NCBI GenBank assembly: GCA_964483805.1
Contig: CAZADH010000001.1
Location: forward strand, 28,724-92,723
Origin: an uncultured bacterium
GTDB lineage: Bacteria; Muiribacteriota; Ozemobacteria; Ozemobacterales; Ozemobacteraceae
Length of the DNA stretch: 64,000 bases
Reading direction: 5' to 3'
Shown here: piece by piece, positions 1 through 64,000 of the stretch
Layout: each line of letters starts with the position of its first letter
Numbering within the stretch: the first letter of the stretch is position 1
The notes under the pieces: model-generated
Databases searched by the model: none
What the model was told of the DNA's origin: nothing
Seen by the model: the letters and a program-made list of their open reading frames with translations, nothing else
Made by a program: the position numbers and the translations under genes

Positions 1-1227
1 GTGCCCCGGGCGGTGCGTGGCGACCCGAACCGGTTGCGTCAGGTCCTCACCAATCTGGCCGGCAATGCCATCAAGTTTACGGAAACCGGTGAGGTGGTCA
101 TCCGTGTCGATCCGGTCGAGGTGAATCCCACCGACACCATCGTGCGGTTCTCGGTCACCGACACCGGCATCGGCATTCCCACTGATCGCGTCAATCGCCT
201 GTTCAAGAGTTTCTCGCAGGTCGATGCCTCGATGACCCGCAAATACGGAGGGTCCGGATTGGGGCTGGCGATCAGCAAACGGCTGGTGGCCTTGATGGGT
301 GGCGCCATCGGCTTTGACAGCCGGCGCGGCGCGGGTTCGACCTTCTGGTTCACCGCGCGGCTCGGGGTGCGCCCCGGTGTGGTCGAGGCCCCCGTCGATC
401 CGCTGGTGAAAGGGCAACGCCTTCTTCTGGTCGAAGGGCACGGTGCCACCCGCGAATCGTTGCAGGTCATGCTGAAACAGTGGGGTTGTGCCATTGACAC
501 CGTGGTCGAGGGCAAGAATGTCGAGTCGCTGCTCGTCGAGGCACAGAGTGGAAGTCGTGCATACAATGTAGTTCTCATTGGCAGTGATCTGCCCGATATC
601 TCATGTGATGAGTTGGGCCGACGGTTGCGACAGAATCCGCTGTTGCACGAGATGCGCCTGGTGCTCCTGTCGTACTGGGGACAGCACGACGATCCGACGT
701 TCTGGCGTGGGGCCGGGTTCTCCGGCATCCTCACCCGGCCGGTGCGACGCCGGCAGTTTGTCGAGTTGTTGCGGCGGCTCTGTGTGGGCGGCGATGCGGC
801 GGGCGCGGTCGTGGAAGGTGATGGCGAGCGCGGACTGGGCGAGCGCGTGTTGGTGGCGTTGGTCGATTCCGGTGAGCGCGACCAGGTGGCGAAGGTGTGT
901 GCCGATCACGACTGGACCCACCTGCTCGTCGAGAACACCCACGACTTGCTGCTCGAGATCCTGACCTCGAATCCTAAGTTGTTGATCGTCGAGTTGCGCG
1001 GTGGCGATTTCGACGGGACCGAATTGGCCGAGGCGATCCGCCGACTCGAGCTTGGGCGCGACCGTCGGGTGCCGATGATTGCCGTGACGGCACCAATGAC
1101 CAAGTCGCAGCAGGCCCGCGCCATGATGGCGGGGGTCGACGAGATCCTGGTCCGACCTTTGTCGGCCGATGCTGTGGCCCAGGCGTTTCGGCGCCGCCTG
1201 CTGGCGACGAAGGAAGGCGACAATTGA
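1..1227 (+). CDS. Hybrid sensor histidine kinase/response regulator; 5'-truncated by the window edge, with a HATPase_c C-terminal part followed by two receiver-like domains
   Basis: ATP-lid motifs NLAGNAIKF...DTGIGIP...GGSGLGLAISK are visible, followed by two CheY-like receiver segments. The ORF runs from position 1 without a start codon and ends at TGA 1225-1227. Confidence 0.8.
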   Translation: MPRAVRGDPNRLRQVLTNLAGNAIKFTETGEVVIRVDPVEVNPTDTIVRFSVTDTGIGIPTDRVNRLFKSFSQVDASMTRKYGGSGLGLAISKRLVALMGGAIGFDSRRGAGSTFWFTARLGVRPGVVEAPVDPLVKGQRLLLVEGHGATRESLQVMLKQWGCAIDTVVEGKNVESLLVEAQSGSRAYNVVLIGSDLPDISCDELGRRLRQNPLLHEMRLVLLSYWGQHDDPTFWRGAGFSGILTRPVRRRQFVELLRRLCVGGDAAGAVVEGDGERGLGERVLVALVDSGERDQVAKVCADHDWTHLLVENTHDLLLEILTSNPKLLIVELRGGDFDGTELAEAIRRLELGRDRRVPMIAVTAPMTKSQQARAMMAGVDEILVRPLSADAVAQAFRRRLLATKEGDN

Positions 1228-2426
1228 GCGGCACGCAACGCGCTGTCCACCTGCTCGTTCTCGTCGTCGTGCTGTTGACGGCATCGTCACCGACGACGGC
1301 CGACAATGCGCCCAAGGAGTGGCTCGGCAACAAGTTTCCGGTCGTGTGGCCGCCGAGCGCGTATCAGGGCCGGCCGCTGCCGGCACTCGACCGCTTGTTT
1401 CATCGCACCGATGGGTGGACGGGTGGCGACGGCATCTACTCGGTGCGCCTGGCCCCGACGCGGGTGCTGTGGCTGTTTTCCGATAGTTTCGTCGGCAGTC
1501 TGGTGGACGGCAACACGCGGCGTGGGTCGACGATGATCCACAACGCCGTCGCGATTCAAGACGGCGACGATCCGATGGTGGTGCGACCACGGTTTTATTA
1601 CCGTACTACGAAGGATGGTAAGCCGGCTTCGTTTATCGACGCGCCCGACGGGCGGGGGTTTGTCTGGATCTACGCCGGGGCGATGACCACGCGTGGCTTG
1701 TATTTCTTTCTCATTCAGATCGAACCGACCAGCGATGTGCAGGCGTTCGGGTTTCGCTCGATCGGCATGTGGCTGGCCCATGTGGCTGATCCCAGTGGTT
1801 CACCGAGTCACTGGCGCATTACGACCACGCGAGTCCCTGGCAGTGTGTTCACGCCCGGTTTGAATCGTATCTGGGGTTCGGCGATGCTCGAGCACGACGG
1901 GTTCATCTATATCTATGGCACCGACGAGGAGTTGCCGGCCACGGCGACGACGAGCAAGCGGTTGATCGTGGCGCGCGCGCCGGTCGATCATCTGGGTGAC
2001 TTTGCGCAGTGGCGGTATCGCTGTGGCAACGCGTGGGTCGATGACCCGGCGCGCGTGACGCCGCTGACCTCGGGCATGGCCAACGAGTTCTCGGTGACTT
2101 GCAGCGAACGGCATCGCGACTTTGTCATGGTGCTCAGTGAGAGCGGGTTGTCGTCGCGCATCGTGCGCCGGCGGGCCCGGCATCCCTGGGGGCCGTGGGA
2201 CGCGCCGCGGTGCGTCTTCGCGGTCGAGATGCCCGTCCCGCCGCCACACCAGTTGTTCACCTATGCGGGCAAGGCCCACGCGGTCTTCAAGCTCGGCCGG
2301 CACGAACTGGTCGACCCCGACGAGATGGTGGTCAGTTACGTGATCAACTCGTGCAACTTTGCCGATCTCATCAACGATGCCACCCTGTATCGACCACGCT
2401 TTGTCGCCTGCCGGCTGTGGCCGTAA
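1224..2426 (+). CDS. Secreted hypothetical protein, possibly a DUF4185-like beta-propeller or glycosidase-like fold
   Basis: Candidate TTG start at 1224, overlapping the stop of the upstream kinase. An N-terminal hydrophobic signal-like segment (LLVLVVVLLTASSPTTA) is present. A DGWTGGDG motif was noted; family assignment is from memory only. Confidence 0.45.
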   Translation: MSGTQRAVHLLVLVVVLLTASSPTTADNAPKEWLGNKFPVVWPPSAYQGRPLPALDRLFHRTDGWTGGDGIYSVRLAPTRVLWLFSDSFVGSLVDGNTRRGSTMIHNAVAIQDGDDPMVVRPRFYYRTTKDGKPASFIDAPDGRGFVWIYAGAMTTRGLYFFLIQIEPTSDVQAFGFRSIGMWLAHVADPSGSPSHWRITTTRVPGSVFTPGLNRIWGSAMLEHDGFIYIYGTDEELPATATTSKRLIVARAPVDHLGDFAQWRYRCGNAWVDDPARVTPLTSGMANEFSVTCSERHRDFVMVLSESGLSSRIVRRRARHPWGPWDAPRCVFAVEMPVPPPHQLFTYAGKAHAVFKLGRHELVDPDEMVVSYVINSCNFADLINDATLYRPRFVACRLWP

Positions 2427-2508
2427 TCGCGGGGCGCCGTCGCTGAGCTCGCCCTGCCGCAGGGCGCCGAGGTGTCGCGGGTCGTGGGGGAAATGGTGCT
2501 GAAACAAA

Positions 2509-2540
2509 CCGGCCGCCCGCTTCATCGAGCGGACGGCCGG
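2509..2540. terminator. Bidirectional intrinsic-terminator-like hairpin between convergent genes
   Basis: 13-bp stem with one mismatch (CCGGCCGCCCGCT / AGCGGACGGCCGG) and a 6-nt loop. On the minus strand it is followed by TTTGTTTC, so it lies downstream of the thiolase/DUF35 operon. Confidence 0.5.
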
Positions 2541-2565
2541 CGGCAGACAAGCGATATTTACAATA

Positions 2566-2904
2566 TCAACCTTTTGTAAATATCATGCCGTGGAACTTCT
2601 GATAGCCTTCCTGGCGGACGGTGCCGATGTGGCCCTTGACCTTCATGCCGATCTTGGGTTCGTCGATATCGAGTTGGGCGGTGATCCGCTGGCCGTTTTC
2701 GAGTTCGACGATGCCGAGTGACAAGGTCAATACATCGAAGTCGGCGGGCAGGGTGTGCAGACGCGTGAAGGTCAGCAGTTTGCCGTTGGTCGGCAGGGGT
2801 TGCGTGTCGAACTCGTGATGGCCGCACTTGCGGCAGCGCGAGCGGTTCGGGTAATGCAGGGTCGAGCACTTCTTGCAGGCGTAGCCGAGAATCTGTTTGT
2901 CCAT
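2566..2904 (-). CDS. DUF35-family Zn-ribbon/OB-fold protein, the partner protein of SCP2-type thiolases
   Basis: Zinc-ribbon signature C-x2-C...C-x2-C (CKKCSTLHYPNRSRCRKCGH) followed by an OB-fold-like region. Its ATG lies 3 nt after the TGA of the upstream thiolase reading frame. Confidence 0.8.
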   Translation of the reverse strand: MDKQILGYACKKCSTLHYPNRSRCRKCGHHEFDTQPLPTNGKLLTFTRLHTLPADFDVLTLSLGIVELENGQRITAQLDIDEPKIGMKVKGHIGTVRQEGYQKFHGMIFTKG

Positions 2905-2907
2905 GGC

Positions 2908-4080
2908 TCACTCCTTCACGAAGACGAGGCAGACGACGTTGTTGCCGAAACCGCCGAAGTTGCAGGTGAAGCAGACCTAGGCGTCTTTGACATGGCGCTT
3001 CTTCGCTTAGCCGCGCAGTTGCAGGACGATCTCGTGGGCCTGGCCGATGCCGGTCGCGCCGACCGGATGGCCCTTGGCCTTCAGACCGCCCGAGGTGTTG
3101 ATCGGCAACTTGCCGCCCAACTTCGTGTCACCCCGTTCGAGGGCGAGGTGGCCCTCGCCCTTCTTGAAGAACCCCACCTCTTCGCTTTCGACGATCTCGA
3201 GGATCGTGAACGCGTCGTGCAGTTCGGCGACATCGACATCGGACGGCTTCAGTTTCGCCATGCCGAATGCCTTGGCGGCCGCACCGCGCACCGCGAGCAG
3301 ATCGGTGGGTTCGGTGCGGTCATGCACCACGTGCGTGTCGGTGGCCTGACCGACCCCGGCGAGGCGCACCATCGGTTTGCCGAGTTTCTTGGCGACCTCT
3401 TTGCTGGCCAGGATGACGCTGGCGCCGCCATCGGAAACGGGGCAGCAATCAAAGAACCGCAATGGTTCAGCGACGTACGGGTTGTTGGTCGGCGCGTCTT
3501 TCGAATCGAGAATACCTTCGAGTGTAATACTTTGTCGGACATGCGCAAACGGGTTGAGCAGCGCGTTTTCGTGGTTCTTCACGGCGACCATACCCAGATG
3601 GCGTTCGGTCACACCGTATTTCTTCATGTACAGGCGGGTGAACATGCCGGCAAGTGACGGCAGGGTGACGCCGTAGATCGCTTCAGCCATCGGGTGGGTG
3701 AGCGAGGCGACGAAGTCGGTCGCCTCGAGGTTGTTGACCTCGCTCATGCGCTCGGCGCCAGTCACCATGACGATGTCGTGAAGCCCGGAGGCGATCGCCA
3801 TGTAACCTTGCTTGATTGCCGACGCGCCCGAGGCCGGACCATTTTCGATGGTTTCGGCACCGGCGGGGGTCAGGCTGAGATGATCGACGAGTGCGCTTGC
3901 CAGGCCGGTCTGGTGATTGACGCGGCCGCCGCCCATATTGGCAACGTAGAGATGATCGATGGCGTTCAGTCCGGCGTCTTGAAGAGCCATGATCGACGGA
4001 TAGGCGGCGATTTCGACGAGCGGATACTCGAGGCGGGTGAACGAGGTGATGCCCACGCCCACGACATAGACGTCACGCAT
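2908..4080 (-). pseudogene. Thiolase (acetyl-CoA C-acyltransferase-like, SCP2/DUF35-associated type) interrupted by two in-frame stop codons near the C-terminus. The uninterrupted ORF is 3007..4080.
   Basis: N-terminus MRDVYVVGVGITSF, plus GHPVGATG and thiolase-like core. In the same frame, after ...QLRG comes TAA (3007-3009), then AKKRHVKDA, then TAG (2977-2979), then VCFTCNFGGFGNNVVCLVFVKE and TGA (2908-2910). The tail resembles the conserved thiolase C-terminus (KDAKVGLTHNGGG-like), which normally contains the second catalytic Cys. Confidence 0.7.
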
Positions 4081-4852
4081 GTTTGCCCTCCTTCTTCTTG
4101 CCGGCGGCTTTCTGCTGGGCATCGGCGGCGCCGACGCGCAGAGCGGTGCCGGTCGAGTCGCGGCGGGCCCGGGTGGCCGCGAGCCAGTCGGCGGGTGCAT
4201 GCGGCGGATCGTGCGGCGGCAGAATGCCGGCCATCGCCTTGGCGAGCAGGTCTTTGGGGACCGGGCGCTCGCCGACGATCAAGCTGTCGCGGGCTCTCTC
4301 GAAGAGTTCGCGGGTGAGCGCATACGAAGGCACACCACCCAGTTCATGCGACATCTCGAAGCGCTTCTCGAGTTTGTACTCGATCATCCAGCGGCGAAAA
4401 CCGATCGGCGACTCGGCGACGACCAGCACTTCTTTCTGCTTCAGGATATCGATGTGGTATTCCATTTTGGCGGCGAATGCGTGCGCACCCACGCGCAGAC
4501 CACGGCGCAGCGCCAGCGTGTGATATGACATGCCGATGTCTTTGTTGACGAGCCGGCCGTTGACGATCGCGGCCAGTTCGCCATCGATCTGGGCGACCAG
4601 AACATATTCGTCCTGGACGCGGTGTCGGTAATAACCGAGCAACTCGGCGTAAACACGGGCCGCAACGATGTCGTAATAGTCGCGCTCCATGTGCAGCAGC
4701 GGCTCGACGTGCGGCAGTAGCGATGGCATGTCATCACGCCCCACCTGGCGGATGACCATCTTCTCGCCGCTGGCCAGCGTCACCACCTTGGGTGGAAACG
4801 GCGGCATGGGACTGTCGACCGGACGTAACGCTTTCTCGAGATCAACCGACAT
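4073..4852 (-). CDS. Hypothetical protein, possibly a GNAT-fold acyltransferase, translationally coupled to the thiolase
   Basis: An AAGGAGG ribosome-binding site sits 7 nt upstream of the ATG at 4852. The stop overlaps the thiolase ATG (ATGCGTGA). Only weak GNAT-like features are visible. Confidence 0.4.
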   Translation of the reverse strand: MSVDLEKALRPVDSPMPPFPPKVVTLASGEKMVIRQVGRDDMPSLLPHVEPLLHMERDYYDIVAARVYAELLGYYRHRVQDEYVLVAQIDGELAAIVNGRLVNKDIGMSYHTLALRRGLRVGAHAFAAKMEYHIDILKQKEVLVVAESPIGFRRWMIEYKLEKRFEMSHELGGVPSYALTRELFERARDSLIVGERPVPKDLLAKAMAGILPPHDPPHAPADWLAATRARRDSTGTALRVGAADAQQKAAGKKKEGKHA

Positions 4853-4936
4853 CAATTCCCCTCCTTGTGAAGTGAAGACGTACTTAAATTCTAGCACGCC
4901 CAGACGGGGGGTAATTGGTGGGCGAGGAACGATTTC

Positions 4937-6214
4937 CTATCTCTCCAGGGTCGCGAGTCGGCTGAAGATGCCGTCGACGAACTCCTCGAGCCAGGTGCTG
5001 CCCAGCAGCGGGTTTTGAAACAGGCCGATGATCGTGCCGTGGTCGCGGGTCGCGACCGTGCCCATGTGGGTCCAGATGCCGGGCTGGACGGGTCCGGTGG
5101 CCCAGTCGACGATCGGACTGTTGGCGGGGCCCCGCATCGAGAGCGTATTGACGATGCCGTCGTTGGGTTGCCATGCGCCGGCCTGGCCCGGCGGCACGGC
5201 CCTGCCCGCGTAGTTGCCCATCGCGGCGGCAGCCGGCCAGAGCACGGGGTTCATGTGCATGTCGGCGAGGTTGATGTCGGTGCCGGGCAACCGGTAGGTC
5301 ATGCGATTGCTGTAACTCATGTAGTAAATACAAGGGAATACGCGGATCTGCCGATTCAGTTCGTGGGCGCCTTTGATCGACAGATCCCACGACGAGATGT
5401 CGCGGGTGTTGCCGAGCGTACGGCGCGCGCGCGAAAGAAAAGCGGAGACGCTTTCGCCGGGTTGTCGTTGCAGATCCCATTGGTCGAGATCGAAGTCGCA
5501 GACGATGTTCTCACTTCCGCTGGCCAGGGCCATGACCGCGGCGAGGATCTTCTCGGCCTGGTGCCAGAGCAGGTTGCCGACGATCTCGACCAGCGTGGTG
5601 CCGTTGTGCGGAGTCGAGATCGTGGTGAGCGAGAACACCCAACGTTCATTGGTGCCGGCGCCGAAGTAGTCGCGGGCGAGCAACTCGGTGAGCAGGCGGA
5701 TCGTCTGGCCACCCATGCTGTGGCCGACCAGGTGGACCGGGTGGGCGGCGTCCCATTGCGGATACAGCCCGGGCCAGGTCTCCCCGAATCGTTTGTGGCC
5801 AAAGGCCGCCGCGTGCTGCTCGCCGAAATCGAGGCGGCCTCCCTTGATCTGCCAGAACAGTTCGCAGGCGCGATCGTGGTTCGATGAATACGGCCCGACC
5901 GAGGCGGTGAGACCGCGCATACCGTAGGTTGCCACGCGCTTCTCGATGTCGAGAATGGTGCCGCCCCAATACAGGAAACCGAGCATCTCGTCGCGGCCCC
6001 AGCCATTGAAGCCGTGCACGAGGACGACGGGGCAGTCGCGCCCGTGCACGCGCGATTCGGCGGCGCCGGCGAGGATCGGTGCGGTCACGCCCAGGACGAG
6101 CAACAGCGCGACGCAGGCTCCTGGCAGATGCCGCAACCCCTTGGTTTTGGGGAACGCGCAGCCGGATCGGTCGTTTAGCGTGGTCAGGCTCGGAGGGCGA
6201 GGGTCGTGAAACAT
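4937..6214 (-). CDS. Secreted alpha/beta-hydrolase, triacylglycerol lipase family
   Basis: Oxyanion and nucleophile motifs LVHGFNGW and GHSMGG with an N-terminal signal peptide; resembles Gram-positive-type lipases. Confidence 0.75.
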   Translation of the reverse strand: MFHDPRPPSLTTLNDRSGCAFPKTKGLRHLPGACVALLLVLGVTAPILAGAAESRVHGRDCPVVLVHGFNGWGRDEMLGFLYWGGTILDIEKRVATYGMRGLTASVGPYSSNHDRACELFWQIKGGRLDFGEQHAAAFGHKRFGETWPGLYPQWDAAHPVHLVGHSMGGQTIRLLTELLARDYFGAGTNERWVFSLTTISTPHNGTTLVEIVGNLLWHQAEKILAAVMALASGSENIVCDFDLDQWDLQRQPGESVSAFLSRARRTLGNTRDISSWDLSIKGAHELNRQIRVFPCIYYMSYSNRMTYRLPGTDINLADMHMNPVLWPAAAAMGNYAGRAVPPGQAGAWQPNDGIVNTLSMRGPANSPIVDWATGPVQPGIWTHMGTVATRDHGTIIGLFQNPLLGSTWLEEFVDGIFSRLATLER

Positions 6215-6323
6215 ACATTTTACATATTGAGCAACACGCCCATGGTATCACGACGCTGCGCAACGCGTAATCAATCGCGGATCGACGCTTGAGATTGCCG
6301 CCGCGACACGGTACGATACGCGC

Positions 6324-7970
6324 ATGTCGAATCTGTTGAAAATGATCGGTGCCGCGCTCTGTCTGTACCTTTTGTTCTTCCACGCCATTGGCGATCTGCC
6401 GTTGATCGACCCCGATGAACCGTTCTACGGCCAGGTGGCCAAAGAGATGGCGCGGGGTGCAGGTTGGCTGACGCCGCACTACGACGGCAAGGTGTTCTGG
6501 GACAAACCACCGCTCTATTACTGGTTGTCGGGTTACACCACGGCGGTGTTCGGTGCGAATGGATTGGGGGCGCGTCTGCCGGCGGCGGTGGCAGCCGTGC
6601 TGCTGACCCTGCTCGTGGGTGCCTGGGCCGCCGCGGAGTTCGGTGCGACGGTGGCTGTTTTTGCGGCTGCGGTGTTTGCCACGTGCCTGCACGCGATCAT
6701 CTTGTCGAAGGCTGCGGTGACCGACATGGTGCTCGCGCTCAACCTGGCGAGTGCTTTGTATTGCTATCGGTGTTGGTTGCGTGCCGAGGGTTCCGCGACC
6801 TACGTGTGGGCAGCGGCCTTCGGGGTGGCGGCGGGGCTGGCCCTGCTGACCAAGGGTCCGCTGGCCTTCATTCTGCTTGCCGTTGCCCTGACCATTCACC
6901 TGGTGACGTCCGGGCAGGTGGCGAAGCTCGAGCGCGGTGGGGCGACCGGGGTCGGCATGGCCCTGGTCGTCGGTCTGCCGTGGTTCATGACAATGTATGG
7001 TGTTCATGGCGATTCGTTCGTGCAGAAGTTCATCATCGCCAACAACTTTGGCCGGTTCTTCAGTGCCGAACACCCGGAGATCACCGGGGGCTGGTACTCG
7101 TACCTGATGAACTTTCCGACGTTGCTGCTCTTCTTCTTCCCGTGGAGCCTGTTTCTGCCCCAGGCACTGCTGCACGCCTGGCGTCGCGACGACCCCGATG
7201 CGCGGTTGCCGTTGATCTGGCTGGTGACCGTTTTTGCGTTCTTCTCGACTGCGAAGACGCAGTTGGTCACCTATATCTTTCCGCTGTATCCGGCGGCCGC
7301 GGTGCTGGTCGGGCGCTATTGGCACGACGCATTGGCGGCCGATCACGCACCCGCCGGTTTGCGTCGCGGCGTGCTGGGGGTCGTTGGTTTTTCGGCGTTT
7401 CTCGGCATTGGTCTGGCCGGCACCGCGGCGGCAAAGTATCCGGGGGCTGAGTTGGTTGGCCTGGGCCTCGGGTTGATTGCCGTGGCGGCGAGCGTGCTGG
7501 CACTGCGTCAGTTCGATGGCTACGTCGGAACCGCAGGTGCGGCGGGCCAGAGTGGTGGCGCGGTGATCTTCCAGCCGCGGCCCGCGGTGTTCTGGGCGTT
7601 GGCGGTCGGCATGGTGCCGTTCGCGGTCTACCTGATGAGTGTGCTGTTTCCGCGGGCCTTGCCGTTTGTCAGTACCGATGAGTTGGCGCGGGTCGTGCGC
7701 TCACGGTTTGCTGCCGCCCAGGTCGTGGCGTTGAAACTGGGGCATCGCACCAGCCTGCTCTACAACTTCGACTTCCAGCCGATGCCGACCGAGAGCATCG
7801 CCGAAGCGCGGCAGCGCTTTGCTTGTCTTGGCCCGGTGGTGGTTTTGTGCCAAGACAAGTTCGTCGACCAGGTGGCGTCGGCAACGGCGCCGGTCGCGCG
7901 GCAAGGCAAGATCGTGGCCTTGGCCAACACGGCGGCGTTGGCGGCCGCACAAGAGAACTGCGTGCGTTGA
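6324..7970 (+). CDS. Family GT39/GT83 glycosyltransferase (ArnT/PMT-like 4-amino-arabinose or mannosyl-transferase family), polytopic membrane protein
   Basis: N-terminal DPDEPFYGQVAKEM...WDKPPLYYWL motif typical of ArnT/PMT enzymes, with many hydrophobic helices. Confidence 0.8.
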   Translation: MSNLLKMIGAALCLYLLFFHAIGDLPLIDPDEPFYGQVAKEMARGAGWLTPHYDGKVFWDKPPLYYWLSGYTTAVFGANGLGARLPAAVAAVLLTLLVGAWAAAEFGATVAVFAAAVFATCLHAIILSKAAVTDMVLALNLASALYCYRCWLRAEGSATYVWAAAFGVAAGLALLTKGPLAFILLAVALTIHLVTSGQVAKLERGGATGVGMALVVGLPWFMTMYGVHGDSFVQKFIIANNFGRFFSAEHPEITGGWYSYLMNFPTLLLFFFPWSLFLPQALLHAWRRDDPDARLPLIWLVTVFAFFSTAKTQLVTYIFPLYPAAAVLVGRYWHDALAADHAPAGLRRGVLGVVGFSAFLGIGLAGTAAAKYPGAELVGLGLGLIAVAASVLALRQFDGYVGTAGAAGQSGGAVIFQPRPAVFWALAVGMVPFAVYLMSVLFPRALPFVSTDELARVVRSRFAAAQVVALKLGHRTSLLYNFDFQPMPTESIAEARQRFACLGPVVVLCQDKFVDQVASATAPVARQGKIVALANTAALAAAQENCVR

Positions 7971-8591
7971 TCAGGCGCGCGGACGGCGCAACGGTGCGAC
8001 TTTGCTCGTCCGTAACGGGCGTGGGGCCCGGGCGGCCGGGGCGGCGTTGGCGGCTGGGTTTGCGTTCACGAATTCATCGCGCAGAATACCCATGATGATC
8101 TCGTCGTGGTATTCGCCGCGCCGGTAGAACTGCTGGCGGAGCCGACCTTCCTCGACGAAGCCGAGGCGCCGGTAGCTGGCGATGGCGCGGTCGTTGTAGG
8201 CGAAAACACGTAATAATACCTTGCGCAGGTCGAGTTCGTCGAAGAGGAACCGCAACAACACCCGCATGGCATCGGTGCCGTAACCCTGGCCCCAGCGCTC
8301 TTTGTTGGCGATGGCGATGCCGACGTAGGTCGTGCGGTTTTTGCGGTCGAGTTCAAAATAGCCGCAGCCGCCGAGATACTCGCCCTCGATCGTTTCGATG
8401 GCGAAGTTGTAGCCGCGCTCCTTGCTATTGGCGCACTCGTTGATGAACTTCTCTTCCTCGGCCATCGAGATGGGCAGAATGAGCCCGCTGTTGAGCAGGT
8501 GTTGCACCTCGGGATCGTTGAAGTAACGGTGGGCCAGTTCGAGATCGGTTTTCTCGTAACCGCGCAGGATGACCTTGTCGCCTCGATACAT
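7971..8591 (-). CDS. GNAT family N-acetyltransferase (RimJ/RimL-like)
   Basis: RimL-like sequence (ILRGYEKTDLELAHRYFNDPEV...) with an Ala/Pro-rich C-terminal tail. Confidence 0.75.
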   Translation of the reverse strand: MYRGDKVILRGYEKTDLELAHRYFNDPEVQHLLNSGLILPISMAEEEKFINECANSKERGYNFAIETIEGEYLGGCGYFELDRKNRTTYVGIAIANKERWGQGYGTDAMRVLLRFLFDELDLRKVLLRVFAYNDRAIASYRRLGFVEEGRLRQQFYRRGEYHDEIIMGILRDEFVNANPAANAAPAARAPRPLRTSKVAPLRRPRA

Positions 8592-8662
8592 TGCGCTTGT
8601 CTCCGCTCGTTGCTATAAAATGCACCGTGCCGTCGGTGCGGTGTTGGAAATACAAAGTATGG

Positions 8663-9058
8663 CTATTGTGTCGGTTTGGTGGTGACCAGGGGTTCGTCGG
8701 CAATGACGAATTTGGTGGTCGGATGCAGGTAGAGGCCGGTGTTCCCGGTACGCGCAGAGAACCAGCGGTCGCACGCCGGGCAGATGATATCGACGGTGCG
8801 CTTCAACCGGAACCGCAGGCCGGGATGGTCGTGTTGCAGCCGGTCAATATGCCGCGCCCACAAGATGTCGGCCTGCTCGACGCCACGGGTGCCGATGGTC
8901 TGACCGCAATCCGGACACACGACCCCGACGGCGAACGCGAGCAACTGCTGCCGGGCGCGGTGATGCAGCCACATGGCGACCGGAATGGCCAGCAGCACAA
9001 GCGGCAATGCGACAAACACGGCCGCGGAGAGCAGGAGTTCTGAGAGAACGGCTAGCAT
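8663..9058 (-). CDS. Hypothetical membrane-anchored zinc-ribbon protein
   Basis: N-terminal transmembrane helix plus two CxxC pairs (CPDCGQ...CPACDRW). Confidence 0.4.
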   Translation of the reverse strand: MLAVLSELLLSAAVFVALPLVLLAIPVAMWLHHRARQQLLAFAVGVVCPDCGQTIGTRGVEQADILWARHIDRLQHDHPGLRFRLKRTVDIICPACDRWFSARTGNTGLYLHPTTKFVIADEPLVTTKPTQ

Positions 9059-9269
9059 GGTGTGCCGTCAGCATAGCGTATTTGGGCGTTTGGCGAAAGT
9101 CCCCCTTGCTCGGGGTGTTACGGGGTGCCCGGCCAATGCCACGCCGGTTGTCACGGTGGCATCGCTGGTGGGGCGCATGCCGATGGATGGCCGGTGAACA
9201 TGGACATGGTGCCGAAAACAACAGCGCCGGCCTCTGGGGCCGGCGCTGCACGACAAAGGCGAGGCGTAA

Positions 9270-10610
9270 TCAGTATTTGTAGATGCTGCCGCCGATGTAC
9301 TCGCGGATGAGCGCGTCTTTGGGGACGACGCTCTCGTCCTGCCAGTCATGGAAGGCGGCGAGCATGTCATGCACCCGCTTGGCGCGAATGAAGGCGTCCT
9401 GCCGCTTGGGTTCGGCGCGGTAGTCCTGAATGAAGTCGGGGAAATACTTGAACAAGTGCTTCTTGTAGATCGGCAGTTCGTAGGCGAGCGAGCCGTCGAG
9501 GATATGATCGACGGTGTCGATGAACGGGATGATGTGCTGGATTTCGCTGCGGCGCACGTAATGCCAGTGTTCGAGGGTCTGCCGCGGGTTGTAGCTGCGG
9601 TGCCAACTGTCGCGGACCATGCGGCGGAGCAGCCGCACATCGGCCCAGCGCAGGAAGTTGCCGGTGTGGTCTTTGATCTGGCACAAACTTTCGATGTAGA
9701 GCTTGAACTTCTTGGCGGCCGGGACGCTGTCGGTCATTGGCCCGTAGAGGCCATGCAGGCTGTCGAGCAGCACGATCTGGTGCTTCTCAAGTTTGAGCGG
9801 GTCGGTGTCGAGCTCGCGCTTGCCGGTCTTGAAGTTGTACCGCGGCATCTTGATCGTCTTGCCCTTGAGCAATTGCGACAGGTGCGTGTTGATCAGTTCG
9901 AGGTCGAGGGCCTGCGGGGTCTCGAAATCGTAATCGCCGAACTCGTCGCGCGGATGGTGCGACAGATCGAAGAAGTAGTTGTCGAGGTTCATCGCGACCA
10001 GTTCGTATCCCCGGGCCTGAAGCTGCTCGCCCACCTTGATGGTGGTCGTCGTCTTGCCACTGCTGCTGGGGCCGGCGATGATGACAATGCGGATCTCGTC
10101 TTTGCGGTCGAGGATCTTGGAAACCGCCGCCTGCACGTCAGCGGAGTACTTTTCGGTGACCTCTTGCACGAGGGCCGGATACGAACCGTCTTCAATGCGC
10201 TCATTGATCTTGGCGATCGAGTAGCAGTTGTGGTCGACGGCCCACGACAGGATCTGCCAGATTTTCTTGTACGGGATATTGCCGGAGGTGGCGCTGTATT
10301 GCTCTTTGCCGCGGCGCAGCTTGGCGTGTTCGTAGCGGAACAGAATGAACGCCTTGGCGGTGCGGGCGTGGCCGTCTTCGATCAGTTCACGTTCGATGAT
10401 GTCTTGAATCTCTTCGACGTTGGGCAGAATCGGGGGTTGCTTGGTCAGTTCGAGGTGGTGCACCACCTTGTCGGCAAGGATCTCGGCCAGTTTGCGATCG
10501 CTGCCGCCGACTTCCTGCGCGGCCTTGAAAATGGCTTCGACGATCTTCTCTTTGTCGAACGGAACAACCGAACCGTTGCGTTTGATGACCTTTTGAATCG
10601 AACTGTCCAT
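9270..10610 (-). CDS. ATP-cone domain fused to a uridine-kinase/phosphoribulokinase-family P-loop kinase
   Basis: NrdR-like ATP-cone at the N-terminus (IKRNGSVVPFDKEKIVEAI...) followed by the Walker A motif IVIIAGPSSSGKTTTT. An alternative upstream ATG exists at 10643. Confidence 0.7.
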   Translation of the reverse strand: MDSSIQKVIKRNGSVVPFDKEKIVEAIFKAAQEVGGSDRKLAEILADKVVHHLELTKQPPILPNVEEIQDIIERELIEDGHARTAKAFILFRYEHAKLRRGKEQYSATSGNIPYKKIWQILSWAVDHNCYSIAKINERIEDGSYPALVQEVTEKYSADVQAAVSKILDRKDEIRIVIIAGPSSSGKTTTTIKVGEQLQARGYELVAMNLDNYFFDLSHHPRDEFGDYDFETPQALDLELINTHLSQLLKGKTIKMPRYNFKTGKRELDTDPLKLEKHQIVLLDSLHGLYGPMTDSVPAAKKFKLYIESLCQIKDHTGNFLRWADVRLLRRMVRDSWHRSYNPRQTLEHWHYVRRSEIQHIIPFIDTVDHILDGSLAYELPIYKKHLFKYFPDFIQDYRAEPKRQDAFIRAKRVHDMLAAFHDWQDESVVPKDALIREYIGGSIYKY

Positions 10611-10703
10611 GGGTGGCTTCACTCCTTGCCTTGATCTGTGCAACCCGATTCGCCACGCGAAATCTTTCTCAGCCTAGCCAAGCCGGGGCACGTTGTCAAC
10701 TGT

Positions 10704-10729
10704 GGGGACAGACCCTCAGGTCTGTCCCC
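10704..10729. promoter_or_regulatory. Perfect 11-bp inverted repeat (GGGGACAGACC ctca GGTCTGTCCCC) in a divergent intergenic region
   Basis: Located between the minus-strand kinase start and the plus-strand radical-SAM start. No T-tract follows on either strand, so it looks like an operator site rather than a terminator. Confidence 0.4.
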
Positions 10730-10776
10730 CATCCACAATTTGCCCAGAGAGGGCGTGCGTGGTAGGATACCGGACC

Positions 10777-11754
10777 ATGTTGAACATCCTGGCGCAGATT
10801 GGGGCACGCTGGGCCGGTACACCGCTGCCGGCACCGACGCGAGTGCAGTTCGAGGTGGCGAATTGCTGCAACCTCGCCTGTCCGATGTGTCCGCGCGACC
10901 AGTTGAAACTGCCGCAGACCATCATGCCGCTCGAAGTGTTTCGGGCCGGCCTGGCGTCGTGCCCGCCCGGCTGCAAGATCACCCTGACCGGTTGGGGCGA
11001 ACCGCTGCTGAACCGCGATCTGTTCACGATGGTGCGGGAAGCGCGCGCCCGCGGGCACCAGACTGCGTTCACCAGCAACGGTATTCTGCTCGACCGCCAT
11101 CTCGATGCCATTCTGGATTCGGGTCTCGATGCGTTGTCGGTGTCGCTCGACAGCACGTTGCCCGATGCGCACGGGCACGGCGATGCCTCGAAGCAATTGG
11201 CGAATCTGCAGGCACTGCAGGCACGGGCCCGCGAGCGCGGCCTGCCCTGCCCCACCCTGTCGTTGTTGACGACGTTGCAGGATGACGGGGGCCGTGGGGC
11301 CCTCTCGGTGGTCGAGGCCGCGGCGCGCCTCCGGGTGGCGCGGATGGTGCTGGTGCGCCTCAATATCTGGAATCCGGCATCGGGGCTGAAACGCCCGGAT
11401 CTGGTGACTGAAATACGCAATATTGCCCGAATCGAGCGGGCCGCACGTCGGCACGGTCTACGCGTCGATCACAACGGCGCATTCTTCACCGGGGTGCCGC
11501 GCGTGCTCTACCGTCTGCTTCGGCCGTGGCTGTACCGGGGTGATACCGTTTGCCCCAAGCCGCTCGACTTTCTCTATGTGCGCGACAACGGTGATGTGAC
11601 GCCGTGTTGCGATCTTCCCCACAGTGTCGTCGGCAACGTGATGCGCGAGCGGTTGCTCGACATCTGGAACGGCGCAGCGGTGGCCCGGTTCCGCCAGGCC
11701 ATGCCCGAGCGCTGCCGTCATTGCGATCATCTCTTCCTGCGACAGAAATACTGA
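10777..11754 (+). CDS. Radical SAM enzyme with a C-terminal SPASM/twitch Cys-rich domain
   Basis: CxxxCxxC motif (CNLACPMC) and a C-terminal cysteine cluster (CPKPLDF...TPCCDLPH...CRHCDH). Confidence 0.8.
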   Translation: MLNILAQIGARWAGTPLPAPTRVQFEVANCCNLACPMCPRDQLKLPQTIMPLEVFRAGLASCPPGCKITLTGWGEPLLNRDLFTMVREARARGHQTAFTSNGILLDRHLDAILDSGLDALSVSLDSTLPDAHGHGDASKQLANLQALQARARERGLPCPTLSLLTTLQDDGGRGALSVVEAAARLRVARMVLVRLNIWNPASGLKRPDLVTEIRNIARIERAARRHGLRVDHNGAFFTGVPRVLYRLLRPWLYRGDTVCPKPLDFLYVRDNGDVTPCCDLPHSVVGNVMRERLLDIWNGAAVARFRQAMPERCRHCDHLFLRQKY

Positions 11755-11797
11755 GTATTTACTCCACTGTCGTGGGTGCGAACCCGAGGTCGAAACC

Positions 11798-13237
11798 ATG
11801 AAAATCACTTACATCGCCCCGCCGCCCGAGGCCGGAAAACGTGCCGCCGAGCGTGTTGCCGGTTGTGCCCATGTCATCTACAACGTGCCGAACATCTACG
11901 TGCTCTGGGTGGCGGCCGTGCTCGAGAAAGACGGCCATCAGGTGCGGCACGTCGATGCTGCCCTCGAAAACTGGTCGCCGGAGCGGTTCCGCGAGTTCAT
12001 CAAGGCCGACGACAGCGATGCGTATTATTTCTATTCGGTCAACCTCGCCAAGGAACTGGACATCGCGACGACCCGCATGATCCATGAGGTTCGCGGGGGC
12101 GTGCCGGTGATCTTCACCGGTCCATCGCCGTCCGACAAGGTCGACGATTTCGTGGTCGATGCCCACACCTTCGTGGTGCGCGGCGAGGCGGAGGTGACCA
12201 CCCGCGAACTGGTGCGGGCGTTGCGTGACAAAACCCCGTTGGCCGGGGTCGATGGCATGAGCTGGCGCGACGGCTCCGGCCCGGTGCAGCACAACAAACC
12301 ACGGGCGCTGATCGAGAATCTCGATGAGATACCCTTCCCGGCGCGGCATTTGATCGACCGCGAAGCGTATTTCAACCCGAAGCTTGGCGTGCGGCCGTTC
12401 ACCTCGGTGATGACGTCGCGGGGTTGTCCGAACCAGTGCATCTATTGCGTGCCCAGTTCGGTGACTTTCGCCGCCGAGCTCGAGAACAAGCGGTATTTTG
12501 GCTGCAAACCGCGCGTGCGTGTGCGCAGCATCGACAACATCGTCGCCGAGTTCGAGCAACTGGCCCGCGAAGGCTACAAGGGCATCAGCATTCAAGACGA
12601 CCAGTTCGCGTGGGGGACCGAGCGCACCGTCGAGTTGTGCCGGCGCCTCGCTCCGCTTGGCCTGGCGTGGGGCTGTTCGTGTCGCGCCGACCGGCTCAAC
12701 GAGGCGATCATCAAGGCGATGGCGGCAGCCGGTTGTAAATACATCGACATCGGGGTCGAGTCGTTCGATCCCAAGGTGTTGCGTTACATCAAGAAGGGTT
12801 ACGACGATCCGAAGATGGTCGAGCGGGTGATCAAGCTGATCCAGAAACATGGCGTGAAGGCGAAGATCAACATCCTCTTCGGCGCCAGTCCGCTCGAGAC
12901 GAAGACCACGATCAAACGCACGATTCAAGAGGTCCGCCGCATCGGCCCCGATCAGGTCATGTACGACATCGTCAATCCGTTCCCGGGCACCGAGTTGTAC
13001 AACCTCGCCAAGAAAGAGGGCTGGTTCCGCTACGGTGATTATGTGCCCGCCGACGTCGGCAAGCACAGCATCATCCAGTTGCCGCACCTCAAACCACGCG
13101 ACCTGGAGCGGGCGATCCGGTACGCCAACATCACCTTCTTCTTCAGCCCACGCTTCTTGTTCAAGAACATCGTGGCGCTGCGCAGCCTGACGGCCCTGAA
13201 AAACTCGCTGGTGGCGATGTATCGCAAACTCGTGTGA
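11798..13237 (+). CDS. B12-binding-domain radical SAM protein (class B)
   Basis: N-terminal cobalamin-binding-like Rossmann region followed by TSRGCPNQCIYC. Confidence 0.85.
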   Translation: MKITYIAPPPEAGKRAAERVAGCAHVIYNVPNIYVLWVAAVLEKDGHQVRHVDAALENWSPERFREFIKADDSDAYYFYSVNLAKELDIATTRMIHEVRGGVPVIFTGPSPSDKVDDFVVDAHTFVVRGEAEVTTRELVRALRDKTPLAGVDGMSWRDGSGPVQHNKPRALIENLDEIPFPARHLIDREAYFNPKLGVRPFTSVMTSRGCPNQCIYCVPSSVTFAAELENKRYFGCKPRVRVRSIDNIVAEFEQLAREGYKGISIQDDQFAWGTERTVELCRRLAPLGLAWGCSCRADRLNEAIIKAMAAAGCKYIDIGVESFDPKVLRYIKKGYDDPKMVERVIKLIQKHGVKAKINILFGASPLETKTTIKRTIQEVRRIGPDQVMYDIVNPFPGTELYNLAKKEGWFRYGDYVPADVGKHSIIQLPHLKPRDLERAIRYANITFFFSPRFLFKNIVALRSLTALKNSLVAMYRKLV

Positions 13238-13285
13238 CCGGGCGGCCATAACGGCCGAGGTGACAGAGACTGGTGTGTAAATACA

Positions 13286-14383
13286 ATGAGTGACATCAAC
13301 AGCCAATCGGGAGCGGCGGCCCCCTTGCCGATCGTGACGCCACTGAAGATCAGTGTCGTCGTGCCGGTCTACAACGAAGAACGCAACATCGCCGGCCTGA
13401 CCGCGAGTTTCGACCGCCTGGCCCTGGGCGACGACGACGAAGTGCTTTTTGTCGACGACGGTTCGGCCGACCGGTCGTTCGAGTTGTTGAGCAACTACGT
13501 GCAGGGCAAGCCGCGGGCGTTTCGCCTGGTGCGGTTGCCGGCAAACGTGGGGCGGGCCGAGGCCTTGAATGCCGGCGCCCGGGAGGCGAAAGGTGACGTG
13601 CTTGCGTTCACCGATGCTGACGCGCATCCACCGGTCGATTGGCTGCAACACGTGCGACGGTGGTTCGCCGATCCGACCGTCGTCGCGGCTGGCGGGGCGT
13701 TTGCGCCGTCGAATCCCGATGAGGGCCTGGTCGGTTGGTATCATCTCGGCGATCGGGTAATGAACGAGATTCTCAGCAAGGGGCTGACCGCCAACAAACT
13801 GTCGGGTGTGAACTCGGCGGTACGGCGCGAGGCGTTGCTGAAGGTCGGCGGTTTCCGCCGCGAGGCCTGGTGGGCCGAAGATTCTGACCTGTGCTTCCGG
13901 CTCAAAGACCTGGGGCGCATCCACTACGATTCCAGTGTGGTGGTGACCACGGCGTATCCGGCCACGGTGGTCGAGATCTGGAAGCGCAAGTGGATCTGGG
14001 GCCAGGCCATGGGCGTGAAGTTCCGCCGCGAGGGCGTGCCCGAGCCGCGCCTGCTCATTCGGCCGACCGTCATCACCGGGTTGACCGGGGTGCTGGCGAT
14101 GCTGCCGTTTCTCGACGCGCAACAGCGCCGCACCGTGCTGCTGACCTTCGTCGCGCTGCAACTGTTCATGACCACCTACATCTGGGGGCGCAGCAAGCGC
14201 TCGCTGAGTCTCGGTGAATGCGCGGCGGTGATCCCGTTGCTGGTGTTGCGCGAGGTCGCGTACGTCGGCGGGTTCTACGACGGTCTGTGGCGCGGCGACG
14301 CGGTGACGAAGCGCGCTTCGTGGAAGCCGATGGTTGCCCCCGAGAACCCGGTCGCCACGGCGACCGAAACGGAAAACAGGTAA
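13286..14383 (+). CDS. Family 2 glycosyltransferase with a C-terminal membrane region
   Basis: ISVVVPVYNEERNI...VLFVDDGSAD...FTDADA motifs typical of GT2 enzymes. Confidence 0.8.
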   Translation: MSDINSQSGAAAPLPIVTPLKISVVVPVYNEERNIAGLTASFDRLALGDDDEVLFVDDGSADRSFELLSNYVQGKPRAFRLVRLPANVGRAEALNAGAREAKGDVLAFTDADAHPPVDWLQHVRRWFADPTVVAAGGAFAPSNPDEGLVGWYHLGDRVMNEILSKGLTANKLSGVNSAVRREALLKVGGFRREAWWAEDSDLCFRLKDLGRIHYDSSVVVTTAYPATVVEIWKRKWIWGQAMGVKFRREGVPEPRLLIRPTVITGLTGVLAMLPFLDAQQRRTVLLTFVALQLFMTTYIWGRSKRSLSLGECAAVIPLLVLREVAYVGGFYDGLWRGDAVTKRASWKPMVAPENPVATATETENR

Positions 14384-14391
14384 TAACACGC

Positions 14392-15888
14392 ATGCGCGTT
14401 CTTCTCATTGATCCGCCCTTCTATCGCCTGATCGGCTTCACCAATCGGTATTACCCGATGGGCTTGTGTTCCCTTGGGGCGCATCTCGAGCGGCTGGGGC
14501 ACACGGTCGCCGTGCACGACCACGACGCCAACCTGGCGACCGGTCGCATGGATTACGCGAACCAGACCTGGGCGTATCAGGAGTTCGTCAAGCTGTTGCA
14601 GAATCCGGATCACCCGACCTGGCGCGAGATCGTGCAGCAGGCGCGGGAGTTCAACCCCGACATCATCGGCATCAGCCTGCTGACCCCGAAACTGGGCGCG
14701 GGCGTGCGGGTGGGATTGGCGTTGCGGGCCGCCTTGCCGGCCGTGCCGATCGTGTTGGGCGGGACGCACCCGACGGTGCAGCCCGAGGAGACCCTGTCGT
14801 GGGGCTTTGCCGACATCGTGGTGCGCGGCGAAGGCGAAGAGACGTTTGCCGAGTTGCTCGAGGCGATCGCCGCCGACCGCTCGATGGCCGGCATTCCGGG
14901 GTTGTCGTACCGGGGCGCCGACGGCAAGATCCACCACAACCCCGATCGCAAGTTGATTCAAGAGATCAGCACCCTGCCGGCGCCCGGTCGGCACCTGTTG
15001 AAGAACCTGGCGCGCTACACCGGCGAAGACCTCGGTCTGATCATGACTTCGCGCGGTTGTCCGTACAACTGCCGGTTCTGCTCGAGCAAGTCGATCTGGA
15101 CCCGCCGCACGCGTTTTCGCGCGATCGATGACGTGGCCAATGAGATCGATGAAATACAAAGTCGTTACAACGTAAGCTATATTACCTTCAAAGACGATTC
15201 GTTCACGTTGCGGCGCGAACGCATCCTCGCATACTGCCGTCTGCATCGGCAACGATTTCCGAAGCTGCCCTGGGAATGCGTGACGCGTCTCGACCTGATC
15301 GACGCCGACTTGCTGGCGACGATGCGGGCTGCCGGGTGTGTCACCGTGAAAGTCGGCGTCGAGAGCGGCAGTGCGCGTATGCTCGCGGCGATCGACAAGG
15401 GTGAGGGGTTGGCCGAGATGCGTCACGGGGCGCGGTTGTTGCGCCAGTCGGGGATGTTCTGGAGCGCCTATTTCATCATCGGGTTGCCCGGTGAGACCGA
15501 AGCCGACCAAGATGAATCGGTGCGGGTGCTCGGGCAGTTGGCCCCCGATTTTGCTGCCGTCGGCTGTTACGAGCCGTTCCCCGGCACGCCGATGTTTGCC
15601 GATGGGCTGCAACGTGGGCTGTTCGTGCCGCGCATGAGTGCCGACGAGATTCTGGGCACGCCGCCGGGTGAATACTATCTGAAGACACCGGGCGTTCGTT
15701 CCGACCTGATTTCGCCCGAGCGCTTCGCGCAGCGGGAACGGCACCTCGTGGGCCTGTTTGCTGCGCGGAACCGGCGGGTGCGGGCGGTCGTGCGACGATT
15801 GCGGGCCCGGGTGGCGCAGTATCGGCTGAACCCGCGGATGTTTTTCCGTGACGCGTGGCAGTTCGTCCAGTGGTATCATCACGCGTAG
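14392..15888 (+). CDS. B12-binding-domain radical SAM protein (class B), second copy
   Basis: MRVLLIDPPFY...GLCSLGA B12-like N-domain followed by MTSRGCPYNCRFCSS. Confidence 0.85.
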   Translation: MRVLLIDPPFYRLIGFTNRYYPMGLCSLGAHLERLGHTVAVHDHDANLATGRMDYANQTWAYQEFVKLLQNPDHPTWREIVQQAREFNPDIIGISLLTPKLGAGVRVGLALRAALPAVPIVLGGTHPTVQPEETLSWGFADIVVRGEGEETFAELLEAIAADRSMAGIPGLSYRGADGKIHHNPDRKLIQEISTLPAPGRHLLKNLARYTGEDLGLIMTSRGCPYNCRFCSSKSIWTRRTRFRAIDDVANEIDEIQSRYNVSYITFKDDSFTLRRERILAYCRLHRQRFPKLPWECVTRLDLIDADLLATMRAAGCVTVKVGVESGSARMLAAIDKGEGLAEMRHGARLLRQSGMFWSAYFIIGLPGETEADQDESVRVLGQLAPDFAAVGCYEPFPGTPMFADGLQRGLFVPRMSADEILGTPPGEYYLKTPGVRSDLISPERFAQRERHLVGLFAARNRRVRAVVRRLRARVAQYRLNPRMFFRDAWQFVQWYHHA

Positions 15889-15918
15889 TGAACAACCAAA
15901 GCCAGAGGGTCGTGATCG

Positions 15919-17380
15919 ATGAGTAGTCGCCGCCGTCGCCCGTTGCCGTTCATGCTGCGGGTGCCGCCCAACGCCGAGATGTTGTTTTCGATCGGCATGG
16001 TCGTGCTCGATGCGTTGGTGCTCAACGCCGTGGTGTTGTCGGTGTATCAGTTCTGGTTGACGCCGACCTCGCAGGGCATCTACATCGACGCGTATTACAA
16101 TGTGCGGCTGATTCTTTTCGGTCTGTATTTTGTTTTTGGGGCGCTGCTCACCCGATTCTCGCTGCGCCACGTCGGCAACGTGGCCGACAACTTCTCGGGG
16201 TCGGCGAGTAGTCTGCTGGCAGTGTTTGTCAGTTTCAACCTGCTCTTGTTCCTGTCGCGCGAACTGGCCCGGCAGGCGCACAACTTCCCACGACCGGTGT
16301 TGCTCATGTCGACGGTCGTGGCGATATTCGCACTGTTCTTGTTGCGGGTCGCGTTGTCGTCACTGTTCAAACCGTATCCGCGGTTGCGCCGGGCGTTCAT
16401 CGTCGGCGACGACGAGGAGGGGCGCCGGATTCTGCGGCACATGCACATGAACGGGCAGGAGCGGTTCAAGATCCTGCGGGTGTTCAAGGCGGCCGAGATC
16501 GACCAGTTGGCGGCCGAGGTGGTGTTCCATCGGGTCGACGAGGTCATCGTCACCGATCCGCACGTGTCGCTCGACAAGTTCTGGGCGCAGATCTACTACG
16601 GCCGCAAGGCCGAGCCGCACCCGTTTCGTGTGCGCCTGGCCGTCGATCCCTCCACGGCCACCGGCGTGTTCGGGTTGCGCAGTCTCGACGATCTGCCGCT
16701 GCTGACCGTTGGGTCCGATGCGCTCGGGCCGATCGGTCGATTCGTGAAGCGCACGTTCGACATCTGTTTTGCCATCTTCGCGTTGATCATCACCTCGCCG
16801 GTGTTGCTGTTGACGGCGATCGCCGTGCGGCTCGATTCGCCGGGGCCGATCTTTTACAAACAGAAGCGGGTCGGCCGGTTCGGGCGCGAGTTCTACGTGA
16901 TCAAGTTCCGCTCGATGACCGTCGATGCCGAGAAGGGCAAGGGGCCACAGATCGCGACCGAGCACGATCCGCGCGTCACCCGCATCGGTCGCTGGTTGCG
17001 GGGATTGGGCATCGATGAGCTGCCGCAGTTCTTCTCGGTTTTGATCGGCGAGATGTCGGTGGTCGGCCCGCGCCCGGAGCGACCGTTCTTCGTCGAACAG
17101 CACCCCGAGTTTCAGGGCCGTCGGCTTGCGGTGCGCCCGCTTCGGCTATCACGCGGCTCACCAGCTCACCGGCCCGGGGGTGACCGGGTTGGCCGCGGTG
17201 AATGCGCGCTACTATCTGAAGCTCACCGACAAGGTCAGCTACGACTACATCTATCTCGACAATGCAGGTCTGTGGCTCGACATCAAGATCATCTTCCAGA
17301 CGATCTGGGTCGTGCTGTTTCAGGCCAAGCGGTCGATGAAAGACCCGACCATCAACGACGGTACCAGCGGGGATACCTGA
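15919..17380 (+). pseudogene. Polyprenyl-phosphate sugar phosphotransferase (WbaP/CpsE-like initiating transferase), apparently frameshifted (+1) around 17101-17140. Could be a sequencing error.
   Basis: Frame 1 encodes the transmembrane N-domain and the catalytic core (...DELPQFFSVLIGEMSVVGPRPERPFFVEQ). The conserved C-terminus (RFGYHAAHQLTGPGVTGLAAVN...YDYIYLDNAGLWLDIKII) is in frame 2 (ORF 17126..17380). The frame-1 continuation to 17445 is junk. Confidence 0.65.
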
Positions 17381-17413
17381 TCGCGGTCTTCTCTCCCGCG
17401 GCCGGGGTTTCGC

Positions 17414-18046
17414 TCAGGCGCGTGCCGGCGCGGTTGTTTCGGTAAGAAACTCGAGAAACCGCCAGAACCGTTCCCGGAATGCCAGACGCCCCACACCGGT
17501 CGCATTCAGTCGCGGCAGTTCGGTCTCGTGCCAGGTCTCGAGCAATGCTTCGTATTGCATCGCTTCGCGCGATGCGCGTCGCGACATGATCTGCACTTCA
17601 TGGCGGGTCAGGGCGTCGAGCGGCCACGGGGTCGGGCACAGGGCGCGTTCGAGTCGGCGGACGCGCTTCACGTCGGCGGTGAACGGGTAGAGCCGACAAG
17701 ACAGTGGTCGCCAGGCGTGTACGCCGCACCGGCGGGTGCCGCCGAGATTGAGCAGAAAAAGGCAGCGACCGGTGCGGCGGCGCAGGCCCATCAGGAAGCG
17801 CTCTTCCTCGCCGAGCGAGAACGACCAGGCGGCTTGCTCGGCGTTCTCGGCCGTCAAAGGAACCGGCATGATGATCGTTTCGGGGGCGACATGCAGGTGG
17901 TCGCGCAGGCGGCGCAGATCGTCAGGAAAGAGATAGACCCGGTAGGCTCCGCAACACACCGTATGGCAGCGGATACACGGAATATTGCTGCCGGCCGATT
18001 CGGGCCCGCAAGCCGAGGGATTGCTTTCACCGCGCTCGTTGACCAT
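17414..18046 (-). CDS. YkgJ-family cysteine-cluster (CxxCxxCC) protein
   Basis: Motifs CIRCHTVCCGAY...CRLYPF. Confidence 0.65.
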   Translation of the reverse strand: MVNERGESNPSACGPESAGSNIPCIRCHTVCCGAYRVYLFPDDLRRLRDHLHVAPETIIMPVPLTAENAEQAAWSFSLGEEERFLMGLRRRTGRCLFLLNLGGTRRCGVHAWRPLSCRLYPFTADVKRVRRLERALCPTPWPLDALTRHEVQIMSRRASREAMQYEALLETWHETELPRLNATGVGRLAFRERFWRFLEFLTETTAPARA

Positions 18047-18065
18047 CAGCGGTATGCTGCGCGCA

Positions 18066-19364
18066 TCAGATGACCTTCACCGGGGGCAGGTCCTGCCCGC
18101 GCCACGCGAACCACAGGGTGCCGACGAGGCCGCAACATCCGGCGGTGATCAGGTTGACCCCGGGTCCGAGATCCCAGAGCGCAAAGCTGGCAAAGGCCGC
18201 GAGTGATACGATGATGTCGCGCAAGAGGTAGTAGAGGCCAAACATCGCCGCCTTGCGGCCTTCGGGGGCGAGATCCATGATCAACGCCTTGCGGGTCGGT
18301 TCGCCGAATTCCTTGAGGCCGCGCACGAAGAAGGCGAACACCAGCGGCCAAAACGAACGACAGAAATACAATGTAAATGGGAATGCGGTGAAGAAGCCGA
18401 AGGTGGCGACGACGAACCACTTCTTGCCGAAGCGGTCGGCGTAATAGGCCACCGGCACGTAGATGAGCATGGCCGTGATCATCTCGACGGTCGTGAGGAT
18501 GCCGAAATCGACCGAGTCGACGGCCGCGCCGCCAAACTCGGGCGTGCCCAGCGTCTTCATGCACCAGACGACGACGAACGCGTACGGGATCTGCTCGGCG
18601 AAGCGCACGAGAATATCGGAGACCAGCAGGCTCTTGAGCGGCGCCGGCATCTCGACGAAGAGCCGCCAGGGCCGGGCCTCGGGGCTGTGGGCAGTCTCGG
18701 CGGGTCGCGGCGGATCATCGGGAATCATACGTTCCTGCACGAGGATGGCGACGAGAGCCATGAGAATCGCGACGCGGAACGCCATCTGCACGCCGGTGAA
18801 CTCGCCGAAATGCTGGATGCACAGGCCGCCGACGATGGGTCCAAGTGCCATCGGGATGCGCCGCACCAGCGAATGCATCGACACGCCCATGGTGCGCTTC
18901 TCTTTCGGCAAAAGTTGAGCGACGAGCGACATCATGGCGGGCAGTGAGATCGCCGACCAGGCCATGAACAACACCGCGCCGATGAGGACGGCCTCCCATG
19001 ACGGGACGAGGACGACGATCAGGTAACCGAAGATCGACATCAGGTTGAACACGAGCAGCGATCGGCGGGTGCCGAGGCGGTCGGCGAGGTAGCCCCCCGG
19101 AAAGGAATACAGCGCCCCGAGCAGATTCTGCAGGCCATTGAGAATGCCGACCGCAAGCGTGCCACCACCGAGGGCAAGCAGGTAAATGGGCAGGAAACGC
19201 TCGGCCATCTTTTCGCCCATGCCCACGAGAATGACGATGACGAGAACGCCGACGATGCCGCGGCGCAGGCCGAAGAACTCGATGAGACGACGGGTTGTGT
19301 CGGTGGGATGCGTCATACGTGGGATGAATGGTAGCATGAACAAATGCGGATCAGATTGCTGCAC
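18066..19364 (-). CDS. MFS transporter
   Basis: About 12 hydrophobic helices with MFS-like loop motifs. Confidence 0.8.
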   Translation of the reverse strand: MQQSDPHLFMLPFIPRMTHPTDTTRRLIEFFGLRRGIVGVLVIVILVGMGEKMAERFLPIYLLALGGGTLAVGILNGLQNLLGALYSFPGGYLADRLGTRRSLLVFNLMSIFGYLIVVLVPSWEAVLIGAVLFMAWSAISLPAMMSLVAQLLPKEKRTMGVSMHSLVRRIPMALGPIVGGLCIQHFGEFTGVQMAFRVAILMALVAILVQERMIPDDPPRPAETAHSPEARPWRLFVEMPAPLKSLLVSDILVRFAEQIPYAFVVVWCMKTLGTPEFGGAAVDSVDFGILTTVEMITAMLIYVPVAYYADRFGKKWFVVATFGFFTAFPFTLYFCRSFWPLVFAFFVRGLKEFGEPTRKALIMDLAPEGRKAAMFGLYYLLRDIIVSLAAFASFALWDLGPGVNLITAGCCGLVGTLWFAWRGQDLPPVKVI

Positions 19365-19375
19365 CGGAGGGTCGC

Positions 19376-20347
19376 TTGATTGATAGTCGACGGATCGAGA
19401 TCGGGGCGTTGGCGGTTGTGCTGGGTGTTGCGTGTTTCGTTGTCGCGCTGCTGATCGGTCCGATCAACCTCGAGAGTTTTCTCCGTTACGGGGATGTGGG
19501 CACCTGCATCGTCGAGAACCTTGACGGGACGAGGTTTTCAGCAGAGCAACATGCACGAAACCGTGTCTGGCGAACGCAACGGGATGGCCGGATCATGTGG
19601 TCGAAGGCGATGCGTGAACTGATGCGGCAACAACCGCAGATGGCGACTTCGGCGATGCAAGCCGGATTCTCGGGTTTTCCGGAAATGCCGGTGCCATTGC
19701 TGGCTTCGATCGGTGGCTGTGACGAAATGCTCTGCTTCAATATCTCGGTGAATCACCAGTTGGACGGGGATGACTTGAATCGGTGTGTGCCGACCAATCT
19801 GAAGGCGATCGCCCCACCGTATCTCGACCCTTGGGGTTTGCCGCTGGTTCCAGTGAGCGACTTTCCGGCCTTCGCATCACAGGTTCCCGAACTGGCCGGC
19901 AAGAATCCCGAAGAGGACGTGCCCGTCGGGTGCGCGGTCGAGAATCCGCCGCGATACCTGGTTTCGTTGGGCGCGCTGTTTCGCGGACACGATACCGAGA
20001 AGCGTCTGGAGTGTTTCACGACCTGGTGGCGGCCTGTCCGCATCGTCTTGCTGCTGGCGGGCATTGGGCTCGTGACGCTGGGGCTTGGCCTCTTCTTTGG
20101 CTGGAAGCTTCTTTGGTTGCCGGTGCTCTTTGCCGTGGCGTATCAACGCCCCATGATCCAGTGTTACATCTCCGAAGGCGGTCCAGTCGATGACGGTTTG
20201 CGGATCTCCGCGCAGCAGCATCGCGAGTTGCGCGAACGCAGCCGCGTGCTGATCCGCCGTCTCGTGGCCAGCGGCCAGATGGACGAGGCGACGAAGGATC
20301 TGCTAGAACGGACGTTGCTTGATCCGACGACGACGTATCGTAAATAA
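19376..20347 (+). CDS. Hypothetical membrane protein
   Basis: Candidate TTG start with a GGAGG ribosome-binding site 5 nt upstream. Transmembrane helices at both ends. No recognisable family. Confidence 0.4.
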   Translation: MIDSRRIEIGALAVVLGVACFVVALLIGPINLESFLRYGDVGTCIVENLDGTRFSAEQHARNRVWRTQRDGRIMWSKAMRELMRQQPQMATSAMQAGFSGFPEMPVPLLASIGGCDEMLCFNISVNHQLDGDDLNRCVPTNLKAIAPPYLDPWGLPLVPVSDFPAFASQVPELAGKNPEEDVPVGCAVENPPRYLVSLGALFRGHDTEKRLECFTTWWRPVRIVLLLAGIGLVTLGLGLFFGWKLLWLPVLFAVAYQRPMIQCYISEGGPVDDGLRISAQQHRELRERSRVLIRRLVASGQMDEATKDLLERTLLDPTTTYRK

Positions 20348-20418
20348 ATCGTATTGTAACTGCGCCCAGGTTGTGTCGCTGCATCGGCACGGACAAGACC
20401 CATTCGTGATAAGCAAGC

Positions 20419-20447
20419 GGGCCGACCGGGAAGGTCCCGATCGGCCC
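20419..20447. terminator. Hairpin between convergent genes
   Basis: 12-bp stem with one mismatch (GGGCCGACCGGG / CCCGATCGGCCC) and loop AAGGT. Confidence 0.4.
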
Positions 20448-20467
20448 GCAATACATCGTAACTCTTC

Positions 20468-23400
20468 TCAGCGCGATATGTTGGCCAGCAAGAAGTCGCC
20501 AGACTGGACGACCGTCGAAGTGCCACCGTGGCGGTTGTTGGTGTACGTTGTCAACCGTGCGGCACCGGCAGGAATAACGATCTTCGCTGTGCCCGGACCG
20601 CGGACGTTTGAAACCACGACCTCCACAACGTCCTCCATGGGCCCCGTCCGCCATCCCTGCTGAGAGCGATTACCGGTCCGTGGATTGGTGACGAAGACTG
20701 GGATCTGCCCGGTGGGATGAATCGCTGTAATTGTTGCTGTGAACGATCCGGTGACGTTGGCAAGGTAGACCTGCGGCGACAGTACATACACCCCCTCCGC
20801 GTCGAAACGAAACTTGAAGCGATATCGGCATTGCGTCGGGGTCTCGGCGGCCGACAGCACCTGGAGGGTCAACCGGTCGCCGACCGGTCGGATGGTCCAG
20901 TTGAACACCGTTGGCGTACCCGTGGCCTGCCAGACGCCCTCGTTGGTGACGCCCAGAACCTGAACGGTGTGCGGGTAGGGACTGGGCGCCAGCCCCGACA
21001 GAGCAAGTGGTTGCGCAACCGACCGCCGTGTCGACCAAGCTCCGCTGTCCAGTCGATACACGTAGCCAACCACGTCGGGTCCGCGAACAATGAACTCGGC
21101 AAAATTGAGATTGGTCACGACCGGGGGGCAGTTGGTCAGTTGCGACGTCACCGCTGCGGTCGAGACTGTCCAGTTGAGCACGGTCGGGTTCGATGCCGAC
21201 TGCCAGTTTCCCGCGGCATCGCAACCGATGACGTGCAGCGTGTGAGCGCCAGGCGCGAGGTTGCGCAGGCGAATCGGCGTGTCGATCGGCAGAGGTTCGG
21301 TATACGGATCATTGAGATCGGCCAACCGGTATGAGTATTTGACCACACCTTCGCCGCCGACGTTCAGAACCGCGCTCGTCAGTCGCGTGACCGAATTAGG
21401 CGTGTTGAGCAGCGCCGCGGTCGGCGGCGTATTATCGATGACCCAGGTGTAACTCGATGTATTGCTCTCGGACTGCCAGTTGTCGGACGAGTCGTGCCCG
21501 ATCACGCGCAACGTGTGTGTGCCCGGGGCGATGTTCTGCGCCTGGATCGGCACATTGACCGGCGTGGTGGGGCCAAATGCGGCACCGTCGAGCGAATAGC
21601 GGTACTCTTCGATTGAGTCGCCGGCAAACGGGACCACGACCCAGGAAACCCGGACATTGATCGAGTTCTGATTGGTCATGCTGGGCGGCAGGTTTTCGAG
21701 CCACGCCGGCGCCGCATGTTGGTCGGAGAACCAGGAGAGGCGCGTCGGGGTGTTCTCGCTCTGCCAGACACCGGCGGCGGTCTTGCCGATCACGAGCAGG
21801 TAGTTCCAACCCTCGCGGATCCCTGTCAATACAATAGGTTGCGACACCGGTTGCTCGACCCCGAAGACGGGGGTTTGAGCCGACGCCGAGTCGAGGTAGT
21901 GCGCGTATTTGTAGGCCGTGATGCCTGTGCCGCCGATCGTGATCGAGGCTTCCGAGGCGTTCATGGCGGGTCGACCGGCTGTGATGACCGCAGGGCGCGC
22001 GGTGTTGTCGATGGTCCAGCCGATCACCGTGGGCATCGTGGCCGGTTGCCAGTTGCCGGCGGCATCGACCGAGATGACGGCCACCTGGTGCGCCCCGGCC
22101 GCCAGTCCGGTTAACTGAATCGGCGTGTTCATCGGGAGAGTCGCGCTCCAGGTACCGTTGTCTAGTTGCCACCGGTAACCCACGGCATCGTCGGCATGGA
22201 TGTCGAGCTGGCACGCGGTCTCGGCTGTCATCGATGCCGGCGCACCGTTCACGCGCGCCACCGGAACTTCCGCATCGACGTCGAAACGGAACACCAGGGC
22301 ATTCTCGAGCGGAACCCACACGCCCTGGGCGTTTCCGGCCAAGACCTCGACGACGTGCTGCCCGTTGGTGAGGTTCTGCAGGCGCAACGGCACGTTGATC
22401 GGGAAATCAGCGCTGAACTCCCCACCATCGACACTGAAGCGATAGAACGCAGTGTCGGTGCCATTGAGGACCACCGAGAACTCGCGCTGATTCGTCAGCG
22501 TCGCGACTTCGACGGCGGGGACAACCGTCGGAATCGTGGCCACGCCGGTGATGCTGATCCAGGGGGATGACCGGGCCTTGCCGTTGGTGTCGACCACGCG
22601 GGCGGTCAGGATATACTCGGCGGCCGGGGTCGTCGGCATGCGAAACATGTACGGCGGCGTCGCGACCGCACCCAACCGGATGAAGTCGGCGAAGAACTCG
22701 ACGCGATCGATCGGGGCCTGGGTCGGCGTTGCCAGTGCCGTCAATACAATGTCTGCACCATCGGTGAACAACGACCGATCGGTCGGCGTGACCAACACGA
22801 CGCTCGGCAACTGGTCGCGATGGCGCCAGCCGTCGAGCACGTCGGCATAGACGGTCGGCGAGTTCAGGTTCGCGCAACCCACAACGGTGCCGACTTCCTG
22901 GGCCGCCTTTTGCGGCAGCGTAGCAAAGTCGGCGGGGGCGCTGGCCAGGGTCAGCAGGGTCGCGGCCAGCACGTCGGGAACGAAGGTGCTGCTGGCCGGT
23001 GCCAGGACCATCAGGTTGTCGCCGGCGACCAGATCGAGCGCGCCGCGGAAGCGGGTGTAACCGGCGAGATCGGCCCCTTCGATCAGGGCCGCACCGATCG
23101 CGGTCTTCAGCGGCAGATCCGGGAAAGACGCTTCGGCCGCCCCGTCGATGATCGGCACGGTCTGGCTGATCGTCGTGAGAGGTTGCGTCGCCACGCCGAG
23201 GTTGATGAAGGTCAACGAATACGTGACCGAGGGCGACGATGCCACGGCGCCGGCCACGGCCGCCCGCACCGACAACCGCGACGGCGCAACCGCTGCATTC
23301 GGTTCAAATTCGGACAGGCGCATCTGCATGCGCACGCGCGCCAGGCCGTTGGCCTGCGGTGTGGCCGTCACAGACAGGGCAGCACCATCGGGAGACGTGG

Positions 23401-23506
23401 TGTCGGTCGGGCGCAACTGGCAGCCCAGTTGCATCATGGCGATGAACAATGACAAACAGACGATGAGCAGTCGCGACGGTTTCACAAACAAGATCCTCCT
23501 CGACAA
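20468..23506 (-). CDS. Large secreted repeat protein (about 1012 aa) with about 7 tandem ~95-residue Ig-like repeats; adhesin-like
   Basis: Signal peptide, then a repeated pattern ...Y.Y.LD.G.WS...P..TPI.L..LA.G.HTL.VIG.D.AGNWQ....PT...WT.DNT.P... recurring about 7 times. Confidence 0.6.
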   Translation of the reverse strand: MSRRILFVKPSRLLIVCLSLFIAMMQLGCQLRPTDTTSPDGAALSVTATPQANGLARVRMQMRLSEFEPNAAVAPSRLSVRAAVAGAVASSPSVTYSLTFINLGVATQPLTTISQTVPIIDGAAEASFPDLPLKTAIGAALIEGADLAGYTRFRGALDLVAGDNLMVLAPASSTFVPDVLAATLLTLASAPADFATLPQKAAQEVGTVVGCANLNSPTVYADVLDGWRHRDQLPSVVLVTPTDRSLFTDGADIVLTALATPTQAPIDRVEFFADFIRLGAVATPPYMFRMPTTPAAEYILTARVVDTNGKARSSPWISITGVATIPTVVPAVEVATLTNQREFSVVLNGTDTAFYRFSVDGGEFSADFPINVPLRLQNLTNGQHVVEVLAGNAQGVWVPLENALVFRFDVDAEVPVARVNGAPASMTAETACQLDIHADDAVGYRWQLDNGTWSATLPMNTPIQLTGLAAGAHQVAVISVDAAGNWQPATMPTVIGWTIDNTARPAVITAGRPAMNASEASITIGGTGITAYKYAHYLDSASAQTPVFGVEQPVSQPIVLTGIREGWNYLLVIGKTAAGVWQSENTPTRLSWFSDQHAAPAWLENLPPSMTNQNSINVRVSWVVVPFAGDSIEEYRYSLDGAAFGPTTPVNVPIQAQNIAPGTHTLRVIGHDSSDNWQSESNTSSYTWVIDNTPPTAALLNTPNSVTRLTSAVLNVGGEGVVKYSYRLADLNDPYTEPLPIDTPIRLRNLAPGAHTLHVIGCDAAGNWQSASNPTVLNWTVSTAAVTSQLTNCPPVVTNLNFAEFIVRGPDVVGYVYRLDSGAWSTRRSVAQPLALSGLAPSPYPHTVQVLGVTNEGVWQATGTPTVFNWTIRPVGDRLTLQVLSAAETPTQCRYRFKFRFDAEGVYVLSPQVYLANVTGSFTATITAIHPTGQIPVFVTNPRTGNRSQQGWRTGPMEDVVEVVVSNVRGPGTAKIVIPAGAARLTTYTNNRHGGTSTVVQSGDFLLANISR

Positions 23507-23826
23507 TTTGGGCGGTCGTCCACCCGGGCCGAATACATAGCATGGAACCGGGGTGCCTCGTCAAGTCCGGTTTCTGTGGCTTTCATGCGGTGGCTAAACA
23601 AGCGGATGTCTGCGTGCAACCAACCATAATACGATACGCCTGAGTTCCACAGTGTTGATGCTGGACAACGCCCTGGACCCTGGGATAGAATCATCATCGA
23701 GAAGTTTCGCGGGTGTCCGTTTCACATGCCGAGGGCGGCACGCAGCAGTTTTCGTGTGCGGCGCCACGATTCCTGAACCGGGCAACCAGACACAGGGTAA
23801 CGAGCCACATTTCACGGAGAGCGATC

Positions 23827-26800
23827 ATGCACCCCATCTACACCTCCCGCTGGGTGATCCTCACTGTCGTCTGTTGTATTGCTGCCGCCTTGATCGGCTG
23901 CGCCCTGCGCGGTCCTGAGTCGGCGGGCGTTGGCGTGTCGACCACGCCGGCACCTGCAGCGGTGGCGACGACAGGGGCGGCCGACGTGTTGCTCTCGTTT
24001 CAGGTCTCGACGACGGCGACGCCGACCACCCAGGCTGCTGTCCGGGCGGCCGCAGGGCCGGCGAGCGTGAGATTCCGCCTTCTGACGTTGAACATCGGCC
24101 AACCGGCACTACCGACGATTGCAACAGAACAGACTATTCTTGTTCCCCCGTCCGGGCGGGTTTCAGCGACATTTACCGCCGTTCCGGCACTGCCCACGAT
24201 CGCTCAGGTCGAGGGAATCAACGCCGTGATTGGCTCATACAGCACTTTCCATGGCGCACGCGACCTGCACGTCGGTGCCAATGTGATCACGGTTGCGCCG
24301 GTCGGATCGAACTGGCGGCACGACATCGCTGCCCAGGTTCTGGAAAACGCCATTCTTGATGCGACGGTGTTTGCGAAGCTGACCGCAACGGCTGCCGCGA
24401 CGGCCCTGAACGTTGCGGACGCGATCGATCGTAGCCAGCCGGCAGCCCCTCAGGATGCCGTGCGGGCTTTCGTGAGGGCGGTTGCCCCGCCACGGTGGGC
24501 GCTGTCGGCGGCAACGATTCTCTCCGCGCAGACCCGGGCCCTCGCGGCCGCCGGGCAACCGGCAAACGCAGTGACCATGTGGGTTCCAGGCGACACCTAT
24601 GTGACCGAGAGCTGTAGCCAGGAGAGTCTCGCGCGCATCTGCGGCTGGAGCACGCCCGCCGAACTCGACGTGGTTGCGTCGCTCCAGGCCGATGGAGCGG
24701 GCGAAGGAACGGCGGCCCGCTCATCGACTCGCGCCGTCACCCTGCCCGCAAGCATCGACTGGCGGAACCGAAACGGGACCGATTGGCTGGGCGGCGTGCG
24801 GAATCAGTTTCCCCGCCCCACGAGCGTGGCATTTGCGTGCTGTTCGACGCTCGAGGCCATGGCGCGAATCGACGCGAACCTTCCGGACTTCGACCTTTCG
24901 GAGTGGTTCCTCATGCGCTTCGGTCAGGCCAACGCGCCCGGTCTTCTCGATCAGGGTTGGAGCATCCAGCAAGCGTTGGAAGTACTGAAAACGAGCGGTA
25001 CGGTGTCAGAAAAGACCGTTCCCTATGGCTTGATCCCCTTCTACAATGCGCCGCCCGAGACTTCGCGCCGGTTTCGGGCCGCCAGTTATCAGCTGCTGCA
25101 GGGGACCGACGCCATCAAGCAGGCGCTTCAGGCGGGGCCCGTCATCACCGGCATGCGCGTATACGAGGATTTTGCCAGATACTCGAGTGGGATCTATTGG
25201 CACGCCGAGGGCAGACAGGTCGGGCACCAGGCGATTGTGCTCGTTGGCTACAACGATGCTGACGGGTGCTGGATTGCCAGGAACTCCTGGTCATCGAACT
25301 GGGGAGAGAACGGATACTTCCGCATCCGGTTTGGCGAACTGGGAGCCCGCGCCTATCAGGTCCGGTTTTCGTTCACAGATCCCGTTCCGGCGGCGCCCGC
25401 AGGTTTGACGGCGGTGCCAGGGGATCGCGAAGCAACGCTTTCCTGGTCGGCAACCTCTGGTGCGCGATCCTATACTCTCTACTATGGATCGACCCAGGGG
25501 ACCCGACGGGAAACGGGCGTGCGGGTTGGCGGAGTCACCAGTCCGCATCGATTGGGCGGTCTCCAGAATGGAACGACGTACTACTGTGTATTGACATGTG
25601 AGAACGAAACCGGGGAGTCAGCGTTGTCGCAAGAGATGAGCGTCACGCCTCGAGACCCGGCGGCGCTCATTCCTGCCAATGCTCATGCCGTTGCCGGCGA
25701 CCGCGCGGTCACCGTGACGTGGTCATCCGTGGCGCCGGCTTCGAGTTACCGCCTCTACTGGTCGACAACGCCAGGATCGGCCCGCTCCAGCGGTACCGTC
25801 ATCGATAATGCGAATTCTCCGTTCAGTCACACCGCGTTGGCCAATGGAACCACGTATTACTATCAGGTGACCGCGATCGTGGGCGGCGTCGAGTCGGGTC
25901 CCTCGCCCGAGTTCAGTGCGCGCCCCTGGCCCGGACTCCCGGGCGCCCCCACGGGCCTGCGTGCCGATGCCGGCAACGCACAGACGACCGTGTCGTGGAA
26001 CCCGGTCGCCGGCGCCGATCGCTACAATCTCTATTTCAGCAATGTTGCGACCGTCAACCGCACGAGCACGCTGATCGCTTCGGTGTCGAGTCCGTTCGTG
26101 CATCGGGACCGCCCCAATGGCACAACCGTGTATTACGTCGTCACCGCGGCAAACATGGCCGGGGAGTCGGCGGAATCGACGGCCGCTGCAGCCACTCCCG
26201 TTTTGCCGGCACCGACCGGAGTCAACGTGGTGCGCGGCTCGAGCGCGGTGACTGTGAACTGGTCACCGGTTCCTGGATCATCGGGCTACAACATTTATTA
26301 TAGCGAGTCGCCGCTGGCGTTGCGTACTGCAGGTGTTCCCGTCCGCAACGTGCAACCCGGAACGAGCATCACGGGTCTGGTCAACGGGCGCACTTACTTC
26401 TTTCAAGTCACGGCTCTCGACACCAGTGTCGAATCGGTGGGCTCGATGGTGGCCTCCGATCAGGCCATGCTGGCGCCGGCCAGCAACCTGCGGGTCAGTG
26501 GGACGCGTGGTCGCATCGGCGTCACCTGGGACGCCAACGTGGGCACCACCTACGGTATCAAACTGTACTACTCGATCGACAACGGCACGACCTGGCTTGC
26601 GACCACCCACGTCGAGGGCGCAACAACGGGTATTGCACCGGGAACGAATCAAAGCGTCAACTGGGTGTCGCACCAGGATTTCGCCGCGAACCAGGGGCAG
26701 GTGCGTGCCCGCGTGGTTCTCAACGACGGCGTCATGGATTCTCCCCCGATCGACTCGGGCGCCTTTACCATCGATAACCGGGTCATCGTCACTTCGGTTA

Positions 26801-29010
26801 CGTCGAACACCTCAGACGGCGTCTATGGTCCGGGTGCCGCGATTGATGTTCAGGTGACATTCTCGACGCCGGTTCTGGTCACCGGCACCCCACAATTACT
26901 TCTCGAAACCGGGGTTACCGATCGGCAGGCCAGTTACCTCTCGGGAAACAACAGCAATACGTTGTCGTTCCGATACGTCGTGCAGAACGGAGATGTCGCC
27001 AGTGACCTCGATTTCGCAAACTCGGCCGCACTGGCGCTCAACGGCGGCACGATTCGTGACGACGCCGGGAACAACGCGACACTGACGCTGCCCGGCCCCG
27101 GCGCCGCCGGTTCGCTCGGCGCCGCCAAAGCAATCGTGGTCGATGGAATCGCCCCGACCCTGGTGTCGGTGACCTCGACTTCGCCGGACGGCGACTATGG
27201 ATCGGGACGCGGCATCAATGTGACGTTGAACTTCTCGGAACCTGTCACGTTGGCCAACGGAGACCTCCGCCTCGACTTTGATACCGCCGGTTCGGCGACA
27301 GTCGCTCCGTTCGCCCCCGCCGCGGCGGCCAGTACGACATACGTTGTAAGTGCACCCGAGGCGAGCGCCGATCTCGACACCGTCGGACTGACACTGGTTG
27401 GCGGGGCAACCCTGCGCGATGCCGCTGGCAATGACGTCGCACTGGCCATTCCCGTCGGCCAGTCTCTGAAAGACAGTCGGGCATTGGTGGTCGATACGAT
27501 TCCGCCACAGATTCAGTCGATCAGACGCGAGATCCCGCTGGCGACTACAACCAATGCTCTCTCGGTTACGTGGCGGGTGACCTTCAGCAGGGCAATCGAT
27601 CCGACTACGGTCCAGCTCAGCGACTTCACCTTGGGCAATTCACCGAACACGATCGTCGACGAAGCTTTGAACGGGTTGAGCCAGGTCGATGCAACATCAT
27701 GGGATGTCACCGCAACAACGGGCACATCGGGAGACGGCACTCTCAGTCTCGGAAGCTATCCTGGCAATGGAGCCGACATCAGAGACGCCATCGGTAATCC
27801 GTACGCTGGGGCAATGGGCCCGCGTCAAAACTACACGATCGACAAGACGCCGCCGACGTTCGTGGCGATGGTTCCGTTTGACACCAACGCTGTCGATCTG
27901 AAGTTCAGCGAGAATATGGTTGGGTTGACAACCCCCGGCGGCATCAGCGTGTCGGGTGCAGGTATCAACTCCTTGTCCGCAACACCGGACACTATCGCGT
28001 CGGTTTCCATCGTAACCGGAATGTACCGACTCGAATGGGCAACCGGGGCAATGTTGGCGGACAGCACACTGACCGTGTCGACCTCGGGCCTGACCGACGT
28101 CGCGGGAAACAGTATTCAAGGGGTGACCAGCATTACCGACCAGACCCCCTTGATGTTCATTGACACGGTGGTAGTTGGCGACCCGGGCAATCAGTCAGAC
28201 CCGGTTGGTTACGGTGGAGTGGCAGTCGCATTCCGCATCGGGAAGTATGAGATTACCAATACACAATATTGCACATTCCTGAATGCTGTGGCACAGACGG
28301 ACACCTACGGTCTCTACTACACGCTGATGGCCGGAACGCCTGCCAGCAACCGAGGGGGGATCGATCGTTCGGGGTCATCAGGAAGTTACGTGTATTCGGT
28401 CGTCGCCAACATGGGAGACAAGCCTGTCAACTACGTGAGTTTCCTCGGTGCCGCAAGATTTGCCAACTGGATGCACAACGGTGGCCGCAATGGTGGCAGT
28501 ACAGAGACCGGGGCTTACACGATCACCGGAGGCGGTGACAATGCCGGCACGGTTGGGGGCCGCCAGAACGGGGCCCGGTTTTCGATCCCGAACGCGAGTG
28601 AGTGGCACAAGGCCGCACATTACAAGGGAGGAGGCACGAACAGCGGCTATTGGCAGTTCGCGACCCAGAGCGATGCCACGCCGACTGTTGCCCTTGCAAA
28701 CCCTGTAGGTAGTGTCAGTAACCCTGGAGTGAACGTCGCGAACTATGACATGGGAGCAGTTTGGAACGGACAGAACGCCAACTTCACGACGGTAGGGAGT
28801 TGTGGTGCATCATCCTGCAGCGCCTATGGCACTGCAGACCAGACCGGCAATGTGTCGGAGTGGACCGAGACCTATCCCTCCAGCCCGCCTTTTCGAGCCA
28901 CTCTTGGCGGCAATTCGCAAAGTCCGGGGTCTTGGCTTCGTTGGACAGCTCTCGCTGGCACGGACCAGACAGAGCGTTTTGCTCTCTACGGTTTTCGTGT
29001 TCGCCGGTAA
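23827..29010 (+). CDS. Giant multidomain lipoprotein, paralog 1 (about 1727 aa). Domain order: N-terminal domain, papain-like C1 peptidase, ~5 FN3 repeats, one BNR/Asp-box, bacterial Ig-like domains, C-terminal FGE-sulfatase/SUMF1-type domain.
   Basis: Lipobox LIGC; ribosome-binding site GGAGA 6 nt upstream. C1 motifs NQ...AFACCSTLEA and GHQAIVLVGY...NSWSSNWGENGYFRI. FN3-like ...LSWSAT..ARSYTLYY. Asp-box SIDNGTTW. C-terminus YRIGKYEITN...GFRVRR typical of the FGE-sulfatase fold. Confidence 0.8.
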   Translation: MHPIYTSRWVILTVVCCIAAALIGCALRGPESAGVGVSTTPAPAAVATTGAADVLLSFQVSTTATPTTQAAVRAAAGPASVRFRLLTLNIGQPALPTIATEQTILVPPSGRVSATFTAVPALPTIAQVEGINAVIGSYSTFHGARDLHVGANVITVAPVGSNWRHDIAAQVLENAILDATVFAKLTATAAATALNVADAIDRSQPAAPQDAVRAFVRAVAPPRWALSAATILSAQTRALAAAGQPANAVTMWVPGDTYVTESCSQESLARICGWSTPAELDVVASLQADGAGEGTAARSSTRAVTLPASIDWRNRNGTDWLGGVRNQFPRPTSVAFACCSTLEAMARIDANLPDFDLSEWFLMRFGQANAPGLLDQGWSIQQALEVLKTSGTVSEKTVPYGLIPFYNAPPETSRRFRAASYQLLQGTDAIKQALQAGPVITGMRVYEDFARYSSGIYWHAEGRQVGHQAIVLVGYNDADGCWIARNSWSSNWGENGYFRIRFGELGARAYQVRFSFTDPVPAAPAGLTAVPGDREATLSWSATSGARSYTLYYGSTQGTRRETGVRVGGVTSPHRLGGLQNGTTYYCVLTCENETGESALSQEMSVTPRDPAALIPANAHAVAGDRAVTVTWSSVAPASSYRLYWSTTPGSARSSGTVIDNANSPFSHTALANGTTYYYQVTAIVGGVESGPSPEFSARPWPGLPGAPTGLRADAGNAQTTVSWNPVAGADRYNLYFSNVATVNRTSTLIASVSSPFVHRDRPNGTTVYYVVTAANMAGESAESTAAAATPVLPAPTGVNVVRGSSAVTVNWSPVPGSSGYNIYYSESPLALRTAGVPVRNVQPGTSITGLVNGRTYFFQVTALDTSVESVGSMVASDQAMLAPASNLRVSGTRGRIGVTWDANVGTTYGIKLYYSIDNGTTWLATTHVEGATTGIAPGTNQSVNWVSHQDFAANQGQVRARVVLNDGVMDSPPIDSGAFTIDNRVIVTSVTSNTSDGVYGPGAAIDVQVTFSTPVLVTGTPQLLLETGVTDRQASYLSGNNSNTLSFRYVVQNGDVASDLDFANSAALALNGGTIRDDAGNNATLTLPGPGAAGSLGAAKAIVVDGIAPTLVSVTSTSPDGDYGSGRGINVTLNFSEPVTLANGDLRLDFDTAGSATVAPFAPAAAASTTYVVSAPEASADLDTVGLTLVGGATLRDAAGNDVALAIPVGQSLKDSRALVVDTIPPQIQSIRREIPLATTTNALSVTWRVTFSRAIDPTTVQLSDFTLGNSPNTIVDEALNGLSQVDATSWDVTATTGTSGDGTLSLGSYPGNGADIRDAIGNPYAGAMGPRQNYTIDKTPPTFVAMVPFDTNAVDLKFSENMVGLTTPGGISVSGAGINSLSATPDTIASVSIVTGMYRLEWATGAMLADSTLTVSTSGLTDVAGNSIQGVTSITDQTPLMFIDTVVVGDPGNQSDPVGYGGVAVAFRIGKYEITNTQYCTFLNAVAQTDTYGLYYTLMAGTPASNRGGIDRSGSSGSYVYSVVANMGDKPVNYVSFLGAARFANWMHNGGRNGGSTETGAYTITGGGDNAGTVGGRQNGARFSIPNASEWHKAAHYKGGGTNSGYWQFATQSDATPTVALANPVGSVSNPGVNVANYDMGAVWNGQNANFTTVGSCGASSCSAYGTADQTGNVSEWTETYPSSPPFRATLGGNSQSPGSWLRWTALAGTDQTERFALYGFRVRR

Positions 29011-29056
29011 TCGGTCCCGTTTCCCAAACCATCCCTATCGATCTCGGAGACTGCTA

Positions 29057-32000
29057 ATGTCTGGTTATCACCGCACGAACCTTGTGGGTGTAATCTGCGG
29101 CTTGTTTCTTGCATCAATGTTCGTTAGCCTCGGGTGCTCGATCGATGGTCGAGGTCGAGGAGGGATCGGAACCGACTTGACCACCACGCATTCGGTCGAC
29201 TCCCATTCCGCGAACGTGTCATTCGCTTTTCAAGTGACTCCCATCGCATCGGGACCGGCCATCCCGGTGCATCCCGCCGTATTCGCGCCCGGCGAGATGA
29301 CCGTGAGTTTTCGGCTGTTGACACTGAACATCGGCAATGTGTTGGCGCCGACCACGGCCACCGAGCAGACCGTGATCGTGCCGTCGAGTGGCCTCGTCAC
29401 CGCGCATTTCGGCGCCGTGCCAATGCGCAGCACCGTCGCCCAGGTCGAGCTGCGGGGTGCCTCGATCGCCTCGTTCTCGCGCTTTCACGGCGCACGCGAC
29501 CTCGGCCCCGGCAGCAATGTCATCACCGTGGCGCCGGTCGGTTCAGGATGGTCGAACGATCTGGCGGCCCATGCCCTCGAGACCGCGGCCCTGTCGCCAG
29601 TTCTGTTCGCGCGGTTGCCGGCATCCGCTGCTGCAGTCGCACTGCAAGTGGCCCTGCAACAGGACCGGTCGCGCGCGAACCTGCAGCAGGAGATGGTGCA
29701 AGCCTTTTCACAGGTTTTGAATCCCCCTCGATGGAGCCTGACCGGTGAGGCCATTCGGAGCGCACAGATTCAGGCTCTTGCTGCCCGAGGACAGATCGCC
29801 AATGACGAAACGACATGGACCGCCGGTGACACGTTCGTGACCCGCATTGCCGGTCAGAACGAGTTGGGCATGTGGTGTAGCTGGAACACCCCCACGGAGT
29901 TTTCGGTCGCGGGAAACATCAAGAATTCGACGGCCGTTGATGCCGGTGTCCGTGCCAGCACCCTGCCGCGCGTGCTCGATTGGCGGAACAAGAACGGCCG
30001 CAACTGGTTGCCCCCAGTGCAGAATCAGTATCCCCACTCGACCGGAGTGGCCTTCGCCTGCTGCAGCGCTCTGGAGACCATGGCCCTGATCGAGGGGAAC
30101 CTGGAAGGCGTCGACCTTTCGGAGTGGCAACTCATTCACGAGGGCCAACCCAACGAGTCGCAACGTCTGACCGGCGGTTGGAGTTTTCGCCCGGCGTGTG
30201 ACCATTTGGCCCAGGTCGGAGTGGTCAGCGACGCTCTGCTGCCCTACCACACGATCCCGCACTTTTCGACACCTTCGCCCGGCGCCCGCGTCTATCGCGC
30301 GGCATCGTATGTTCTGGCGCAGGGTTCCGATGGCATCAAACAGGCTCTGCAAGAGGGACCGGTCCTGGCCGGCATCAGGGTGTTCGAGGACTTCATGCGC
30401 TATACCGGAGGCGTCTACTGGCACGCCGCGGGTCAGGAGGTCGGCTTTCAAAGCATCCTTCTGGTCGGGTATGACGACGACCGGGAGTGTTGGATCGGCC
30501 GCAACTCCTGGTCGATCGACTGGGGCGAGCTGGGCTATTGCCGCATCCGCTACAGTGAGGCGCAGATCGATCGCGGCTATCTCGTGCGCTTCGCATATCA
30601 GATCCCCGCTCCCGCTGCGCCGGCCTCAGTCGCGGTTTCGATCGGCGATCGGGGAGCTCTCATTTCATGGCCGGTCGTTGCCGGCGCCACCAACTACAAC
30701 CTCTACCATGACACGATTCCCGGTCGACCAATTTCGAGCGGGGTCCGCATTTCGAACGTGACGAGTCCATACCGGCTGACAGGATTGACCAATGACGCAA
30801 CGTATTACGTTGTAATTACGTCCGAAAACAGCACCGGAGAGTCTCCCGGCTCGCCCGCGCTGCACGTGACGCCGCGCCCGCCGAGTGTTCTGACCGTGGC
30901 CAGTGCCTCGGCTGTCGCCGGCGATGGAACGGCTACCGTGTCGTGGTCACCGATCCCTGGGGCTGCCAGCTATAACCTCTTCTGGGCCGCAACCCCTGGC
31001 CAGGTCAGGTCTAGCGGCGTGCGGATTGCCGGTGTCGCAAGCCCCTTCACACATACACCGCTGACCAACGGTAACACGTATTACTACCAGGTGACCGCCA
31101 TCGTTAACGGCATTGAGACCGCGCCATCATCTGAGATCAGCGCACGACCGTGGCCGCGCATTCCCGATGCCCCTGGAAACGTGGTGGCCACCGCAGGCAA
31201 TGGTCAGGTTTCCATCGCATGGCCGCCGGTCGCGGAAGCTACGAGTTACAACGTCTACTCCGGATCATCGGCCAATCTCACCCGCCTGAACGGAACGCGG
31301 GTTACAGGAGTTGCGACCCCGTTCATTCATTCGGGAGTTGCGAACGGGTCCCGCCTCTACTACCTGGTCACTGCCGAAAACGCCGCCGGTGAGTCTGTCG
31401 AATCGATAGTCGTTGCGGCGACACCACAGTTGCCTTCGCCAGCAGACGTCAGTCTGGTTCGTGGCTCGACCCAGGTCACTGTCAACTGGTCGGCCGTTCC
31501 CGGTGCACTCGCTTACAATCTTTACTACGGCGAAAGCGCAACGGCACTGCGCACCACGGGCACGATCGTACGCAACGTGCAATCGGGCCGAACCATCACC
31601 GGGCTCGTCAACGGACGTTCGTACTACTTTGTGGTTACGGCCATCGATCAGAACGTCGAGTCGGCTGATTCGGTCATCCAGTCCGATCAACCGATCCTCG
31701 CGCCGGCTACAAACCTTCGCGTGACCGGGAACCGTGGCCGGATCACCCTCACGTGGGATGCGGTCACGGGCATCAACTATGGCGCGAAAGTGTTCTATTC
31801 ACTCGATGGCGGCACATCCTGGAGTCCGACCACGCACCTCGAAGGCACGTTGTCGGGCATCACGCCAGGCTCCGATCGCTCGCTGACCTGGGTCTCGCAT
31901 CAGGATTTCACCGCGCTGCAGACCCAGACCCGGGTTCGCTTGGTCCTTAATGATGGGGCCGTCGATGCCAACCCCATAGACTCGTCCGCATGGTCTGTGG

Positions 32001-34261
32001 ACAATCGGATCTTCGTTGCGGGCGTTGATGCCGTGTCGCCGGACGGCGCGTATCCGCTCGGCAGCACGATCGACATCAAGGTCAGATTCAGCACCATCGT
32101 GCGGGTCACCGGCACTCCTCAGCTCACGCTTGAAACGGGAGCGATCGATCGGACTGCCGCGTTCGCCGGGGGAGACAACACCGATACCTTGCTGTTTCGT
32201 TACACGGTGCAGGCAGGGGACACGACTCCAGATCTCGATTACGCCGGCACCAACGCACTCAACCTCAACGGCGGCACCATCCGCGACGACGTCGGCAATG
32301 CAGCAGCGCTGGCTCTGGCCCCTGTGACGACGTCGGGGTCCCTTGGCAGTGCACGGGCGATCGCCATTGACGGTGTGGTGCCGACTGTCGTTGCCATCAC
32401 CTCGCCAAACAGTAATACAACATATGGATGTAGCCAGACGATCACGCTCAACGTCGCCTTCTCCGAACCCGTCACGCTGGCCGGCAACTCGCTCGGCATC
32501 ACGCTCGACACCGGAGCCGTCGTGACAGTTGCACCGTTTTCCAACGTGGCGGTAGCTACCGCGACGTACCAAATAGCGCCGGGTCAGACCAGCGCTGACC
32601 TCGACACGACCGTCTTGGCACTGACCAACGGCGCGACACTGCGCGATGCCGCCGGCAACAACTGCAGCCTCACGATCCCTGGGGGCGAGTCGCTGAAAGA
32701 ACACAGCAATCTCGCCATCGACGCGGTCTTGCCGGCCGTCGTGTCGATCGTGCGGCAGACGCCGACTGCCGCACGAACCAATGCCGCGACAGTCGTCTGG
32801 CGCGTTACGTTCAATCGCGCACTCGACCTGGCTTCTGTGCAGACGACGGACTTCTCGCTGATCGACACCAGTGGCAGCCTTGCGGGCGAGGCAATCACCG
32901 GCGTGACCCAGATCAACCCGTCGACCTACGATGTCACGGCATCGACCGGAACGTCGGGTGACGGCGATCTTCAACTCAGGGTCCAGGCCTCCGTCGCAAC
33001 GATCGACGACACGGTGGGCAATCACCTGAGCACCGACGGCCCTGTTGGCGAAGGCTTCCGAATCGACAAGAACCCGCCCGCTCTCGTGCGTGCCACGGGC
33101 CTGGATACCGGCCTCGTCGAGATCTGTTTCGATGAACCTGTTACAGCCGGAGCTGATGCCCCGGGTTGTTTCACGATTTCGGGCGCGGGTCAGAGCACCC
33201 TGGCGGCGAACCCGACGTCCGTGACGGTTGTCGGCACCACGACCTATCACTTGAAGTGGTCGGCAGGTTCAATGTTGGCGAGCAGCACGGTTAGCGTGTC
33301 GGTCGCCGCTGGCGTGACCGATCAGTTTGGTCACGTGACCACCGGGGCGATTCATGCCGGCGCACCCACCCCGCTGCTATTCATCGAAACGGTGGCCGTC
33401 GGTGATCCGGGAAACAACTATGATGGCCGGGTGATGGCTGACATGGTGACCTTCTGCGGAAACGTGGCCTACGCCTATCGAATTGGCAAGTTCGAAGTCA
33501 CCAACGAGCAATACTGCGTATTCTTGAATGCCGTCGCCAGGTCCGATTCCTACGGATTGTACTCGACGTCAATGGCCGGTATGCCTTCCGATAATCTTGG
33601 GGGCATCGACCGCTCTGGACCCATGGGTGCATACGTGTATACGACGGTTGCCAATATGGGCAATAAGCCGGTCAACTGGGTGAGCTTCTATGGCGCCAGT
33701 CGCTTTGTGAATTGGTTGCACAACGGCGCACAGATCGGTGGGTCGACGGAAACGGGCGCATACACGATCACCGGCGGGGGCGACAATGCCGGCACGATCG
33801 GTTCCCGCGAGAATGGTGCAAGATACGCATTGCCGACCGAGAACGAATGGTATAAGGCGGCCTTCTACAAGGGTGGCAGCACCAACGCCGGGTACTGGTT
33901 CAGCGCGATGCAGAGCGATGCAGTCGCCACCAAAGCCACGGCCAATGGCACCGGCGACATCTCGAACCCGGGTGCCAATGTTGCCAACTATGCGAACAAT
34001 GCGGTTTGGAACGGCCAGGCAGGTCTCACCACAGTGGGGTCGGCTGGTCCATTGTCTGCAAGCGCCTATGGAACATACGATCAGACCGGCAACGTCACCG
34101 AGTGGTGTGAAACAATGTTAGACGGGGCAAATCACTGCATTCGTGGGTGTAATTACTCCTGGTCATACTGGCCGAACGCTACATACATGAATCGGGGTCC
34201 CTCCGGTGACGACTATCAGTACCGCACTAATGGTCTTCGTATTTTCCGCGCAGCCCAGTGA
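29057..34261 (+). CDS. Giant multidomain lipoprotein, paralog 2 (about 1734 aa), same architecture
   Basis: Lipobox SLGC; ribosome-binding site GGAGA 6 nt upstream; collinear with paralog 1. The catalytic-His region reads GFQSILLVGY, so no His is present there. Confidence 0.8.
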   Translation: MSGYHRTNLVGVICGLFLASMFVSLGCSIDGRGRGGIGTDLTTTHSVDSHSANVSFAFQVTPIASGPAIPVHPAVFAPGEMTVSFRLLTLNIGNVLAPTTATEQTVIVPSSGLVTAHFGAVPMRSTVAQVELRGASIASFSRFHGARDLGPGSNVITVAPVGSGWSNDLAAHALETAALSPVLFARLPASAAAVALQVALQQDRSRANLQQEMVQAFSQVLNPPRWSLTGEAIRSAQIQALAARGQIANDETTWTAGDTFVTRIAGQNELGMWCSWNTPTEFSVAGNIKNSTAVDAGVRASTLPRVLDWRNKNGRNWLPPVQNQYPHSTGVAFACCSALETMALIEGNLEGVDLSEWQLIHEGQPNESQRLTGGWSFRPACDHLAQVGVVSDALLPYHTIPHFSTPSPGARVYRAASYVLAQGSDGIKQALQEGPVLAGIRVFEDFMRYTGGVYWHAAGQEVGFQSILLVGYDDDRECWIGRNSWSIDWGELGYCRIRYSEAQIDRGYLVRFAYQIPAPAAPASVAVSIGDRGALISWPVVAGATNYNLYHDTIPGRPISSGVRISNVTSPYRLTGLTNDATYYVVITSENSTGESPGSPALHVTPRPPSVLTVASASAVAGDGTATVSWSPIPGAASYNLFWAATPGQVRSSGVRIAGVASPFTHTPLTNGNTYYYQVTAIVNGIETAPSSEISARPWPRIPDAPGNVVATAGNGQVSIAWPPVAEATSYNVYSGSSANLTRLNGTRVTGVATPFIHSGVANGSRLYYLVTAENAAGESVESIVVAATPQLPSPADVSLVRGSTQVTVNWSAVPGALAYNLYYGESATALRTTGTIVRNVQSGRTITGLVNGRSYYFVVTAIDQNVESADSVIQSDQPILAPATNLRVTGNRGRITLTWDAVTGINYGAKVFYSLDGGTSWSPTTHLEGTLSGITPGSDRSLTWVSHQDFTALQTQTRVRLVLNDGAVDANPIDSSAWSVDNRIFVAGVDAVSPDGAYPLGSTIDIKVRFSTIVRVTGTPQLTLETGAIDRTAAFAGGDNTDTLLFRYTVQAGDTTPDLDYAGTNALNLNGGTIRDDVGNAAALALAPVTTSGSLGSARAIAIDGVVPTVVAITSPNSNTTYGCSQTITLNVAFSEPVTLAGNSLGITLDTGAVVTVAPFSNVAVATATYQIAPGQTSADLDTTVLALTNGATLRDAAGNNCSLTIPGGESLKEHSNLAIDAVLPAVVSIVRQTPTAARTNAATVVWRVTFNRALDLASVQTTDFSLIDTSGSLAGEAITGVTQINPSTYDVTASTGTSGDGDLQLRVQASVATIDDTVGNHLSTDGPVGEGFRIDKNPPALVRATGLDTGLVEICFDEPVTAGADAPGCFTISGAGQSTLAANPTSVTVVGTTTYHLKWSAGSMLASSTVSVSVAAGVTDQFGHVTTGAIHAGAPTPLLFIETVAVGDPGNNYDGRVMADMVTFCGNVAYAYRIGKFEVTNEQYCVFLNAVARSDSYGLYSTSMAGMPSDNLGGIDRSGPMGAYVYTTVANMGNKPVNWVSFYGASRFVNWLHNGAQIGGSTETGAYTITGGGDNAGTIGSRENGARYALPTENEWYKAAFYKGGSTNAGYWFSAMQSDAVATKATANGTGDISNPGANVANYANNAVWNGQAGLTTVGSAGPLSASAYGTYDQTGNVTEWCETMLDGANHCIRGCNYSWSYWPNATYMNRGPSGDDYQYRTNGLRIFRAAQ

Positions 34262-34323
34262 TTGTTTGTGAACGGGCGGCTTCTTCGGCCTCGAAAGAGT
34301 TCGGGGCGACAGGTGGTGCAAGC

Positions 34324-37300
34324 ATGAGACGTAAATACATCAGACACGTAGCGGCTGCATTCGGCATTCTCTTTGCCGCAGTGGTGGCTTTCGTTGGATG
34401 CTCGGTTAGCCCCGCGGACCGTTCGGGCGTCGGGCCGACCCACCTTGTCCAAGACCTTGCTGCGCCCCAGTCTCAGGTTGCCTTTTCTTTCCAGGTCGAC
34501 GCAACTGCGTCGGCTTCAGTTGCAGGCAGCGTGCGGGCCGCAGGCACATCCGGCATCGTCACTTTTCGGCTGCTGTCGCTCAACATTGGCAATCCGGCCA
34601 ACCCGACGACGGCCACCGAACAGACTGTGTTGATCCCACCGACGGGACTGGTTACTGCGAACTTCTTGGCGGTTCCTGCCAAGACGACGATCGCGCAGGT
34701 TGATATTGTAGGCTCAACGGTTGGATCGTATTCGAGTTTTCATGGGGCCGGAGATCTTCGTCCGGGCCTGAATGTCATCACCGTGGCCCCGTCCGGGTCC
34801 GGTTGGCGCAATGATCTGGCCGCACACATTCTCGAGACGGCCGTCGTGACACCGACCATATTCTCAAAGCTGCCGGCATCGGCAGCGGCAATGGCGTATG
34901 AGATGACCGGCAGCATCAATCGCTCGCTGCCAACTGCCCAGGAGGATGTGGTGCGGGCTTTCACCCGGTTGATCAACCCCCCACGCTGGTCGCTTACTGC
35001 CGAGGCTGTTCGCAGCGCGCAGGCGCAACTTCTTGGCGTGAGTGGGCAGTCGGTCAACGGCGACACCGCGTGGGCTCCTGGCGAGACATTCATCACCGAG
35101 ACGATCAGCCAGGACGAGGTGGCCGGAATGTGTGGCTGGTCCGCGCCGACCGAGTTCTCGGCAAATCTCGCGAGTCCGTCTCTGGAACGGCCCGCGGTGC
35201 GCGGGGCCGCACTGCCGCGCAGTCTCGACTGGCGCAACAAAGACGGTAAGAACTGGTTGACTCCGGTGCGGAATCAGTATCCCTACTCGACGTGTGTCGC
35301 CTTCGCGTGTTGCGGTGCCCTGGAGGCGATGATGAAGATCCAGGCCAATCTCGACGGTGTGGATCTGTCTGAGTGGGCGCTGTTTCGATCCGGCAACGTC
35401 GCCGATCTGGGGGCGCTGTCCAGAGGTTGGGAGTTTCGCGTGGCCTGCGAGCAACTGAGGGTCGGCGGTGTGGTCGGCGAGAGTTATGTGCCGTATCACC
35501 TGATTCCGCGTTTCACTCAACCCCCGACTGGCATTCGGCAATACAAAGCAGACAGCTACGTACTGGTTCAGAGTGTCGATGGCATCAAACAGGCGCTGCA
35601 AAACGGCCCGGTGGTCACGGGAATTCGGGTCTTCGAAGACCTCATGCGTTACACCGGGGGGGTCTATTGGCATGCCACCGGTCGCGAGGTCGGCTTTCAC
35701 GCTATTCTGTTGGTCGGCTACGACGATGACCGGCAGTGTTGGATCGCGAAGAATTCCTGGTCGAGCGGATGGGGCGAGCAGGGTTTTTTCCGGGTGCGCT
35801 ACACCGAGGTCCAGACTGACCGCGGCTATCAGTTGCGGTTTGCCTTCACCTCGCCGGTGCCGACTGCGCCAAGTGGCGTGACCGCAATGCCCGGCGATCG
35901 CGAGGTCGTGGTGTCCTGGGCAGCCGCGGGCGAGGCGACCAGCCACAATCTCTACTACGGCACCGTTTCCGGGGTCCGCCGCGGTACTGGCCTGCGGGTG
36001 CCCGGCGTCGTCAGTCCCCATCGTCTCACCGGGTTGCGCAACGGTACGACCTATTACTTTGTATTGACGTCTGAGAACTCGACCGGCGAGTCCGGCGAGT
36101 CGTCGGAGGTGTCGACAACCCCCCGCGACCCGGCGACGTTGGTGCCATCGGGAGTGACCACCACGCCTGCGGACGGCCAGGTTGCGGTGCAGTGGACGGC
36201 GGTGCCGCAGGCCTCGGGTTACCGCGTATACTGGTCCACGACCCAAGGTGCGGCGAGAACCGGTGGCCAACGATTCGAACCGACGAGCGGGCCGTTCACC
36301 CATACGGGGCTGATCAACGGCAGCACCTATTATTACCAGGTGACCGCCCTCGTCGATGGCGTCGAGACTGCAGCGTCAACTGAGGTCAGCAGTCGACCGT
36401 GGCCGCAGATCCCACTGGCACCCACGGGCGTCTCCGCGACACCCGGCAACGGACAGAACACGATCGTCTGGAACCCGGTCCCCGGTGCAACCTCGTATCG
36501 GCTCTATCACGGCGGGGGCAGCAATATCAATCGGACGGCAGGCACGCGGATCGACAACGCGTCCAGTCCGCACGTTCATACGGGCCTGCCCAACAGTACG
36601 ACAGTGTACTACGTGGTTACGGCGCTCAACTTGGCCGGCGAATCGATCGAGTCGGCGGCAGTTGCCGCCACACCGTTGCTTGCCGTGCCCGGCGATGTTG
36701 CCATCGTTCGCGGTTCCAGTCAGGTGCAGTTGACGTGGTCGGCTGTGCCTGGGGCGTCCACCTACTCGATCTACTATGGCGAGTCGCCGGGTTCTCTCCG
36801 GACGACAGGAACGCCGATCCACAGCGCCCAACCCGGGCAGGTAATCTCCGGGCTCGTCAATGGTCGGACGTATTACTTTACGGTCGTCGCTCGCGACCCG
36901 AACTCTGAATCGGCTGGCTCGTCCGTCATCTCCGACAACCCGGCGCTGGCGATGGCCACCAATCTGCGGGTCACGGGCACCCGGGGACGAATCGTCATGA
37001 CCTGGGACGCAGCAACCGGTGTCAACTACTCGATCAAGGTCTTCTTTTCACTTGACGGCGGCACGACGTGGACACAAACCACACGTCTCGAAGGGACCTC
37101 GTCCGGAATTACGCCAGGCGTCAATCGCTCGGTCACCTGGGTGTCACATCAGGACTTTGCCTCCCTGCAACCCAATGCCCGGGTCCGCCTGGTTCTCAAT
37201 GACGGCACCGGGGACACGGCCCCGGTTGATTCCGGCGTCTTGAACATCGACAACCGGGTCACCGTCGAATCACTCTCTGCCGTGGCTGCCGACGGGCTCT

Positions 37301-39483
37301 ACGGTGCAGGATCGACGATCGATGTCACTGTGCGATTCAGTACTGTCGTTCGCGTCAACGGCACGCCGCAATTGGTGCTTGAAACCGGGTCCCAGGACCG
37401 CAGTGCTACTTACCTGAGCGGCGACAATTCCAATACGCTCGTGTTACGGTACTCCGTGCAACCCGGTGACGTGTCCTCTGACCTCGACTACGCGGGAACG
37501 ACAGCCCTGTCATTGGCCGGCGGAACCATCCGCGACGACGTGGGTAATGATGCCAACCTGCTCCTTCCTTCCCCCGGTGCGGCCGGATCCCTTGGCGCTG
37601 CACGGGCCCTTGTCATCGATGGCGTGGCACCGACAATCCTCTCGCTGACCTCTACCACCAACAATGGTGTCTACATTGAAGGCCAGAGTGTGAACGTAAC
37701 CCTGTCGTTTTCGGAACCGGTCGCTCTGACCGGCGGGTCGATGACCGTCAATCTCGATAGCGGGGGCGCGTGTGAGATCCTGCCTTTCGGCCTGCGTTCG
37801 AGCACTGCGGCGAACTACACGGTCAGCGGTGGTCACGCGAGTTTGGATCTCGACACCCTTTCGGTGGGGCTGGCCGCTGGAGCCAGTCTGCGCGATGCAG
37901 CAGGAAATCAGGGTTTGCTTGGAATTCCAGCAAATCAATCGTTGAAAGATCATCGCGATCTCGTCATCGATGCCATCGCGCCGACAGTCACGAGCATTGT
38001 CCGCCAGAGTGGGGTAGGTTCATTCACCAACGCTGCCGCGGTCAACTGGCGCGTTACGTTCAGCGAGGCCATGGATCCAGCCACCGTGAACAGCAGCGAT
38101 TTCACGATTGTCGACGCAAGTGGCACGATCACTGGGGAGGTGGTCACCGGGGTGACGCAGGTCACCAGTATAGCGTGGGATGTTGCCGCATCGACCGGTT
38201 CATCCGGCGATGGCGATCTACGCCTCGATGTTCTCGGATCAACGGCTTCGCTCAACGATCTCGCGGGACATGCAATCACCTCAGACTATACCGGAGGCGC
38301 GATCTACAGTGTTGATCGCACTGCACCCACGATCACATCTGTCATGCCGTTCGACCGCGGTGCGGTCGACGTGGTATTCAGTGAGCCGATGGGACCGGCC
38401 GCAGCCAGCGTGACCAACTTCACCATCTCAGGTGCGGCCCAGAGCACGTTGGCCGCGAACCCCAGTCAGGTCGACCAGGTTTGCGGAGGTGTCTGCCGTT
38501 TGACCTGGGCGGCGGGCACCATGAACACCAACAGCAGTCTCAACATGTCGGTCACGAATCTCGCCGATCGAGCAGGTAACACACTCACTGGCACCACCGC
38601 ATTCACAGAAACAACCCCACTTCTGTTCATCGACACAGTCCCGGTCGGAGACGCGGGCAACGCGGCCGACAACACTGATTATGGCGCCCTGGGCGCAGTC
38701 GCATACCCGTATCGTATTGGCACCTACGAAGTCACCAATGAGCAATACACGGTGTTTCTCAATGCGGTTGCCCAGACTGATGACCTGCAGCTCTACGCCC
38801 CGGCGATGTCCACCACCACCCCTTCGAACCGCGGCGGGATCGACCGCAGTGGCTCTCCAGGCGCATACTCCTACGCCACCGGGGCAAACTGGGGCAGCAA
38901 ACCAGTCAACCATCTGACCTTTTTTGACGTCGTCCGTTTTGTCAACTGGCTCCACAATGGTGCTCGCGCGGGCGGGAATCTTGAAACCGGAGCGTACTCG
39001 ATTGAAGGATGGTCCGGACCTATTGGCGCAAGGCAACCAGGCGCACGCTTCGCCGTGCCAACTGAAGATGAGTGGTATAAGGCGGCCTACTACAAAGGCG
39101 GAGGGCTAGCGGCGGGTTACTGGACGTTCGCAACAAGGAGCGACACGGCCCCATTTGTCGCGACAACCGACGCTCAGGGGGTCATCTCCAATCCGGGTAC
39201 AAACATCGTGAACTACGACAATGGCGCCTCATGGAACGGACTCACGGGCAATCTATCGACGGTCGGTTCGGCAGGCCCATCGTCGACAAGCTATTATGGC
39301 ACCTACGATCAATCCGGTAACGTCACTGAATTCATCGAGGCCTGGTATATTGAGGGGTCGGCGGTGTATTGCCGGGGCGGTACCTATAGCCAGAACTGGT
39401 ATTATATAGGAAAAGAAGCGGCTCGCGCCCCGGCCGGCGCCTGGTACAACTACGGGTTTCGCATCTGCAGACCATCGCAGTGA
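34324..39483 (+). CDS. Giant multidomain lipoprotein, paralog 3 (about 1719 aa), same architecture
   Basis: Lipobox FVGCS; collinear with paralogs 1 and 2. The catalytic-His region reads GFHAILLVGY. Confidence 0.8.
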   Translation: MRRKYIRHVAAAFGILFAAVVAFVGCSVSPADRSGVGPTHLVQDLAAPQSQVAFSFQVDATASASVAGSVRAAGTSGIVTFRLLSLNIGNPANPTTATEQTVLIPPTGLVTANFLAVPAKTTIAQVDIVGSTVGSYSSFHGAGDLRPGLNVITVAPSGSGWRNDLAAHILETAVVTPTIFSKLPASAAAMAYEMTGSINRSLPTAQEDVVRAFTRLINPPRWSLTAEAVRSAQAQLLGVSGQSVNGDTAWAPGETFITETISQDEVAGMCGWSAPTEFSANLASPSLERPAVRGAALPRSLDWRNKDGKNWLTPVRNQYPYSTCVAFACCGALEAMMKIQANLDGVDLSEWALFRSGNVADLGALSRGWEFRVACEQLRVGGVVGESYVPYHLIPRFTQPPTGIRQYKADSYVLVQSVDGIKQALQNGPVVTGIRVFEDLMRYTGGVYWHATGREVGFHAILLVGYDDDRQCWIAKNSWSSGWGEQGFFRVRYTEVQTDRGYQLRFAFTSPVPTAPSGVTAMPGDREVVVSWAAAGEATSHNLYYGTVSGVRRGTGLRVPGVVSPHRLTGLRNGTTYYFVLTSENSTGESGESSEVSTTPRDPATLVPSGVTTTPADGQVAVQWTAVPQASGYRVYWSTTQGAARTGGQRFEPTSGPFTHTGLINGSTYYYQVTALVDGVETAASTEVSSRPWPQIPLAPTGVSATPGNGQNTIVWNPVPGATSYRLYHGGGSNINRTAGTRIDNASSPHVHTGLPNSTTVYYVVTALNLAGESIESAAVAATPLLAVPGDVAIVRGSSQVQLTWSAVPGASTYSIYYGESPGSLRTTGTPIHSAQPGQVISGLVNGRTYYFTVVARDPNSESAGSSVISDNPALAMATNLRVTGTRGRIVMTWDAATGVNYSIKVFFSLDGGTTWTQTTRLEGTSSGITPGVNRSVTWVSHQDFASLQPNARVRLVLNDGTGDTAPVDSGVLNIDNRVTVESLSAVAADGLYGAGSTIDVTVRFSTVVRVNGTPQLVLETGSQDRSATYLSGDNSNTLVLRYSVQPGDVSSDLDYAGTTALSLAGGTIRDDVGNDANLLLPSPGAAGSLGAARALVIDGVAPTILSLTSTTNNGVYIEGQSVNVTLSFSEPVALTGGSMTVNLDSGGACEILPFGLRSSTAANYTVSGGHASLDLDTLSVGLAAGASLRDAAGNQGLLGIPANQSLKDHRDLVIDAIAPTVTSIVRQSGVGSFTNAAAVNWRVTFSEAMDPATVNSSDFTIVDASGTITGEVVTGVTQVTSIAWDVAASTGSSGDGDLRLDVLGSTASLNDLAGHAITSDYTGGAIYSVDRTAPTITSVMPFDRGAVDVVFSEPMGPAAASVTNFTISGAAQSTLAANPSQVDQVCGGVCRLTWAAGTMNTNSSLNMSVTNLADRAGNTLTGTTAFTETTPLLFIDTVPVGDAGNAADNTDYGALGAVAYPYRIGTYEVTNEQYTVFLNAVAQTDDLQLYAPAMSTTTPSNRGGIDRSGSPGAYSYATGANWGSKPVNHLTFFDVVRFVNWLHNGARAGGNLETGAYSIEGWSGPIGARQPGARFAVPTEDEWYKAAYYKGGGLAAGYWTFATRSDTAPFVATTDAQGVISNPGTNIVNYDNGASWNGLTGNLSTVGSAGPSSTSYYGTYDQSGNVTEFIEAWYIEGSAVYCRGGTYSQNWYYIGKEAARAPAGAWYNYGFRICRPSQ

Positions 39484-39616
39484 ATGATTGCTACATTCGC
39501 TGGCATCATCGAATGCGATACTCGATACAGAGGTTCTTCCGGGGTTCGCAGTGCCCGTGGCGACAATCCTGGCCGGGTGCCAAATCGGGGTCTAATGATC
39601 ATCGTTTCGTTGACGG

Positions 39617-41341
39617 GTGAACTCGGAACATGAGCAGGCCGAATCGCCAGTATTGCGCCCGCCTCGTATGCAACAATCCCCGAAGATCACCATTGTGGGA
39701 GGTTCCCCTGTGACATCACGTGCATGGCATCGACAACTTCGTTTCGCGCTGGTCGCACTGATGGTGTGCGGCGCGGCGGTCATGGCCGTCCTGACCGGTT
39801 GCGGGCAGAACAGCAGCGTGCCCGGACTCGTTAATCGCACCCTGACCCTTCTCGTGACGGCGTATTCAGGAACGGCCAGCCCGACTGTTTCGCTGCGCCC
39901 GCTCGTGGTTCAGTCGTCGCCGCCACGGATCGTGCTCGAATACGGTGGTGGCGACGACAAGCGGCGCGTGGTTCTCGAGCGATTGAGCCTCGACAACCTC
40001 GACGACAAGGGGATCCTGCACTTCGCGGTGCTGATCAACGAAGCCATGCGGCGCGTGGGCACACAGACGTTTACGATCGCCATCGAGAACGATTTCGGCA
40101 CCATCTTACGGGGTATTTACACACATGCGGGGAACGTCGATGCCGAGATCAACCCACGCGTCGAGGTCCTGCTCAACGCCCTTTCCACGGCCAAGGCGTT
40201 GGTTTTTGACGAGTCGGTCACGCGCGGCCAGACGTTTGACTATCCGACGTTCGAACAACTGGTGGTCACCGGCGGCGGCGAGCTGTACGGACTCGATCTC
40301 AAGACCCTGGTCAACCTGGTGACCAGCACGTTGCTCGGTGATATGCGTTCGGGCCGCCTGTCGGCCGACAGTCAATACGATGTGAAGACACAAATGCAGG
40401 TTCGGGTGTTCACGCCGATCCGCACTGCCAGCGAAACCGGGACGGCAAGCGCCACCTCGACCATTGCCTCGACTACCGATTACGTCGGCCAGAGCACCAC
40501 GACTTTCGGCACGCCGACATCCAGCACCGGTGGCGGTGGTAGTAGTGCCGTGGCCGTCACCTCGTTGGGCATTATGGGCCGCATCGTCAACGCATCTGCG
40601 GTGGGTATCGGCGGCGCCCAGGTTTGGCTCGAAGCGGCACCACAAGTTGTCACGACGACGGCAGCCGACGGCAGTTTTGTCCTCAACGGGCTTCCGGCCG
40701 GGATGTATCGGGTCGTCGCGCGCGCCGTGGTGGGCGCTACCACCATGACCAATCGGTCGGCCGTGGTCCCAGCCGGTGCGGTCACGCAACTTCCTGACCT
40801 GCAGTTGCTGCCGGCTTCCCCGACCGTGGCGATTCGCGTGAATGACAGCACGCAGGCCCCGATCGTGAACGCCCGGATATCCTGGTGGGGAGAATCGGTG
40901 AACACGGACGCTTCGGGGGCATGCAACCTGCCGCCAATGCCGATCGGTGCGACCGGCGAGATCCAGTGCACCGCGACCGGATTCACACCTTGCACGCTCA
41001 GTTGGCTCGCGAGCGCAACCTATCGCCAGGATCTGTCGATCACCCTGTCACGCACCAGCGAACTGAACGCGGGGCCGAGCGTGCAACTGAGCCACGACAC
41101 CACGCTCGCGCCCACGCGACGCATCATCCGCCTGTTTGCCCAGGGCGCTGATGCCGACGGGACACCGCTCACCTATCGATGGCTCGGGGCGACCGCGGGC
41201 ACCCTCGCGAGCGGCACCGGACCGAGCGACGTGACATGGACCGCACCGGCCGGCGCGTTCACCAGCACGTTTGTCGCCGTCGAAGTGACCGACCCGGCGG
41301 GCTGGCGCGCGTCGTCTGACATTCTCATTACCGACTACTGA
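39617..41341 (+). CDS. Hypothetical lipoprotein with a carboxypeptidase-regulatory-like (transthyretin-fold) domain
   Basis: Lipobox LTGC. The segment GRIVNASAVGIGGAQVWL...DGSFVLNGLPAGMYRVVA resembles CarbopepD_reg. The start may instead be at 39668. Confidence 0.5.
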   Translation: MNSEHEQAESPVLRPPRMQQSPKITIVGGSPVTSRAWHRQLRFALVALMVCGAAVMAVLTGCGQNSSVPGLVNRTLTLLVTAYSGTASPTVSLRPLVVQSSPPRIVLEYGGGDDKRRVVLERLSLDNLDDKGILHFAVLINEAMRRVGTQTFTIAIENDFGTILRGIYTHAGNVDAEINPRVEVLLNALSTAKALVFDESVTRGQTFDYPTFEQLVVTGGGELYGLDLKTLVNLVTSTLLGDMRSGRLSADSQYDVKTQMQVRVFTPIRTASETGTASATSTIASTTDYVGQSTTTFGTPTSSTGGGGSSAVAVTSLGIMGRIVNASAVGIGGAQVWLEAAPQVVTTTAADGSFVLNGLPAGMYRVVARAVVGATTMTNRSAVVPAGAVTQLPDLQLLPASPTVAIRVNDSTQAPIVNARISWWGESVNTDASGACNLPPMPIGATGEIQCTATGFTPCTLSWLASATYRQDLSITLSRTSELNAGPSVQLSHDTTLAPTRRIIRLFAQGADADGTPLTYRWLGATAGTLASGTGPSDVTWTAPAGAFTSTFVAVEVTDPAGWRASSDILITDY

Positions 41342-41380
41342 GATCATGTGGGATGATCACCAAACCTGCCGACGGGTGAT

Positions 41381-42868
41381 TCAGCCCCTCGAGAACACTT
41401 CCGCCGGCTCGCTCCACCGGTAATCGCGGTGGGTCGGGCCCAGCCCCATCACTGAAATCGGCGCACCCACGAGCCCGGCAATCGTCGCGGCGCAGGCGTC
41501 AGGCGTCAGGCCGTGGGTGCGTTGCCACACCGGTTCGCAGTGGCGCAGCCAGCGGGCCAGCAGTTGCTGGTGTGCCGGCTCGGGATCGGGGGTAGGGCGA
41601 ATAGCGGTGATCACCGTTTCGTCGTGCCCAAAGACGAAGAAATCGTCGGGGCCGCGGCCATCGATCGTGTCGCCGCGTCCCTTCGCCGACGAGAGGCGAT
41701 AACGGTTCGCGAAGCAGATTTCGGGCAGCGCTGTGACGCGGTCGAGGTGGGTGACGGCCAGGCGATCGATGCCGCCGTTGACCGCGACGGCGTAACGCAA
41801 GGCGACCGCGTCGAGCCAACCCACGCGGAACGGCCCCTGCCAGGGGTGCAGTTTGTTGTGCGTGTCGGGCAGCAGTTCCGTCAGGCGGGTGCTCTCGGTG
41901 ACGAACGGGCCCGGGCCGTGGCGTGTGGTGTAGGCACGGGTGACCCCGATGACCAGCGAGGGGACGGGCGGATCGAGGCGCGCCAGCAAAGCGAAGGCTG
42001 GGGCCGTCGTCGTGACGGTCTTGGTGACGAACGGCCAGAAACCGTGGGTGCGATCGAGCAATACACCGTGTGCACCTTCACAGATTACCGGCGTCGTCGC
42101 CACTTGGGCGGCAATGGCGGTGGCGGCCGCGGCGGGAGGGCCAATCAAGCCGGGCCTTCGGCGCAGCAGAGCCTCGCAATCGGCGACCCAGTCAGGAAGC
42201 CAGGCCGGGTCGCCCAGGTCGCGCAGCATCTCGGCAAGATGCGGCTGATCGGGATGGGCGTCGAGCAACTGCTCGGCCCGATCGAGGCAGTTCAACCTTA
42301 CGAAACGCGCCTTCTCTTCGAGACCGCTCAGGCTCAGCAGATCAGCGGCGCGCGGTGCCTGCTCGCCAAAGACGGCTGCGTCGTGCACCGTCTGGCCGAC
42401 ACCCATGCCGCAACTGCCGTGTCGGCGGGAGCCGCGCGCAACCTCGCGCATGCGGCCGAGTGCGCGCTGCCAGGGGGTGATCACCAGGCAGGCGGGGTCG
42501 ATGGTCAGGCGGGCAAGACCGTCGGCAAAACCCGCGGCGGTGAAGACGTCGTTCTCGCGCATGAGCGCCGGCGGGTCGATGAGCATGGTGTCGGCCAGCA
42601 CCCCGCGCACGTCGGGAGTCATGAGCCCCGCCGGCAACTGGCTGAAACAGTGGGTGCGCCCCTCGGGATCGACCACGTGATGCGCCGCCTGCGGGCCGCC
42701 GTTGTAGCGCACAACCAGGCCCGCGCCGTGCGTACGGGTCAGGAAATCGACGACCGCCCCTTTGCCCTCGTCGCCGTAACCGAGACCGACGACGACATAC
42801 ACTGTATGGCGACGTTCGTTCACTGCGTCGGCGAGGTCTCGGGAAAAACGGCGAGGAAGTCTTGCCAC
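41381..42868 (-). CDS. Adenylosuccinate synthetase (PurA)-family protein, divergent paralog
   Basis: Collinear PurA motifs: VVVGLGYGDEGKGAVVD (P-loop), VVRYNGGPQAAHH (the GHNAGHT region, altered), GSCGMGVGQT (GTTGRGIGP), EGAHGVLLDRTHGFWPFVT, RAYTTRHGPGPF, GWLDAVALRYAVAVNG. Confidence 0.75.
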   Translation of the reverse strand: MARLPRRFSRDLADAVNERRHTVYVVVGLGYGDEGKGAVVDFLTRTHGAGLVVRYNGGPQAAHHVVDPEGRTHCFSQLPAGLMTPDVRGVLADTMLIDPPALMRENDVFTAAGFADGLARLTIDPACLVITPWQRALGRMREVARGSRRHGSCGMGVGQTVHDAAVFGEQAPRAADLLSLSGLEEKARFVRLNCLDRAEQLLDAHPDQPHLAEMLRDLGDPAWLPDWVADCEALLRRRPGLIGPPAAAATAIAAQVATTPVICEGAHGVLLDRTHGFWPFVTKTVTTTAPAFALLARLDPPVPSLVIGVTRAYTTRHGPGPFVTESTRLTELLPDTHNKLHPWQGPFRVGWLDAVALRYAVAVNGGIDRLAVTHLDRVTALPEICFANRYRLSSAKGRGDTIDGRGPDDFFVFGHDETVITAIRPTPDPEPAHQQLLARWLRHCEPVWQRTHGLTPDACAATIAGLVGAPISVMGLGPTHRDYRWSEPAEVFSRG

Positions 42869-43749
42869 GCCTGCATGGCCGGGTCGAAGGCATGGTGCGA
42901 GATGCCGTCGCTGAGCATGAAATGACGATAACCGAGTTGACTCATCAAACGCAGATCCGATAGGTCGGCCATCGACGGCGAATCACCCTGGCGCAAACCC
43001 ATGAACAGGTGCGAGGCAAGGATGGCGGTCGGGTCGCGGGCGATGATCAGCGAAAGCGCAGGCAGAATCCGGGCCTTGTTGGCGCCGATGTTGGTGAGCA
43101 GGTCGTCACGGGCGGCCATCAGGCGGCAGTGGGGATGGGTCAGGCGGGCGAACTCGTGCCCGACGAAGGCCAGGCCTGCCGGGGATTCGATTTTCAAGAC
43201 GCAACGGGCGCGCGGATTGATGCGCAATACTTCGTCAATATCAGATGCTCTTTCGACGAACGACAACATGAAATCGTCGATGCCGGCAGCAGCGGCAGCC
43301 TGAATATAGGCGCGGTCTTCGGTGGTCAGGTAGTCGCCGCCGATCTCGACGTGGTCGCCGATGATGTTGACGGCTTGCCCGGCGCCGAGGGCCGAGCGGG
43401 GATCCGGATCGACGAAGACCTGGTTCCCGCGCGTGGCGACGACGTTCGACCACTCGGCGCCGCGAAAATGGATGCGTGCCGGCCCGCGCACAACCACCTC
43501 GCGATTGAGTTCGATGTCGCCGTAGGTCGGGTCGGCCCAGCGGGTGATCCGCAGTTGGCGGCCCTTCAGGTCGATCCACAGTTGCTTGCCGGCGTCGCGG
43601 GCGATGTCGGCCAATTGTGTCAATACATCGTGTGGCGACAAGGCGGTGCGGGCGCCGACGTTGTAGCGCACGCCGCCGATCCCGGGGTGGTTGATCATCC
43701 GCTGCAGCAACGGCAAACGGTGGAGCGAGGGGAGGGTTCCGATCAGCAT
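42820..43749 (-). CDS. Pyruvate-kinase-like TIM-barrel protein (about 310 aa, PK barrel domain only, no C-terminal allosteric domain)
   Basis: Collinear with the PK A-domain: ...LWIDLKGRQLR..., LTTEDRAYIQAAAAAGIDDFMLSFVERASDI, LKIESPAG (PK KIENQEG), MAARDDL (PK MVARGDLG). Overlaps the downstream PurA-like gene by about 49 nt. Confidence 0.55.
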   Translation of the reverse strand: MLIGTLPSLHRLPLLQRMINHPGIGGVRYNVGARTALSPHDVLTQLADIARDAGKQLWIDLKGRQLRITRWADPTYGDIELNREVVVRGPARIHFRGAEWSNVVATRGNQVFVDPDPRSALGAGQAVNIIGDHVEIGGDYLTTEDRAYIQAAAAAGIDDFMLSFVERASDIDEVLRINPRARCVLKIESPAGLAFVGHEFARLTHPHCRLMAARDDLLTNIGANKARILPALSLIIARDPTAILASHLFMGLRQGDSPSMADLSDLRLMSQLGYRHFMLSDGISHHAFDPAMQAWQDFLAVFPETSPTQ

Positions 43750-43849
43750 CGACTTCGTCCTTTCTGTGATGGGTCGGCAGGCGCCGACCATCTGTGGGGG
43801 TTGGCGAGACCCGCAGACAGCAGGCGATTGGGCGACCTGCGCGAGCCGA

Positions 43850-45328
43850 TCAGAGGCGTTGCGCCTTGCTCTTGCGCGACTTGCCGGCGCCCTTGCCGAC
43901 GAGCGCGTTGCCCTCGACCTTGACCAGGGCATTGTTTGTTTGCAGGTCGGCCAGCGCTTTGCGGGTTTCGTCCTGGCGCAACGCCGTCTGACCGCGACCC
44001 TGCATGTCGACCATGTAGGCGTCGAGATCGCGGGTGCCGGCCTTGATCGCCAGCGCACCGAGCAATACATCGACAATCGCCTTGGGGTCGTCGATGGTCA
44101 ACAGGTTCTCGTGCGGGATCACCGCCGCCCACTGGTTGCGGATCGTGGCATCGTCGTAGCCGGCGTAATTGCCCGATGCCTTCGCCTCGGCGGCCTGCTC
44201 GGCGGGGCGCTGAGACGGATCGTAGGTGAAGGCCGCGACCTCGACGTTGCTCTCGTCGCCGGTCTCGCCGGCCCGAGTTGTGCCTGTGAAATGCTTGATC
44301 TCGCCGTTGATCTCCAGTTCGACCTTGAAATCGGTGGCCGCCTGGCTGTATTCGTGGAACCTGTAATTCTGCACAAATACGCGGTATTTACCGGCAGGCG
44401 CCTCGCCCTTGCGCCAGCGCACGTTCTCGACCGGTTTGGTCGTCTCGCCGCTGACGTTCATGTCGACGTCGAGCCAACCACCGCATGGCGACTTCTTGTC
44501 GCCGAAGTAGATGTGATAGCCACTGGGTGCGATGACGTGCAGATCGAGATCGTTGGTGTTGTTCCAGAGCAGCGACGCCCGGATGTCGACGCCGTCGTAC
44601 TGGCCACCGGCGGCGAGCACCCGCTGCCGGATCTCGGCATCGATGTCGGATTTGCGTTGTTCCCAACTCTTGCGCGGGTAGATGAAGAAGACGTGGAATT
44701 TCTCCTGCAATTGGGCAAAGATCTCGGCGGCGCTGAGATCCTTGCCGATGCGGTCGCCAACGACCGCTGCGACCTGTTCGCGGTAGAGCTTGGGGTAGAA
44801 CCCTTCGTCGCCGATGAAGAAGAAGTAGCCCTTCTGCCCGGCGGCAAGACAGGCGAGATCGGCGTGGCGCGCGTAGTAGTAGGCCGCGAGTTCGTACGAC
44901 TCCTGGCCGGTGCCACCGCCGCCCTCCTCGAGCCACATGTTTGTCAATACAGTGTCAAGCTTATTGTCGGCGGCGAACTGACCGACCTGCAGCGGTGCCT
45001 TGTCGCACGTGGCGTCGCCGATCGCGGCGAAGCTGACCAGCGGGCCGGGCACGTAGTTCTTCATGCAGATCTGGCCGATCAGCATGGGCAACTTGCCGTA
45101 GACGACCTTGGCGTCGTCGCCGCGCGAGCGGGTGACATCCATGGCCACGACCACCGGGGTGTGCGTGACCCCCGATTGGGCTGGACACTTCAGCGTGCGG
45201 CCCTTCGGATCGAGATCGGCATGCACGCCGGTGCGGGTGTGCGTGCCGCGGTCGTTTGGACTCGCGAAGGCGCGATGTGCTGTGGAAGATCGTGAAGAAA
45301 CGTCGCCGCTGTAGAAGCCACCACCCAT
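43850..45328 (-). CDS. vWA-domain protein (TerY-like) with an uncharacterised C-terminal beta-rich domain
   Basis: The MIDAS-type DxTxS motif begins the vWA fold (VVVAMDVTRSRG). The C-terminal domain has no confident family. Confidence 0.6.
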   Translation of the reverse strand: MGGGFYSGDVSSRSSTAHRAFASPNDRGTHTRTGVHADLDPKGRTLKCPAQSGVTHTPVVVAMDVTRSRGDDAKVVYGKLPMLIGQICMKNYVPGPLVSFAAIGDATCDKAPLQVGQFAADNKLDTVLTNMWLEEGGGGTGQESYELAAYYYARHADLACLAAGQKGYFFFIGDEGFYPKLYREQVAAVVGDRIGKDLSAAEIFAQLQEKFHVFFIYPRKSWEQRKSDIDAEIRQRVLAAGGQYDGVDIRASLLWNNTNDLDLHVIAPSGYHIYFGDKKSPCGGWLDVDMNVSGETTKPVENVRWRKGEAPAGKYRVFVQNYRFHEYSQAATDFKVELEINGEIKHFTGTTRAGETGDESNVEVAAFTYDPSQRPAEQAAEAKASGNYAGYDDATIRNQWAAVIPHENLLTIDDPKAIVDVLLGALAIKAGTRDLDAYMVDMQGRGQTALRQDETRKALADLQTNNALVKVEGNALVGKGAGKSRKSKAQRL

Positions 45329-45432
45329 GGATCACCCTCCTGCCGGATCGGATATTGCCCGGCGCCGTCGCGCCTGGATGTCGACCGTCCCATGTCCCCC
45401 CGTGGAAGTATATGCGTTTCGCGGCGGTGTTG

Positions 45433-46563
45433 CTATTCGACGGTGAACGCAACGAATCGCGGTGGACCGAACAGTTCGGTGCGCAACTCGCGCAACTGGC
45501 CGTGCATTTCCCAGGCGTCCTGGGCGCGTTGTCGCGGGCTGTCGCGGAGGAAGAACGCGGCGAATCGCTGCAGGCGCTCGTCGATGGCCGGCGGCAACGC
45601 TCCGGTGGCGGGATCGCCGCCGAGCAGGTGGATCATGCATTTGCCCACGGCGAACAGATCGGCGGCCGGCGTCGGTGCGCCGCGTTGCTGCACTTCGGGA
45701 GCGTGGAAGTCAGGGTTGAAACACTTGAAGGAATCGCCGGTGCGGGCCGGTTCGAGGATCGAGTAGCACCAGTCGATGAGAAATACATTGTGATCACGCG
45801 GTCGCACCATGATGTGGGCCGGTTCGATGTTGCCGTGGAGCATGCCGCGACTGTGCGCGTAGCCGAGCACGCTCAGCAGGCGTTCCCAGATCCAGAGCAC
45901 GTGCTCGGCGGGAACGCCGCGGGGCAGTCTCTCGCGCAGCGTCAGACCGTCGAGGGCGTCGAGACGGCGCAGAACATTGCCCAGTTGGCCGTCGGTGGTC
46001 TTGAACTGGTCGAGCAACACCGGCAGATGCTTGGTCTGTGGCCCCGCATCGGACCAGAGTTTGCGCAGGGCATCGGCTTCGCGCTGCAGCATCGGGTTGT
46101 CTGCGGGGTCGGTCACGAGTTTGGCGACCACCCCGGCATCGCCGGTGTCGGCGTCGATGCAGGTGCCGCCATAGATCATCGCCAGGTCGCCCTCGGCAAG
46201 GACCGAGGTGAGATGATACTCACGCCGGCGCGTGCGGATACGCAGGTCGATGTCGCTGTCGTTCCCGTCGCCGGCGGGTGAGTCTGAGGCGGTATGCACG
46301 CCGTAAATACCACTGGCAATGCGGCTCTGGGCGCGCTGATACAGGTCGTTGAGCCGGGCGCACGCCTCATTGGCGAGGTCGAGTGCGTCGGGGTCGCGGG
46401 CGAACAGATCGGGGTGCACGAGTCGCGACAGCCGATGGTACTCGGCGCGCACCTGCGCAGTGATTGCCGCCGCATCGGCCCTGGCAGGAGCGTCGCCGAA
46501 GATCTCTTCGACGCGGATCGCCTGCATCAGCCGTTCGTAGATGGCGCGCAGTTCAGTGGACAT
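45433..46563 (-). CDS. J-domain (DnaJ, HPD motif) fused to a protein-kinase-like domain, likely a pseudokinase
   Basis: N-terminus YHRLSRLVHPDLF carries the HPD tripeptide. The kinase-like part has VVAKLV (equivalent to VAIK), but the catalytic loop reads HGNIEPAH rather than HRDLKPEN, so the catalytic Asp is replaced by Asn. The DFG region reads LIDW. Confidence 0.6.
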   Translation of the reverse strand: MSTELRAIYERLMQAIRVEEIFGDAPARADAAAITAQVRAEYHRLSRLVHPDLFARDPDALDLANEACARLNDLYQRAQSRIASGIYGVHTASDSPAGDGNDSDIDLRIRTRRREYHLTSVLAEGDLAMIYGGTCIDADTGDAGVVAKLVTDPADNPMLQREADALRKLWSDAGPQTKHLPVLLDQFKTTDGQLGNVLRRLDALDGLTLRERLPRGVPAEHVLWIWERLLSVLGYAHSRGMLHGNIEPAHIMVRPRDHNVFLIDWCYSILEPARTGDSFKCFNPDFHAPEVQQRGAPTPAADLFAVGKCMIHLLGGDPATGALPPAIDERLQRFAAFFLRDSPRQRAQDAWEMHGQLRELRTELFGPPRFVAFTVE

Positions 46564-46594
46564 CGGGCGACATGTCGTGCGGACCGTGACCCGG

Positions 46595-47065
46595 TCAGAC
46601 CGTGGCCACGCCTTCGTCGGTCGGCGGTGGCGGCGGGTTTTTCGCCATCTCGAGCCGACACCAGGCGTACAGGGCATCGTAAACGGCGAACTGGTGGGCA
46701 AGATTGGCGCGATCGTCGGGGAAGACCAGGCCGAAACCGGTGGCGATCGCCTCGAGACCGGCCGCCAGTGGGTCGTCATCGAGGGCGTCGGTGTCGGCGG
46801 CATCGACGATGCGCGCGAGGCGTTCGAGGGCGCGGTCGCGCAAGCGATAATGCCGCATGATGGTCACAAACGAGCAGTGACCTTCGTGGTGGCCGAGTTC
46901 GACACCCGGAACATCGAAAGGAATCGCGGCTTCACGCCGCGCGGTCTCTTCGATGGCGGCAGGCGAAACGAAGAGAAACTCGGCGTCGGCATCGATGAAG
47001 CGTTTGATCAACCAGGGGCAGGCAACACGATCAACATGAACCCGCGAGCGGGTGACCCATTTCAT
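46595..47065 (-). CDS. ChrB C-terminal-domain-like protein (chromate-resistance-associated domain)
   Basis: MKWVTRSRVHVDRVACPWLIKRFID resembles ChrB-C-domain signature sequences, recalled from memory. Confidence 0.45.
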   Translation of the reverse strand: MKWVTRSRVHVDRVACPWLIKRFIDADAEFLFVSPAAIEETARREAAIPFDVPGVELGHHEGHCSFVTIMRHYRLRDRALERLARIVDAADTDALDDDPLAAGLEAIATGFGLVFPDDRANLAHQFAVYDALYAWCRLEMAKNPPPPPTDEGVATV

Positions 47066-47119
47066 TCGCTCTCTCCCTCGAATGCGGTACAGTGGTGGCT
47101 TTGCTGTGCTCATGCTATC

Positions 47120-48067
47120 ATGAATCGGTTGCCAACCCGACCGTCGTTTGAAGGGGGCCATGTGGACGAGTCGCCACGCTACTACCGATTGTCCGGAGAA
47201 ATGGGGCCGGTTGGCCCCGTGATGGCTTTCGCGTACGGGGTGCTTGCCGCCGTCCTTCTCGCGATTCCCTACGGTTATGCGATCCGCTACATTCCCATTG
47301 TTTATCTGAATGTGCTGATTACGCTCGTCTTTGGCGGGTTCATCGGTTGGATGACGGGCAAGGGGGGCATGGCCGGCAAGATCCGCAATGCCACCATCCT
47401 CGGTGTCGTCGGCATCGTGACCGGTGCCACCGCCCTCTATTGCGGGTGGGTTGGCTGGCTGTTTGCGCTGTCGGGCGGCAAATCCTTGGTCTTGTGGCCC
47501 CCCGACCTGTGGGGGTTCGTGGGCGAGATCGCCAAGGTCGGCACCTGGAGCCTGCGCGGCGGCCAGAACGTGTCGGGGTGGACTCTTTACATTGTATGGA
47601 TCTTCGAAGCGGTCTTCATTGTTGGGTTGTCATGGTTCATTGCCGCCAATCACCTCGAAGATGAGGTGTTCTGCGAGCGCTGCCAAGTGTGGCTGGGCGA
47701 GCCGCGCAACAGTGGGTCGTTGGAGGTTCCGCCTGATCCAGACGCCTTTCGCGCGGCCGTTGAAGGCGGTGACATCAACCCGTTGCTGGCGTTGTTCCGC
47801 AGTTCGGGAACGCCCGAGCTGTTTGCGCTGGTGAACTGGTGGCACTGCGCGCGTTGTCGCCAGATCAGTGTGGTCAAGGTGTCGGCGATCCGAACGACGC
47901 TCAATGACAAGAAGAATGAAGAAACCGAGACGGCGGTGTTGTTGGATCCCATGCAGATCGGGGCGGCGGACGTGGCCCGGCTCGAGGAAGCGGCCGCAAC
48001 ACCGCGCGCGCCTGCGGTGGAAAACGATCCCACAGACGAGTCAAAAGAAGGCCCTGCGCAGGGCTGA
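47120..48067 (+). CDS. Hypothetical integral membrane protein
   Basis: Several transmembrane helices, a CxxC...CxxC pair (CERCQ...CARCRQ) and an acidic C-terminal tail. Confidence 0.5.
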   Translation: MNRLPTRPSFEGGHVDESPRYYRLSGEMGPVGPVMAFAYGVLAAVLLAIPYGYAIRYIPIVYLNVLITLVFGGFIGWMTGKGGMAGKIRNATILGVVGIVTGATALYCGWVGWLFALSGGKSLVLWPPDLWGFVGEIAKVGTWSLRGGQNVSGWTLYIVWIFEAVFIVGLSWFIAANHLEDEVFCERCQVWLGEPRNSGSLEVPPDPDAFRAAVEGGDINPLLALFRSSGTPELFALVNWWHCARCRQISVVKVSAIRTTLNDKKNEETETAVLLDPMQIGAADVARLEEAAATPRAPAVENDPTDESKEGPAQG

Positions 48068-48083
48068 TGCGAGGAGTATGCCA

Positions 48084-49628
48084 ATGAGTAAGCGAGCGGA
48101 AGTCCGGTGGTTGGCGCTGGTGGTGTTCTTCCTTGTCGCGTTGGTGTCGGCGGTGCCGGCCAGCGCCGCCGATGATCGTGCTGCCGGCGACACCGGTGTT
48201 GCGGTGACCGGGTTGTCGCGCCGCGCCGGGCCGGCACTGAGCACCGATGATCTGCCGATGTCGCGACTGGTTCGCGACTATCGGGCATTGCGCAGTCTGG
48301 CCGACACCGGCGACGCCTTGTGCGTCGAGATGAATGGCCATCTGCAGCGCTTGCGTAATGCCGAGACGCTGACGATCGAGGATGAAGAAGCGCTGGCGCG
48401 GTGGATGTTTGCGAACCGCAACCTGCGGCGCGCGCTTGGGCAGATCGCCGAACGGTGGCGCAACTGGGCGACACAGCCGGGCGTCTCGCCGCTCAAACAG
48501 GAAAAGGCGTTGCAGGTGTCGTTCGCAGCCTTGCTCGAGTGGTACCGCAACTGTGTCTATCTCAGCGCCGGTCCGCAGAAGTTCAAGATCGTGCGCCGCA
48601 AGCTGAACGAGCGGGTGCCCGAACTCGACCTGCCAGCCGATCAACTGGATGCCATGATGGCGCCGCTGGGTAATCACGATCTGGCCGAGCAGATCGAAGA
48701 TGGCTACCAACAGATTGCTGCCGTCATTGCCCGCGAAGGCACCACGAACCGGCCGATGCAGGCGCGCATGGAAGCGAACTACAAATTCATTACGCAGTAT
48801 GCACCGAATCCCTGGAAGATGCGGGTGCGCAACTGGTGGCAAACGTTCCTGCATACGACGCGCAATCGCTATTACCGGGCCGAGGCCGCGTTGTTCACGT
48901 GGGTCGGCGATTCGAAATACAAACGCCATGCGCCGAGCATCAAGCACGAGCGCATTCGCGAAATGACCGCGAAGCTGCAGCCGGGCGACATCTTGCTCGA
49001 GCGCGAAAACTGGTTCATGAGCAATATCTTTCTGCCTGGCTTCTGGCCGCATGCGATCTTGTATGTGGGCACCGTCGATGATCTGCGCAAGCTTGGGCTC
49101 GACCGCGAGCCGATCGTGGCGGCGCACCTGCAAGCCATGGATGAAAACGACGATCACGGGCACACCCGCCGGGTGGTCGAGGCGGTCAGTGATGGCGTGG
49201 TGATGAGCTCGATGGAGGAAGCGACCGACGCCGACTATATCTGCGCATTTCGTCCGCGTCTGTCTCAGGAACAGATCAAGGCGGTCATCGTCGAGGCGTT
49301 CCGGCATGTGGGCAAACCGTACGATTTCGAGTTCGATTTCCAGACAGCCGACAAACTGGTGTGTTCCGAGCTGATCTACCGGGCGTTTCGTGGCAAACTG
49401 CCGCTGAATCTGAAGCGAACCATGGGTCGGTGGGCGATGCCGACCGATGATCTCGTGCGGCTGTTCACCAACGAGCGCGTCTCGCCCGAGCGCAACCTCG
49501 ATTTTGTGTTCTTCCTCGACTCCGACCCGAAGACGGGGCAGACGATGTTTCGCGATGCCGAAGCCCTGTGTCAGACCCTGAAGCGTCCCGGTTTCGACTG
49601 GCAGCAGAAGTCGTTGCCGAATCCCTGA
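48084..49628 (+). CDS. Secreted protein with a C-terminal YiiX/YaeF-type permuted papain-like domain
   Basis: GAGGAG ribosome-binding site, signal peptide, and a C-terminus VCSELIYRAFRG / HAILYVGTVDD typical of the permuted papain fold. Confidence 0.6.
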   Translation: MSKRAEVRWLALVVFFLVALVSAVPASAADDRAAGDTGVAVTGLSRRAGPALSTDDLPMSRLVRDYRALRSLADTGDALCVEMNGHLQRLRNAETLTIEDEEALARWMFANRNLRRALGQIAERWRNWATQPGVSPLKQEKALQVSFAALLEWYRNCVYLSAGPQKFKIVRRKLNERVPELDLPADQLDAMMAPLGNHDLAEQIEDGYQQIAAVIAREGTTNRPMQARMEANYKFITQYAPNPWKMRVRNWWQTFLHTTRNRYYRAEAALFTWVGDSKYKRHAPSIKHERIREMTAKLQPGDILLERENWFMSNIFLPGFWPHAILYVGTVDDLRKLGLDREPIVAAHLQAMDENDDHGHTRRVVEAVSDGVVMSSMEEATDADYICAFRPRLSQEQIKAVIVEAFRHVGKPYDFEFDFQTADKLVCSELIYRAFRGKLPLNLKRTMGRWAMPTDDLVRLFTNERVSPERNLDFVFFLDSDPKTGQTMFRDAEALCQTLKRPGFDWQQKSLPNP

Positions 49629-49680
49629 GTGGGTGACGTGCCCGTTATACTTACGTTGCACATCAATCGTATGTAAATCG

Positions 49681-49709
49681 ACCGGGGTCGCCGCAATGGC
49701 GACCCCGGT
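49681..49709. terminator. Perfect 12-bp stem hairpin (ACCGGGGTCGCC gcaat GGCGACCCCGGT) between convergent genes
   Basis: Perfect inverted repeat. On the minus strand it is followed by a T-containing stretch (TCGATTTACAT). Confidence 0.45.
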
Positions 49710-49732
49710 CTGGTATTGGCCGGTTGTTGCGG

Positions 49733-51100
49733 CTACATCGGCCAGGCCTTGAAGATCCAGAGGTCGAAGCCCGCGTGGCCGCTCTTGATGTCGCCCTCGC
49801 CGCGCGGCGATGCGCCGCCGGTGACGACGTAGCCGCCGTCGCTGGTGGGCCACAGATCGTTGCCCACGTCGGGGTCGCGTCCGCCCAGGCAGCGTTGCCA
49901 GTGGATATCCCCGGCGGCGCCGAGGCGCACGAGCCACAGGTCAGGCCGATCGGTGTGCACGCCGCCGACGTCGCCGTTGAACGACGCCGTTTCGCCGGTC
50001 ATGATGTAGCCGCCGTCGTTCAGTTGGCGAATGCTGGTCGCGGTGTCGTCGGCCGAACCGCCGAGCGATTTTTCCCAGACCTTGCCGCCGTTGGCGTCGA
50101 GTGCGAACACCCAGGCATCACTGCCACCTTGATGTCCGGCGGTGCTGGGCGAGCGGTTGTAGCCGGCGCAGATGAAGCCGCCAGCCGCGTTCGGGTGAAC
50201 CGCGAGCACGGTGTCGTCGTCCATGCCGCCCAGATCGACGAGCCACTCGGTGGCTCCGCTTGCCGCCAGTTTCGCGACCATGCCGTTCCCCAGGCACCAC
50301 GGCGCCGGTTGGTTGCCCGGGCCGCGCGCGATGCGTCCCCCGACGACGTAGCCGCCTGCCGCGTTGTCGACGGCACAAGCCAGATCGTCGCCCTTGGTGC
50401 CGAGACACTTCTGCCACTGGATATTCAGGGCACTGTCGAGTTTGACCACCCACGCGTCGTTCTGGCCGATCAGGCCTTTGACGTCGCCGTCTGGAGAATC
50501 GGTGGTACCGACGACGATGCAGCCGCCGTCACCGGTCGCCTGCACGCCGCAGGCGATCTCGCTGTTGCCTCCGCCCAGGCATTTGCGGGCGAGCAGTGAC
50601 CCCGAACCCGACACCTTGATGACCCACGCGTCGTTACCGCCGTGGTTGCCCGACACATCGCCCTCGTTCGAGTCGGTGTAGCCGGCCACCCAGTAGGTGT
50701 CGTTGCCAACCGCAGCAATGGCCAGGGCCCGCTCGGTGCCGGTGCCGCCAAAACACTTCGACCAGACCTTCTTGCCGGTGTTGTCGTAACGGGCGACCAG
50801 AAAGTCGCCGCGTCCCCAGTAGGCACTGACGTCGCCGTCGTGGTGGTTGGTCATGTCGTGGTCGCGCGAGTTGGCGTAGCCCGCCACCATCCATTGTCCG
50901 TTCGGCGTCGGGCAGATGGCTTGGCCGACGTCGTCGCTGTCGCCACCCAGGCACGCCTGCCACGTGAAGGTCAGCGGCGCCGCCGGCACTTCATAAGCCG
51001 TGACCGGTTGGGCGACGAGAGTCAGGGTCACGATCAGGGTCAGTCTGATGACCAGCACGATGGCGCTGGACGTCGGATCGCAAGCAGGGCGTTGTCGCAT
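49733..51100 (-). CDS. Secreted SBBP-repeat beta-propeller protein
   Basis: Seven to eight repeats of the form W.K..GG...D.A..V....GY...G.T.S.DGDV..G..DAWV.KLD. Confidence 0.65.
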   Translation of the reverse strand: MRQRPACDPTSSAIVLVIRLTLIVTLTLVAQPVTAYEVPAAPLTFTWQACLGGDSDDVGQAICPTPNGQWMVAGYANSRDHDMTNHHDGDVSAYWGRGDFLVARYDNTGKKVWSKCFGGTGTERALAIAAVGNDTYWVAGYTDSNEGDVSGNHGGNDAWVIKVSGSGSLLARKCLGGGNSEIACGVQATGDGGCIVVGTTDSPDGDVKGLIGQNDAWVVKLDSALNIQWQKCLGTKGDDLACAVDNAAGGYVVGGRIARGPGNQPAPWCLGNGMVAKLAASGATEWLVDLGGMDDDTVLAVHPNAAGGFICAGYNRSPSTAGHQGGSDAWVFALDANGGKVWEKSLGGSADDTATSIRQLNDGGYIMTGETASFNGDVGGVHTDRPDLWLVRLGAAGDIHWQRCLGGRDPDVGNDLWPTSDGGYVVTGGASPRGEGDIKSGHAGFDLWIFKAWPM

Positions 51101-51245
51101 ACCGATGTTCTCCTCATGCCGAACTGGTCCGCCGGGACCATCGGGCATCATCGGCAGGATGCGCGGTTTTGTTTACCTTCGCGATTGGCTCGATTCGATA
51201 GCGCGGCACGGCGCAACGCGCACCTGTGTGTCGACGATGCGCAAA

Positions 51246-52415
51246 TCAATACAACGTAATGTCGCCGACGATCGGGGCGTGGTCTGACAGCCGCGGGATG
51301 ACCACGGTGTTGCTCTCGAACAGGGTGCGTGTGCCCGACGCGGGGCGGACCAGCAGGTAGTCGATCTTGCGCGTCGGGCGGGCCACGTTGTTCTCGAAGT
51401 CGGCCACTGAGGTGCCGCGCGGGACTGTGCTCTCATTGTTGCCGGCGTCGAGATATCGCTCGGTGTATTGCGGCTGGACGACGTCGGGAAGCAGGTTGAA
51501 GTCGCCGCCGAGGATCAGCGGGTCGGGCAGTGTGGCGCTGAGTGAGAACACGCGGTGACTCTGGTCGGCGGTGATGGCGCGTTCTCGCTCCCCGTGTGGC
51601 GCAAACAGGTGGGTGTTGGCCGCCGTGATCTCGCGATTGCCGATGCGACACCGCACCCAGAGCACGCCTTTGCCGGCCGCCAACTCGACCGCCGTGTGGT
51701 CGGCGGTGATCGGAAAGGCGAGGAAACCCGAGGCGACGATGGGATGGCGGGAAAACGTCAGCAGGCCGCCGCGGTTGTAAACAGTGGACCCCGACGAGCG
51801 GACGTGCCACTGTGGGAACGCCCGGCGAAACCGGGTGACCTCCTCGGTGCGCCAGACCTCTTGTAGCAATACAATGTCTGGATTCAATTCGCGGATCATC
51901 TTCAGGATGCGTTCGATGCGCAACTCGGGGGCGGTGACAACCGGGGGCGGCAGAAGCCAGGTATTCAGCGAAAACACCCGCAGGCGCAGCTCAGTGCTGA
52001 CTGTCGCCGGGGCGGCCACCGGCGTGGAGGCCGAAGCCGCTGCCGGCGCTGAGGTTGGCAGCAGCAGACCCATGCGGGTGAGGCTGGCGATCTCGGCCGC
52101 CTGCGCCGCGGCAGAGGCTGGAGAGAGCGGTGGGAGGGCGGTCGGACCTGAAGCGCTGCGTTTGTCGCTGGTCTTGCCGGTCGGTTTCGTCGCCTGTGTG
52201 GCCGCGCTGGCCGTCGTTGATGCACCGCGGACGGCCGATGCCGGAAACTCGGGGTTCCAGTCATCGATCGCCGCCACCGACGACGATGCTGGCGACGACG
52301 ATGCTATAGGCGTCGATGCATCAACGACTGCGGAGGTGTAAGCAATACACAGTATGGCGACCACAAAAGCCGCTGCGCGCAGCGGGCGTGGACAGCGAAG
52401 ATGTCGCCGGCGCAT
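51246..52415 (-). CDS. Endonuclease/exonuclease/phosphatase (EEP) family protein with a long Ala/Ser/Pro-rich N-terminal linker
   Basis: EEP motifs LRVFSLNTW...DIVLLQEV...GDFN...SDHAPI. Its start is coupled to the upstream stop by a TGATG overlap. Confidence 0.7.
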   Translation of the reverse strand: MRRRHLRCPRPLRAAAFVVAILCIAYTSAVVDASTPIASSSPASSSVAAIDDWNPEFPASAVRGASTTASAATQATKPTGKTSDKRSASGPTALPPLSPASAAAQAAEIASLTRMGLLLPTSAPAAASASTPVAAPATVSTELRLRVFSLNTWLLPPPVVTAPELRIERILKMIRELNPDIVLLQEVWRTEEVTRFRRAFPQWHVRSSGSTVYNRGGLLTFSRHPIVASGFLAFPITADHTAVELAAGKGVLWVRCRIGNREITAANTHLFAPHGERERAITADQSHRVFSLSATLPDPLILGGDFNLLPDVVQPQYTERYLDAGNNESTVPRGTSVADFENNVARPTRKIDYLLVRPASGTRTLFESNTVVIPRLSDHAPIVGDITLY

Positions 52416-53137
52416 CAGCGGGCGGCCGCGGCGGGGTGACGGGCGGCGGCACTTGCCAGGGCAGCGAACGACAGGTCGAGCAGCGGCATGCGGTCCCAGC
52501 CCGGGAAATCGAAATGCCACCATTCGCTGTTGAGCAGCTTGAAGCCCTGGCGGAGCATGGCCTTCTGCAGACGCGTGCGATTGGCAAACACTTCGGGGGT
52601 GAGCCCGGGGGCGCGGGCGGGGGTGAACGAGGAGACCTCGTCATACGCCGTGGGCATCGCGACCTCGCTGCCGTCAAGGCGGGCGAGGGTCAGGTCGACC
52701 GCGCAGCCGCGGTTGTGGCGCGAGCCGGTCTTGGGGTCGGCGACGAGCTCGGGGTCGGGCCGCTTCTCCCACAGACGGCGTTGCACCGACAACGGACGGT
52801 AGGCGTCCCAGATCACCAACGCAAAGCCTTGACTTGCGAGGTCGGCATTGGCGCGGGCGAGAGCGCGCGCGGCCGGTTCGGCCAGATACGCGACGGCATC
52901 GGGATACAGTGGCTCGCCGACGAAGTTGTCGGCGGTGGCATAGAGCAGGCGCAGGATTGGCGCGGGGCGCAGCGTGGTCAGGTCGATCATCGGCACGACC
53001 GGGGCCGTGGCCACCGGCGGATTGGCGATCGCGGCCTGGGCGCAGAAGAGTGCCACCGTGCCGAGGGCGAGAAGTTGGCAGATCGTCGCCGGGCGGGCGT
53101 TGGCGGCGGTGGCGTGGCGCAGAAGACGATGAAGCAT
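52415..53137 (-). CDS. D-Ala-D-Ala dipeptidase-like M15 metallopeptidase (VanX/DdpX family), secreted
   Basis: Motifs DAYRP...SRHNRGCAVDLTL...EWWHFD. Confidence 0.8.
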   Translation of the reverse strand: MLHRLLRHATAANARPATICQLLALGTVALFCAQAAIANPPVATAPVVPMIDLTTLRPAPILRLLYATADNFVGEPLYPDAVAYLAEPAARALARANADLASQGFALVIWDAYRPLSVQRRLWEKRPDPELVADPKTGSRHNRGCAVDLTLARLDGSEVAMPTAYDEVSSFTPARAPGLTPEVFANRTRLQKAMLRQGFKLLNSEWWHFDFPGWDRMPLLDLSFAALASAAARHPAAAAR

Positions 53138-53283
53138 GCAGGCCTCCGGATGCGGGGATGATGCCGGTATGGTATCCGGGAGAGCTGCCGTTTGTCATCC
53201 TCTCGGCCGCTCTGGTGCCGTTGCCAACGAAACCCGGCCACGTGCCGCCGGAAAGCGGATCGGAAAGAATCTGCTATATAGGT

Positions 53284-53320
53284 TGACTTATATATAGCGA
53301 ATATAATATATAGTAAGTCA
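53284..53320. promoter_or_regulatory. AT-rich inverted repeat (TGACTTATATATA...TATATAGTAAGTCA) immediately upstream of the ArsR-family gene; candidate operator and promoter
   Basis: A near-perfect 13-14-bp dyad ending 10 nt before the ATG at 53330. It is an AT-rich island in GC-rich DNA. Confidence 0.55.
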
Positions 53321-53329
53321 TCGATATCC

Positions 53330-53662
53330 ATGAAGAAGCTGACGACACTCAAATCCGAGAATCTCGAGCACCTGGCGCAGGTGTTGAAGGCGGTGGCGCA
53401 TCCGTTGCGGTTGCGCCTGCTCGATCTGCTGTGCCGGTCCGAGCACACCGTGAACGAGCTGACCGCGCATCTGGGCATTGCTCAGGCGCTGGTGTCGCAG
53501 CAACTCAAGACGATGCGATCGGCGGGCATTCTGGCGGTTCGCCAGGACGGGGCGCGGCGCATCTACTCGCTGGCTTTGTCGCAACTGCGCCACTTGATCG
53601 AGTGCATGGCGTCGTGTCAGGACCATTGCCGGCCAGCAGTGAAATCATCCAGGAGGTCATAA
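53330..53662 (+). CDS. ArsR/SmtB-family HTH regulator, SqrR/BigR-like Cys arrangement
   Basis: Winged-helix motif HPLRLRLLDLLCRSEHTVNEL...QALVSQQLK. Cys residues in helix 2 (LLCRSE) and near the C-terminus (ECMASCQDHC). Confidence 0.7.
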   Translation: MKKLTTLKSENLEHLAQVLKAVAHPLRLRLLDLLCRSEHTVNELTAHLGIAQALVSQQLKTMRSAGILAVRQDGARRIYSLALSQLRHLIECMASCQDHCRPAVKSSRRS

Positions 53663-53663
53663 C

Positions 53664-56162
53664 ATGGAAGCTCAAACGATCGGTTCCGCGAAGTCTCTGC
53701 GCCTGGTAATCGTCGGTGGTGTGGCCGGAGGCGCGTCGGCAGCGGCGCGCGCGCGGCGACTCGATGAACACGCCGAGATCATCGTCCTCGAGGCGGGGCC
53801 GTACGTCAGTTTCGCCAACTGCGGGCTGCCCTATCATCTGGGGGGCGTGATCGAAGATCGCGACGACTTGCTGGTGCAGACGCCTGAGTCGTTGAAAGAG
53901 CGATTCAACCTCGACGTGCGGGTGCGGCACGAAGTGACGGCGATCGACGCAGCGGCAAAAAAGGTCACGGTCAAGAACCATGCCTCCGGCGCCACCGAGG
54001 CAATCACCTACGACAAGTTGATTCTCGCACCGGGAGCGGCGCCGTTCCGGCCGCCGATCAATGGCCTCGACCTGCCGAATGTCTTCAACCTCTGGACGAT
54101 TCCAGATCTGGACAATGTATTGCAATACATCAAAGCGAAGTCTCCCCGCCACGCGACGGTCATCGGCGGTGGCTTCATCGGCATCGAGGTGGCCGAGAAC
54201 CTCCGGCACAAGGGGCTGGCGGTCACGGTGGTCGAGCGTGAGAAACAGGTGATGCCGCCGATCGACAGCGAGATGGCCGAGCTGTTGCATCAGCATCTGC
54301 GCCTGCATGGTGTCGACCTCAAGCTGGGTGCGAGCGTGACCGGCATCGTCGGCACGGGCGCCCGCACTGCCGTGCAGCTCGGCAGCGAGCCTCCGCTCGA
54401 GACCGATCTGGTCATCGTGGCCATTGGCGCGCGTCCGCGCACAGAGTTGGCCAAGGGCGCGGGCTTGAAGATTGGGGAGCGGGGCGGCATTGTCGTCGAC
54501 GATCGCATGCAGACCTCGAATCCCGATATCTACGCCGTCGGCGACGCGATCGAAGTGAAGGACCGCGTGACCGGCCTGCAGACGCTGATTCCGCTGGCAG
54601 GCCCGGCGAACCGGCAGGGGCGGATCGCCGCCGATCAGGTGTTCGGGCGCGACAGTCGCTACCGCGGATCGCAGGGCACGGCAATCTGCAAGATCTTCGA
54701 TCTCGCCGTGGCCATGACCGGGGCGAGCGAGAAGACGTTGAAGCGGCTGAAGATGCCGTATCAGAAGGCGATGATTCATGCGGCCAGCCATGCGGGGTAT
54801 TACCCTGGGGCGATGCCGCTGACTGTCAAGATTGTATTTACACCTGATACGGGCAAGGTTCTTGGCGCCCAGGCGATCGGCGCTGATGGGGCCGACAAAC
54901 GGGTCGACGTGCTGGCGACGGCGATTGCCGCAGGCATGACCGTTTACGATCTCGAGCATCTCGAGTTGTGTTACGCGCCGCCGTTTGGTTCGGCGAAGGA
55001 TCCGGTCAACGTGGTCGGCATGGTGGGCGCCAACCTGCTGCGTGGCGATCACCGTGGATTCCAGACCGATGACCTGGCTACGATGGCGCTCGACAAGGCG
55101 ATGTTGCTCGACGTGCGCACGCCGACCGAGCACGAGGCCGGCCACATTCCGGGGTCGGTGCTGATCCCGGTTGATGAGTTGCGGCCGCGGATGGCCGAGT
55201 TGCCGCGCGACAGGGAAATCTTGATCTATTGCCAACAGGGTTTGCGTGGGTATGTGGCGCAACGCCAGTTGGTGCAGAAAGGTTTCATCGTTCGCAATCT
55301 CGTGGGCGGTTACAAGGCCTGGGCGATGGCGAACCAACGGTTGTCGGGGCTCGGGGCGGTTCCGGTGCCGCACACGCAAACGTTCTGCAGCTCTCCGTCG
55401 ACGTCGCCGTCAGTGCCCGATACGGCGTTCGAGCTCGACGCGTGTGGGCTGCAGTGTCCGGGGCCCTTGTTGAAGATGCGCGAGCGCCTCGACGAATTGA
55501 AAGAGGGTCAGCGCCTGCGGATCATCGCGACCGATCCCGGGTTCCCTGCCGATGTTGCCGCCTGGGCGAAGCGCGCCGGGCACCGCCTGGTGTCGATGAA
55601 CCCGGAGAAGGGGCGATACATCGCGCTCGTGGAGCGTGGTCCCGTGGCGCCGCCGGTTGACACAAACGCGGCGCTGGCCGGCCTTGCGGGCAAGAAGAGA
55701 CTGACGATGGTCGTGTTCTCGAACGACCTCGACAAGGCGATGGCGGCGATGATCATCGCGAACGGTGCAGCGGCGATGGGGCTCGAGGTGACGTTGTTCT
55801 TCACCTTCTGGGGCCTGAACATTTTGCGCAAGGAGCAGCCGCCGGCCGTCGAGAAGGGTCTCATCGACAAGATGTTCGGCGCGATGATGCCGCGTGGTCC
55901 CGAGAAGCTGTCGCTCTCGAAGATGAACATGGGCGGCATGGGCACCATGATGATGAAGCAGGTCATGGCGCAGAAGAACGTGGCGTCGCTGCCTGAGTTG
56001 ATCGCGAGCGCCCGCAAGAACAAGGTCCGCTTCGTGGCCTGCACGATGTCGATGGACGTGATGGGCCTGAAGAAAGACGAACTGGTCGACGGCGTCGAAG
56101 AGGGCGGCGTCGCCGCCTATCTCGACTCGGCCAGCGATTCGACGATCAATCTGTTCATTTGA
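53664..56162 (+). CDS. CoA-disulfide reductase-type FAD/NAD(P) disulfide oxidoreductase fused to rhodanese, TusA-like and DsrE-like domains (persulfide/polysulfide reductase-like)
   Basis: VIVGGVAGG and SFANCGLPY (CoADR active-site Cys); rhodanese CQQGLRG; TusA CGLQCPGP; C-terminal DsrE-like segment MVVFSNDLDKAMAA...FTFWG. Confidence 0.8.
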   Translation: MEAQTIGSAKSLRLVIVGGVAGGASAAARARRLDEHAEIIVLEAGPYVSFANCGLPYHLGGVIEDRDDLLVQTPESLKERFNLDVRVRHEVTAIDAAAKKVTVKNHASGATEAITYDKLILAPGAAPFRPPINGLDLPNVFNLWTIPDLDNVLQYIKAKSPRHATVIGGGFIGIEVAENLRHKGLAVTVVEREKQVMPPIDSEMAELLHQHLRLHGVDLKLGASVTGIVGTGARTAVQLGSEPPLETDLVIVAIGARPRTELAKGAGLKIGERGGIVVDDRMQTSNPDIYAVGDAIEVKDRVTGLQTLIPLAGPANRQGRIAADQVFGRDSRYRGSQGTAICKIFDLAVAMTGASEKTLKRLKMPYQKAMIHAASHAGYYPGAMPLTVKIVFTPDTGKVLGAQAIGADGADKRVDVLATAIAAGMTVYDLEHLELCYAPPFGSAKDPVNVVGMVGANLLRGDHRGFQTDDLATMALDKAMLLDVRTPTEHEAGHIPGSVLIPVDELRPRMAELPRDREILIYCQQGLRGYVAQRQLVQKGFIVRNLVGGYKAWAMANQRLSGLGAVPVPHTQTFCSSPSTSPSVPDTAFELDACGLQCPGPLLKMRERLDELKEGQRLRIIATDPGFPADVAAWAKRAGHRLVSMNPEKGRYIALVERGPVAPPVDTNAALAGLAGKKRLTMVVFSNDLDKAMAAMIIANGAAAMGLEVTLFFTFWGLNILRKEQPPAVEKGLIDKMFGAMMPRGPEKLSLSKMNMGGMGTMMMKQVMAQKNVASLPELIASARKNKVRFVACTMSMDVMGLKKDELVDGVEEGGVAAYLDSASDSTINLFI

Positions 56163-56505
56163 TTCTCGGGGCGATGGACAGCCCCATCGCCGGATCTGCG
56201 TGGAAGGGAATGCCGGCCGTCGGGCCAGTTATGCAGGCAAGAGTCCGCAGATCGTCGGTGTAGAATACGTTGTATTGTTGTCCACACGGTCCCCGTTTCG
56301 CTAACGTGAAGCGGGGGCCGTGGTGTGTGTGGCGAACATTTTTTCCCGGGGCACCCTCGACGGCGGATGTTTACAGTGATTGAGTCCGCAGTCGAGGGGG
56401 TGCACTGTCGATGGATGCCATACGCCGATTGCTCGAAGACACGCTGCTGGCCAGGAATCCGGTAGCCGGAATGGTTGCCGCGGCACCGCCCGCACAAGAG
56501 GCATC

Positions 56506-57417
56506 ATGACCCGGCGCCACGACGAGGGTTACAAGCTCCTGTTCTCGCATCCCGAAATGGTGCGCGATCTCTTGCGCGGGTTCGTGCACGAACCGTGGGT
56601 CGAGGAACTCGACTTCACCACGCTCGAAAAGGAACCGTGCAGTTTCGTTGGCGATCGGCTGCGCGAACGGCGCGACGATCTCATCTGGCGGGTGCGTTGG
56701 CAGGGCAACTGGCTCTACGTCTATATCTTGCTCGAGTTTCAATCGAAGGTCGATCCGTACATGGCGCTGCGCATGATGTCGTATGTGTCGTCTCTGTGGC
56801 TCGACCTGCACGCCCGCAGGCGACTTCATCCCGATGGCTCGCTGCCGCCGGTGCTACCCGTCGTCTTATACAACGGACGCAAACACTGGACCGCGCCGGT
56901 CGAGGTTGCCGACCTTGTTGCGACGATGCCGGTGGGCCTCGATCGATTTCGTCCGCGCCTGACTCACCTGGTGATCGATGAGTTGCGCTGTGCCGAGAGC
57001 GACCTGCAGCCGGTGCGCAATCTGGTGGCGGTGTTGTTTCAGCTCGAGCACGGCCGCGACGAGGACACGCTGGTTCAGTTGATGCGGAACCTGCTTGTGT
57101 GGTTACATAGTGATGAACAACGAAGTCTGCGCAGATCATTCGCCGTCTGGATCCGCCGCGTGTTGCTGAACACCGATGTTGTCGGGCGGGTTGCGGTGTC
57201 GCAGGAAATCGGTGAACTGTCGGAGGCCACCGTCATGTTGGAAGAAAACATCAGATACATTATTGCCCGGCGCAAGGCCGAGGCGCGTGCCGAGGGCCGC
57301 ACCGAGGCCCTGCGCGCGACTGCACGGCGCATGCAGGGACTTGGCGTATCGGTGGCCGAGATTGCGAAGTTTCTCGGGATCACCGAAGACGCGGTGCGCG
57401 GCCTGCTGGAGTCGTGA
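56506..57417 (+). CDS. Rpn-family recombination-promoting nuclease/putative transposase (PD-(D/E)XK, YhgA-like)
   Basis: DDLIWRVRWQGNWLYVYILLEFQSKVD is typical of the Rpn/Transposase_31 family. Confidence 0.7.
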   Translation: MTRRHDEGYKLLFSHPEMVRDLLRGFVHEPWVEELDFTTLEKEPCSFVGDRLRERRDDLIWRVRWQGNWLYVYILLEFQSKVDPYMALRMMSYVSSLWLDLHARRRLHPDGSLPPVLPVVLYNGRKHWTAPVEVADLVATMPVGLDRFRPRLTHLVIDELRCAESDLQPVRNLVAVLFQLEHGRDEDTLVQLMRNLLVWLHSDEQRSLRRSFAVWIRRVLLNTDVVGRVAVSQEIGELSEATVMLEENIRYIIARRKAEARAEGRTEALRATARRMQGLGVSVAEIAKFLGITEDAVRGLLES

Positions 57418-57481
57418 GCGCCGGGTTGTGCGAGCAGCAAGTCACCATGGACGACACCACGTTTGGGGCGAGTTAAACGAA

Positions 57482-57507
57482 GCACCGCTTGCTTGCGCAA
57501 GCGGTGC
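57482..57507. terminator. Perfect 11-bp stem hairpin (GCACCGCTTGC ttgc GCAAGCGGTGC) between convergent genes
   Basis: Perfect inverted repeat in the gap between 57417 and 57538. Confidence 0.45.
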
Positions 57508-57537
57508 CATGAGCGCCGTGTCGTTGGCGACAGGTCG

Positions 57538-58206
57538 TCAGTCGACGTTGGCCGTCACCAGGATGACCGTGATCTGGTCACGCGCTTCGCCCTCGGCGAA
57601 GCGGACCAGCACCGGATCGATGTCGACGGCGCCAACCTGCGTGCCGCCAGGCAACTTGTAATCGAGGGTGGCATGCAGCCGATGCAGGCTGAGGCGGTCG
57701 CGCTCGGTGGTTAGATAGCGGGCCAGCACCTTGCGGCCTTCGGTGGTCCACTTGGTGCCGTGTTGCGAGATCGTGACCAGATCGAGAATCTCTTTTTTGG
57801 TGGTGGTCATGAGCGCCGTGTCGTTGACGTGGCGACCGTTGGCCTCATACTCATTGATGATGACCTGGCGAATGACCTGGGCAAGGGTCAGGTCGAGATC
57901 TTTCTCTTTGTCGGCGCGGACCGGGAACACTTCACGGCTCTGGCCGTCGACGGTCTGAAAGTAGGCGACCTGATACGTCACGCTGTGCTCGAAACCGGCA
58001 GGAGCAGCAACCGGAACCAGTTCGATGCGATCGAACGCGGCGACCGGAGCGCGGTCGGGTGTGGCCTGTGCGGCAGCAGCCATCTCGGCGAGAACCGCTT
58101 CGCCTGGCGCCACGGTTGCGGGCGCACCCACCACCGGACCCACCAAAAGAACAACGATGAAGGCAAAAACAGCAATACAACGAGAATACGAGAACACCAT
58201 GATCAA
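57538..58206 (-). CDS. Hypothetical secreted protein
   Basis: Signal peptide; no recognisable family. Confidence 0.4.
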   Translation of the reverse strand: MIMVFSYSRCIAVFAFIVVLLVGPVVGAPATVAPGEAVLAEMAAAAQATPDRAPVAAFDRIELVPVAAPAGFEHSVTYQVAYFQTVDGQSREVFPVRADKEKDLDLTLAQVIRQVIINEYEANGRHVNDTALMTTTKKEILDLVTISQHGTKWTTEGRKVLARYLTTERDRLSLHRLHATLDYKLPGGTQVGAVDIDPVLVRFAEGEARDQITVILVTANVD

Positions 58207-58448
58207 ACCCCACGAACCTCAACGAAATCGACCGGACGGTTTGCCCTGACGGGTTGGCGCCGGCATCCACTGAAGCACGGCAGTGTAGCAAATTCTGTGC
58301 CGTCTGTCACTATGTCTATCGACAAAGGCCGAAACCGGCATTAGATGCTGTTTCCCGTAGTCACTGCACGGTGGGTGAACGCTCGTTGTGCAGGCGCGGC
58401 ACCCCGGATTGCCAACTGTGCTCGACCTGTGACCACCCCGGTGGTCGG

Positions 58449-60149
58449 TTAATGCGCAGGAGTCGTCGTCGTGTAGAGATTGCCGATCGGGCGCAAACGG
58501 GCAAACCACGTCCCTTGCCTGAAGAACGCAACCTCGAGAACGGCTCCGCCGGCCGGTGGCCGCGCTTGATCGAAGAGAAAATTACCCAGCGACCAGGCAC
58601 AATTGGCGCGGTTGAGCAGGTCGAAGCTGCTCGCGACGTGCGGGTGGCAGCCGATGATCAAGGTGAAGCCCTGGGTCTCGAGCCATGACGCGACCTCACG
58701 TTGGCGGGGCGTGGGGGTGCACTGCCACTCGCGCCCCCAGTGCACGAATGCGAACGCCGGTTTGCCTGCATGAGGGAGCGGCAGATCGGCGACCGCCGGA
58801 GCGGACAGCAGTTGCACGATGCGCGGGTCGTTGTTGTCGAGGTCGGTCAGGGCGGTCAGCGTGAACGACCCGAGATCGACGGTCTGGAGATTGCCGACAA
58901 CGGTGAAGCGATTGTCATGCAATGTGTTGCACATTTCTCGATACCGGCGTGCACCGAAATCCCGACCGTGGTTGTTGGCCGTGATGACCACGCGCGCACC
59001 CAGGGCCCGCAACCACGACTGCGCGAAGAGCGGATCCATGGCAAGTGGGATCGGGGTCCGCGTGGGGTCGTCGGGATTTGCGAAGACCCCCTCGAGGTTG
59101 ACCGCGAGCGTTGCCGAACCCACCAGGTCACGGGCCGCTCGCAACGTGGCCGGCCCATGGTGCGGATTGGCGAGACGCGGCACCATGAAGCGTCCGAAGA
59201 AGGTATCGCCGGCGAAAGCCCAGGTGGGCGCGAGACCGGGGCGGGGAAAGCCCGGAGAATAGACGGCGGCGATGTAGCTGGTCGAACTGGCAATCGGTTC
59301 GGGGGCGTACTCCTGCGAGTTGCGATTGTCGATCACCCACGGTCGGGCACCGAAACGCTCGCGTTGCAGGCGCATCTGCAAATACATGGCGCCGAGACAG
59401 TCGCAGTGCTGCGGTTGTGACAACGAGGCGACCCGGCGCTCGTCAGCGCCGGCCAATACCTGCAGTGAGTCCTGGTCGTGTCGACGGGCGTCGAACGGCG
59501 TGAGGAAATGCGAATAATCAGTGCTTTGCACGACCAGAGTCGTGCTCGACACGAGCGGGGCAAGATATGAATACAGTGTATTCCAGTCTTCGACTCGACT
59601 CTTGTTGGCGATGGCGATGGCCAGTATCGGGGTGTTGGGCAATATCCGGGCGCAGAATGGCACGAGCGCCTGCACGGCGTGTTCGTGCGAAAACAGGCCC
59701 GACGGAGAAACCAGCGGGCAACCACGCAGTTGAGCGACGTCGCTGCCGGCAACCGGCACCGGGCCGAAACAGGTATTCAGATCGCGGTCACACACCGAGA
59801 ATAGGGAGGTGCCTCGTGAGTAATGATCGGGGCCGATGATGACGATCTTGTCGTAACGTTTTCCGCGAATGGTTGTGAAAGCAGCGGCAATGAGGTCGAC
59901 GGCCAGTAGGTGGTGCGACACGACCAACCCGGTGACCGATTCGGCAAGCGGCGCCTGGGCAGCGGTCGCGACGGCCGGGTCAAACAACGACGCGTCGGCA
60001 TACATCGGGGCAATCGGCAAGACGCCGACGTCGGTGGCCAGAGGGGCGCTCACCACCGGCAGCGCCATGATGAACAACAGCGTCAGGGCTGCAACCGAGC
60101 GCGCGGAGCTCGCATGCGCGACCAACCCGACCGTGAGTGCGGTTTTCAT
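58449..60149 (-). CDS. Fusion protein: Memo-like (AmmeMemoRadiSam system protein B family) N-domain plus CapA/PGA-type metallophosphoesterase C-domain; secreted or membrane-anchored
   Basis: Memo-like segments IVIIGPDHY, SHEHAVQALVPF, VVQSTDYSHF. CapA-like segments AFAGDTFFGR, VVITANNHGRDFG, FVHWGREW, IIGCHPHV. Confidence 0.65.
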   Translation of the reverse strand: MKTALTVGLVAHASSARSVAALTLLFIMALPVVSAPLATDVGVLPIAPMYADASLFDPAVATAAQAPLAESVTGLVVSHHLLAVDLIAAAFTTIRGKRYDKIVIIGPDHYSRGTSLFSVCDRDLNTCFGPVPVAGSDVAQLRGCPLVSPSGLFSHEHAVQALVPFCARILPNTPILAIAIANKSRVEDWNTLYSYLAPLVSSTTLVVQSTDYSHFLTPFDARRHDQDSLQVLAGADERRVASLSQPQHCDCLGAMYLQMRLQRERFGARPWVIDNRNSQEYAPEPIASSTSYIAAVYSPGFPRPGLAPTWAFAGDTFFGRFMVPRLANPHHGPATLRAARDLVGSATLAVNLEGVFANPDDPTRTPIPLAMDPLFAQSWLRALGARVVITANNHGRDFGARRYREMCNTLHDNRFTVVGNLQTVDLGSFTLTALTDLDNNDPRIVQLLSAPAVADLPLPHAGKPAFAFVHWGREWQCTPTPRQREVASWLETQGFTLIIGCHPHVASSFDLLNRANCAWSLGNFLFDQARPPAGGAVLEVAFFRQGTWFARLRPIGNLYTTTTPAH

Positions 60150-60219
60150 GGCGGCTGTCCGCAGGCCGATGCGGAACAGGTGGTTCCGAGGCGACCCGGG
60201 GTGAACAAATACAAAATAC

Positions 60220-62658
60220 TTACTGCTCGTTGACCAGAGCCTTGTAGTAATCGGGTTTTGCTGGCAGTTCCGGGGGTTGCCCGTAGACTCGCTTCTGCCA
60301 GGCGGCATCGTCGAGGCGCCGGGCGAGCGGTTCGGTGAATTCGTAGTGGTTGTAAGTGATGCCGATGGCCAGGCGGGTCTGTTTTTCGTTGCCGATCAGT
60401 GCGAGGATCACGTAGGGCTCGGCGGTTGCTTGATACAGGACCTGCGCTTTGGCGATGTCGGTGTGAATGTCGGCCACGAGTCCCGAGCGGAAATCCTCAT
60501 CGCGGTGGAACACAACATCACCATAAGGTTTCGCCATGTATGACAGTTGCATGACGCGCAATTTCTCGTGCTCGTCTTCGCTCAGCGTCGTGCCGGCGAG
60601 TTCCTTCTCGGCCAGTGACGTCAGGAAGTCGATGTCGTTCTTGAAGCGGTTGATGGTGCCATACTCCTCGAGTTCCGAGGCCATCTCAGGGAATTGCTGC
60701 AGGCCGCTGTGAAAATACGCCAACAGGCGTTGCAGTTGATACCAGAAGGCGAGGTTGGGTTCGACAAAGCCGCGCGGTACCGGGGGAATCTTCTTCTCAT
60801 CGTCGCCGCCGCCGAATTCGGCGTAGTTCTGTTTGGCGTAGAGCAGAGTGTCGTGCTTCAGTTCGGCGTAAGAACCCAGCAGTTCCTGAATCTGCTGCAA
60901 CGGATAGAGTGGGCTCTGCATGTACTGCGGATAGCCCTTGCCGAAAGTGCGCGTCAGCGTGCCGAGGGTTTTCAACCACGCGCCCGCGACGCTGACGAAC
61001 CACTCGTCGTCCTTGACGCGGGAAATCGTTGCTTCGGCGCGCAACAAGAGATCGTGGAACTTCTTCTGATCGTCAGGATTCTGCGAAACCACGGTGCGGT
61101 AGAACTGTTCCGACAGATCGCGGGCCGTGCGACTGCCGAGTGCGGCAGCGACGAACAGCGCCGTGGGTGTCGATGGCAGGGTAAACTCGGTCTTCTCCTG
61201 GCCGGCGGTGAGCCGGCCGAGGGTGAGGGCATCGAAGGTGAAACGCTGGCCGAAGACGCGAAAACCTTTGGTCTTTGCGAGCATGTCGGCCTTGGTCATG
61301 CCGGGGACCGCGTCGTCGATGAACGCATCGCTGAGAATGCGCGGGGGCGCAAGTTCACCGAGACGGGCGGTGATCGCCTTGATGAACTTGTCGTCGACCG
61401 CTGCGGTGGGAGCGAGCTCGGCACGGCCTGCCACCGACGTGACGAAGTTCCGCCAGACCGGGTAACCGATGTCGTCGGCTGGGCCGGCGAAGAACCCGGT
61501 GACACTCATGATCCGGCGAAAGGTGTTGACCAGGGGTTGCCCGTTGCGATCGGGGTTGGCCATGAGCCAGGCGACGAGCAGGGCGTCGCGAACACCGTCG
61601 GTCGTCTCGAACAACCATGTATTGCGCCCGAAATACATCATAGTGCGAAAGTATGCACGTAGGTTTGATGACTTCGTGTAGTGGCTGCGCGGCGTGAACT
61701 GGGTGTAGTCGGCTGGCCGCGGTGGGCCGTCGACGTATTGACCAAACAACGGCGAGATCTCGAGTTTCTCGGCCGCGTAGATCAGGTCCAATTCCCGCTC
61801 GATCTGCTCAGCCGTAGGGGCGTCGAAATCGCGACGCCAGGTGTCGGCGAACAGTTTTTTGGCCGTGACGGCGGTGTCGGCATGGTCTTTTTCCTCGGCG
61901 GTCTGGGCGGCGCCTTCGGGATGCCGTGGATACGACGCCACCGAGTTCTCGAGCAGGATCAGCGGCACGGTGAACTGAGCGGCCACGAGTTGCAGTCGCC
62001 CGGCCAGTGGACCGGTGGCCTTGTTCTTCGCCTCGATCGCCCGTTGGCGCATCTCGCGGGTGAAATGGAGCAGGTCGTGGCGCAGCGAGGTCTTTTCGAG
62101 TTCTTCGATGGTGTTCTCGAGGTACTTGTGGAACGCATGCAGCACGATGGCCGGAGTGACAAGCCGGGTGTTTTCAGGAAGACGCTCGCAGGGCACAGGG
62201 TTGCCGGCAATCTCATCGAACATGCCGAGCATTTCGTCCCAGGGCAGCGCCGCGTATCCCGCAAACTGGACCTGGCCTTTGAAGCGGGTGGCGCTCTTGG
62301 GCACGAGCAGAAACTTGTGCTGGTTGAGAAAGGCTATTTGCTTCTTGTCGAGTTTGAGTTTCAGATAGTCGAGCACGGCGCGTTTGTTGACCGCGCGCTC
62401 GAGCGTGCGTGCCGTGTCGGCCACGTTGGGTTCGATCCGGGGTGTCTGGGTTCGCGGGAGCGCGCCGAAGCGAGGCACCTGGCCGTCCGGCAGCGGAATG
62501 GCATCGAGGCCCGCGAGCGCCGGCGCCGGTGCGGCGCCGTTGCTGGAATCGCCTTGTTGTTCGGTGATCCACGATTCAACGGCAAAGAGGGGGCCGGGCG
62601 CAGCAATGCCGGCGGTAACGATGATGGCGACGAGCAGGGGCGTAAGAAAGCGGCGCAT
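60220..62658 (-). CDS. Large secreted hypothetical protein (about 812 aa)
   Basis: Signal peptide. Possibly a DUF3160-type family (recalled from memory); no catalytic motifs recognised. Confidence 0.4.
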   Translation of the reverse strand: MRRFLTPLLVAIIVTAGIAAPGPLFAVESWITEQQGDSSNGAAPAPALAGLDAIPLPDGQVPRFGALPRTQTPRIEPNVADTARTLERAVNKRAVLDYLKLKLDKKQIAFLNQHKFLLVPKSATRFKGQVQFAGYAALPWDEMLGMFDEIAGNPVPCERLPENTRLVTPAIVLHAFHKYLENTIEELEKTSLRHDLLHFTREMRQRAIEAKNKATGPLAGRLQLVAAQFTVPLILLENSVASYPRHPEGAAQTAEEKDHADTAVTAKKLFADTWRRDFDAPTAEQIERELDLIYAAEKLEISPLFGQYVDGPPRPADYTQFTPRSHYTKSSNLRAYFRTMMYFGRNTWLFETTDGVRDALLVAWLMANPDRNGQPLVNTFRRIMSVTGFFAGPADDIGYPVWRNFVTSVAGRAELAPTAAVDDKFIKAITARLGELAPPRILSDAFIDDAVPGMTKADMLAKTKGFRVFGQRFTFDALTLGRLTAGQEKTEFTLPSTPTALFVAAALGSRTARDLSEQFYRTVVSQNPDDQKKFHDLLLRAEATISRVKDDEWFVSVAGAWLKTLGTLTRTFGKGYPQYMQSPLYPLQQIQELLGSYAELKHDTLLYAKQNYAEFGGGDDEKKIPPVPRGFVEPNLAFWYQLQRLLAYFHSGLQQFPEMASELEEYGTINRFKNDIDFLTSLAEKELAGTTLSEDEHEKLRVMQLSYMAKPYGDVVFHRDEDFRSGLVADIHTDIAKAQVLYQATAEPYVILALIGNEKQTRLAIGITYNHYEFTEPLARRLDDAAWQKRVYGQPPELPAKPDYYKALVNEQ

Positions 62659-62723
62659 GGACAATCCTTTTCTGAAGTGGTGTCGGCGAGTGACCGACAT
62701 ACAGTGTATTACGTCGCGGCCGG

Positions 62724-63368
62724 TCAGCGGATGGTGCGGTCTTCGATGAGGCGGGCGGAATCCTGGGCGGGCTCGCTGCGGGAGCGACTCAGTTCGGCGA
62801 ACACCTGGCGGCGCACGTCCTCGGGAATGCGGGTGTTGAGGATGGCGGCAATCTCGTGACTGTCCGCCTGCAAAGCGGTGCGGGCGCGGTCGAGTTGTTC
62901 GCGGATCTGGCGACTGGTGGTCTGCAACGACTCGTCGAGGCGGCTCTCGATCTGGTCCCAGCGCTCGGCCAGGGCTGAACTGAGCTTCTGGTTGAGCTGC
63001 ACGAGCTTGAAGATCAGGGTCGGTGCTTCGGCGCCGGTGGCTCCTTTGAACTCGGCCAGAACCTTGTCATGGTCCTGCCACGAGCTTTTCATGGCTTCGA
63101 GGTCGCGCTGCAATTGCTGCAACTGCTGGTCCTTTTCGGCGATCTGCGTATCATACAACCGTTGTTGTTGCTGCAATTGCTTGAAGCCCGACTCGGCCAG
63201 GGTCGTGGCGTGGCGCTCTTTTTCGTTCTTGAGGTCGGCGATCTGGCGCTCGTAGTCGGTCCGAACGCGGTCGAACTCCCGTTTGCGCCACCAGGCGTCG
63301 ACCTTGGCGCCGAGAACGAACAGCACGACCATGATGCCAAGAAAGAGGATCTGTTGCAGTGTTTCCAT
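62724..63368 (-). CDS. Membrane-anchored coiled-coil protein
   Basis: N-terminal transmembrane helix, then a heptad-like region rich in Gln, Leu and Glu. Confidence 0.45.
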   Translation of the reverse strand: METLQQILFLGIMVVLFVLGAKVDAWWRKREFDRVRTDYERQIADLKNEKERHATTLAESGFKQLQQQQRLYDTQIAEKDQQLQQLQRDLEAMKSSWQDHDKVLAEFKGATGAEAPTLIFKLVQLNQKLSSALAERWDQIESRLDESLQTTSRQIREQLDRARTALQADSHEIAAILNTRIPEDVRRQVFAELSRSRSEPAQDSARLIEDRTIR

Positions 63369-63435
63369 GGCTGTTGTCTACCCCTTGTCAGTCTTGCCGC
63401 GTGGGCGGATGCCGCCTGTCTTGCCGGTCGACGCA

Positions 63436-63476
63436 TTTATATATAAATATATGTGCATATATACATATATACATGG
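63436..63476. repeat. AT-rich alternating purine/pyrimidine simple repeat ((CATATATA)n-like)
   Basis: tttatatataaatatatgtgcatatatacatatatacat; about 27 nt of strict pyrimidine-purine alternation in otherwise GC-rich DNA. Confidence 0.6.
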
Positions 63477-63532
63477 GCGAATTGCGGTTGTCATGCCAGT
63501 CTGGCCGCGGGTGCCCTGCCGGCTGGCCTCGA

Positions 63533-63886
63533 TCAAGAGCGCACCAAAGTGTCGATCTTCGCGGCCATCAGAAAGTCGTTGTCATGCAGTCCCTTGATCT
63601 TGTGGGTCGTCAACTCAACCCGGCAGAACCCCCACCCCACGGTCAACGTCGGGTGATGCCCCTCCGCTTCTGCCAGTTCACCAATGCGGTTGGCCAGGGC
63701 GAGGGCCTCGCGAAAATTCGGGCACTTGAATCGGCGCGAGATCTGGGTTGCCGCCTCATCGAGTGTCCAGTCCGGCGCCAGTTCGGCCCGACGGGCAGAC
63801 GACTCGGCAGCAGTCAGCGCGGGTACTCCACCCTGACATGGGGTGCAGTGCCGGTTGTGCAGAGAGCAAGCGTCCATCGTCGCCAC
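63533..63886 (-). CDS. Pterin-4a-carbinolamine dehydratase (PCD/DCoH)
   Basis: Motifs CTPCQGG...EAEGHHPTLTVGW...THKIKGLHDNDFLMAAKID. Confidence 0.8.
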   Translation of the reverse strand: MATMDACSLHNRHCTPCQGGVPALTAAESSARRAELAPDWTLDEAATQISRRFKCPNFREALALANRIGELAEAEGHHPTLTVGWGFCRVELTTHKIKGLHDNDFLMAAKIDTLVRS

Positions 63887-64000
63887 CTCCCGATGTGGTT
63901 GCCGTTTCGAGCAACGACAGCATAGGCCGATGCCGAACGGTCGTCAAACTCTCGGCGCGGCTGGATCCGGCGGGGCGAACCGGGATCACTCATCCTTCGT

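Follow-up and report, generated by a model that had tools for sequence, protein, structure and literature searches.

Three tandem giant lipoprotein paralogs joining a papain-like domain to an FGE-type lectin-fold domain, two of them predicted pseudoproteases

Three consecutive genes in the window (the whole 64-kb stretch of DNA that was analysed) encode giant paralogous lipoproteins that carry a papain-like (C1) domain and a C-terminal C-type-lectin domain of the FGE subtype in one chain. Judged by the catalytic residues, one copy is a candidate protease and the other two are predicted pseudoproteases. Our best reading, with function inferred and a probability of about 0.5, is that these are surface capture-and-cleave proteins, one active copy accompanied by two binding-only copies.

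The three open reading frames lie on the + strand, are collinear over their full length and share 52-53% pairwise identity, in agreement with the three tandem paralogs of ~1720-1735 residues described in the first-pass annotation. The intergenic gaps are 46 and 62 nt long and contain no terminator-like site, and copies 1-3 probably form one operon. Membership of the downstream lipoprotein gene in this transcription unit is uncertain. The features of the locus are as follows.

20468..23506, - strand: divergently transcribed lipoprotein gene (signal ends MQLGC), N-domain first, then ~90-aa Ig-like repeats (Big_7/Big_13)
23662..23691, + strand: promoter-like site upstream of copy 1, a consensus match only (10/12 positions)
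23827..29010, + strand: copy 1 gene, 1727 aa, predicted pseudoprotease
23899, + strand: lipobox Cys25 of copy 1
29057..34261, + strand: copy 2 gene, 1734 aa, predicted pseudoprotease
29135, + strand: lipobox Cys27 of copy 2
34324..39483, + strand: copy 3 gene, 1719 aa, keeps the catalytic residues
34399, + strand: lipobox Cys26 of copy 3
39617..41341, + strand: downstream lipoprotein gene (signal ends LTGC) with a CarboxypepD_reg domain, without the N-domain

Every copy begins with a signal peptide composed of a positive n-region and a hydrophobic h-region and ending in Gly-Cys (LIGC, SLGC and FVGC in copies 1, 2 and 3), a pair that is invariant in 6/6 aligned homologs. The lipobox previously called in each copy was thus confirmed, and all three proteins are predicted bacterial lipoproteins on the basis of signal peptide and lipobox cysteine. 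The residue at position -3 is Leu in copy 1 and an atypical Ser or Phe in copies 2 and 3, respectively, so that the latter two match the strict [LVI][ASTVI][GAS]C pattern only partially. The locus as a whole is a cluster of lipoproteins, with an N-terminal module common to copies 1-3 and the divergently transcribed neighbor at 20468..23506. A radical SAM/SPASM gene at 10693-11754 was considered as a link to an anaerobic sulfatase maturase and rejected, as it best fits a tungsten-cofactor maturase model, far below the cut-off, and is not an anSME. No T9SS genes were seen in the 64-kb window. Its purA-like gene scores below the equivalog cut-offs and has a closest non-self match of only 40% identity.

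The mature proteins share one domain order: an unnamed N-domain, Peptidase_C1, four FN3 repeats, an FN3-like domain with one Asp-box, Big_5 Ig repeats and the C-terminal FGE-type C-type-lectin domain, with a stalk of about nine beta-sandwich domains separating the papain-fold head from the lectin-fold tip. The coordinates are given below for copy 3, with those of the other copies in brackets.

34504..35058, + strand: N-domain (about residues 61-245), without a Pfam family (~23980-24666 in copy 1; ~29186-29905 in copy 2)
35212..35838, + strand: Peptidase_C1 (24724-25365 in copy 1; 29948-30589 in copy 2)
35839..36948, + strand: four FN3 repeats (25366-26472 in copy 1; about 30590-31699 in copy 2)
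36949..37263, + strand: FN3-like domain holding the single Asp-box
37048-37071, + strand: Asp-box SLDGGTTW (motif at 26572-26595 in copy 1; 31799-31822 in copy 2)
37264..38625, + strand: Ig-like (Big_5) repeats, about four units (26788-28155 in copy 1; 32015-33382 in copy 2)
38626..39480, + strand: FGE-subtype C-type-lectin domain (28156-29007 in copy 1; 33383-34258 in copy 2)
39346..39480, + strand: hypervariable C-terminal tail of the lectin-fold domain, presumed ligand-binding site (~28858-29007 in copy 1; ~34109-34258 in copy 2)

Pfam supports the C1, FN3, Ig and FGE-type domains that had been proposed from the letters: Peptidase_C1 matched copies 1, 2 and 3 at E 4e-24, 2e-23 and 5e-28 (PF00112, 84-99 bits vs a cut-off of 20.7), FGE-sulfatase at E 4e-14, 1e-16 and 6e-13, fn3 was found in all three, and Big_5 passed its cut-off once the Ig region was scanned alone. 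The proposed BNR Asp-box holds as a motif only. Each protein has exactly one SxDxGxxW, but the BNR HMM (E 0.14, 12.6 bits vs a cut-off of 27) falls short, and a sialidase-type beta-propeller of BNR/Asp-box repeats was rejected on these grounds. None of the three proteins matched an NCBIfam family, except for a negligible hit to GldK. The N-domain is a module also present in other lipoproteins. The combination had been called unusual, and its rarity holds: this is a very rare, uncharacterized architecture that is assembled from known parts and involves no new principle.

The catalytic residues were placed by aligning each copy to cathepsin C (1jqp), which phmmer recovered from the PDB at E 4e-26 for copy 3, 7e-21 for copy 1 and 2e-19 for copy 2. 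The equivalents of Gln19 (oxyanion hole) and Asn175 are conserved in all three copies. Copy 3 has the complete catalytic set of Gln318, Cys324 (TGT, 35293-35295), His459 (CAC, 35698-35700) and Asn477. At the nucleophile position copy 1 has Ser333 (AGC, 24823-24825) and copy 2 has Gly330 (GGA, 30044-30046), and the His position is occupied by Gln468 (CAG, 25228-25230) and Gln465 (CAA, 30449-30451), respectively. In copy 1 a His lies one residue upstream of this position, with no indel between the flanking anchors, and this His467 is not predicted to pair with Ser333. The conserved cysteines of the 'AFACC' motif sit downstream of the nucleophile position. The Q-C-H-N set is present in 146/155 aligned C1 domain matches (nearest representatives plus the three window copies). 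With nucleophile and general base both gone, copies 1 and 2 are predicted to be pseudoproteases and count as non-peptidase homologues of family C1, and copy 3 is the predicted catalytically competent copy and a family C1 member by its residues. The first-pass annotation had quoted the His-region strings exactly (GHQAIVLVGY, GFQSILLVGY and GFHAILLVGY) and was right that the catalytic His differs among the copies. It had also described the Cys and Asn regions as conserved throughout, which is true of the Asn, but not of the nucleophile, a Cys in copy 3 only. Its suggestion of at least one pseudoprotease was therefore correct, but it did not go far enough and relied on a misassigned residue.

The C-terminal domain belongs to the FGE-sulfatase family by fold and Pfam match, and the motif YRIGKYE[IV]TN...GFR[VI] previously assigned to it fits approximately, with FRIGKYEITN in copy 1 and GLRI in place of the final GFRI in copy 2. 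The catalytic, Cu-binding Cys-x4-Cys pair that follows GGS[WY] in FGE is absent from the three tails and is not conserved in the family. Copy 1 has no tail cysteine, copy 2 has a C-x3-C overlapping RGG, and copy 3 has a single Cys before RGG and one near the C-terminal end. The earlier FGE/SUMF1-type label thus stands as a family match, but given the missing Cys pair it should not be taken to denote an enzyme. Homologs of this domain number more than 6800; the best 120 are mostly proteins of 250-480 aa, ~50-57% identical over 85-98% of the domain length, and among these 120, Pfam assigns PEP-CTERM to 24, and dockerin or TSP3 occur in single proteins. The named sources of the small homologs are Planctomycetes and Verrucomicrobia. 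We found nothing in the literature on PEP-CTERM FGE-like proteins. An AF2 model of the FGE domain built from a 4-sequence alignment was discarded (pLDDT 31.6).

The invariant core residues of the lectin fold are the same in copies 1-3 and in the small homologs, and the tail is variable in both. Over the last ~45-50 residues the pairwise identity of the copies falls to 0.17, compared with about 0.6 in the domain core, and pN reaches 0.46-0.61. No other part of the mature paralogs has diverged nearly as much, and the tail also has the highest entropy of any segment across the wider lectin-fold family. In FGE-subtype DGR variable proteins the binding site is formed by the C-terminal ~40-45 residues (PMC6328139). 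The earlier idea of diversifying surface-protein paralogs used in binding gains indirect support from this location of the strongest divergence, part of which could reflect relaxed constraint rather than new specificities.

The family comprises only about seven sequence clusters, and the comparisons drawn from it are correspondingly thin. A scan of GTDB representative genomes, which do not include the genome of the window, returned only C1-domain-level matches (<=42% identity), and a metagenome scan with the N-domain found solely the already known P0002-type contig. All five relatives with N-domain and C1 (P0002, P0004, P0005, P0271 and P0272) keep the Cys and His. Every bootstrap replicate (100%) pairs copy 3 with P0002, within a clade of the window copies and P0002 supported at 99.7%. 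The C1 domain of copy 3 is 75% identical to that of P0002; the corresponding values are 56% for copy 1 and 59% for copy 2. By these sequence relationships copy 3 is the ortholog of P0002, and copies 1 and 2 are products of older duplications. Because synonymous sites are saturated (pS ~0.70), dN/dS is unusable and only pN and pS can be compared; pN is ~0.32 in every domain including C1, with values of 0.23-0.32 for the dead C1 domains. Copies 1 and 2 are, judging from these proportions, still under purifying selection. Fusions of C1 and FGE domains occur in the window copies, P0002, P0004 and P0272 and involve two different FGE subtypes. Furthermore, at Riflebacteria locus L085 a C1 protein and an FGE-domain lipoprotein are encoded next to each other, with 22 nt between the genes, in support of a functional link between the two domains. 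Literature searches found no paper joining FGE-sulfatase with Peptidase_C1 in such a sense, the matches dealing with metacaspases, and nothing on assembly GCA_022711295.

Under the capture-and-cleave reading, copies 1-3 would be lipid-anchored and extracytoplasmic, with surface exposure rather than a periplasmic location being assumed. The lectin-fold tip would capture a ligand outside the cell (protein, peptide or glycoconjugate) for cleavage by copy 3, probably to acquire nutrients or remodel the surface. The other two copies would bind without cleaving, as receptors, adhesins or substrate traps that differ in ligand specificity, and may present substrate to the active copy 3 or modulate it. 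The protease is membrane-proximal in these proteins and the binding domain distal, an arrangement that is not obviously optimal for capture and cleavage. A bolder and rather doubtful extension is that the pairing of a protease with an FGE-subtype lectin domain, fused or adjacent, represents an unrecognized class of bacterial surface 'targeted protease' systems. Triplication, tail divergence and two catalytic deaths might then have produced a small receptor or decoy repertoire, a paralog-based alternative to retroelement diversification, possibly directed against other cells or phages rather than serving only in feeding.

Other explanations assign a different role to the dead copies or to the stalk and tip. 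Copies 1 and 2 might be sensors or allosteric partners that control the activation of copy 3, by analogy with Clostridioides difficile, where the pseudoproteases CspA and CspC control the active protease CspB (PMC7200643). One active and two dead paralogs encoded together, dead C1 domains that are still conserved and the Csp precedent would all fit. We nevertheless consider this regulatory role unlikely, as there is no sign of a zymogen or prodomain (copy 3 residues 27-295 gave no Pfam match to an I29-type propeptide at E up to 1, nor was any other Pfam match seen upstream of C1), no paralog was seen next to P0002 at its locus, and divergence peaks in the lectin tail and not in C1. The segment before C1 that is common to many bacterial homologs comprises only ~50 aa. 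It is similarly improbable that all three proteins are mainly adhesins or envelope components, with the copy 3 protease used only for self-processing or shedding. Long FN3/Ig stalks with a lectin-fold tip, the surrounding lipoproteins with a common N-terminal module, and the PEP-CTERM or dockerin anchors on tip-domain homologs are what such a role would predict, yet no part of copy 3 is closer to its ortholog than C1, and all other family members have retained the catalytic set; both observations argue for selected catalysis. The decay of copies 1 and 2 into functionless pseudogenes would account for the loss of both catalytic residues and for their somewhat greater branch lengths relative to copy 3 and P0002. 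It appears highly implausible given two uninterrupted reading frames of 5.2 kb, the excess of pS over pN in every domain, and the retention of the signal peptide, the lipobox Cys and all invariant residues of the lectin fold.

The C-terminal domain could also be an enzyme, an FGE-like oxidase or EgtB-like sulfoxide synthase that modifies the substrate, with C1 as an accessory. In EgtB/OvoA-type sulfoxide synthases the N-terminal part is a DinB-like domain. None was found in any copy; in all of them Ig repeats stand before the FGE-like domain. The domain is equally similar to the non-catalytic TvpA, pFGE and PorK, and the segment that holds the active site in FGE is the hypervariable one in copies 1-3. 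Together with the absent Cys pair, these points make an enzymatic role very unlikely. A structural match to TvpA raised the further idea that the tails are DGR variable regions and the three genes DGR targets. No sequence resembling a template repeat of any tail was found in the 64 kb, no YxDD reverse-transcriptase motif occurs in window ORFs of at least 150 aa, no annotated ORF has an RVT Pfam match, and the three tails lack the common nucleotide backbone expected of variable regions copied from one template. With neither a VR/TR pair nor a reverse transcriptase, a DGR was rejected for the 64-kb window and has only a minimal chance of being the explanation.

To our knowledge, bacterial papain-family proteins have barely been studied, and FGE-fold domains outside true FGE/EgtB enzymes are mostly unexplained. 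The capture-and-cleave reading offers a hypothesis that joins a lectin-fold targeting domain to a cysteine protease. This coupling is seen repeatedly as fusions, which involve two FGE subtypes, and in one case between neighboring genes. With an active copy next to two dead ones, the locus may also serve as a natural experiment on the roles of bacterial pseudoproteases. The unnamed N-terminal domain common to several neighboring lipoproteins is new. In addition, the annotation 'Formylglycine-generating enzyme' should not be transferred to the C-terminal domain of these copies or to its thousands of small homologs.

Among known systems, the best solved-structure matches of the protease domain are cathepsin C/DPP1 (1jqp, 3pdf) and cathepsin L-like enzymes of the papain family (MEROPS C1A). 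The fold is the same, and in copy 3 Gln, Cys, His and Asn are in register and an NSW..WGE motif is present. The differences are that C1 is here one part of a 1700-aa bacterial lipoprotein, that neither an I29 propeptide nor a DPP1 exclusion domain was detected, and that Cys and His are missing from copies 1 and 2. The small proteins annotated as 'SUMF1/EgtB/PvdO family' or 'formylglycine-generating enzyme', none of which is characterized, contain the C-terminal domain that is here fused to a giant protease and stalk lipoprotein. The T9SS ring lipoprotein PorK/GldK, listed with pFGE/SUMF2 among the nearest known systems, is distant (TIGR03525, 17 bits vs a cut-off of 350). DGR variable proteins of the FGE-subtype C-type-lectin fold (Treponema denticola TvpA, 2y3c; TaqVP; Mtd) depend on a reverse transcriptase and template repeat that the window lacks, and the variation here has built up between paralogs that diverged long ago (saturated dS) and is not retroelement-driven. 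DGRs base their programmable binding on the very scaffold that would do the recognition in the 'targeted protease' pairing suggested above. Eukaryotic expansions of C1 pseudoproteases, the Plasmodium SERA tandem array with its Ser-type members and the SMIPP-Cs of scabies mites, consist of single-domain parasite proteins. They are likewise arrays of papain-fold paralogs, some with Cys replaced by Ser or without catalytic residues, but copy 1 also lacks the His and is thus not comparable to the Ser-type SERAs, which keep it. Although the Csp system of C. difficile comprises subtilisin-fold spore germination proteins, with no homology or common context, it shares with this locus one active protease encoded with two dead paralogs, and its dead paralogs retain function (PMC7200643).

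Three genes in tandem encode the giant lipoprotein paralogs, referred to here as copies 1, 2 and 3, that the first-pass annotation had described as proteins of about 1720-1735 residues. Gene starts were placed at the first ATG after the upstream in-frame stretch, and a public protein collection contains the identical three proteins with agreeing starts, encoded on an NCBI contig of 121,952 bp.

23827-29010, forward strand, copy 1, 1727 aa
29057-34261, forward strand, copy 2, 1734 aa
34324-39483, forward strand, copy 3, 1719 aa

The copies are collinear over their full length, and their pairwise identity, computed as that annotation had proposed, is 52-53%. No terminator-like sites were found within the intergenic gaps of 46 and 62 nt, one promoter-like site lies 5' of copy 1, and a single operon is plausible from this arrangement. 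Pfam searches supported the proposed domain order in all copies, with matches to Peptidase_C1 (E 4e-24, 2e-23 and 5e-28 in copies 1, 2 and 3), repeated fn3, Big_5 Ig-like repeats (which exceed the cut-off if the Ig region is scanned separately) and FGE-sulfatase (E 4e-14, 1e-16 and 6e-13). The lipobox was likewise borne out: each signal peptide ends in Gly-Cys, invariant among homologs, while its remainder is just ~25-40% identical. Exactly one SxDxGxxW Asp-box was present in each copy; since the BNR model was not significant on these proteins (E 0.14), it is a motif within an FN3-like domain and not part of a sialidase-type propeller.

The C1 domain of each copy was aligned to rat cathepsin C (1jqp), in which the nucleophile region reads NQESCGSC, with the final Cys catalytic.

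Catalytic positions of the C1 domains (papain numbering)
Copy 1: Cys25 (nucleophile) is Ser333, in NQFPRPTS; His159 (general base) is Gln468
Copy 2: Cys25 is Gly330, in NQYPHSTG; His159 is Gln465
Copy 3: Cys25 is Cys324, in NQYPYSTC; His159 is His459

The catalytic His thus varies among the copies and the Asn is conserved, as had been noted, with Gln19 and Asn175 equivalents in all three; the catalytic Cys, previously thought to be common to all, is confined to copy 3, and the cysteines of the conserved 'AFACC' are not the nucleophile. The His of copy 1 precedes the catalytic position by one residue, with no indel between the anchors YWHA and LVGY; judged by beta-strand geometry, the side chain of this His is expected to face away from the nucleophile site. 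Because both the nucleophile (Ser or Gly) and the general base (Gln) are substituted, copies 1 and 2 classify as predicted pseudoproteases by the standard criterion, with only copy 3 predicted to be competent. The earlier suggestion of at least one pseudoprotease was correct in kind and understated in number.

Of 155 aligned C1 matches, which came from the three copies together with the nearest 150 cluster representatives, 146 have Q-C-H-N; the other rows are copies 1 and 2, five scattered exceptions and the two halves of one split domain. Catalytic residues have been lost independently in the bacterial C1 homologs P0274, P0277, P0287, P0290 and P0337, and P0290 has a Ser/Gln pair identical to that of copy 1. 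Pseudo-C1 domains are recurrent among C1 homologs of this clade, at a few percent.

The C1 domain follows an N-terminal module without a Pfam match, here called the N-domain. Only a handful of clusters with this arrangement came up when 5.8 billion proteins were searched by word index and 1.84 billion representatives exhaustively with phmmer:

P0002, 68% identical to copy 3 across the first 520 residues
P0271, with a frameshift after ~620 aa
P0272 and P0004, about 1300 aa each
P0005, encoded by a Candidatus Riflebacteria MAG
P0273, fragmentary

Cys and His are kept in every such relative whose sequence covers C1. In neighbour-joining trees, copy 3 and P0002 were sisters in 100% of bootstrap replicates, and the window copies with P0002 formed a clade (99.7%) that leaves P0271 outside. 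It follows that the duplications preceded the copy 3/P0002 split and that the ancestor was catalytically active. No paralog flanks the P0002-type gene upstream or downstream on its contigs. Copy 3 and P0002 are most alike in C1 (75% identity), compared with 56% and 59% identity to P0002 for the C1 of copies 1 and 2. The C-terminal halves (26788-29007, 32015-34258 and 37264-39480) gave topologies that disagree with those of the N-terminal halves: in the Asp-box and Ig region P0002 joins copy 1 (85%), and in the FGE domain it joins P0004, separate from the window copies (96.5%), which hints at gene conversion among the copies or domain exchange.

The array is flanked by two more lipoprotein genes, and a lipoprotein locus with the homolog P0005 occurs in a Riflebacteria MAG.

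20468-23506, reverse strand, divergent lipoprotein gene upstream of the array, 1012 aa
39617-41341, forward strand, downstream lipoprotein gene, 574 aa, with LTGC signal, Thr/Ser-rich linker and CarboxypepD_reg domain
1-7650 of JADFXM010000128 (Riflebacteria MAG GCA_015233565.1), three-gene lipoprotein locus L085

The upstream protein shares the N-domain (at about 22835-23227; tblastn E 2e-14, hhalign 98% and E 1e-13, hmmsearch E 2e-24), followed by ~90-aa Ig-like repeats (Big_7/Big_13, with weak Ca_tandemer and OmpL47). The downstream protein lacks it, and its gene may belong to the operon of copy 3. In L085, the gene preceding that of P0005 encodes a lipoprotein with the N-domain fused to Omp28 (hhalign 99.1%). 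Because non-protease lipoproteins also carry it, the N-domain is best interpreted as a module of lipoproteins in general rather than as the prodomain of a protease. P0005 has N-domain, C1 and FN3 without an FGE domain, and the gene 22 nt 3' of it encodes a separate lipoprotein of 511 aa in which dockerin-like repeats are combined with a canonical FGE-sulfatase domain. The canonical short FGE subtype is fused in P0004 and P0272, and the PEP-CTERM-family subtype in the window copies and P0002. This recurrence, by fusion with two subtypes and by gene adjacency, argues for functional coupling of C1 and the FGE fold.

The C-terminal domain unexpectedly matched >6800 proteins at about 50-57% identity, which is also how closely the paralogs match one another. 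The best 120 of these are mostly 250-480 aa, the few with a named organism come from Planctomycetes and Verrucomicrobia, and 24 have a PEP-CTERM Pfam call, with dockerin or TSP3 modules in single ones. The domain is widespread as an extracellular module. Its last ~45-50 residues (the tail) are the most divergent segment of the mature paralogs (pairwise identity 0.17 vs ~0.6 for the domain core; pN 0.46-0.61 vs 0.24-0.30) and the highest-entropy segment in the wider family. The active site of FGE lies in the equivalent segment. In FGE-subtype DGR variable proteins this segment is the variable, ligand-binding region (PMC6328139), and other domains are invariably N-terminal to the FGE-type domain (PMC7159879), as in the window copies.

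We propose, with a probability of about 0.5, that the copies are tethered to the cell envelope and would capture ligands through the distal lectin-fold domain, that copy 3 would cleave a protein substrate, and that copies 1 and 2 would be binding-only derivatives of differing specificities, widening the ligand range or presenting or holding substrate. The C-terminal domain itself is a lectin fold other than FGE, with the hypervariable tail as its presumed binding segment. Against this proposal, the protease is oddly sited at the membrane-proximal end. It is unlikely that the dead copies instead have a Csp-like regulatory function, and just as unlikely that all three are mainly adhesive or structural, with proteolysis for self-processing only.

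The DinB-like domain is a feature of EgtB-type enzymes. Pfam found none in the copies, and the paired cysteines of aerobic FGE (Cys-x4-Cys) are missing from all three tails. The sequences therefore do not support enzymatic activity of the FGE or EgtB kind, and an FGE-like enzyme is very improbable. A DGR at the array was considered as a corollary of the variable tail and rejected: the 64-kb window contains no template repeat, YxDD motif or RVT domain, leaving hardly any chance that the genes are DGR targets. The chance that copies 1 and 2 are decaying pseudogenes is equally slight. Of the dN/dS comparison suggested earlier, pN (~0.32 overall, 0.23-0.32 in the dead C1 domains) and pS (~0.70, with synonymous sites saturated) were obtained, and pN this low against saturated pS shows purifying selection on all copies, so that copies 1 and 2 are being maintained.

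Several other genes were observed in the window:

10693-11754, forward strand, radical SAM/SPASM protein
41381-42868, reverse strand, divergent adenylosuccinate-synthetase-like (purA-like) gene
53664-56162, forward strand, 832-aa fusion of CoA-disulfide reductase with rhodanese, TusA and DsrE2-like domains
56380-57417, forward strand, YhgA-like (Transposase_31) gene, the sole mobile-element-type gene seen
58449-60308, reverse strand, protein with Memo-like and PGA_cap domains
60220-62700, reverse strand, large DUF3160 protein (E 4e-113), adjoining the preceding gene
5646-7346, 11759-17103 and 47901-49937, all reverse strand, stretches whose longest ORFs have no Pfam matches

The radical SAM protein, considered as an anaerobic sulfatase maturase tied to the FGE-like domains, showed no such link; among NCBIfam models it fits a tungsten-cofactor maturase best, at a score far under cut-off. 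The purA-like gene (186 bits vs an equivalog cut-off of 402; best non-self homolog at 40% identity only) either is a paralog whose function differs or reflects very poor sampling of its lineage. The fusion looks like a sulfur-trafficking enzyme. Third-position GC in the longest ORFs of the three stretches without Pfam matches is 0.57-0.63, compared with 0.75-0.83 in supported genes, and the true genes may lie in other frames or on the opposite strand.

The recognisable domains of the copies are all known, and no finding at this locus challenges current understanding. What is new is the architecture itself, for which the first-pass annotation rightly knew of no characterised example (~7 clusters among billions of proteins, none characterised), the repeated coupling of a C1 protease with an FGE-fold domain, and an N-terminal lipoprotein module that lacks a name. 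The locus offers a clean test case for bacterial pseudoproteases and non-enzymatic FGE-fold domains. Dead paralogs that accompany an active enzyme, as here, have a precedent in CspBAC of C. difficile (PMC7200643), and others in Plasmodium SERA and mite SMIPP-C.

Follow-up and report, generated by a model that had tools for sequence, protein, structure and literature searches.

The window analysed here is a 64,000-nt stretch (64 kb) of DNA from an uncultured bacterium of the Ozemobacteraceae. At the locus of interest, a gene for a small ArsR/SmtB-family regulator is followed on the same strand by a gene for a large multidomain protein:

53330..53662, + strand: ArsR/SmtB-family regulator gene (ORF, 110 aa)
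53651..53656, + strand: ribosome-binding site AGGAGG of the fusion gene, within the 3' end of the regulator gene
53664..56162, + strand: four-domain fusion gene (ORF, 832 aa)
56317..56343, + strand: weak terminator-like hairpin with a T-run, 3' of the fusion gene

The initial annotation had placed the start of the second gene 1 nt past the stop of the first, and this is borne out, with the stop codon TAA at 53660-53662 and the ATG at 53664; every other sequence feature that it described was likewise found where claimed. Judged from the sequence, the two genes are predicted to form a self-contained, co-transcribed operon. For each of the five relatives closest to the regulator (P0003, P0005, P0006, P0007 and P0009), the same four-domain gene lies directly downstream, so that the adjacency recurs at loci L086, L088, L091, L094/96 and L097/98, with identities of 38-50% for the regulator and 61-71% for the fusion. 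At locus L001, a more divergent ArsR occupies the regulator's place beside the fusion. The regulator-fusion pair is a conserved module. Most of the 36 full-length fusion loci examined have no ArsR alongside the fusion, and in other phyla the fusion is preceded by a CsoR/CstR-like gene (L004) or an Rrf2-type regulator (L005).

The region upstream of the regulator contains the following features:

53270..53329: AT-rich promoter/operator island, 28-30% GC vs 60-78% in the flanks
53276..53295, + strand: operator-like dyad 1, ATATAG-GTTGACTT-ATATAT, 1 mismatch to ATATAG-N8-CTATAT
53283..53288, + strand: -35-like hexamer TTGACT, putative promoter element
53284..53320: dyad of the initial annotation, arms TGACTTA (53284-53290) and TAAGTCA (53314-53320)
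53292..53311, + strand: operator-like dyad 2 (central), ATATAG-CGAATATA-ATATAT
53307..53314, + strand: -10-like TATATAGT (TATATA or TATAGT), putative promoter element, 16-23 nt before the ATG
53308..53327, + strand: operator-like dyad 3, ATATAG-TAAGTCAT-CGATAT

The AT-rich island had been pointed out previously, and its base composition agrees with this. Three tandem matches to ATATAG-N8-CTATAT with one mismatch occupy 53276-53327, and the 64 kb contains no others; 0.09 such matches are expected in a sequence of this length, and three copies appeared in none of 100 shuffles. In addition, TATATAG occurs three times at an exact spacing of 16 bp (53275, 53291 and 53307), an arrangement that clearly exceeds chance, three copies being present in only 0.07% of shuffles. 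Among all 256 palindromic tetramer dyads, ATAG-N8-CTAT ranks first in 16 promoters of the regulator's family, where it is perfect in four and has at most one mismatch in only eight; the perfect ATAG/CTAT dyads in these promoters have N8 spacing only. The sequences thus point to ATAG-N8-CTAT as a conserved element and the predicted operator. The spacer of dyad 1 contains the -35-like TTGACT, and dyad 3 roughly mirrors dyad 1. The orthologues carry TTGCCA, TTGACA or TTGCAC at the place matching the -35 element. The position of the -10-like element relative to the ATG would leave a very short leader without a Shine-Dalgarno sequence. A consensus promoter scan called no plus-strand promoter in the island.

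The initial annotation had proposed a different operator, a near-perfect dyad whose perfect 7-nt arms do exist, 23 nt apart, whereas its extension to arms of 13/14 nt needs one indel. These arms fall within the spacers of dyads 1 and 3. In dinucleotide shuffles of the AT-rich 60-mer, about 10% contain one or more 7-nt inverted repeats having two or more G/C, and 8-nt arms occur in 20%; the dyad taken alone is only weakly above chance. TGACTTA/TAAGTCA is absent from the orthologous promoters, in which the shared element is ATAG-N8-CTAT.

The downstream gene had been described as a fusion of a CoA-disulfide-reductase-type flavoprotein with rhodanese, TusA and DsrE domains, carrying the active-site motif SFANC53GLPY. 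This description holds, since all four domains score far above the Pfam cut-offs (Pyr_redox_2 and its dimerisation domain cover residues 13-442, and the domain in the DsrE region is DrsE_2):

53700..55019, + strand: Npsr/CoADR-type flavoprotein module, aa 13-452, active-site C53
55080..55328, + strand: rhodanese domain, aa 473-555, C523 in IYCQQGLRG
55431..55634, + strand: TusA domain, aa 590-657, C598 in a CPGP motif
55692..56156, + strand: DsrE-like DrsE_2 domain, aa 677-831, C793 in VACTMS

Residues 13-556 match Shewanella Npsr (3NTA, E 9e-192), BaCoADR-RHD (3ICR, 1.8e-184) and CoAPR (8A56, 2.4e-163). Of 40 full-length homologues, 38-40 keep each of the four cysteines C53, C523, C598 and C793, and all 40 keep C53 and C523. 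Meanwhile, the protein falls below the NCBIfam cut-offs for CoA-disulfide reductase (TIGR03385, 508.8 vs 578.8; NF007123, 401.6 vs 458).

The regulator matches Pfam HTH_5 at 2.5e-13 and an NCBIfam ArsR/SmtB subfamily model with 76.7 bits (cut-off 55). Its AF2 monomer model (pLDDT 94.8) is an alpha1-alpha2-alpha3-alpha4-beta1-beta2-alpha5 winged helix, in which alpha2 spans residues 25-36, the recognition helix 52-64 and alpha5 85-96, and the Foldseek matches of this model are ArsR/SmtB proteins. The cysteines noted earlier, in LLC35RSE and EC92MASC96QDHC100, are present:

53432..53434, + strand: C35 codon, end of alpha2; present in the PhsA-linked subgroup
53603..53617, + strand: C92-C96 codons, conserved alpha5 CxxxC core
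53627..53629, + strand: C100 codon, third Cys of CxxxCQxxC, just after alpha5

Conservation of these residues in orthologues had been named as a point on which the proposal would stand or fall, and here the cysteines part ways. In none of the five orthologues controlling the fusion is C35 kept, T or A standing in its place, whereas C92 and C96 are invariant in the fusion-linked orthologues and in alignments A1 and A2. Among the 131 best relatives, C92 is kept in 113 and C96 in 96. C100 is a typical feature of the subgroup linked to the fusion and to OTR (octahaem tetrathionate reductase), and is often present in relatives. About one third of the representatives bearing CxxxC have no third cysteine and some relatives retain only the equivalent of C92, suggesting that the sensing site is not uniform across the clade. 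In the recognition helix, S56-Q57-Q58 places Q57 at the position of SqrR's base-contacting Gln, and this Gln is found in 109 of 131 relatives; in metal sensors this residue is His (bioRxiv 10.64898/2026.05.15.721447).

The regulator belongs to a large, uncharacterised clade defined by the alpha5 CxxxC pair, with either C100 or C35 as a third cysteine; the window regulator carries both. Matches to the family profile at E<=1e-10 number at least 1,505. Clade members are annotated only as 'ArsR family', and a literature search found no experimental work on any of them. Each of the 12 members sampled has genes for sulfur-compound reductases directly downstream of it on the same strand. Five precede the CoADR/Npsr-rhodanese-TusA-DsrE fusion; five precede a PhsA/PsrA-like molybdoenzyme with a 4Fe-4S subunit (in one case NrfD too), followed by YeeE/YedE genes at four loci, the contig of the fifth ending early; and the other two are followed by an octahaem tetrathionate reductase, in one case together with YeeE-rhodanese. 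The sulfur-responsive role suggested by the initial annotation fits these contexts across the whole clade, and it is from the neighbouring genes only that we infer the inducer.

The explanation that best accounts for the whole, to which we assign a probability of roughly 0.55, is that the locus is an operon of a thiol-switch repressor, acting like SqrR but standing outside the SqrR group, and a persulfide-reductase relay. For repression, for the inducer and the chemistry of the bridge, and for the direction in which sulfur flows, we infer the following. With its thiols reduced, the dimeric ArsR repressor would bind the three overlapping ATAG-N8-(C/A)TAT dyads at 53276-53327 and cover the -35 and -10 elements of its own promoter, so that both the regulator and the downstream gene would be off. 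Sulfane sulfur (polysulfide or organic persulfides), possibly also tetrathionate, would convert the alpha5 cysteines to a di- or polysulfide bridge, which could join cysteines of one alpha5 or link alpha5 to alpha5' at the dimer interface; the DNA affinity of the bridged repressor would fall and the operon would be expressed. The fusion would then act in the cytoplasm as an Npsr/CoAPR-type enzyme that uses NAD(P)H to reduce persulfide or polysulfide, and in which a CstA-like rhodanese-TusA-DsrE relay would take up sulfane sulfur on its carrier cysteines and may hand it to the flavoprotein site for reduction to H2S.

The closest alternative is that the regulator is a true SqrR/BigR-type sensor, in which C35 and C96 or C100 of the same protomer form a persulfide-induced tri- or tetrasulfide bridge. 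In the model C35 ends alpha2, and C96 and C100 appear at or just past the end of alpha5, within 2-3 residues of the SqrR/BigR positions; a large subgroup of the clade, comprising all 118 top profile matches as well as 33 representatives, carries C35 together with CxxxC; and among solved structures the family profile is closest to BigR (84.8 bits) and SqrR (83.3 bits), metal sensors scoring lower. However, the initial annotation's statement that the cysteines have the arrangement used by SqrR and BigR does not survive alignment, because SqrR C41 and BigR C42 align to D32, so that C35 comes three residues later, and the column of D32 is Cys in only two of 131 relatives. SqrR C107 and BigR C108 map to about residue 98 (an Asp), between C96 and C100, by ungapped extension of alignments that end at 92-95. 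The absence of C35 from the five fusion-linked orthologues also argues against this alternative, as does C92, the most conserved cysteine, which has no SqrR/BigR counterpart. Finally, although BigR is the best specific NCBIfam model for the regulator, its equivalog NF040642 gives 53.1 bits against a cut-off of 155. We consider a true SqrR/BigR-type sensor unlikely.

An Fe-S or redox/oxygen sensor, in which the CxxxC pairs at alpha5-alpha5' hold a cluster or a plain disulfide and report anoxia or redox state, appears rather improbable. C92 and C96 align on SmtB L110 and A114, which would lie between, and on the same face as, the protomer-bridging alpha5 ligands H106 and H117; anaerobic metabolism is where the controlled enzymes typically occur, and the regulator preceding the fusion in L005 is of the Rrf2 type. 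However, a helical CxxxC is an unusual cluster motif, and the sharing of one clade of regulator by four sulfur-compound enzyme systems suggests that the signal is a substrate and not the global redox state.

We attach a low probability to a metal or metalloid sensor, in which C92 and C96 with C100 or C35 would bind As(III), Sb(III) or a thiophilic metal (Cd, Pb, Hg or Cu(I), for example), much as in atypical ArsRs with an alpha5 site or in CmtR (CxxxC plus a tail Cys). CmtR has a helical CxxxC and a C-terminal cysteine, and CxxxC with a third cysteine is a known metal-site layout. In the structural model the three cysteines appear to lie on or beside one helix face. As(III) sites made of alpha5 cysteines only are known among ArsRs in SSN cluster 5 (PMC10509353), and a Psr-like and rhodanese operon of P. 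mercurii is induced by As(III), with no clade regulator shown there. The cysteines C92, C96 and C100 are spaced CxxxCxxxC, to be compared with the S3 site that three cysteines form at the end of alpha5 in SSN cluster 5. Many relatives have two cysteines only, which counts against a metal sensor. The gene contexts also speak against it: in all 13 (the window and the 12 sampled loci) the enzymes are those of sulfur compounds, and no ars, metal-efflux or metallothionein genes were found. By score, the molybdoenzymes at these loci are PhsA (437-481 bits) rather than ArrA (129-167 bits). Moreover, AfArsR (6J05) ranks below BigR both with the protein (29.8 vs 44.3 bits) and with the profile (54.2 vs 84.8). 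A non-sensing autorepressor that only sets the expression level, its cysteines being structural, is very improbable: among solved structures the single sequence matches Rv0081 best, a protein for which no inducer site is known, and some ArsR members may lack inducer sites (PMC10509353), but the near-invariance of C92 and C96 in so divergent a clade (mean column identity 35%) is hard to explain without a function.

A broader reading can be put forward tentatively, and we regard it as possible rather than probable. The alpha5-CxxxC ArsRs may be a sister clade of SqrR/BigR that serves many anaerobes as a substrate-responsive switch for sulfur reduction, sensing polysulfide or tetrathionate through an alpha5-alpha5' CxxxC link. 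It would cover Psr/Phs-type molybdoenzymes, octahaem tetrathionate reductases and Npsr-relay fusions, and the poly- or disulfide link would cross the dimer interface, a new topology in contrast to the alpha2-alpha5 bridge within one protomer. So far, thiol sensing of reactive sulfur by ArsR proteins has meant one cysteine layout (SqrR, BigR, HlyU and SoxR), studied mostly in sulfide oxidation and in pathogens. If true, a second layout of wide distribution, linked to the reductases of polysulfide, thiosulfate, tetrathionate and persulfide, would bring anaerobic sulfur reduction into this picture, supply a testable regulator-operator pair for genes of unknown control and offer a natural comparison for how cysteine geometry sets inducer specificity. 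The fusion enzyme lends itself directly to studies of how carrier domains hand sulfur to a flavoprotein reductase.

Among known regulators, the nearest comparison is with the SqrR/BigR group of ArsR-family persulfide sensors (SSN cluster 4, with HlyU, YgaV, SoxR and sHdrR), represented by SqrR from Rhodobacter capsulatus and BigR from Xylella/Agrobacterium. The window regulator shares with them the fold and the Ser-Gln-Gln signature of the recognition helix, and sulfurtransferase or sulfur-transport genes adjoin the regulator in the window and in all 12 sampled clade members. As in SqrR, the candidate operator has a 4-N8-4 geometry over the promoter, where binding is predicted only. However, the invariant pair is the alpha5 CxxxC (C92 and C96), not an alpha2/alpha5 pair, and Asp stands at the SqrR C41/BigR C42 position. 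The SqrR box is ATTC-x8-GAAT (bioRxiv 10.64898/2026.05.15.721447), in contrast to the ATAG half-site here; ATTC-N8-GAAT was found in only one family promoter (L101). In addition, the clade controls reductases of sulfur compounds, unlike SqrR/BigR, which are linked to SQR/PDO-type oxidation genes. Cysteine-based sensing, as in SqrR/BigR, is nevertheless probable for the regulator.

The enzyme aligns end to end with Npsr (the NADH-dependent persulfide/polysulfide reductase of Shewanella loihica), BaCoADR-RHD and EfCoAPR, including both active-site cysteines, but has about 275 extra C-terminal residues comprising TusA and DsrE. Like CstA, a multidomain sulfurtransferase of S. aureus, it combines rhodanese, TusA and DsrE with their carrier cysteines in one chain (PMC9918477); unlike CstA, it carries the relay in covalent linkage with a flavoprotein reductase. 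Vigneron et al. 2021 reported a 'DsrE-Npsr-TusA-rhodanese fusion' in Phycisphaeraceae and Nealsonbacteria bins and proposed a role in intracellular sulfur reduction (PMC7887784). Its architecture, also present in Planctomycetes, is apparently the same as that in the window; neither a regulator or operator nor biochemistry was described in that work. CstR, the CsoR-family persulfide sensor of S. aureus and Enterococcus faecalis, is a functional analogue of the window regulator, controlling CoAPR in E. faecalis and CstA in S. aureus (PMC9405070, PMC9918477), and it is a CsoR/CstR-like gene that precedes the same four-domain fusion in L004. CstR differs in its unrelated fold (the CsoR four-helix bundle), its operator and its cysteine pair.

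An ArsR/SmtB-family regulator gene adjoined, across a gap of 1 nt, by the gene of a four-domain fusion protein had been described in the initial annotation, and this operon structure was confirmed in the sequence. The two genes and the elements around them are as follows.

Features of the two-gene unit and its upstream region (window coordinates)
53276-53295, 53292-53311 and 53308-53327: three overlapping operator-like dyads, one mismatch each
53283-53288: TTGACT, putative promoter element inside the dyad array
53284-53290 and 53314-53320: TGACTTA and TAAGTCA, the dyad arms of the initial annotation, inside the 60 nt upstream of the regulator gene
53330-53662, + strand: regulator ORF, 110 aa, with C35 in LLCRSE and C92, C96 and C100 in ECMASCQDHC
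53651-53656, + strand: AGGAGG, preceding the fusion ORF
53664-56162, + strand: fusion ORF, 832 aa, starting 1 nt after the TAA of the regulator gene

The regulator matches Pfam HTH_5 (2.5e-13) and the NCBIfam ArsR/SmtB subfamily model (76.7 bits, cut-off 55). The flanking genes, for an M15 dipeptidase (opposite strand) and a YhgA-like transposase, have no link to sulfur; therefore, the unit is limited to the regulator and fusion genes. The YhgA-like ORF (Transposase_31, Rpn-type; 56380-57417, + strand) lies about 220 nt 3' of the fusion gene and may hint at mobility of the unit or at a rearrangement point there. In the same region, two ORFs lack a Pfam match (49733-51151, - strand, 472 aa, with repeated GG-D-W/V-type motifs; 57538-58206, - strand, 222 aa), and a 619-aa ORF (58449-60308, - strand) has both Memo-like and PGA_cap (capsule synthesis) domains.

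The fusion protein carries Pyr_redox_2 with a dimerisation domain, Rhodanese, TusA and DrsE_2 domains (Pfam). Over residues 1-556, it can be aligned along the full length with Shewanella Npsr (3NTA, E 9e-192), Bacillus anthracis CoADR-RHD (3ICR, E 1.8e-184) and Enterococcus faecalis CoA persulfide reductase (8A56, E 2.4e-163). Because it scores under the NCBIfam CoA-disulfide reductase equivalog cut-offs, we refer to it as Npsr-like and not as a CoADR. The carrier and redox cysteines C53 (flavoprotein site), C523 (rhodanese), C598 (TusA CPxP) and C793 (DsrE) are kept in 38-40 of 40 full-length homologues from Planctomycetota, Clostridia, Chloroflexota, Lentisphaerota, Mycobacterium, Gordonia and others. 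Vigneron et al. 2021 (PMC7887784) had already reported the same fusion from bins of Phycisphaeraceae and Nealsonbacteria and called it "a novel gene" for the reduction of sulfur within cells; the architecture is uncharacterised. Other phyla have another regulator gene in front of this fusion gene: one for a CsoR/CstR-like repressor (PF02583) in a Hydrogenedentota locus (L004 3693-3974), and one for a Rrf2 regulator carrying a cluster of Cys in a Latescibacterota locus (L005 207-611). Sensors of different families have been recruited to one enzyme.

The module of regulator and fusion is conserved. Each of the five nearest relatives of the regulator (P0003, P0005, P0006, P0007 and P0009) is encoded directly 5' of a four-domain fusion (about 826 aa) or, on contigs that are short or frameshifted, of the N-terminal portion of one; identities to the window proteins are 38-50% for the regulators and 61-71% for the fusions. 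In an exhaustive comparison with 1.84 billion representatives, no regulator relative exceeded 51% identity, a word-indexed homologue search with the regulator returned only itself and one 46% relative, and tblastn of plasmids with one family member gave no match. When the fusion was used as query, only five of 80 loci in the genome scan had an ArsR match (phmmer), and the metagenome scan gave relatives mostly at ≤56% identity, with only three new family regulator matches, two having C92 alone and one lacking alpha5 Cys. In Lentisphaerota and relatives (L028, L029, L031, L119, L171 and L181), an ArsR gene lies 3' of the four-domain fusion; these proteins keep the Cys equivalent to C92 alone (ILNCMRKNY or ILECMRKQY) and represent a single-Cys variant of the regulator.

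The initial annotation had taken the regulator for a SqrR/BigR-like persulfide sensor. Among solved relatives, the family profile, built from 49 CxxxC relatives, does rank BigR (84.8 bits) and SqrR (83.3 bits) first, ahead of SmtB, Rv0081, NmtR, HlyU and CzrA, and the best specific NCBIfam model is that for BigR. In addition, Q57 of the recognition helix (S56-Q57-Q58), which matches the base-contacting Gln of SqrR, is present in 109 of the best 131 single-domain relatives; metal sensors have His at the equivalent position (bioRxiv 10.64898/2026.05.15.721447). However, orthology with SqrR/BigR does not stand: SqrR C41 and BigR C42 align to D32 (HMMER, with the single sequence and with the family profile), and the regulator reaches only 53.1 against the cut-off of 155 of the BigR equivalog model. 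Within alpha2, C35 comes three residues after D32, and by extrapolation the second Cys of SqrR/BigR would fall near residue 98, between C96 and C100. In the AF2 model (pLDDT 94.8), alpha2 spans residues 25-36 with C35 at its end, alpha5 spans 85-96 and includes C92 and C96, and C100 is just past alpha5. Across the 131 relatives, Cys is found at C92 in 113, C96 in 96, C35 in 41 and C100 in 13, and in the SqrR/BigR alpha2 column in two. Orthologues thus keep part of the cysteine set on which the initial annotation relied: C92 and C96 are present in all five nearest relatives and the third Cys of CxxxCQxxC in four, whereas C35 is replaced by T or A in all five. A SqrR-like bridge from C35 to C96 or C100, for which the window regulator has the residues, is therefore rather unlikely.

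The regulator belongs instead to an uncharacterised alpha5-CxxxC clade with a predicted operator half-site of its own. The family profile collects at least 1,505 proteins at E≤1e-10, named, where a name is given, "ArsR family". The clade is associated throughout with sulfur-compound reductases: all 12 members with inspectable contigs are encoded directly 5', on the same strand, of sulfur-compound reduction genes. These are the four-domain fusion in five, a PhsA-like molybdoenzyme with a 4Fe-4S subunit in five (NrfD also in one), and an octahaem tetrathionate-reductase-family cytochrome in two, one of which also has YeeE and a YeeE-rhodanese fusion. YeeE/YedE transporter genes come next in four of the five PhsA-like contexts, the fifth contig stopping early. 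The octahaem cytochrome passes its NCBIfam cut-off (556.7 vs 375). The Cys pattern follows context: a further Cys four residues after CxxxC is typical of the fusion-linked members and is also present in one octahaem-linked member, whereas the other octahaem-linked member shares C35 plus CxxxC with the PhsA-linked members; about 45-50 representatives have CxxxC alone. Only two proteins, one being the window regulator, have both C35 and C100. In the literature searched, outside which many subscription papers lie, we found no published characterisation of the clade, nor, in the literature searched, of regulators of psr, phs or otr. Six chains (P0013, P0028, P0029, P0061, P0064 and P0133; 174-392 aa) contain two or three tandem ArsR domains and are covalent 'dimers' of the family. 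In Anaeromyxobacter oryzae (AP025591.1 5778453-5786746, locus L083), tandem paralogous CxxxC ArsR genes (3411-3719 and 4001-4294) sit between a YeeE/YedE and rhodanese set and a PhsA-like, 4Fe-4S and YeeE set; this organism is cultured, and the clade could be tested there.

The 60 nt upstream of the regulator gene have 28-30% GC against a background of 60-78%. When 16 family promoters were compared for all 256 palindromic tetramer dyads, ATAG-N8-CTAT was the commonest, being perfect in four and within one mismatch in eight; perfect matches occurred at spacing 8 only, and permuted half-sites scored 0-2. The examples (ACATAGCGATAACGCTATGT in L099, ATATAGCGAAACCGCTATGT in L081, TTATAGTAATATAACTATAT in L091 and ATATAGAATTCGTGCTATAT in L097) include GC-rich promoters, in which the dyad is conspicuous, and five of six fusion-linked promoters match it. 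The three dyads of the window are its sole matches in 64 kb (0.09 expected; three copies in 0 of 100 shuffles) and stem from TATATAG at 16-bp spacing, an arrangement reproduced by 0.07% of shuffles. The dyad that the initial annotation proposed as operator is present in the AT-rich island; its arms fall within the dyad 1 and dyad 3 spacers and make the region roughly mirror-symmetric about dyad 2. However, the outer arms TGACTTA and TAAGTCA are missing from orthologous promoters and are only weakly above chance by themselves, and were rejected as the operator. A shared TATAGTAA word was likewise rejected as half-site and is better read as a -10-like element beside the ATAG half-site. The dyad array lies over the predicted promoter, for which TTGACT and a TATA-rich -10-like element are the putative elements; orthologues have the same TTGACT-like/-10-like layout, and a scan for the sigma-70 consensus did not predict a promoter on the + strand of the island. 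The right half-site of the orthologues shares bases with the annotated start codon ATG (CTATATATG or ATATATATG) and follows the left half-site by about 18 nt (L086 2927-2965; L088 181-204; L091 3982-4003), an arrangement that suggests leaderless regulator mRNAs.

We propose that the reduced regulator dimer would repress from the dyad array, and that polysulfide or persulfide, possibly tetrathionate, would oxidise or sulfurate C92 and C96, with C100 and/or C35 joining in. This modification would free the DNA, and the fusion enzyme would then reduce sulfane sulfur by NAD(P)H, fed via its rhodanese-TusA-DsrE relay. When the regulator is aligned to SmtB, C92 and C96 take the positions of L110 and A114, between the inter-protomer alpha5 ligands H106 and H117 and on the same helical face; judged by this geometry, the CxxxC motifs of the two protomers may come together at the dimer axis. 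A putative Fe-S or general redox sensor at that interface is also conceivable, with a low probability. A Foldseek search of the PDB could not tell sulfur sensors and metal sensors apart. The chance of a thiophilic metal or As(III) S3 site is slightly lower than that of the redox sensor. A Psr-like and rhodanese operon of P. mercurii is induced by As(III) (preprint), a caution that dithiol sensors can answer to arsenite, although no regulator of the CxxxC clade was identified there. Such a site is weakened by the gene contexts, where the molybdoenzymes score as PhsA (437-481 bits) over ArrA (129-167 bits) and no ars or metal-efflux genes occur in the clade contexts inspected, and by a similarity to AfArsR lower than that to BigR. 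A non-sensing autorepressor is very improbable, the near-invariant C92 and C96 being hard to square with it.

The sulfur-linked regulator and fusion module of the initial annotation is thus retained and its interpretation supported in part, but the regulator lacks defining features of SqrR and BigR. In previous work, two features marked out the persulfide-sensing ArsR cluster, a Cys pair of alpha2 and alpha5 and neighbouring genes for sulfurtransferases and sulfur transporters (PMC10509353); the CxxxC clade has the neighbours in common with it, but not the Cys pair. ATAG-N8-CTAT shares the 4-N8-4 geometry of the SqrR box ATTC-x8-GAAT, and a PhsABC-linked member (L101 1602-1664) has two overlapping exact ATTC-N8-GAAT boxes in place of ATAG-N8-CTAT. 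The fusion joins an Npsr/CoAPR-type reductase to the three domains that Staphylococcus aureus combines in CstA (PMC9918477). By analogy, the unit is predicted to work like a SqrR/CstR-controlled sulfur-stress or sulfur-reduction module.

Follow-up and report, generated by a model that had tools for sequence, protein, structure and literature searches.

A tail-to-tail AATACA dyad recurs about once per 1.3 kb in a 64-kb stretch of an uncultured bacterial genome

The stretch of DNA that we analysed (64 kb from one genome, hereafter the window) holds about 40 genes, among them a CoADR-rhodanese-TusA-DsrE fusion, a Memo-CapA gene, a DUF3160 gene, a radical-SAM gene, a gene for a PurA-like protein, a gene for a YhgA-like transposase, and three giant paralogues. 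What we say about the genome as a whole is an extrapolation from this window. The preliminary description drew attention to three inverted repeats of the hexamer AATACA, and they lie where it placed them: ATGTATTGCAATACAT at 54115-54130, GAATACAGTGTATTC at 59569-59583, and ATACAGTGTAT at 62699-62709. The 12-mer ATACAGTGTATT is indeed common to GAATACAGTGTATTC and ATACAGTGTAT. These and the other sites that we discuss individually are as follows; scores out of 10 are matches to the dyad described below.

11747..11759: AATACTGAGTATT, a perfect dyad that lies over the stop codon of the radical-SAM gene; the next gene begins 45 nt downstream.
20343..20462: AATAAATCGTATT (9/10) and AATACATCGTAAC (8/10), two sites in a convergent gap rather than a promoter region.
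33510..33522: AATACTGCGTATT, a perfect dyad in giant paralogue 2.
44376..44388: AATACGCGGTATT, a perfect dyad within a gene.
54115..54130: ATGTATTGCAATACAT, a perfect 16-bp head-to-head palindrome in the CoADR-rhodanese-TusA-DsrE gene; its two half-sites have their GC flank in common.
56264..56276: AATACGTTGTATT, a perfect intergenic dyad; the YhgA-like transposase gene starts 110 nt downstream.
59570..59582: AATACAGTGTATT, a perfect consensus dyad (10/10) within the Memo-CapA gene.
61618..61637: TGTATT-N8-AATACA, a second head-to-head pair, in the DUF3160 gene, with a spacing unlike that of the pair at 54115.
62698..62710: CATACAGTGTATT, a near-perfect dyad (9/10); it precedes the DUF3160 start by 46 nt and lies in a 65-bp gap whose two flanking genes are co-directional.

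AATACA itself is far more common than it should be: there are 52 copies in the 64-kb window, while dinucleotide shuffles give 6.6 +/- 2.8. Words of this family are the best-scoring words of the window at each length from 5 to 8, with 118 copies of AATAC, 52 of AATACA, and 17 of GCAATACA (1.0 expected from an order-2 Markov model). Lone AATACA hexamers are followed by G at +8 in 71% of cases and by T at +9 and A at +10 in about half. It could be argued that none of this has a function and that it simply follows from amino-acid, codon, or paralogue composition, or from local AT-rich patches. Low-order models do under-predict AT-rich words in GC-rich DNA, and the excess of the related word GTAATAC is partly due to coding for Tyr-Tyr: about half of its cases are the codons TAT-TAC in the three giant paralogues. 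But if synonymous codons are shuffled, so that each protein and its codon usage are held constant, the enrichment persists: coding sequence contains 15 + 32 copies of AATACA in the two orientations, instead of 4.5 + 8.1 (47 in total, instead of 12.6), and they occur in every frame. The 2:1 sense bias also appears under this coding null, so the enrichment is strand-neutral. It is also equal inside and outside the giant paralogues. The sites are written into genes against codon preference, and the suggestion that the motif is not just a quirk of composition is borne out by an excess that survives a null that fixes both protein and codon usage.

The half-sites also pair in a specific way. The tail-to-tail form, AATAC-N3-GTATT (or equivalently AATACA-N-TGTATT), occurs 5 times, and 0.05 occurrences would be expected from independent half-sites; with two or fewer mismatches, there are 20 sites and 0.25 expected. 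In an analysis of spacings, ATAC-N3-GTAT was found 9 times (0.29 expected) and TAC-N3-GTA 22 times (2.7 expected), with a peak at N3 alone and no 3-nt periodicity. Composition would not produce so sharp a peak, nor flanks that return to background past about 10 bp. Furthermore, the pattern is absent from 82 protein-matched loci of similar GC (80 controls and the two nearest relatives); the syntenic relative L081 has only ordinary GAA-TAC coding and no dyad. We find it scarcely credible that the motif is a by-product of composition. We also considered helical-phase arrays as the cause of an excess of GTA-N1/2-TAC and rejected them, as the upstream partner is inconsistent.

According to the preliminary description, the half-site forms inverted repeats in both possible arrangements, and these would be commoner than independent placement predicts. 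For the tail-to-tail arrangement this holds, by about 100-fold, and only with a single nucleotide between the hexamers. Head-to-head pairs find no such support: across 17 spacings of GTATT-Nk-AATAC, there is one pair at N2 and one at N8, about 0.9 are expected, and no spacing is preferred. Because of this lack of a preferred spacing, we read the palindrome at 54115 as most likely an accident. It is compatible with the chance abutment of two abundant half-sites that share a self-complementary GC flank, and it would be two adjacent sites that happen to touch. The left half at 54115 is part of a weak dyad on the reverse strand (AATACATTGTCCA, 7/10) and the right half is a lone half-site. The peptide encoded there, NVLQY, falls in a variable segment of the protein. 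Its codons had been described as rare, which is true of GTA (4% of Val codons) but not of the rest: TTG (20%), CAA (29%), and AAT (30%) are no more than minor codons, and for Tyr, TAC is the one preferred.

Refinement of the motif by hard expectation maximization gave gcAATACA-N-TGTATTgc, which has symmetric GC flanks and one half that is stronger than the other. (Soft refinement slid onto codon periodicity, so the hard version was used.) Within coding sequence, there are 3, 8, and 29 dyads with 10, 9, and 8 of 10 matches, while synonymous shuffling gives 0.24, 1.9, and 11.8. Over-representation thus declines gradually, from about 12x to 4x, 2.5x, and 1.2x at 10, 9, 8, and 7 matches. The core TAC-N3-GTA is not enriched if it lacks A/T flanks (2 sites, 1.1 expected), but it is with one A/T flank (11 sites, 0.78 expected) and with both (9 sites, 0.11 expected). 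Since the bare core is unenriched and the flanked core is enriched, specificity must span at least 10-12 bp. Past about 10 bp, the flanks have background composition and are unique at each site. The complete site would be the tail-to-tail form, and a lone AATACA would be one strong half with a degenerate partner. On this account, the flagged sequences are probably copies of one iterated word, an imperfect palindrome of 13-17 bp that appears about once per 1.3 kb.

We do not think that this word acts as RNA. Predicted hairpins are negligible (-0.9 to -3 kcal/mol, the same as for shuffled sequences) and a search of Rfam gave no matches, so we rejected a hairpin or RNA explanation. REP or MITE elements were rejected as well: the flanks are unique, most of the sites are intragenic, and the hairpins are no stronger than those of shuffles. 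The site is more probably read as duplex DNA. The preliminary description proposed that the dyad symmetry reflects a dimeric DNA-binding protein, and the symmetry is genuine and its spacing fixed, which fits a dimer that reads duplex DNA.

The distribution of the sites speaks to what such a reader might do. With a threshold of at least 8/10, there are 48 dyad sites in the window (16 of them at 9/10 or better and 5 perfect), at a mean spacing of 1.3 kb. That is 48 sites for about 40 genes. The sites within genes number 40, which is about 3-fold above the codon-preserving null, and they use all three codon phases. Intergenic DNA is just 4.5% of the window, yet it holds the other 8 sites, 5 of which are among the 16 best, and some of these sites are in a convergent gap. 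The spacing is more even than random (CV of 0.65, as compared to 0.97), with P around 0.001, although several site definitions were tried on this one window. Of the 165 hexamers that have 45-60 sites, none has a lower CV than AATACA (0.69, tied with AGCGGG). GCAATACA shows no strand preference (9 copies on the plus strand and 8 on the minus strand), even though GC skew is positive over most of the window. A polar word of the Chi or KOPS type was rejected, given this lack of polarity and an orientation bias of AATACA that equals the coding null. Also, at homologous positions of the paralogues, 8 of 27 half-sites are conserved, as compared to a background of 15% (P = 0.04), but this test is confounded by conserved protein motifs. 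The positions in paralogues 1 and 3 that are homologous to the dyad at 33510 are dyads too (28258 and 38744).

Could the motif be an ordinary operator for a transcription factor, with the dyads at 62698, 56264, 11747, and 8649 being real and the intragenic copies being noise? The best sites are over-represented between genes, several of them precede a start codon by 32-110 nt, and the half-sites are arranged as in a classic dimer operator. However, the 40 intragenic sites cannot be dismissed as noise when they are themselves about 3-fold above the codon-preserving null. Two sites lie between convergent genes (20343 and 20450), the genes concerned are functionally unrelated, and about one site per gene far exceeds any regulon. 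The sites are confined neither to promoters nor to a limited set of related genes, and we regard an ordinary operator as very unlikely. Instead, because the sites are mostly intragenic, blind to promoters and terminators, unpolar, evenly spaced, and denser where coding does not constrain them, a chromosome-wide role seems likeliest. This role might be the organisation of the nucleoid or the marking of the cell's own DNA, rather than the regulation of specific genes.

By analogy, the motif resembles HIP1 (GCGATCGC), the highly iterated palindrome of cyanobacteria (Elhai 2015, PMC4390886; Xu, Lawrence and Durand 2018, PMC5861425). Like the window motif, HIP1 and the alternate HIPs are short, hyper-abundant (about one per gene), present both in and between ORFs, lineage-specific, and non-randomly spaced. 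They are not explained as peptide, RNA, or gene-regulatory signals either, and nucleoid structure or methylation has been proposed for them. The 10- to 100-fold over-representation that is characteristic of HIPs is found here (5 copies of the 13-mer for 0.05 expected, 3 for 0.24 in coding sequence, and 17 copies of GCAATACA for 1.0), as is the frame-independent density of about one per gene. On the other hand, HIP1 is an ungapped, GC-rich octamer that is an exact word, is cyanobacterial, and is tied to the GATC and CGATCG methyltransferases. The window motif is AT-rich in a genome of 62% GC, has a degenerate centre, spans 13-17 bp, and is degenerate overall, with one half stronger than the other; its host belongs to an uncultured lineage unrelated to the cyanobacteria.

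If the likeness to HIP1 extends to mechanism, then TAC-N3-GTA might be read by an orphan methyltransferase, perhaps together with a dedicated mismatch-repair nuclease, and biased repair or methylation-dependent selection might create the sites and keep them. Both processes have been proposed for GCGATCGC, which is also palindromic, present about once per gene, placed in ORFs by codon choice, and lineage-specific (PMC4390886, PMC5861425). Enzymes with the core TACNNNGTA do exist: it is a documented methylated motif of Streptococcus mutans UA140, of type II, and its gapped palindromic core is the same as that of the window motif (PMC7291102). Nevertheless, we consider this explanation unlikely. 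The core should define the target of a restriction-modification system or a methyltransferase, but here the bare 6-base core is unenriched without its AA/TT flanks, and a specificity of 10-16 bp exceeds that of the usual methyltransferase sites. Neutral repair drive would not, by itself, predict even spacing, and no methyltransferase is encoded in the 64-kb window. Targets of restriction-modification systems are normally avoided, whereas this motif has accumulated. The C-to-T variant AATATA is not depleted (6 copies and 2.9 expected, a comparison of low power), which speaks against this explanation, and we rejected a repair signature of 5mC deamination on this basis.

Another possibility is a DNA uptake sequence: a competence receptor would prefer the motif, and uptake followed by recombination (molecular drive) would spread it. 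Many features of the motif fit. It occurs about once per kb in both orientations, has no polarity, and is found in coding sequence in all frames; one site lies in a poorly conserved protein segment, intergenic density is higher, spacing is even, and mismatched forms are over-represented too. A density of about 1/kb, lack of polarity, tolerant coding positions, evenness, and mismatched forms have all been described for the USS of Pasteurellaceae and the DUS of Neisseriaceae (PMC1939737, PMC2817400), which are likewise enriched between genes and lineage-specific. But the known uptake sequences are asymmetric and are not dyads with a fixed spacing. They also lose over-representation steeply with each mismatch: for the USS of Haemophilus influenzae, it drops 92-fold and then 9-fold with one and two mismatches (PMC1939737). 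The shallow gradient in the window (about 12x, 4x, and 2.5x) is quite unlike a collapse of about 90-fold at one mismatch. There are no competence genes in the 64-kb window, and an uptake sequence seems to us quite improbable.

As far as the loci examined can tell, the motif belongs to one lineage. The nearest protein homologues are scattered over several phyla at 44-57% identity, and the gene content is not cyanobacterial. For example, the CoADR fusion is scattered horizontally (its top homologue is 57% identical), and the Memo-CapA and PurA-like proteins have no relative above 51%, with about 45% over most of their length. When we searched metagenomes and viral contigs for GCAATACANTGTATTGC, the matches listed were mostly chance matches in AT-rich DNA, and among them a single GC-rich contig had an excess (L126/L213/L214). 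This contig is from a phage, and its copies form one local, operator-like cluster, so we rejected it as a second genome with dispersed sites. On this temperate phage contig, IMGVR_UViG_3300014205_000515 (L214, 12886-12975), boxes of GGCAATACA form an array next to a possible ribbon-helix-helix gene. The 17-bp palindrome, GCAATACA-N-TGTATTGC, is identical to that of the window. The boxes are clustered in one divergent promoter region of 140 bp, while the window sites are single, 1-3 kb apart, and mostly intragenic. Given the operator-like array, it is plausible that a palindrome like this one serves as a protein operator. Half-sites arranged in a dyad are typical of dimers with HTH or ribbon-helix-helix folds.

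Our preferred reading, which we would put slightly below an even chance, is that the motif is an iterated site, specific to this lineage, which a dimeric protein reads on duplex DNA and which has a chromosome-wide role, similar to HIP1 or to an uptake sequence. The enrichment, the dyad geometry, the distribution, and (among the loci examined) the restriction to one lineage are observations; that there is such a protein, that it is a dimer, and that its role is chromosome-wide is inferred. The likeliest reader would be a homodimeric, sequence-specific protein, with each subunit on one (gc)AATAC(A) half and a fixed centre between them. There is no obvious candidate for this protein among those encoded in the 64-kb window. 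Sites within genes would arise by biased codon choice, at positions where the protein tolerates change. Lone half-sites are strongly enriched, which is not what an obligate dimer usually shows; the reader could instead be monomeric or asymmetric, or full sites could have decayed by mutation. More tentatively, we propose that the motif may represent a new class of HIP outside of the cyanobacteria: an AT-rich, degenerate dyad of 13-17 bp that is kept every 1-3 kb against codon bias in a deep-branching, GC-rich, uncultured bacterium, and whose reader, an abundant dimeric protein, would organise or mark the chromosome.

It is rare for a word to be iterated across a genome as HIP1, USS/DUS, and Chi are, and behind each of these lies a mechanism on the scale of the chromosome, whether already revealed or still hidden. 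To our knowledge, the function of HIP1 is still unresolved after 30 years. If our reading is true, then this would be a second, independent example of a HIP, and one whose geometry points directly to a protein reader: with its dimer geometry, even spacing, and long recognition width, the motif is specific enough for finding that reader. It also gives this lineage a strong signature in its composition, of practical use in binning and in detecting foreign DNA. And a further case, independent of the first and from a lineage unrelated to it, would show that the HIP phenomenon is not confined to cyanobacteria.

The preliminary description had picked out three sequences, and an exact sequence check found each of them, letter for letter, where it had been reported:

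54115-54130: ATGTATTGCAATACAT, a 16-bp head-to-head palindrome
59569-59583: GAATACAGTGTATTC, tail-to-tail
62699-62709: ATACAGTGTAT, tail-to-tail

Pfam bears out the gene setting as well, identifying a DUF3160 protein and two fusions, CoADR-rhodanese-TusA-DsrE and Memo-CapA. Immediately 5' of the 832-aa CoADR fusion is a small ArsR-family HTH gene (window 53330-56162; Pfam). Homologues of the fusion (~45-57% identity) are spread over Clostridia, Chloroflexota, Actinomycetota, Lentisphaerota, and Planctomycetota, a pattern suggesting that this sulfur-handling module spread horizontally. A putative YhgA-like transposase (PF04754, Transposase_31; window 56380-57417) separates the CoADR operon from the Memo-CapA/DUF3160 genes, and a perfect dyad lies 110 nt 5' of its gene.

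The half-site AATACA is present in 52 copies on both strands, as compared to 6.6 +/- 2.8 in dinucleotide-preserving shuffles of the window, and its family (AATAC, AATACA, CAATACA, and GCAATACA) ranks first at each k from 5 to 8 in an unbiased k-mer ranking. Half-sites occupy all three frames and both orientations relative to genes. If synonymous codons are shuffled while each protein sequence and the codon usage of each gene are held fixed, then we expect 8.1 +/- 2.5 copies of sense-strand TGTATT and 4.5 +/- 1.8 of sense-strand AATACA, but we observed 32 and 15. The same null also produces the 2:1 orientation bias, so the enrichment factor (~3.5-4x) is equal for both orientations. Because the excess survives this shuffling, it arises through codon choice, at the DNA level; 14 of the ~69 copies of the rare valine codon GTA fall within the motif. 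GC is 60-66% along the entire window. The idea that the motif is a compositional artefact is poorly supported. As for the peptide encoded by the 16-bp palindrome (NVLQY), it falls in a segment that varies across CoADR homologues, which suggests that the palindrome occupies a place where the protein can accommodate it.

Another left flank of the half-site, with GTA replacing xGC, is also over-represented (9 vs 0.1 under an order-2 Markov model; 7 vs 0.6 in CDS under synonymous shuffling):

5324, 12735, 13277, 34331, and 54834, among 9 window sites: GTAAATAC

We did not find an upstream partner at these 9 sites that accounts for the excess. AATACA abuts the ATG start of a glycosyltransferase gene (window 13280-13288; GTAAATACAATG), and AATACAATG, which includes a -10-like TACAAT, occurs at several other sites. 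At window positions 10693-17445, genes for a family-2 glycosyltransferase and a bacterial sugar transferase lie among those for three radical-SAM enzymes (two B12-binding, one SPASM); this cluster probably encodes a pathway for a modified polysaccharide or lipid. There is a 166-bp overlap between the ORFs at 13286-14383 and 14218-15888, and the real start of the latter is therefore probably further downstream.

How are the half-sites paired? A scan of tail-to-tail spacings gave a sharp spike at N3 only; no other spacing stood out, and there was no 3-nt periodicity. TAC-N3-GTA occurs 22 times (2.7 expected), ATAC-N3-GTAT 9 times (0.29 expected), and AATAC-N3-GTATT 5 times (0.05 expected). For the head-to-head arrangement, GTATT-Nk-AATAC over 17 spacings gave just the 54115 palindrome, at N2, and the pair 61618/61632, at N8, as compared to ~0.9 expected. 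So the dyads first described are real, but the emphasis on the head-to-head form does not stand. That palindrome is probably incidental, and its best reading is a pair of half-sites abutting via their self-complementary GC flank; the true unit of this lineage-specific iterated palindrome is the tail-to-tail dyad.

In the flanks of the 52 AATACA sites, positions +8 to +10 favor G, T, and A, while G and C are favored at -2 and -1. The motif reached by hard-EM refinement is g-C-AATACA-n-TGTATT-g-c, in which one half is strong and the other weaker. When every window position is compared to AATACNNNGTATT, 5 sites have 10 matches, 11 have 9, and 32 have 8; those in CDS number 3, 8, and 29, vs 0.24, 1.9, and 11.8 under synonymous shuffling. 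Given this consensus and these scores, the tail-to-tail AATACAGTGTATT at 59570 is the full symmetric consensus, and the 62698 site is the consensus with one mismatch. The bare TAC-N3-GTA core shows no enrichment when A/T flanks are lacking (2 vs 1.1) but does with one A/T flank (11 vs 0.78) or two (9 vs 0.11), so the recognition specificity is at least 10-12 bp. We keep a methyltransferase target as a rival reading because TACNNNGTA is already known as a methylated motif (PMC7291102), but the core by itself is not enriched, nor is there any depletion of the deamination variant.

By our gene calls, genes take up 95.5% of the window, yet 8 of the 48 dyad sites (5 of the 16 best) fall in the intergenic remainder:

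8649, 11747, 23532, 56264, 60208, 62698: intergenic, promoter-like position
20343, 20450: intergenic, between convergent genes

Since sites lie in a convergent gap besides promoter-like places, the intergenic excess tracks the lack of coding constraint and not promoter function; that the sites are operators of a regulon is poorly supported. Dyad sites are spaced more evenly than random (CV 0.65 vs 0.97, P about 0.001), with a widest gap of 3.3 kb (5.8 kb expected) and two gaps under 300 bp (9.4 expected). The CV for AATACA (0.69) is the lowest, tied with AGCGGG, among 165 hexamers with 45-60 sites. The strand ratio of GCAATACA in the window is 9:8, so polarity of the Chi or KOPS type is absent. 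Hairpin energies, predicted at only -0.9 to -3 kcal/mol, do not differ from those of shuffles, and an Rfam search of the window gave no match.

Three window proteins have nearest homologues of just 44-57% identity, which belong to scattered phyla; the host organism is deep-branching. Both the word and the N3 peak are absent from 80 control loci (from the CoADR search) and from two syntenic DUF3160/Memo-CapA relatives, so the motif is lineage-specific. The closest relative of the DUF3160/Memo-CapA pair (L081; 51% aa) has an intergenic AATAC-N7-GTATT (AATACTCTGCGGGTATT, 5105-5121) 5' of its DUF3160 gene, and the window's DUF3160 gene has CATACAGTGTATT, spaced N3, upstream. The spacing differs, and this likeness may be a coincidence. 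Within the window, we compared giant paralogues:

23713-39483: three giant paralogues (1765, 1819, and 1741 aa), tandem and slightly overlapping

They are 51-53% identical in aa sequence and about 57% in nt sequence. The first contains papain-like peptidase C1, fibronectin-III, and FGE-sulfatase domains, and their GC3 is below that of neighbouring genes. Sharing of half-sites at homologous positions (8/27, vs a 15% background; P = 0.04) is suggestive but is confounded by a conserved protein motif. At one homologous position, all three have a dyad, with the copy in paralogue 1 shifted by 6 bp and encoded by different codons.

When we searched viral and metagenome contigs with the 17-bp consensus in its strict form, the matches listed were mostly AT-rich chance ones, and the sole GC-rich contig among them with an excess of GCAATACA (7 vs 0.3) was a temperate phage (L214, IMGVR_UViG_3300014205_000515; 61% GC; integrase, terminase, and tail fibre). 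Five GGCAATACA boxes, including a perfect palindrome, cluster in a 140-bp divergent intergenic region:

L214 12870-12985: five GGCAATAC(A) boxes, direct and inverted, including the perfect 17-bp palindrome GCAATACACTGTATTGC

The adjacent gene (64 aa) has sub-threshold ribbon-helix-helix matches (NikA-like, DUF6290). The array is probably the operator of the phage's genetic switch, and by analogy the exact palindrome that it shares with the window would be the kind of sequence that dimeric repressors read. The boxes form a local operator-type array, so we ruled out this phage as a second case of the dispersed motif.

The closest described phenomena are the highly iterated palindromes of cyanobacteria and DNA uptake sequences. 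HIP1 is over-represented 15- to 300-fold, at about one per gene and with non-random spacing; it has no peptide, RNA, or regulatory role, and methyltransferase or nucleoid roles have been proposed (PMC4390886, PMC5861425). Our motif differs from HIP1 in its composition, degenerate centre, degeneracy, and host lineage. Unlike uptake sequences, it has dyad symmetry, and it loses enrichment far more gradually with each mismatch (about 12x, 4x, 2.5x), whereas the over-representation of USS in H. influenzae shows drops of 92-fold and 9-fold (PMC1939737). We infer its function from this evidence, which is consistent with a dispersed site that a dimeric protein with a chromosome-wide role would recognize on duplex DNA.
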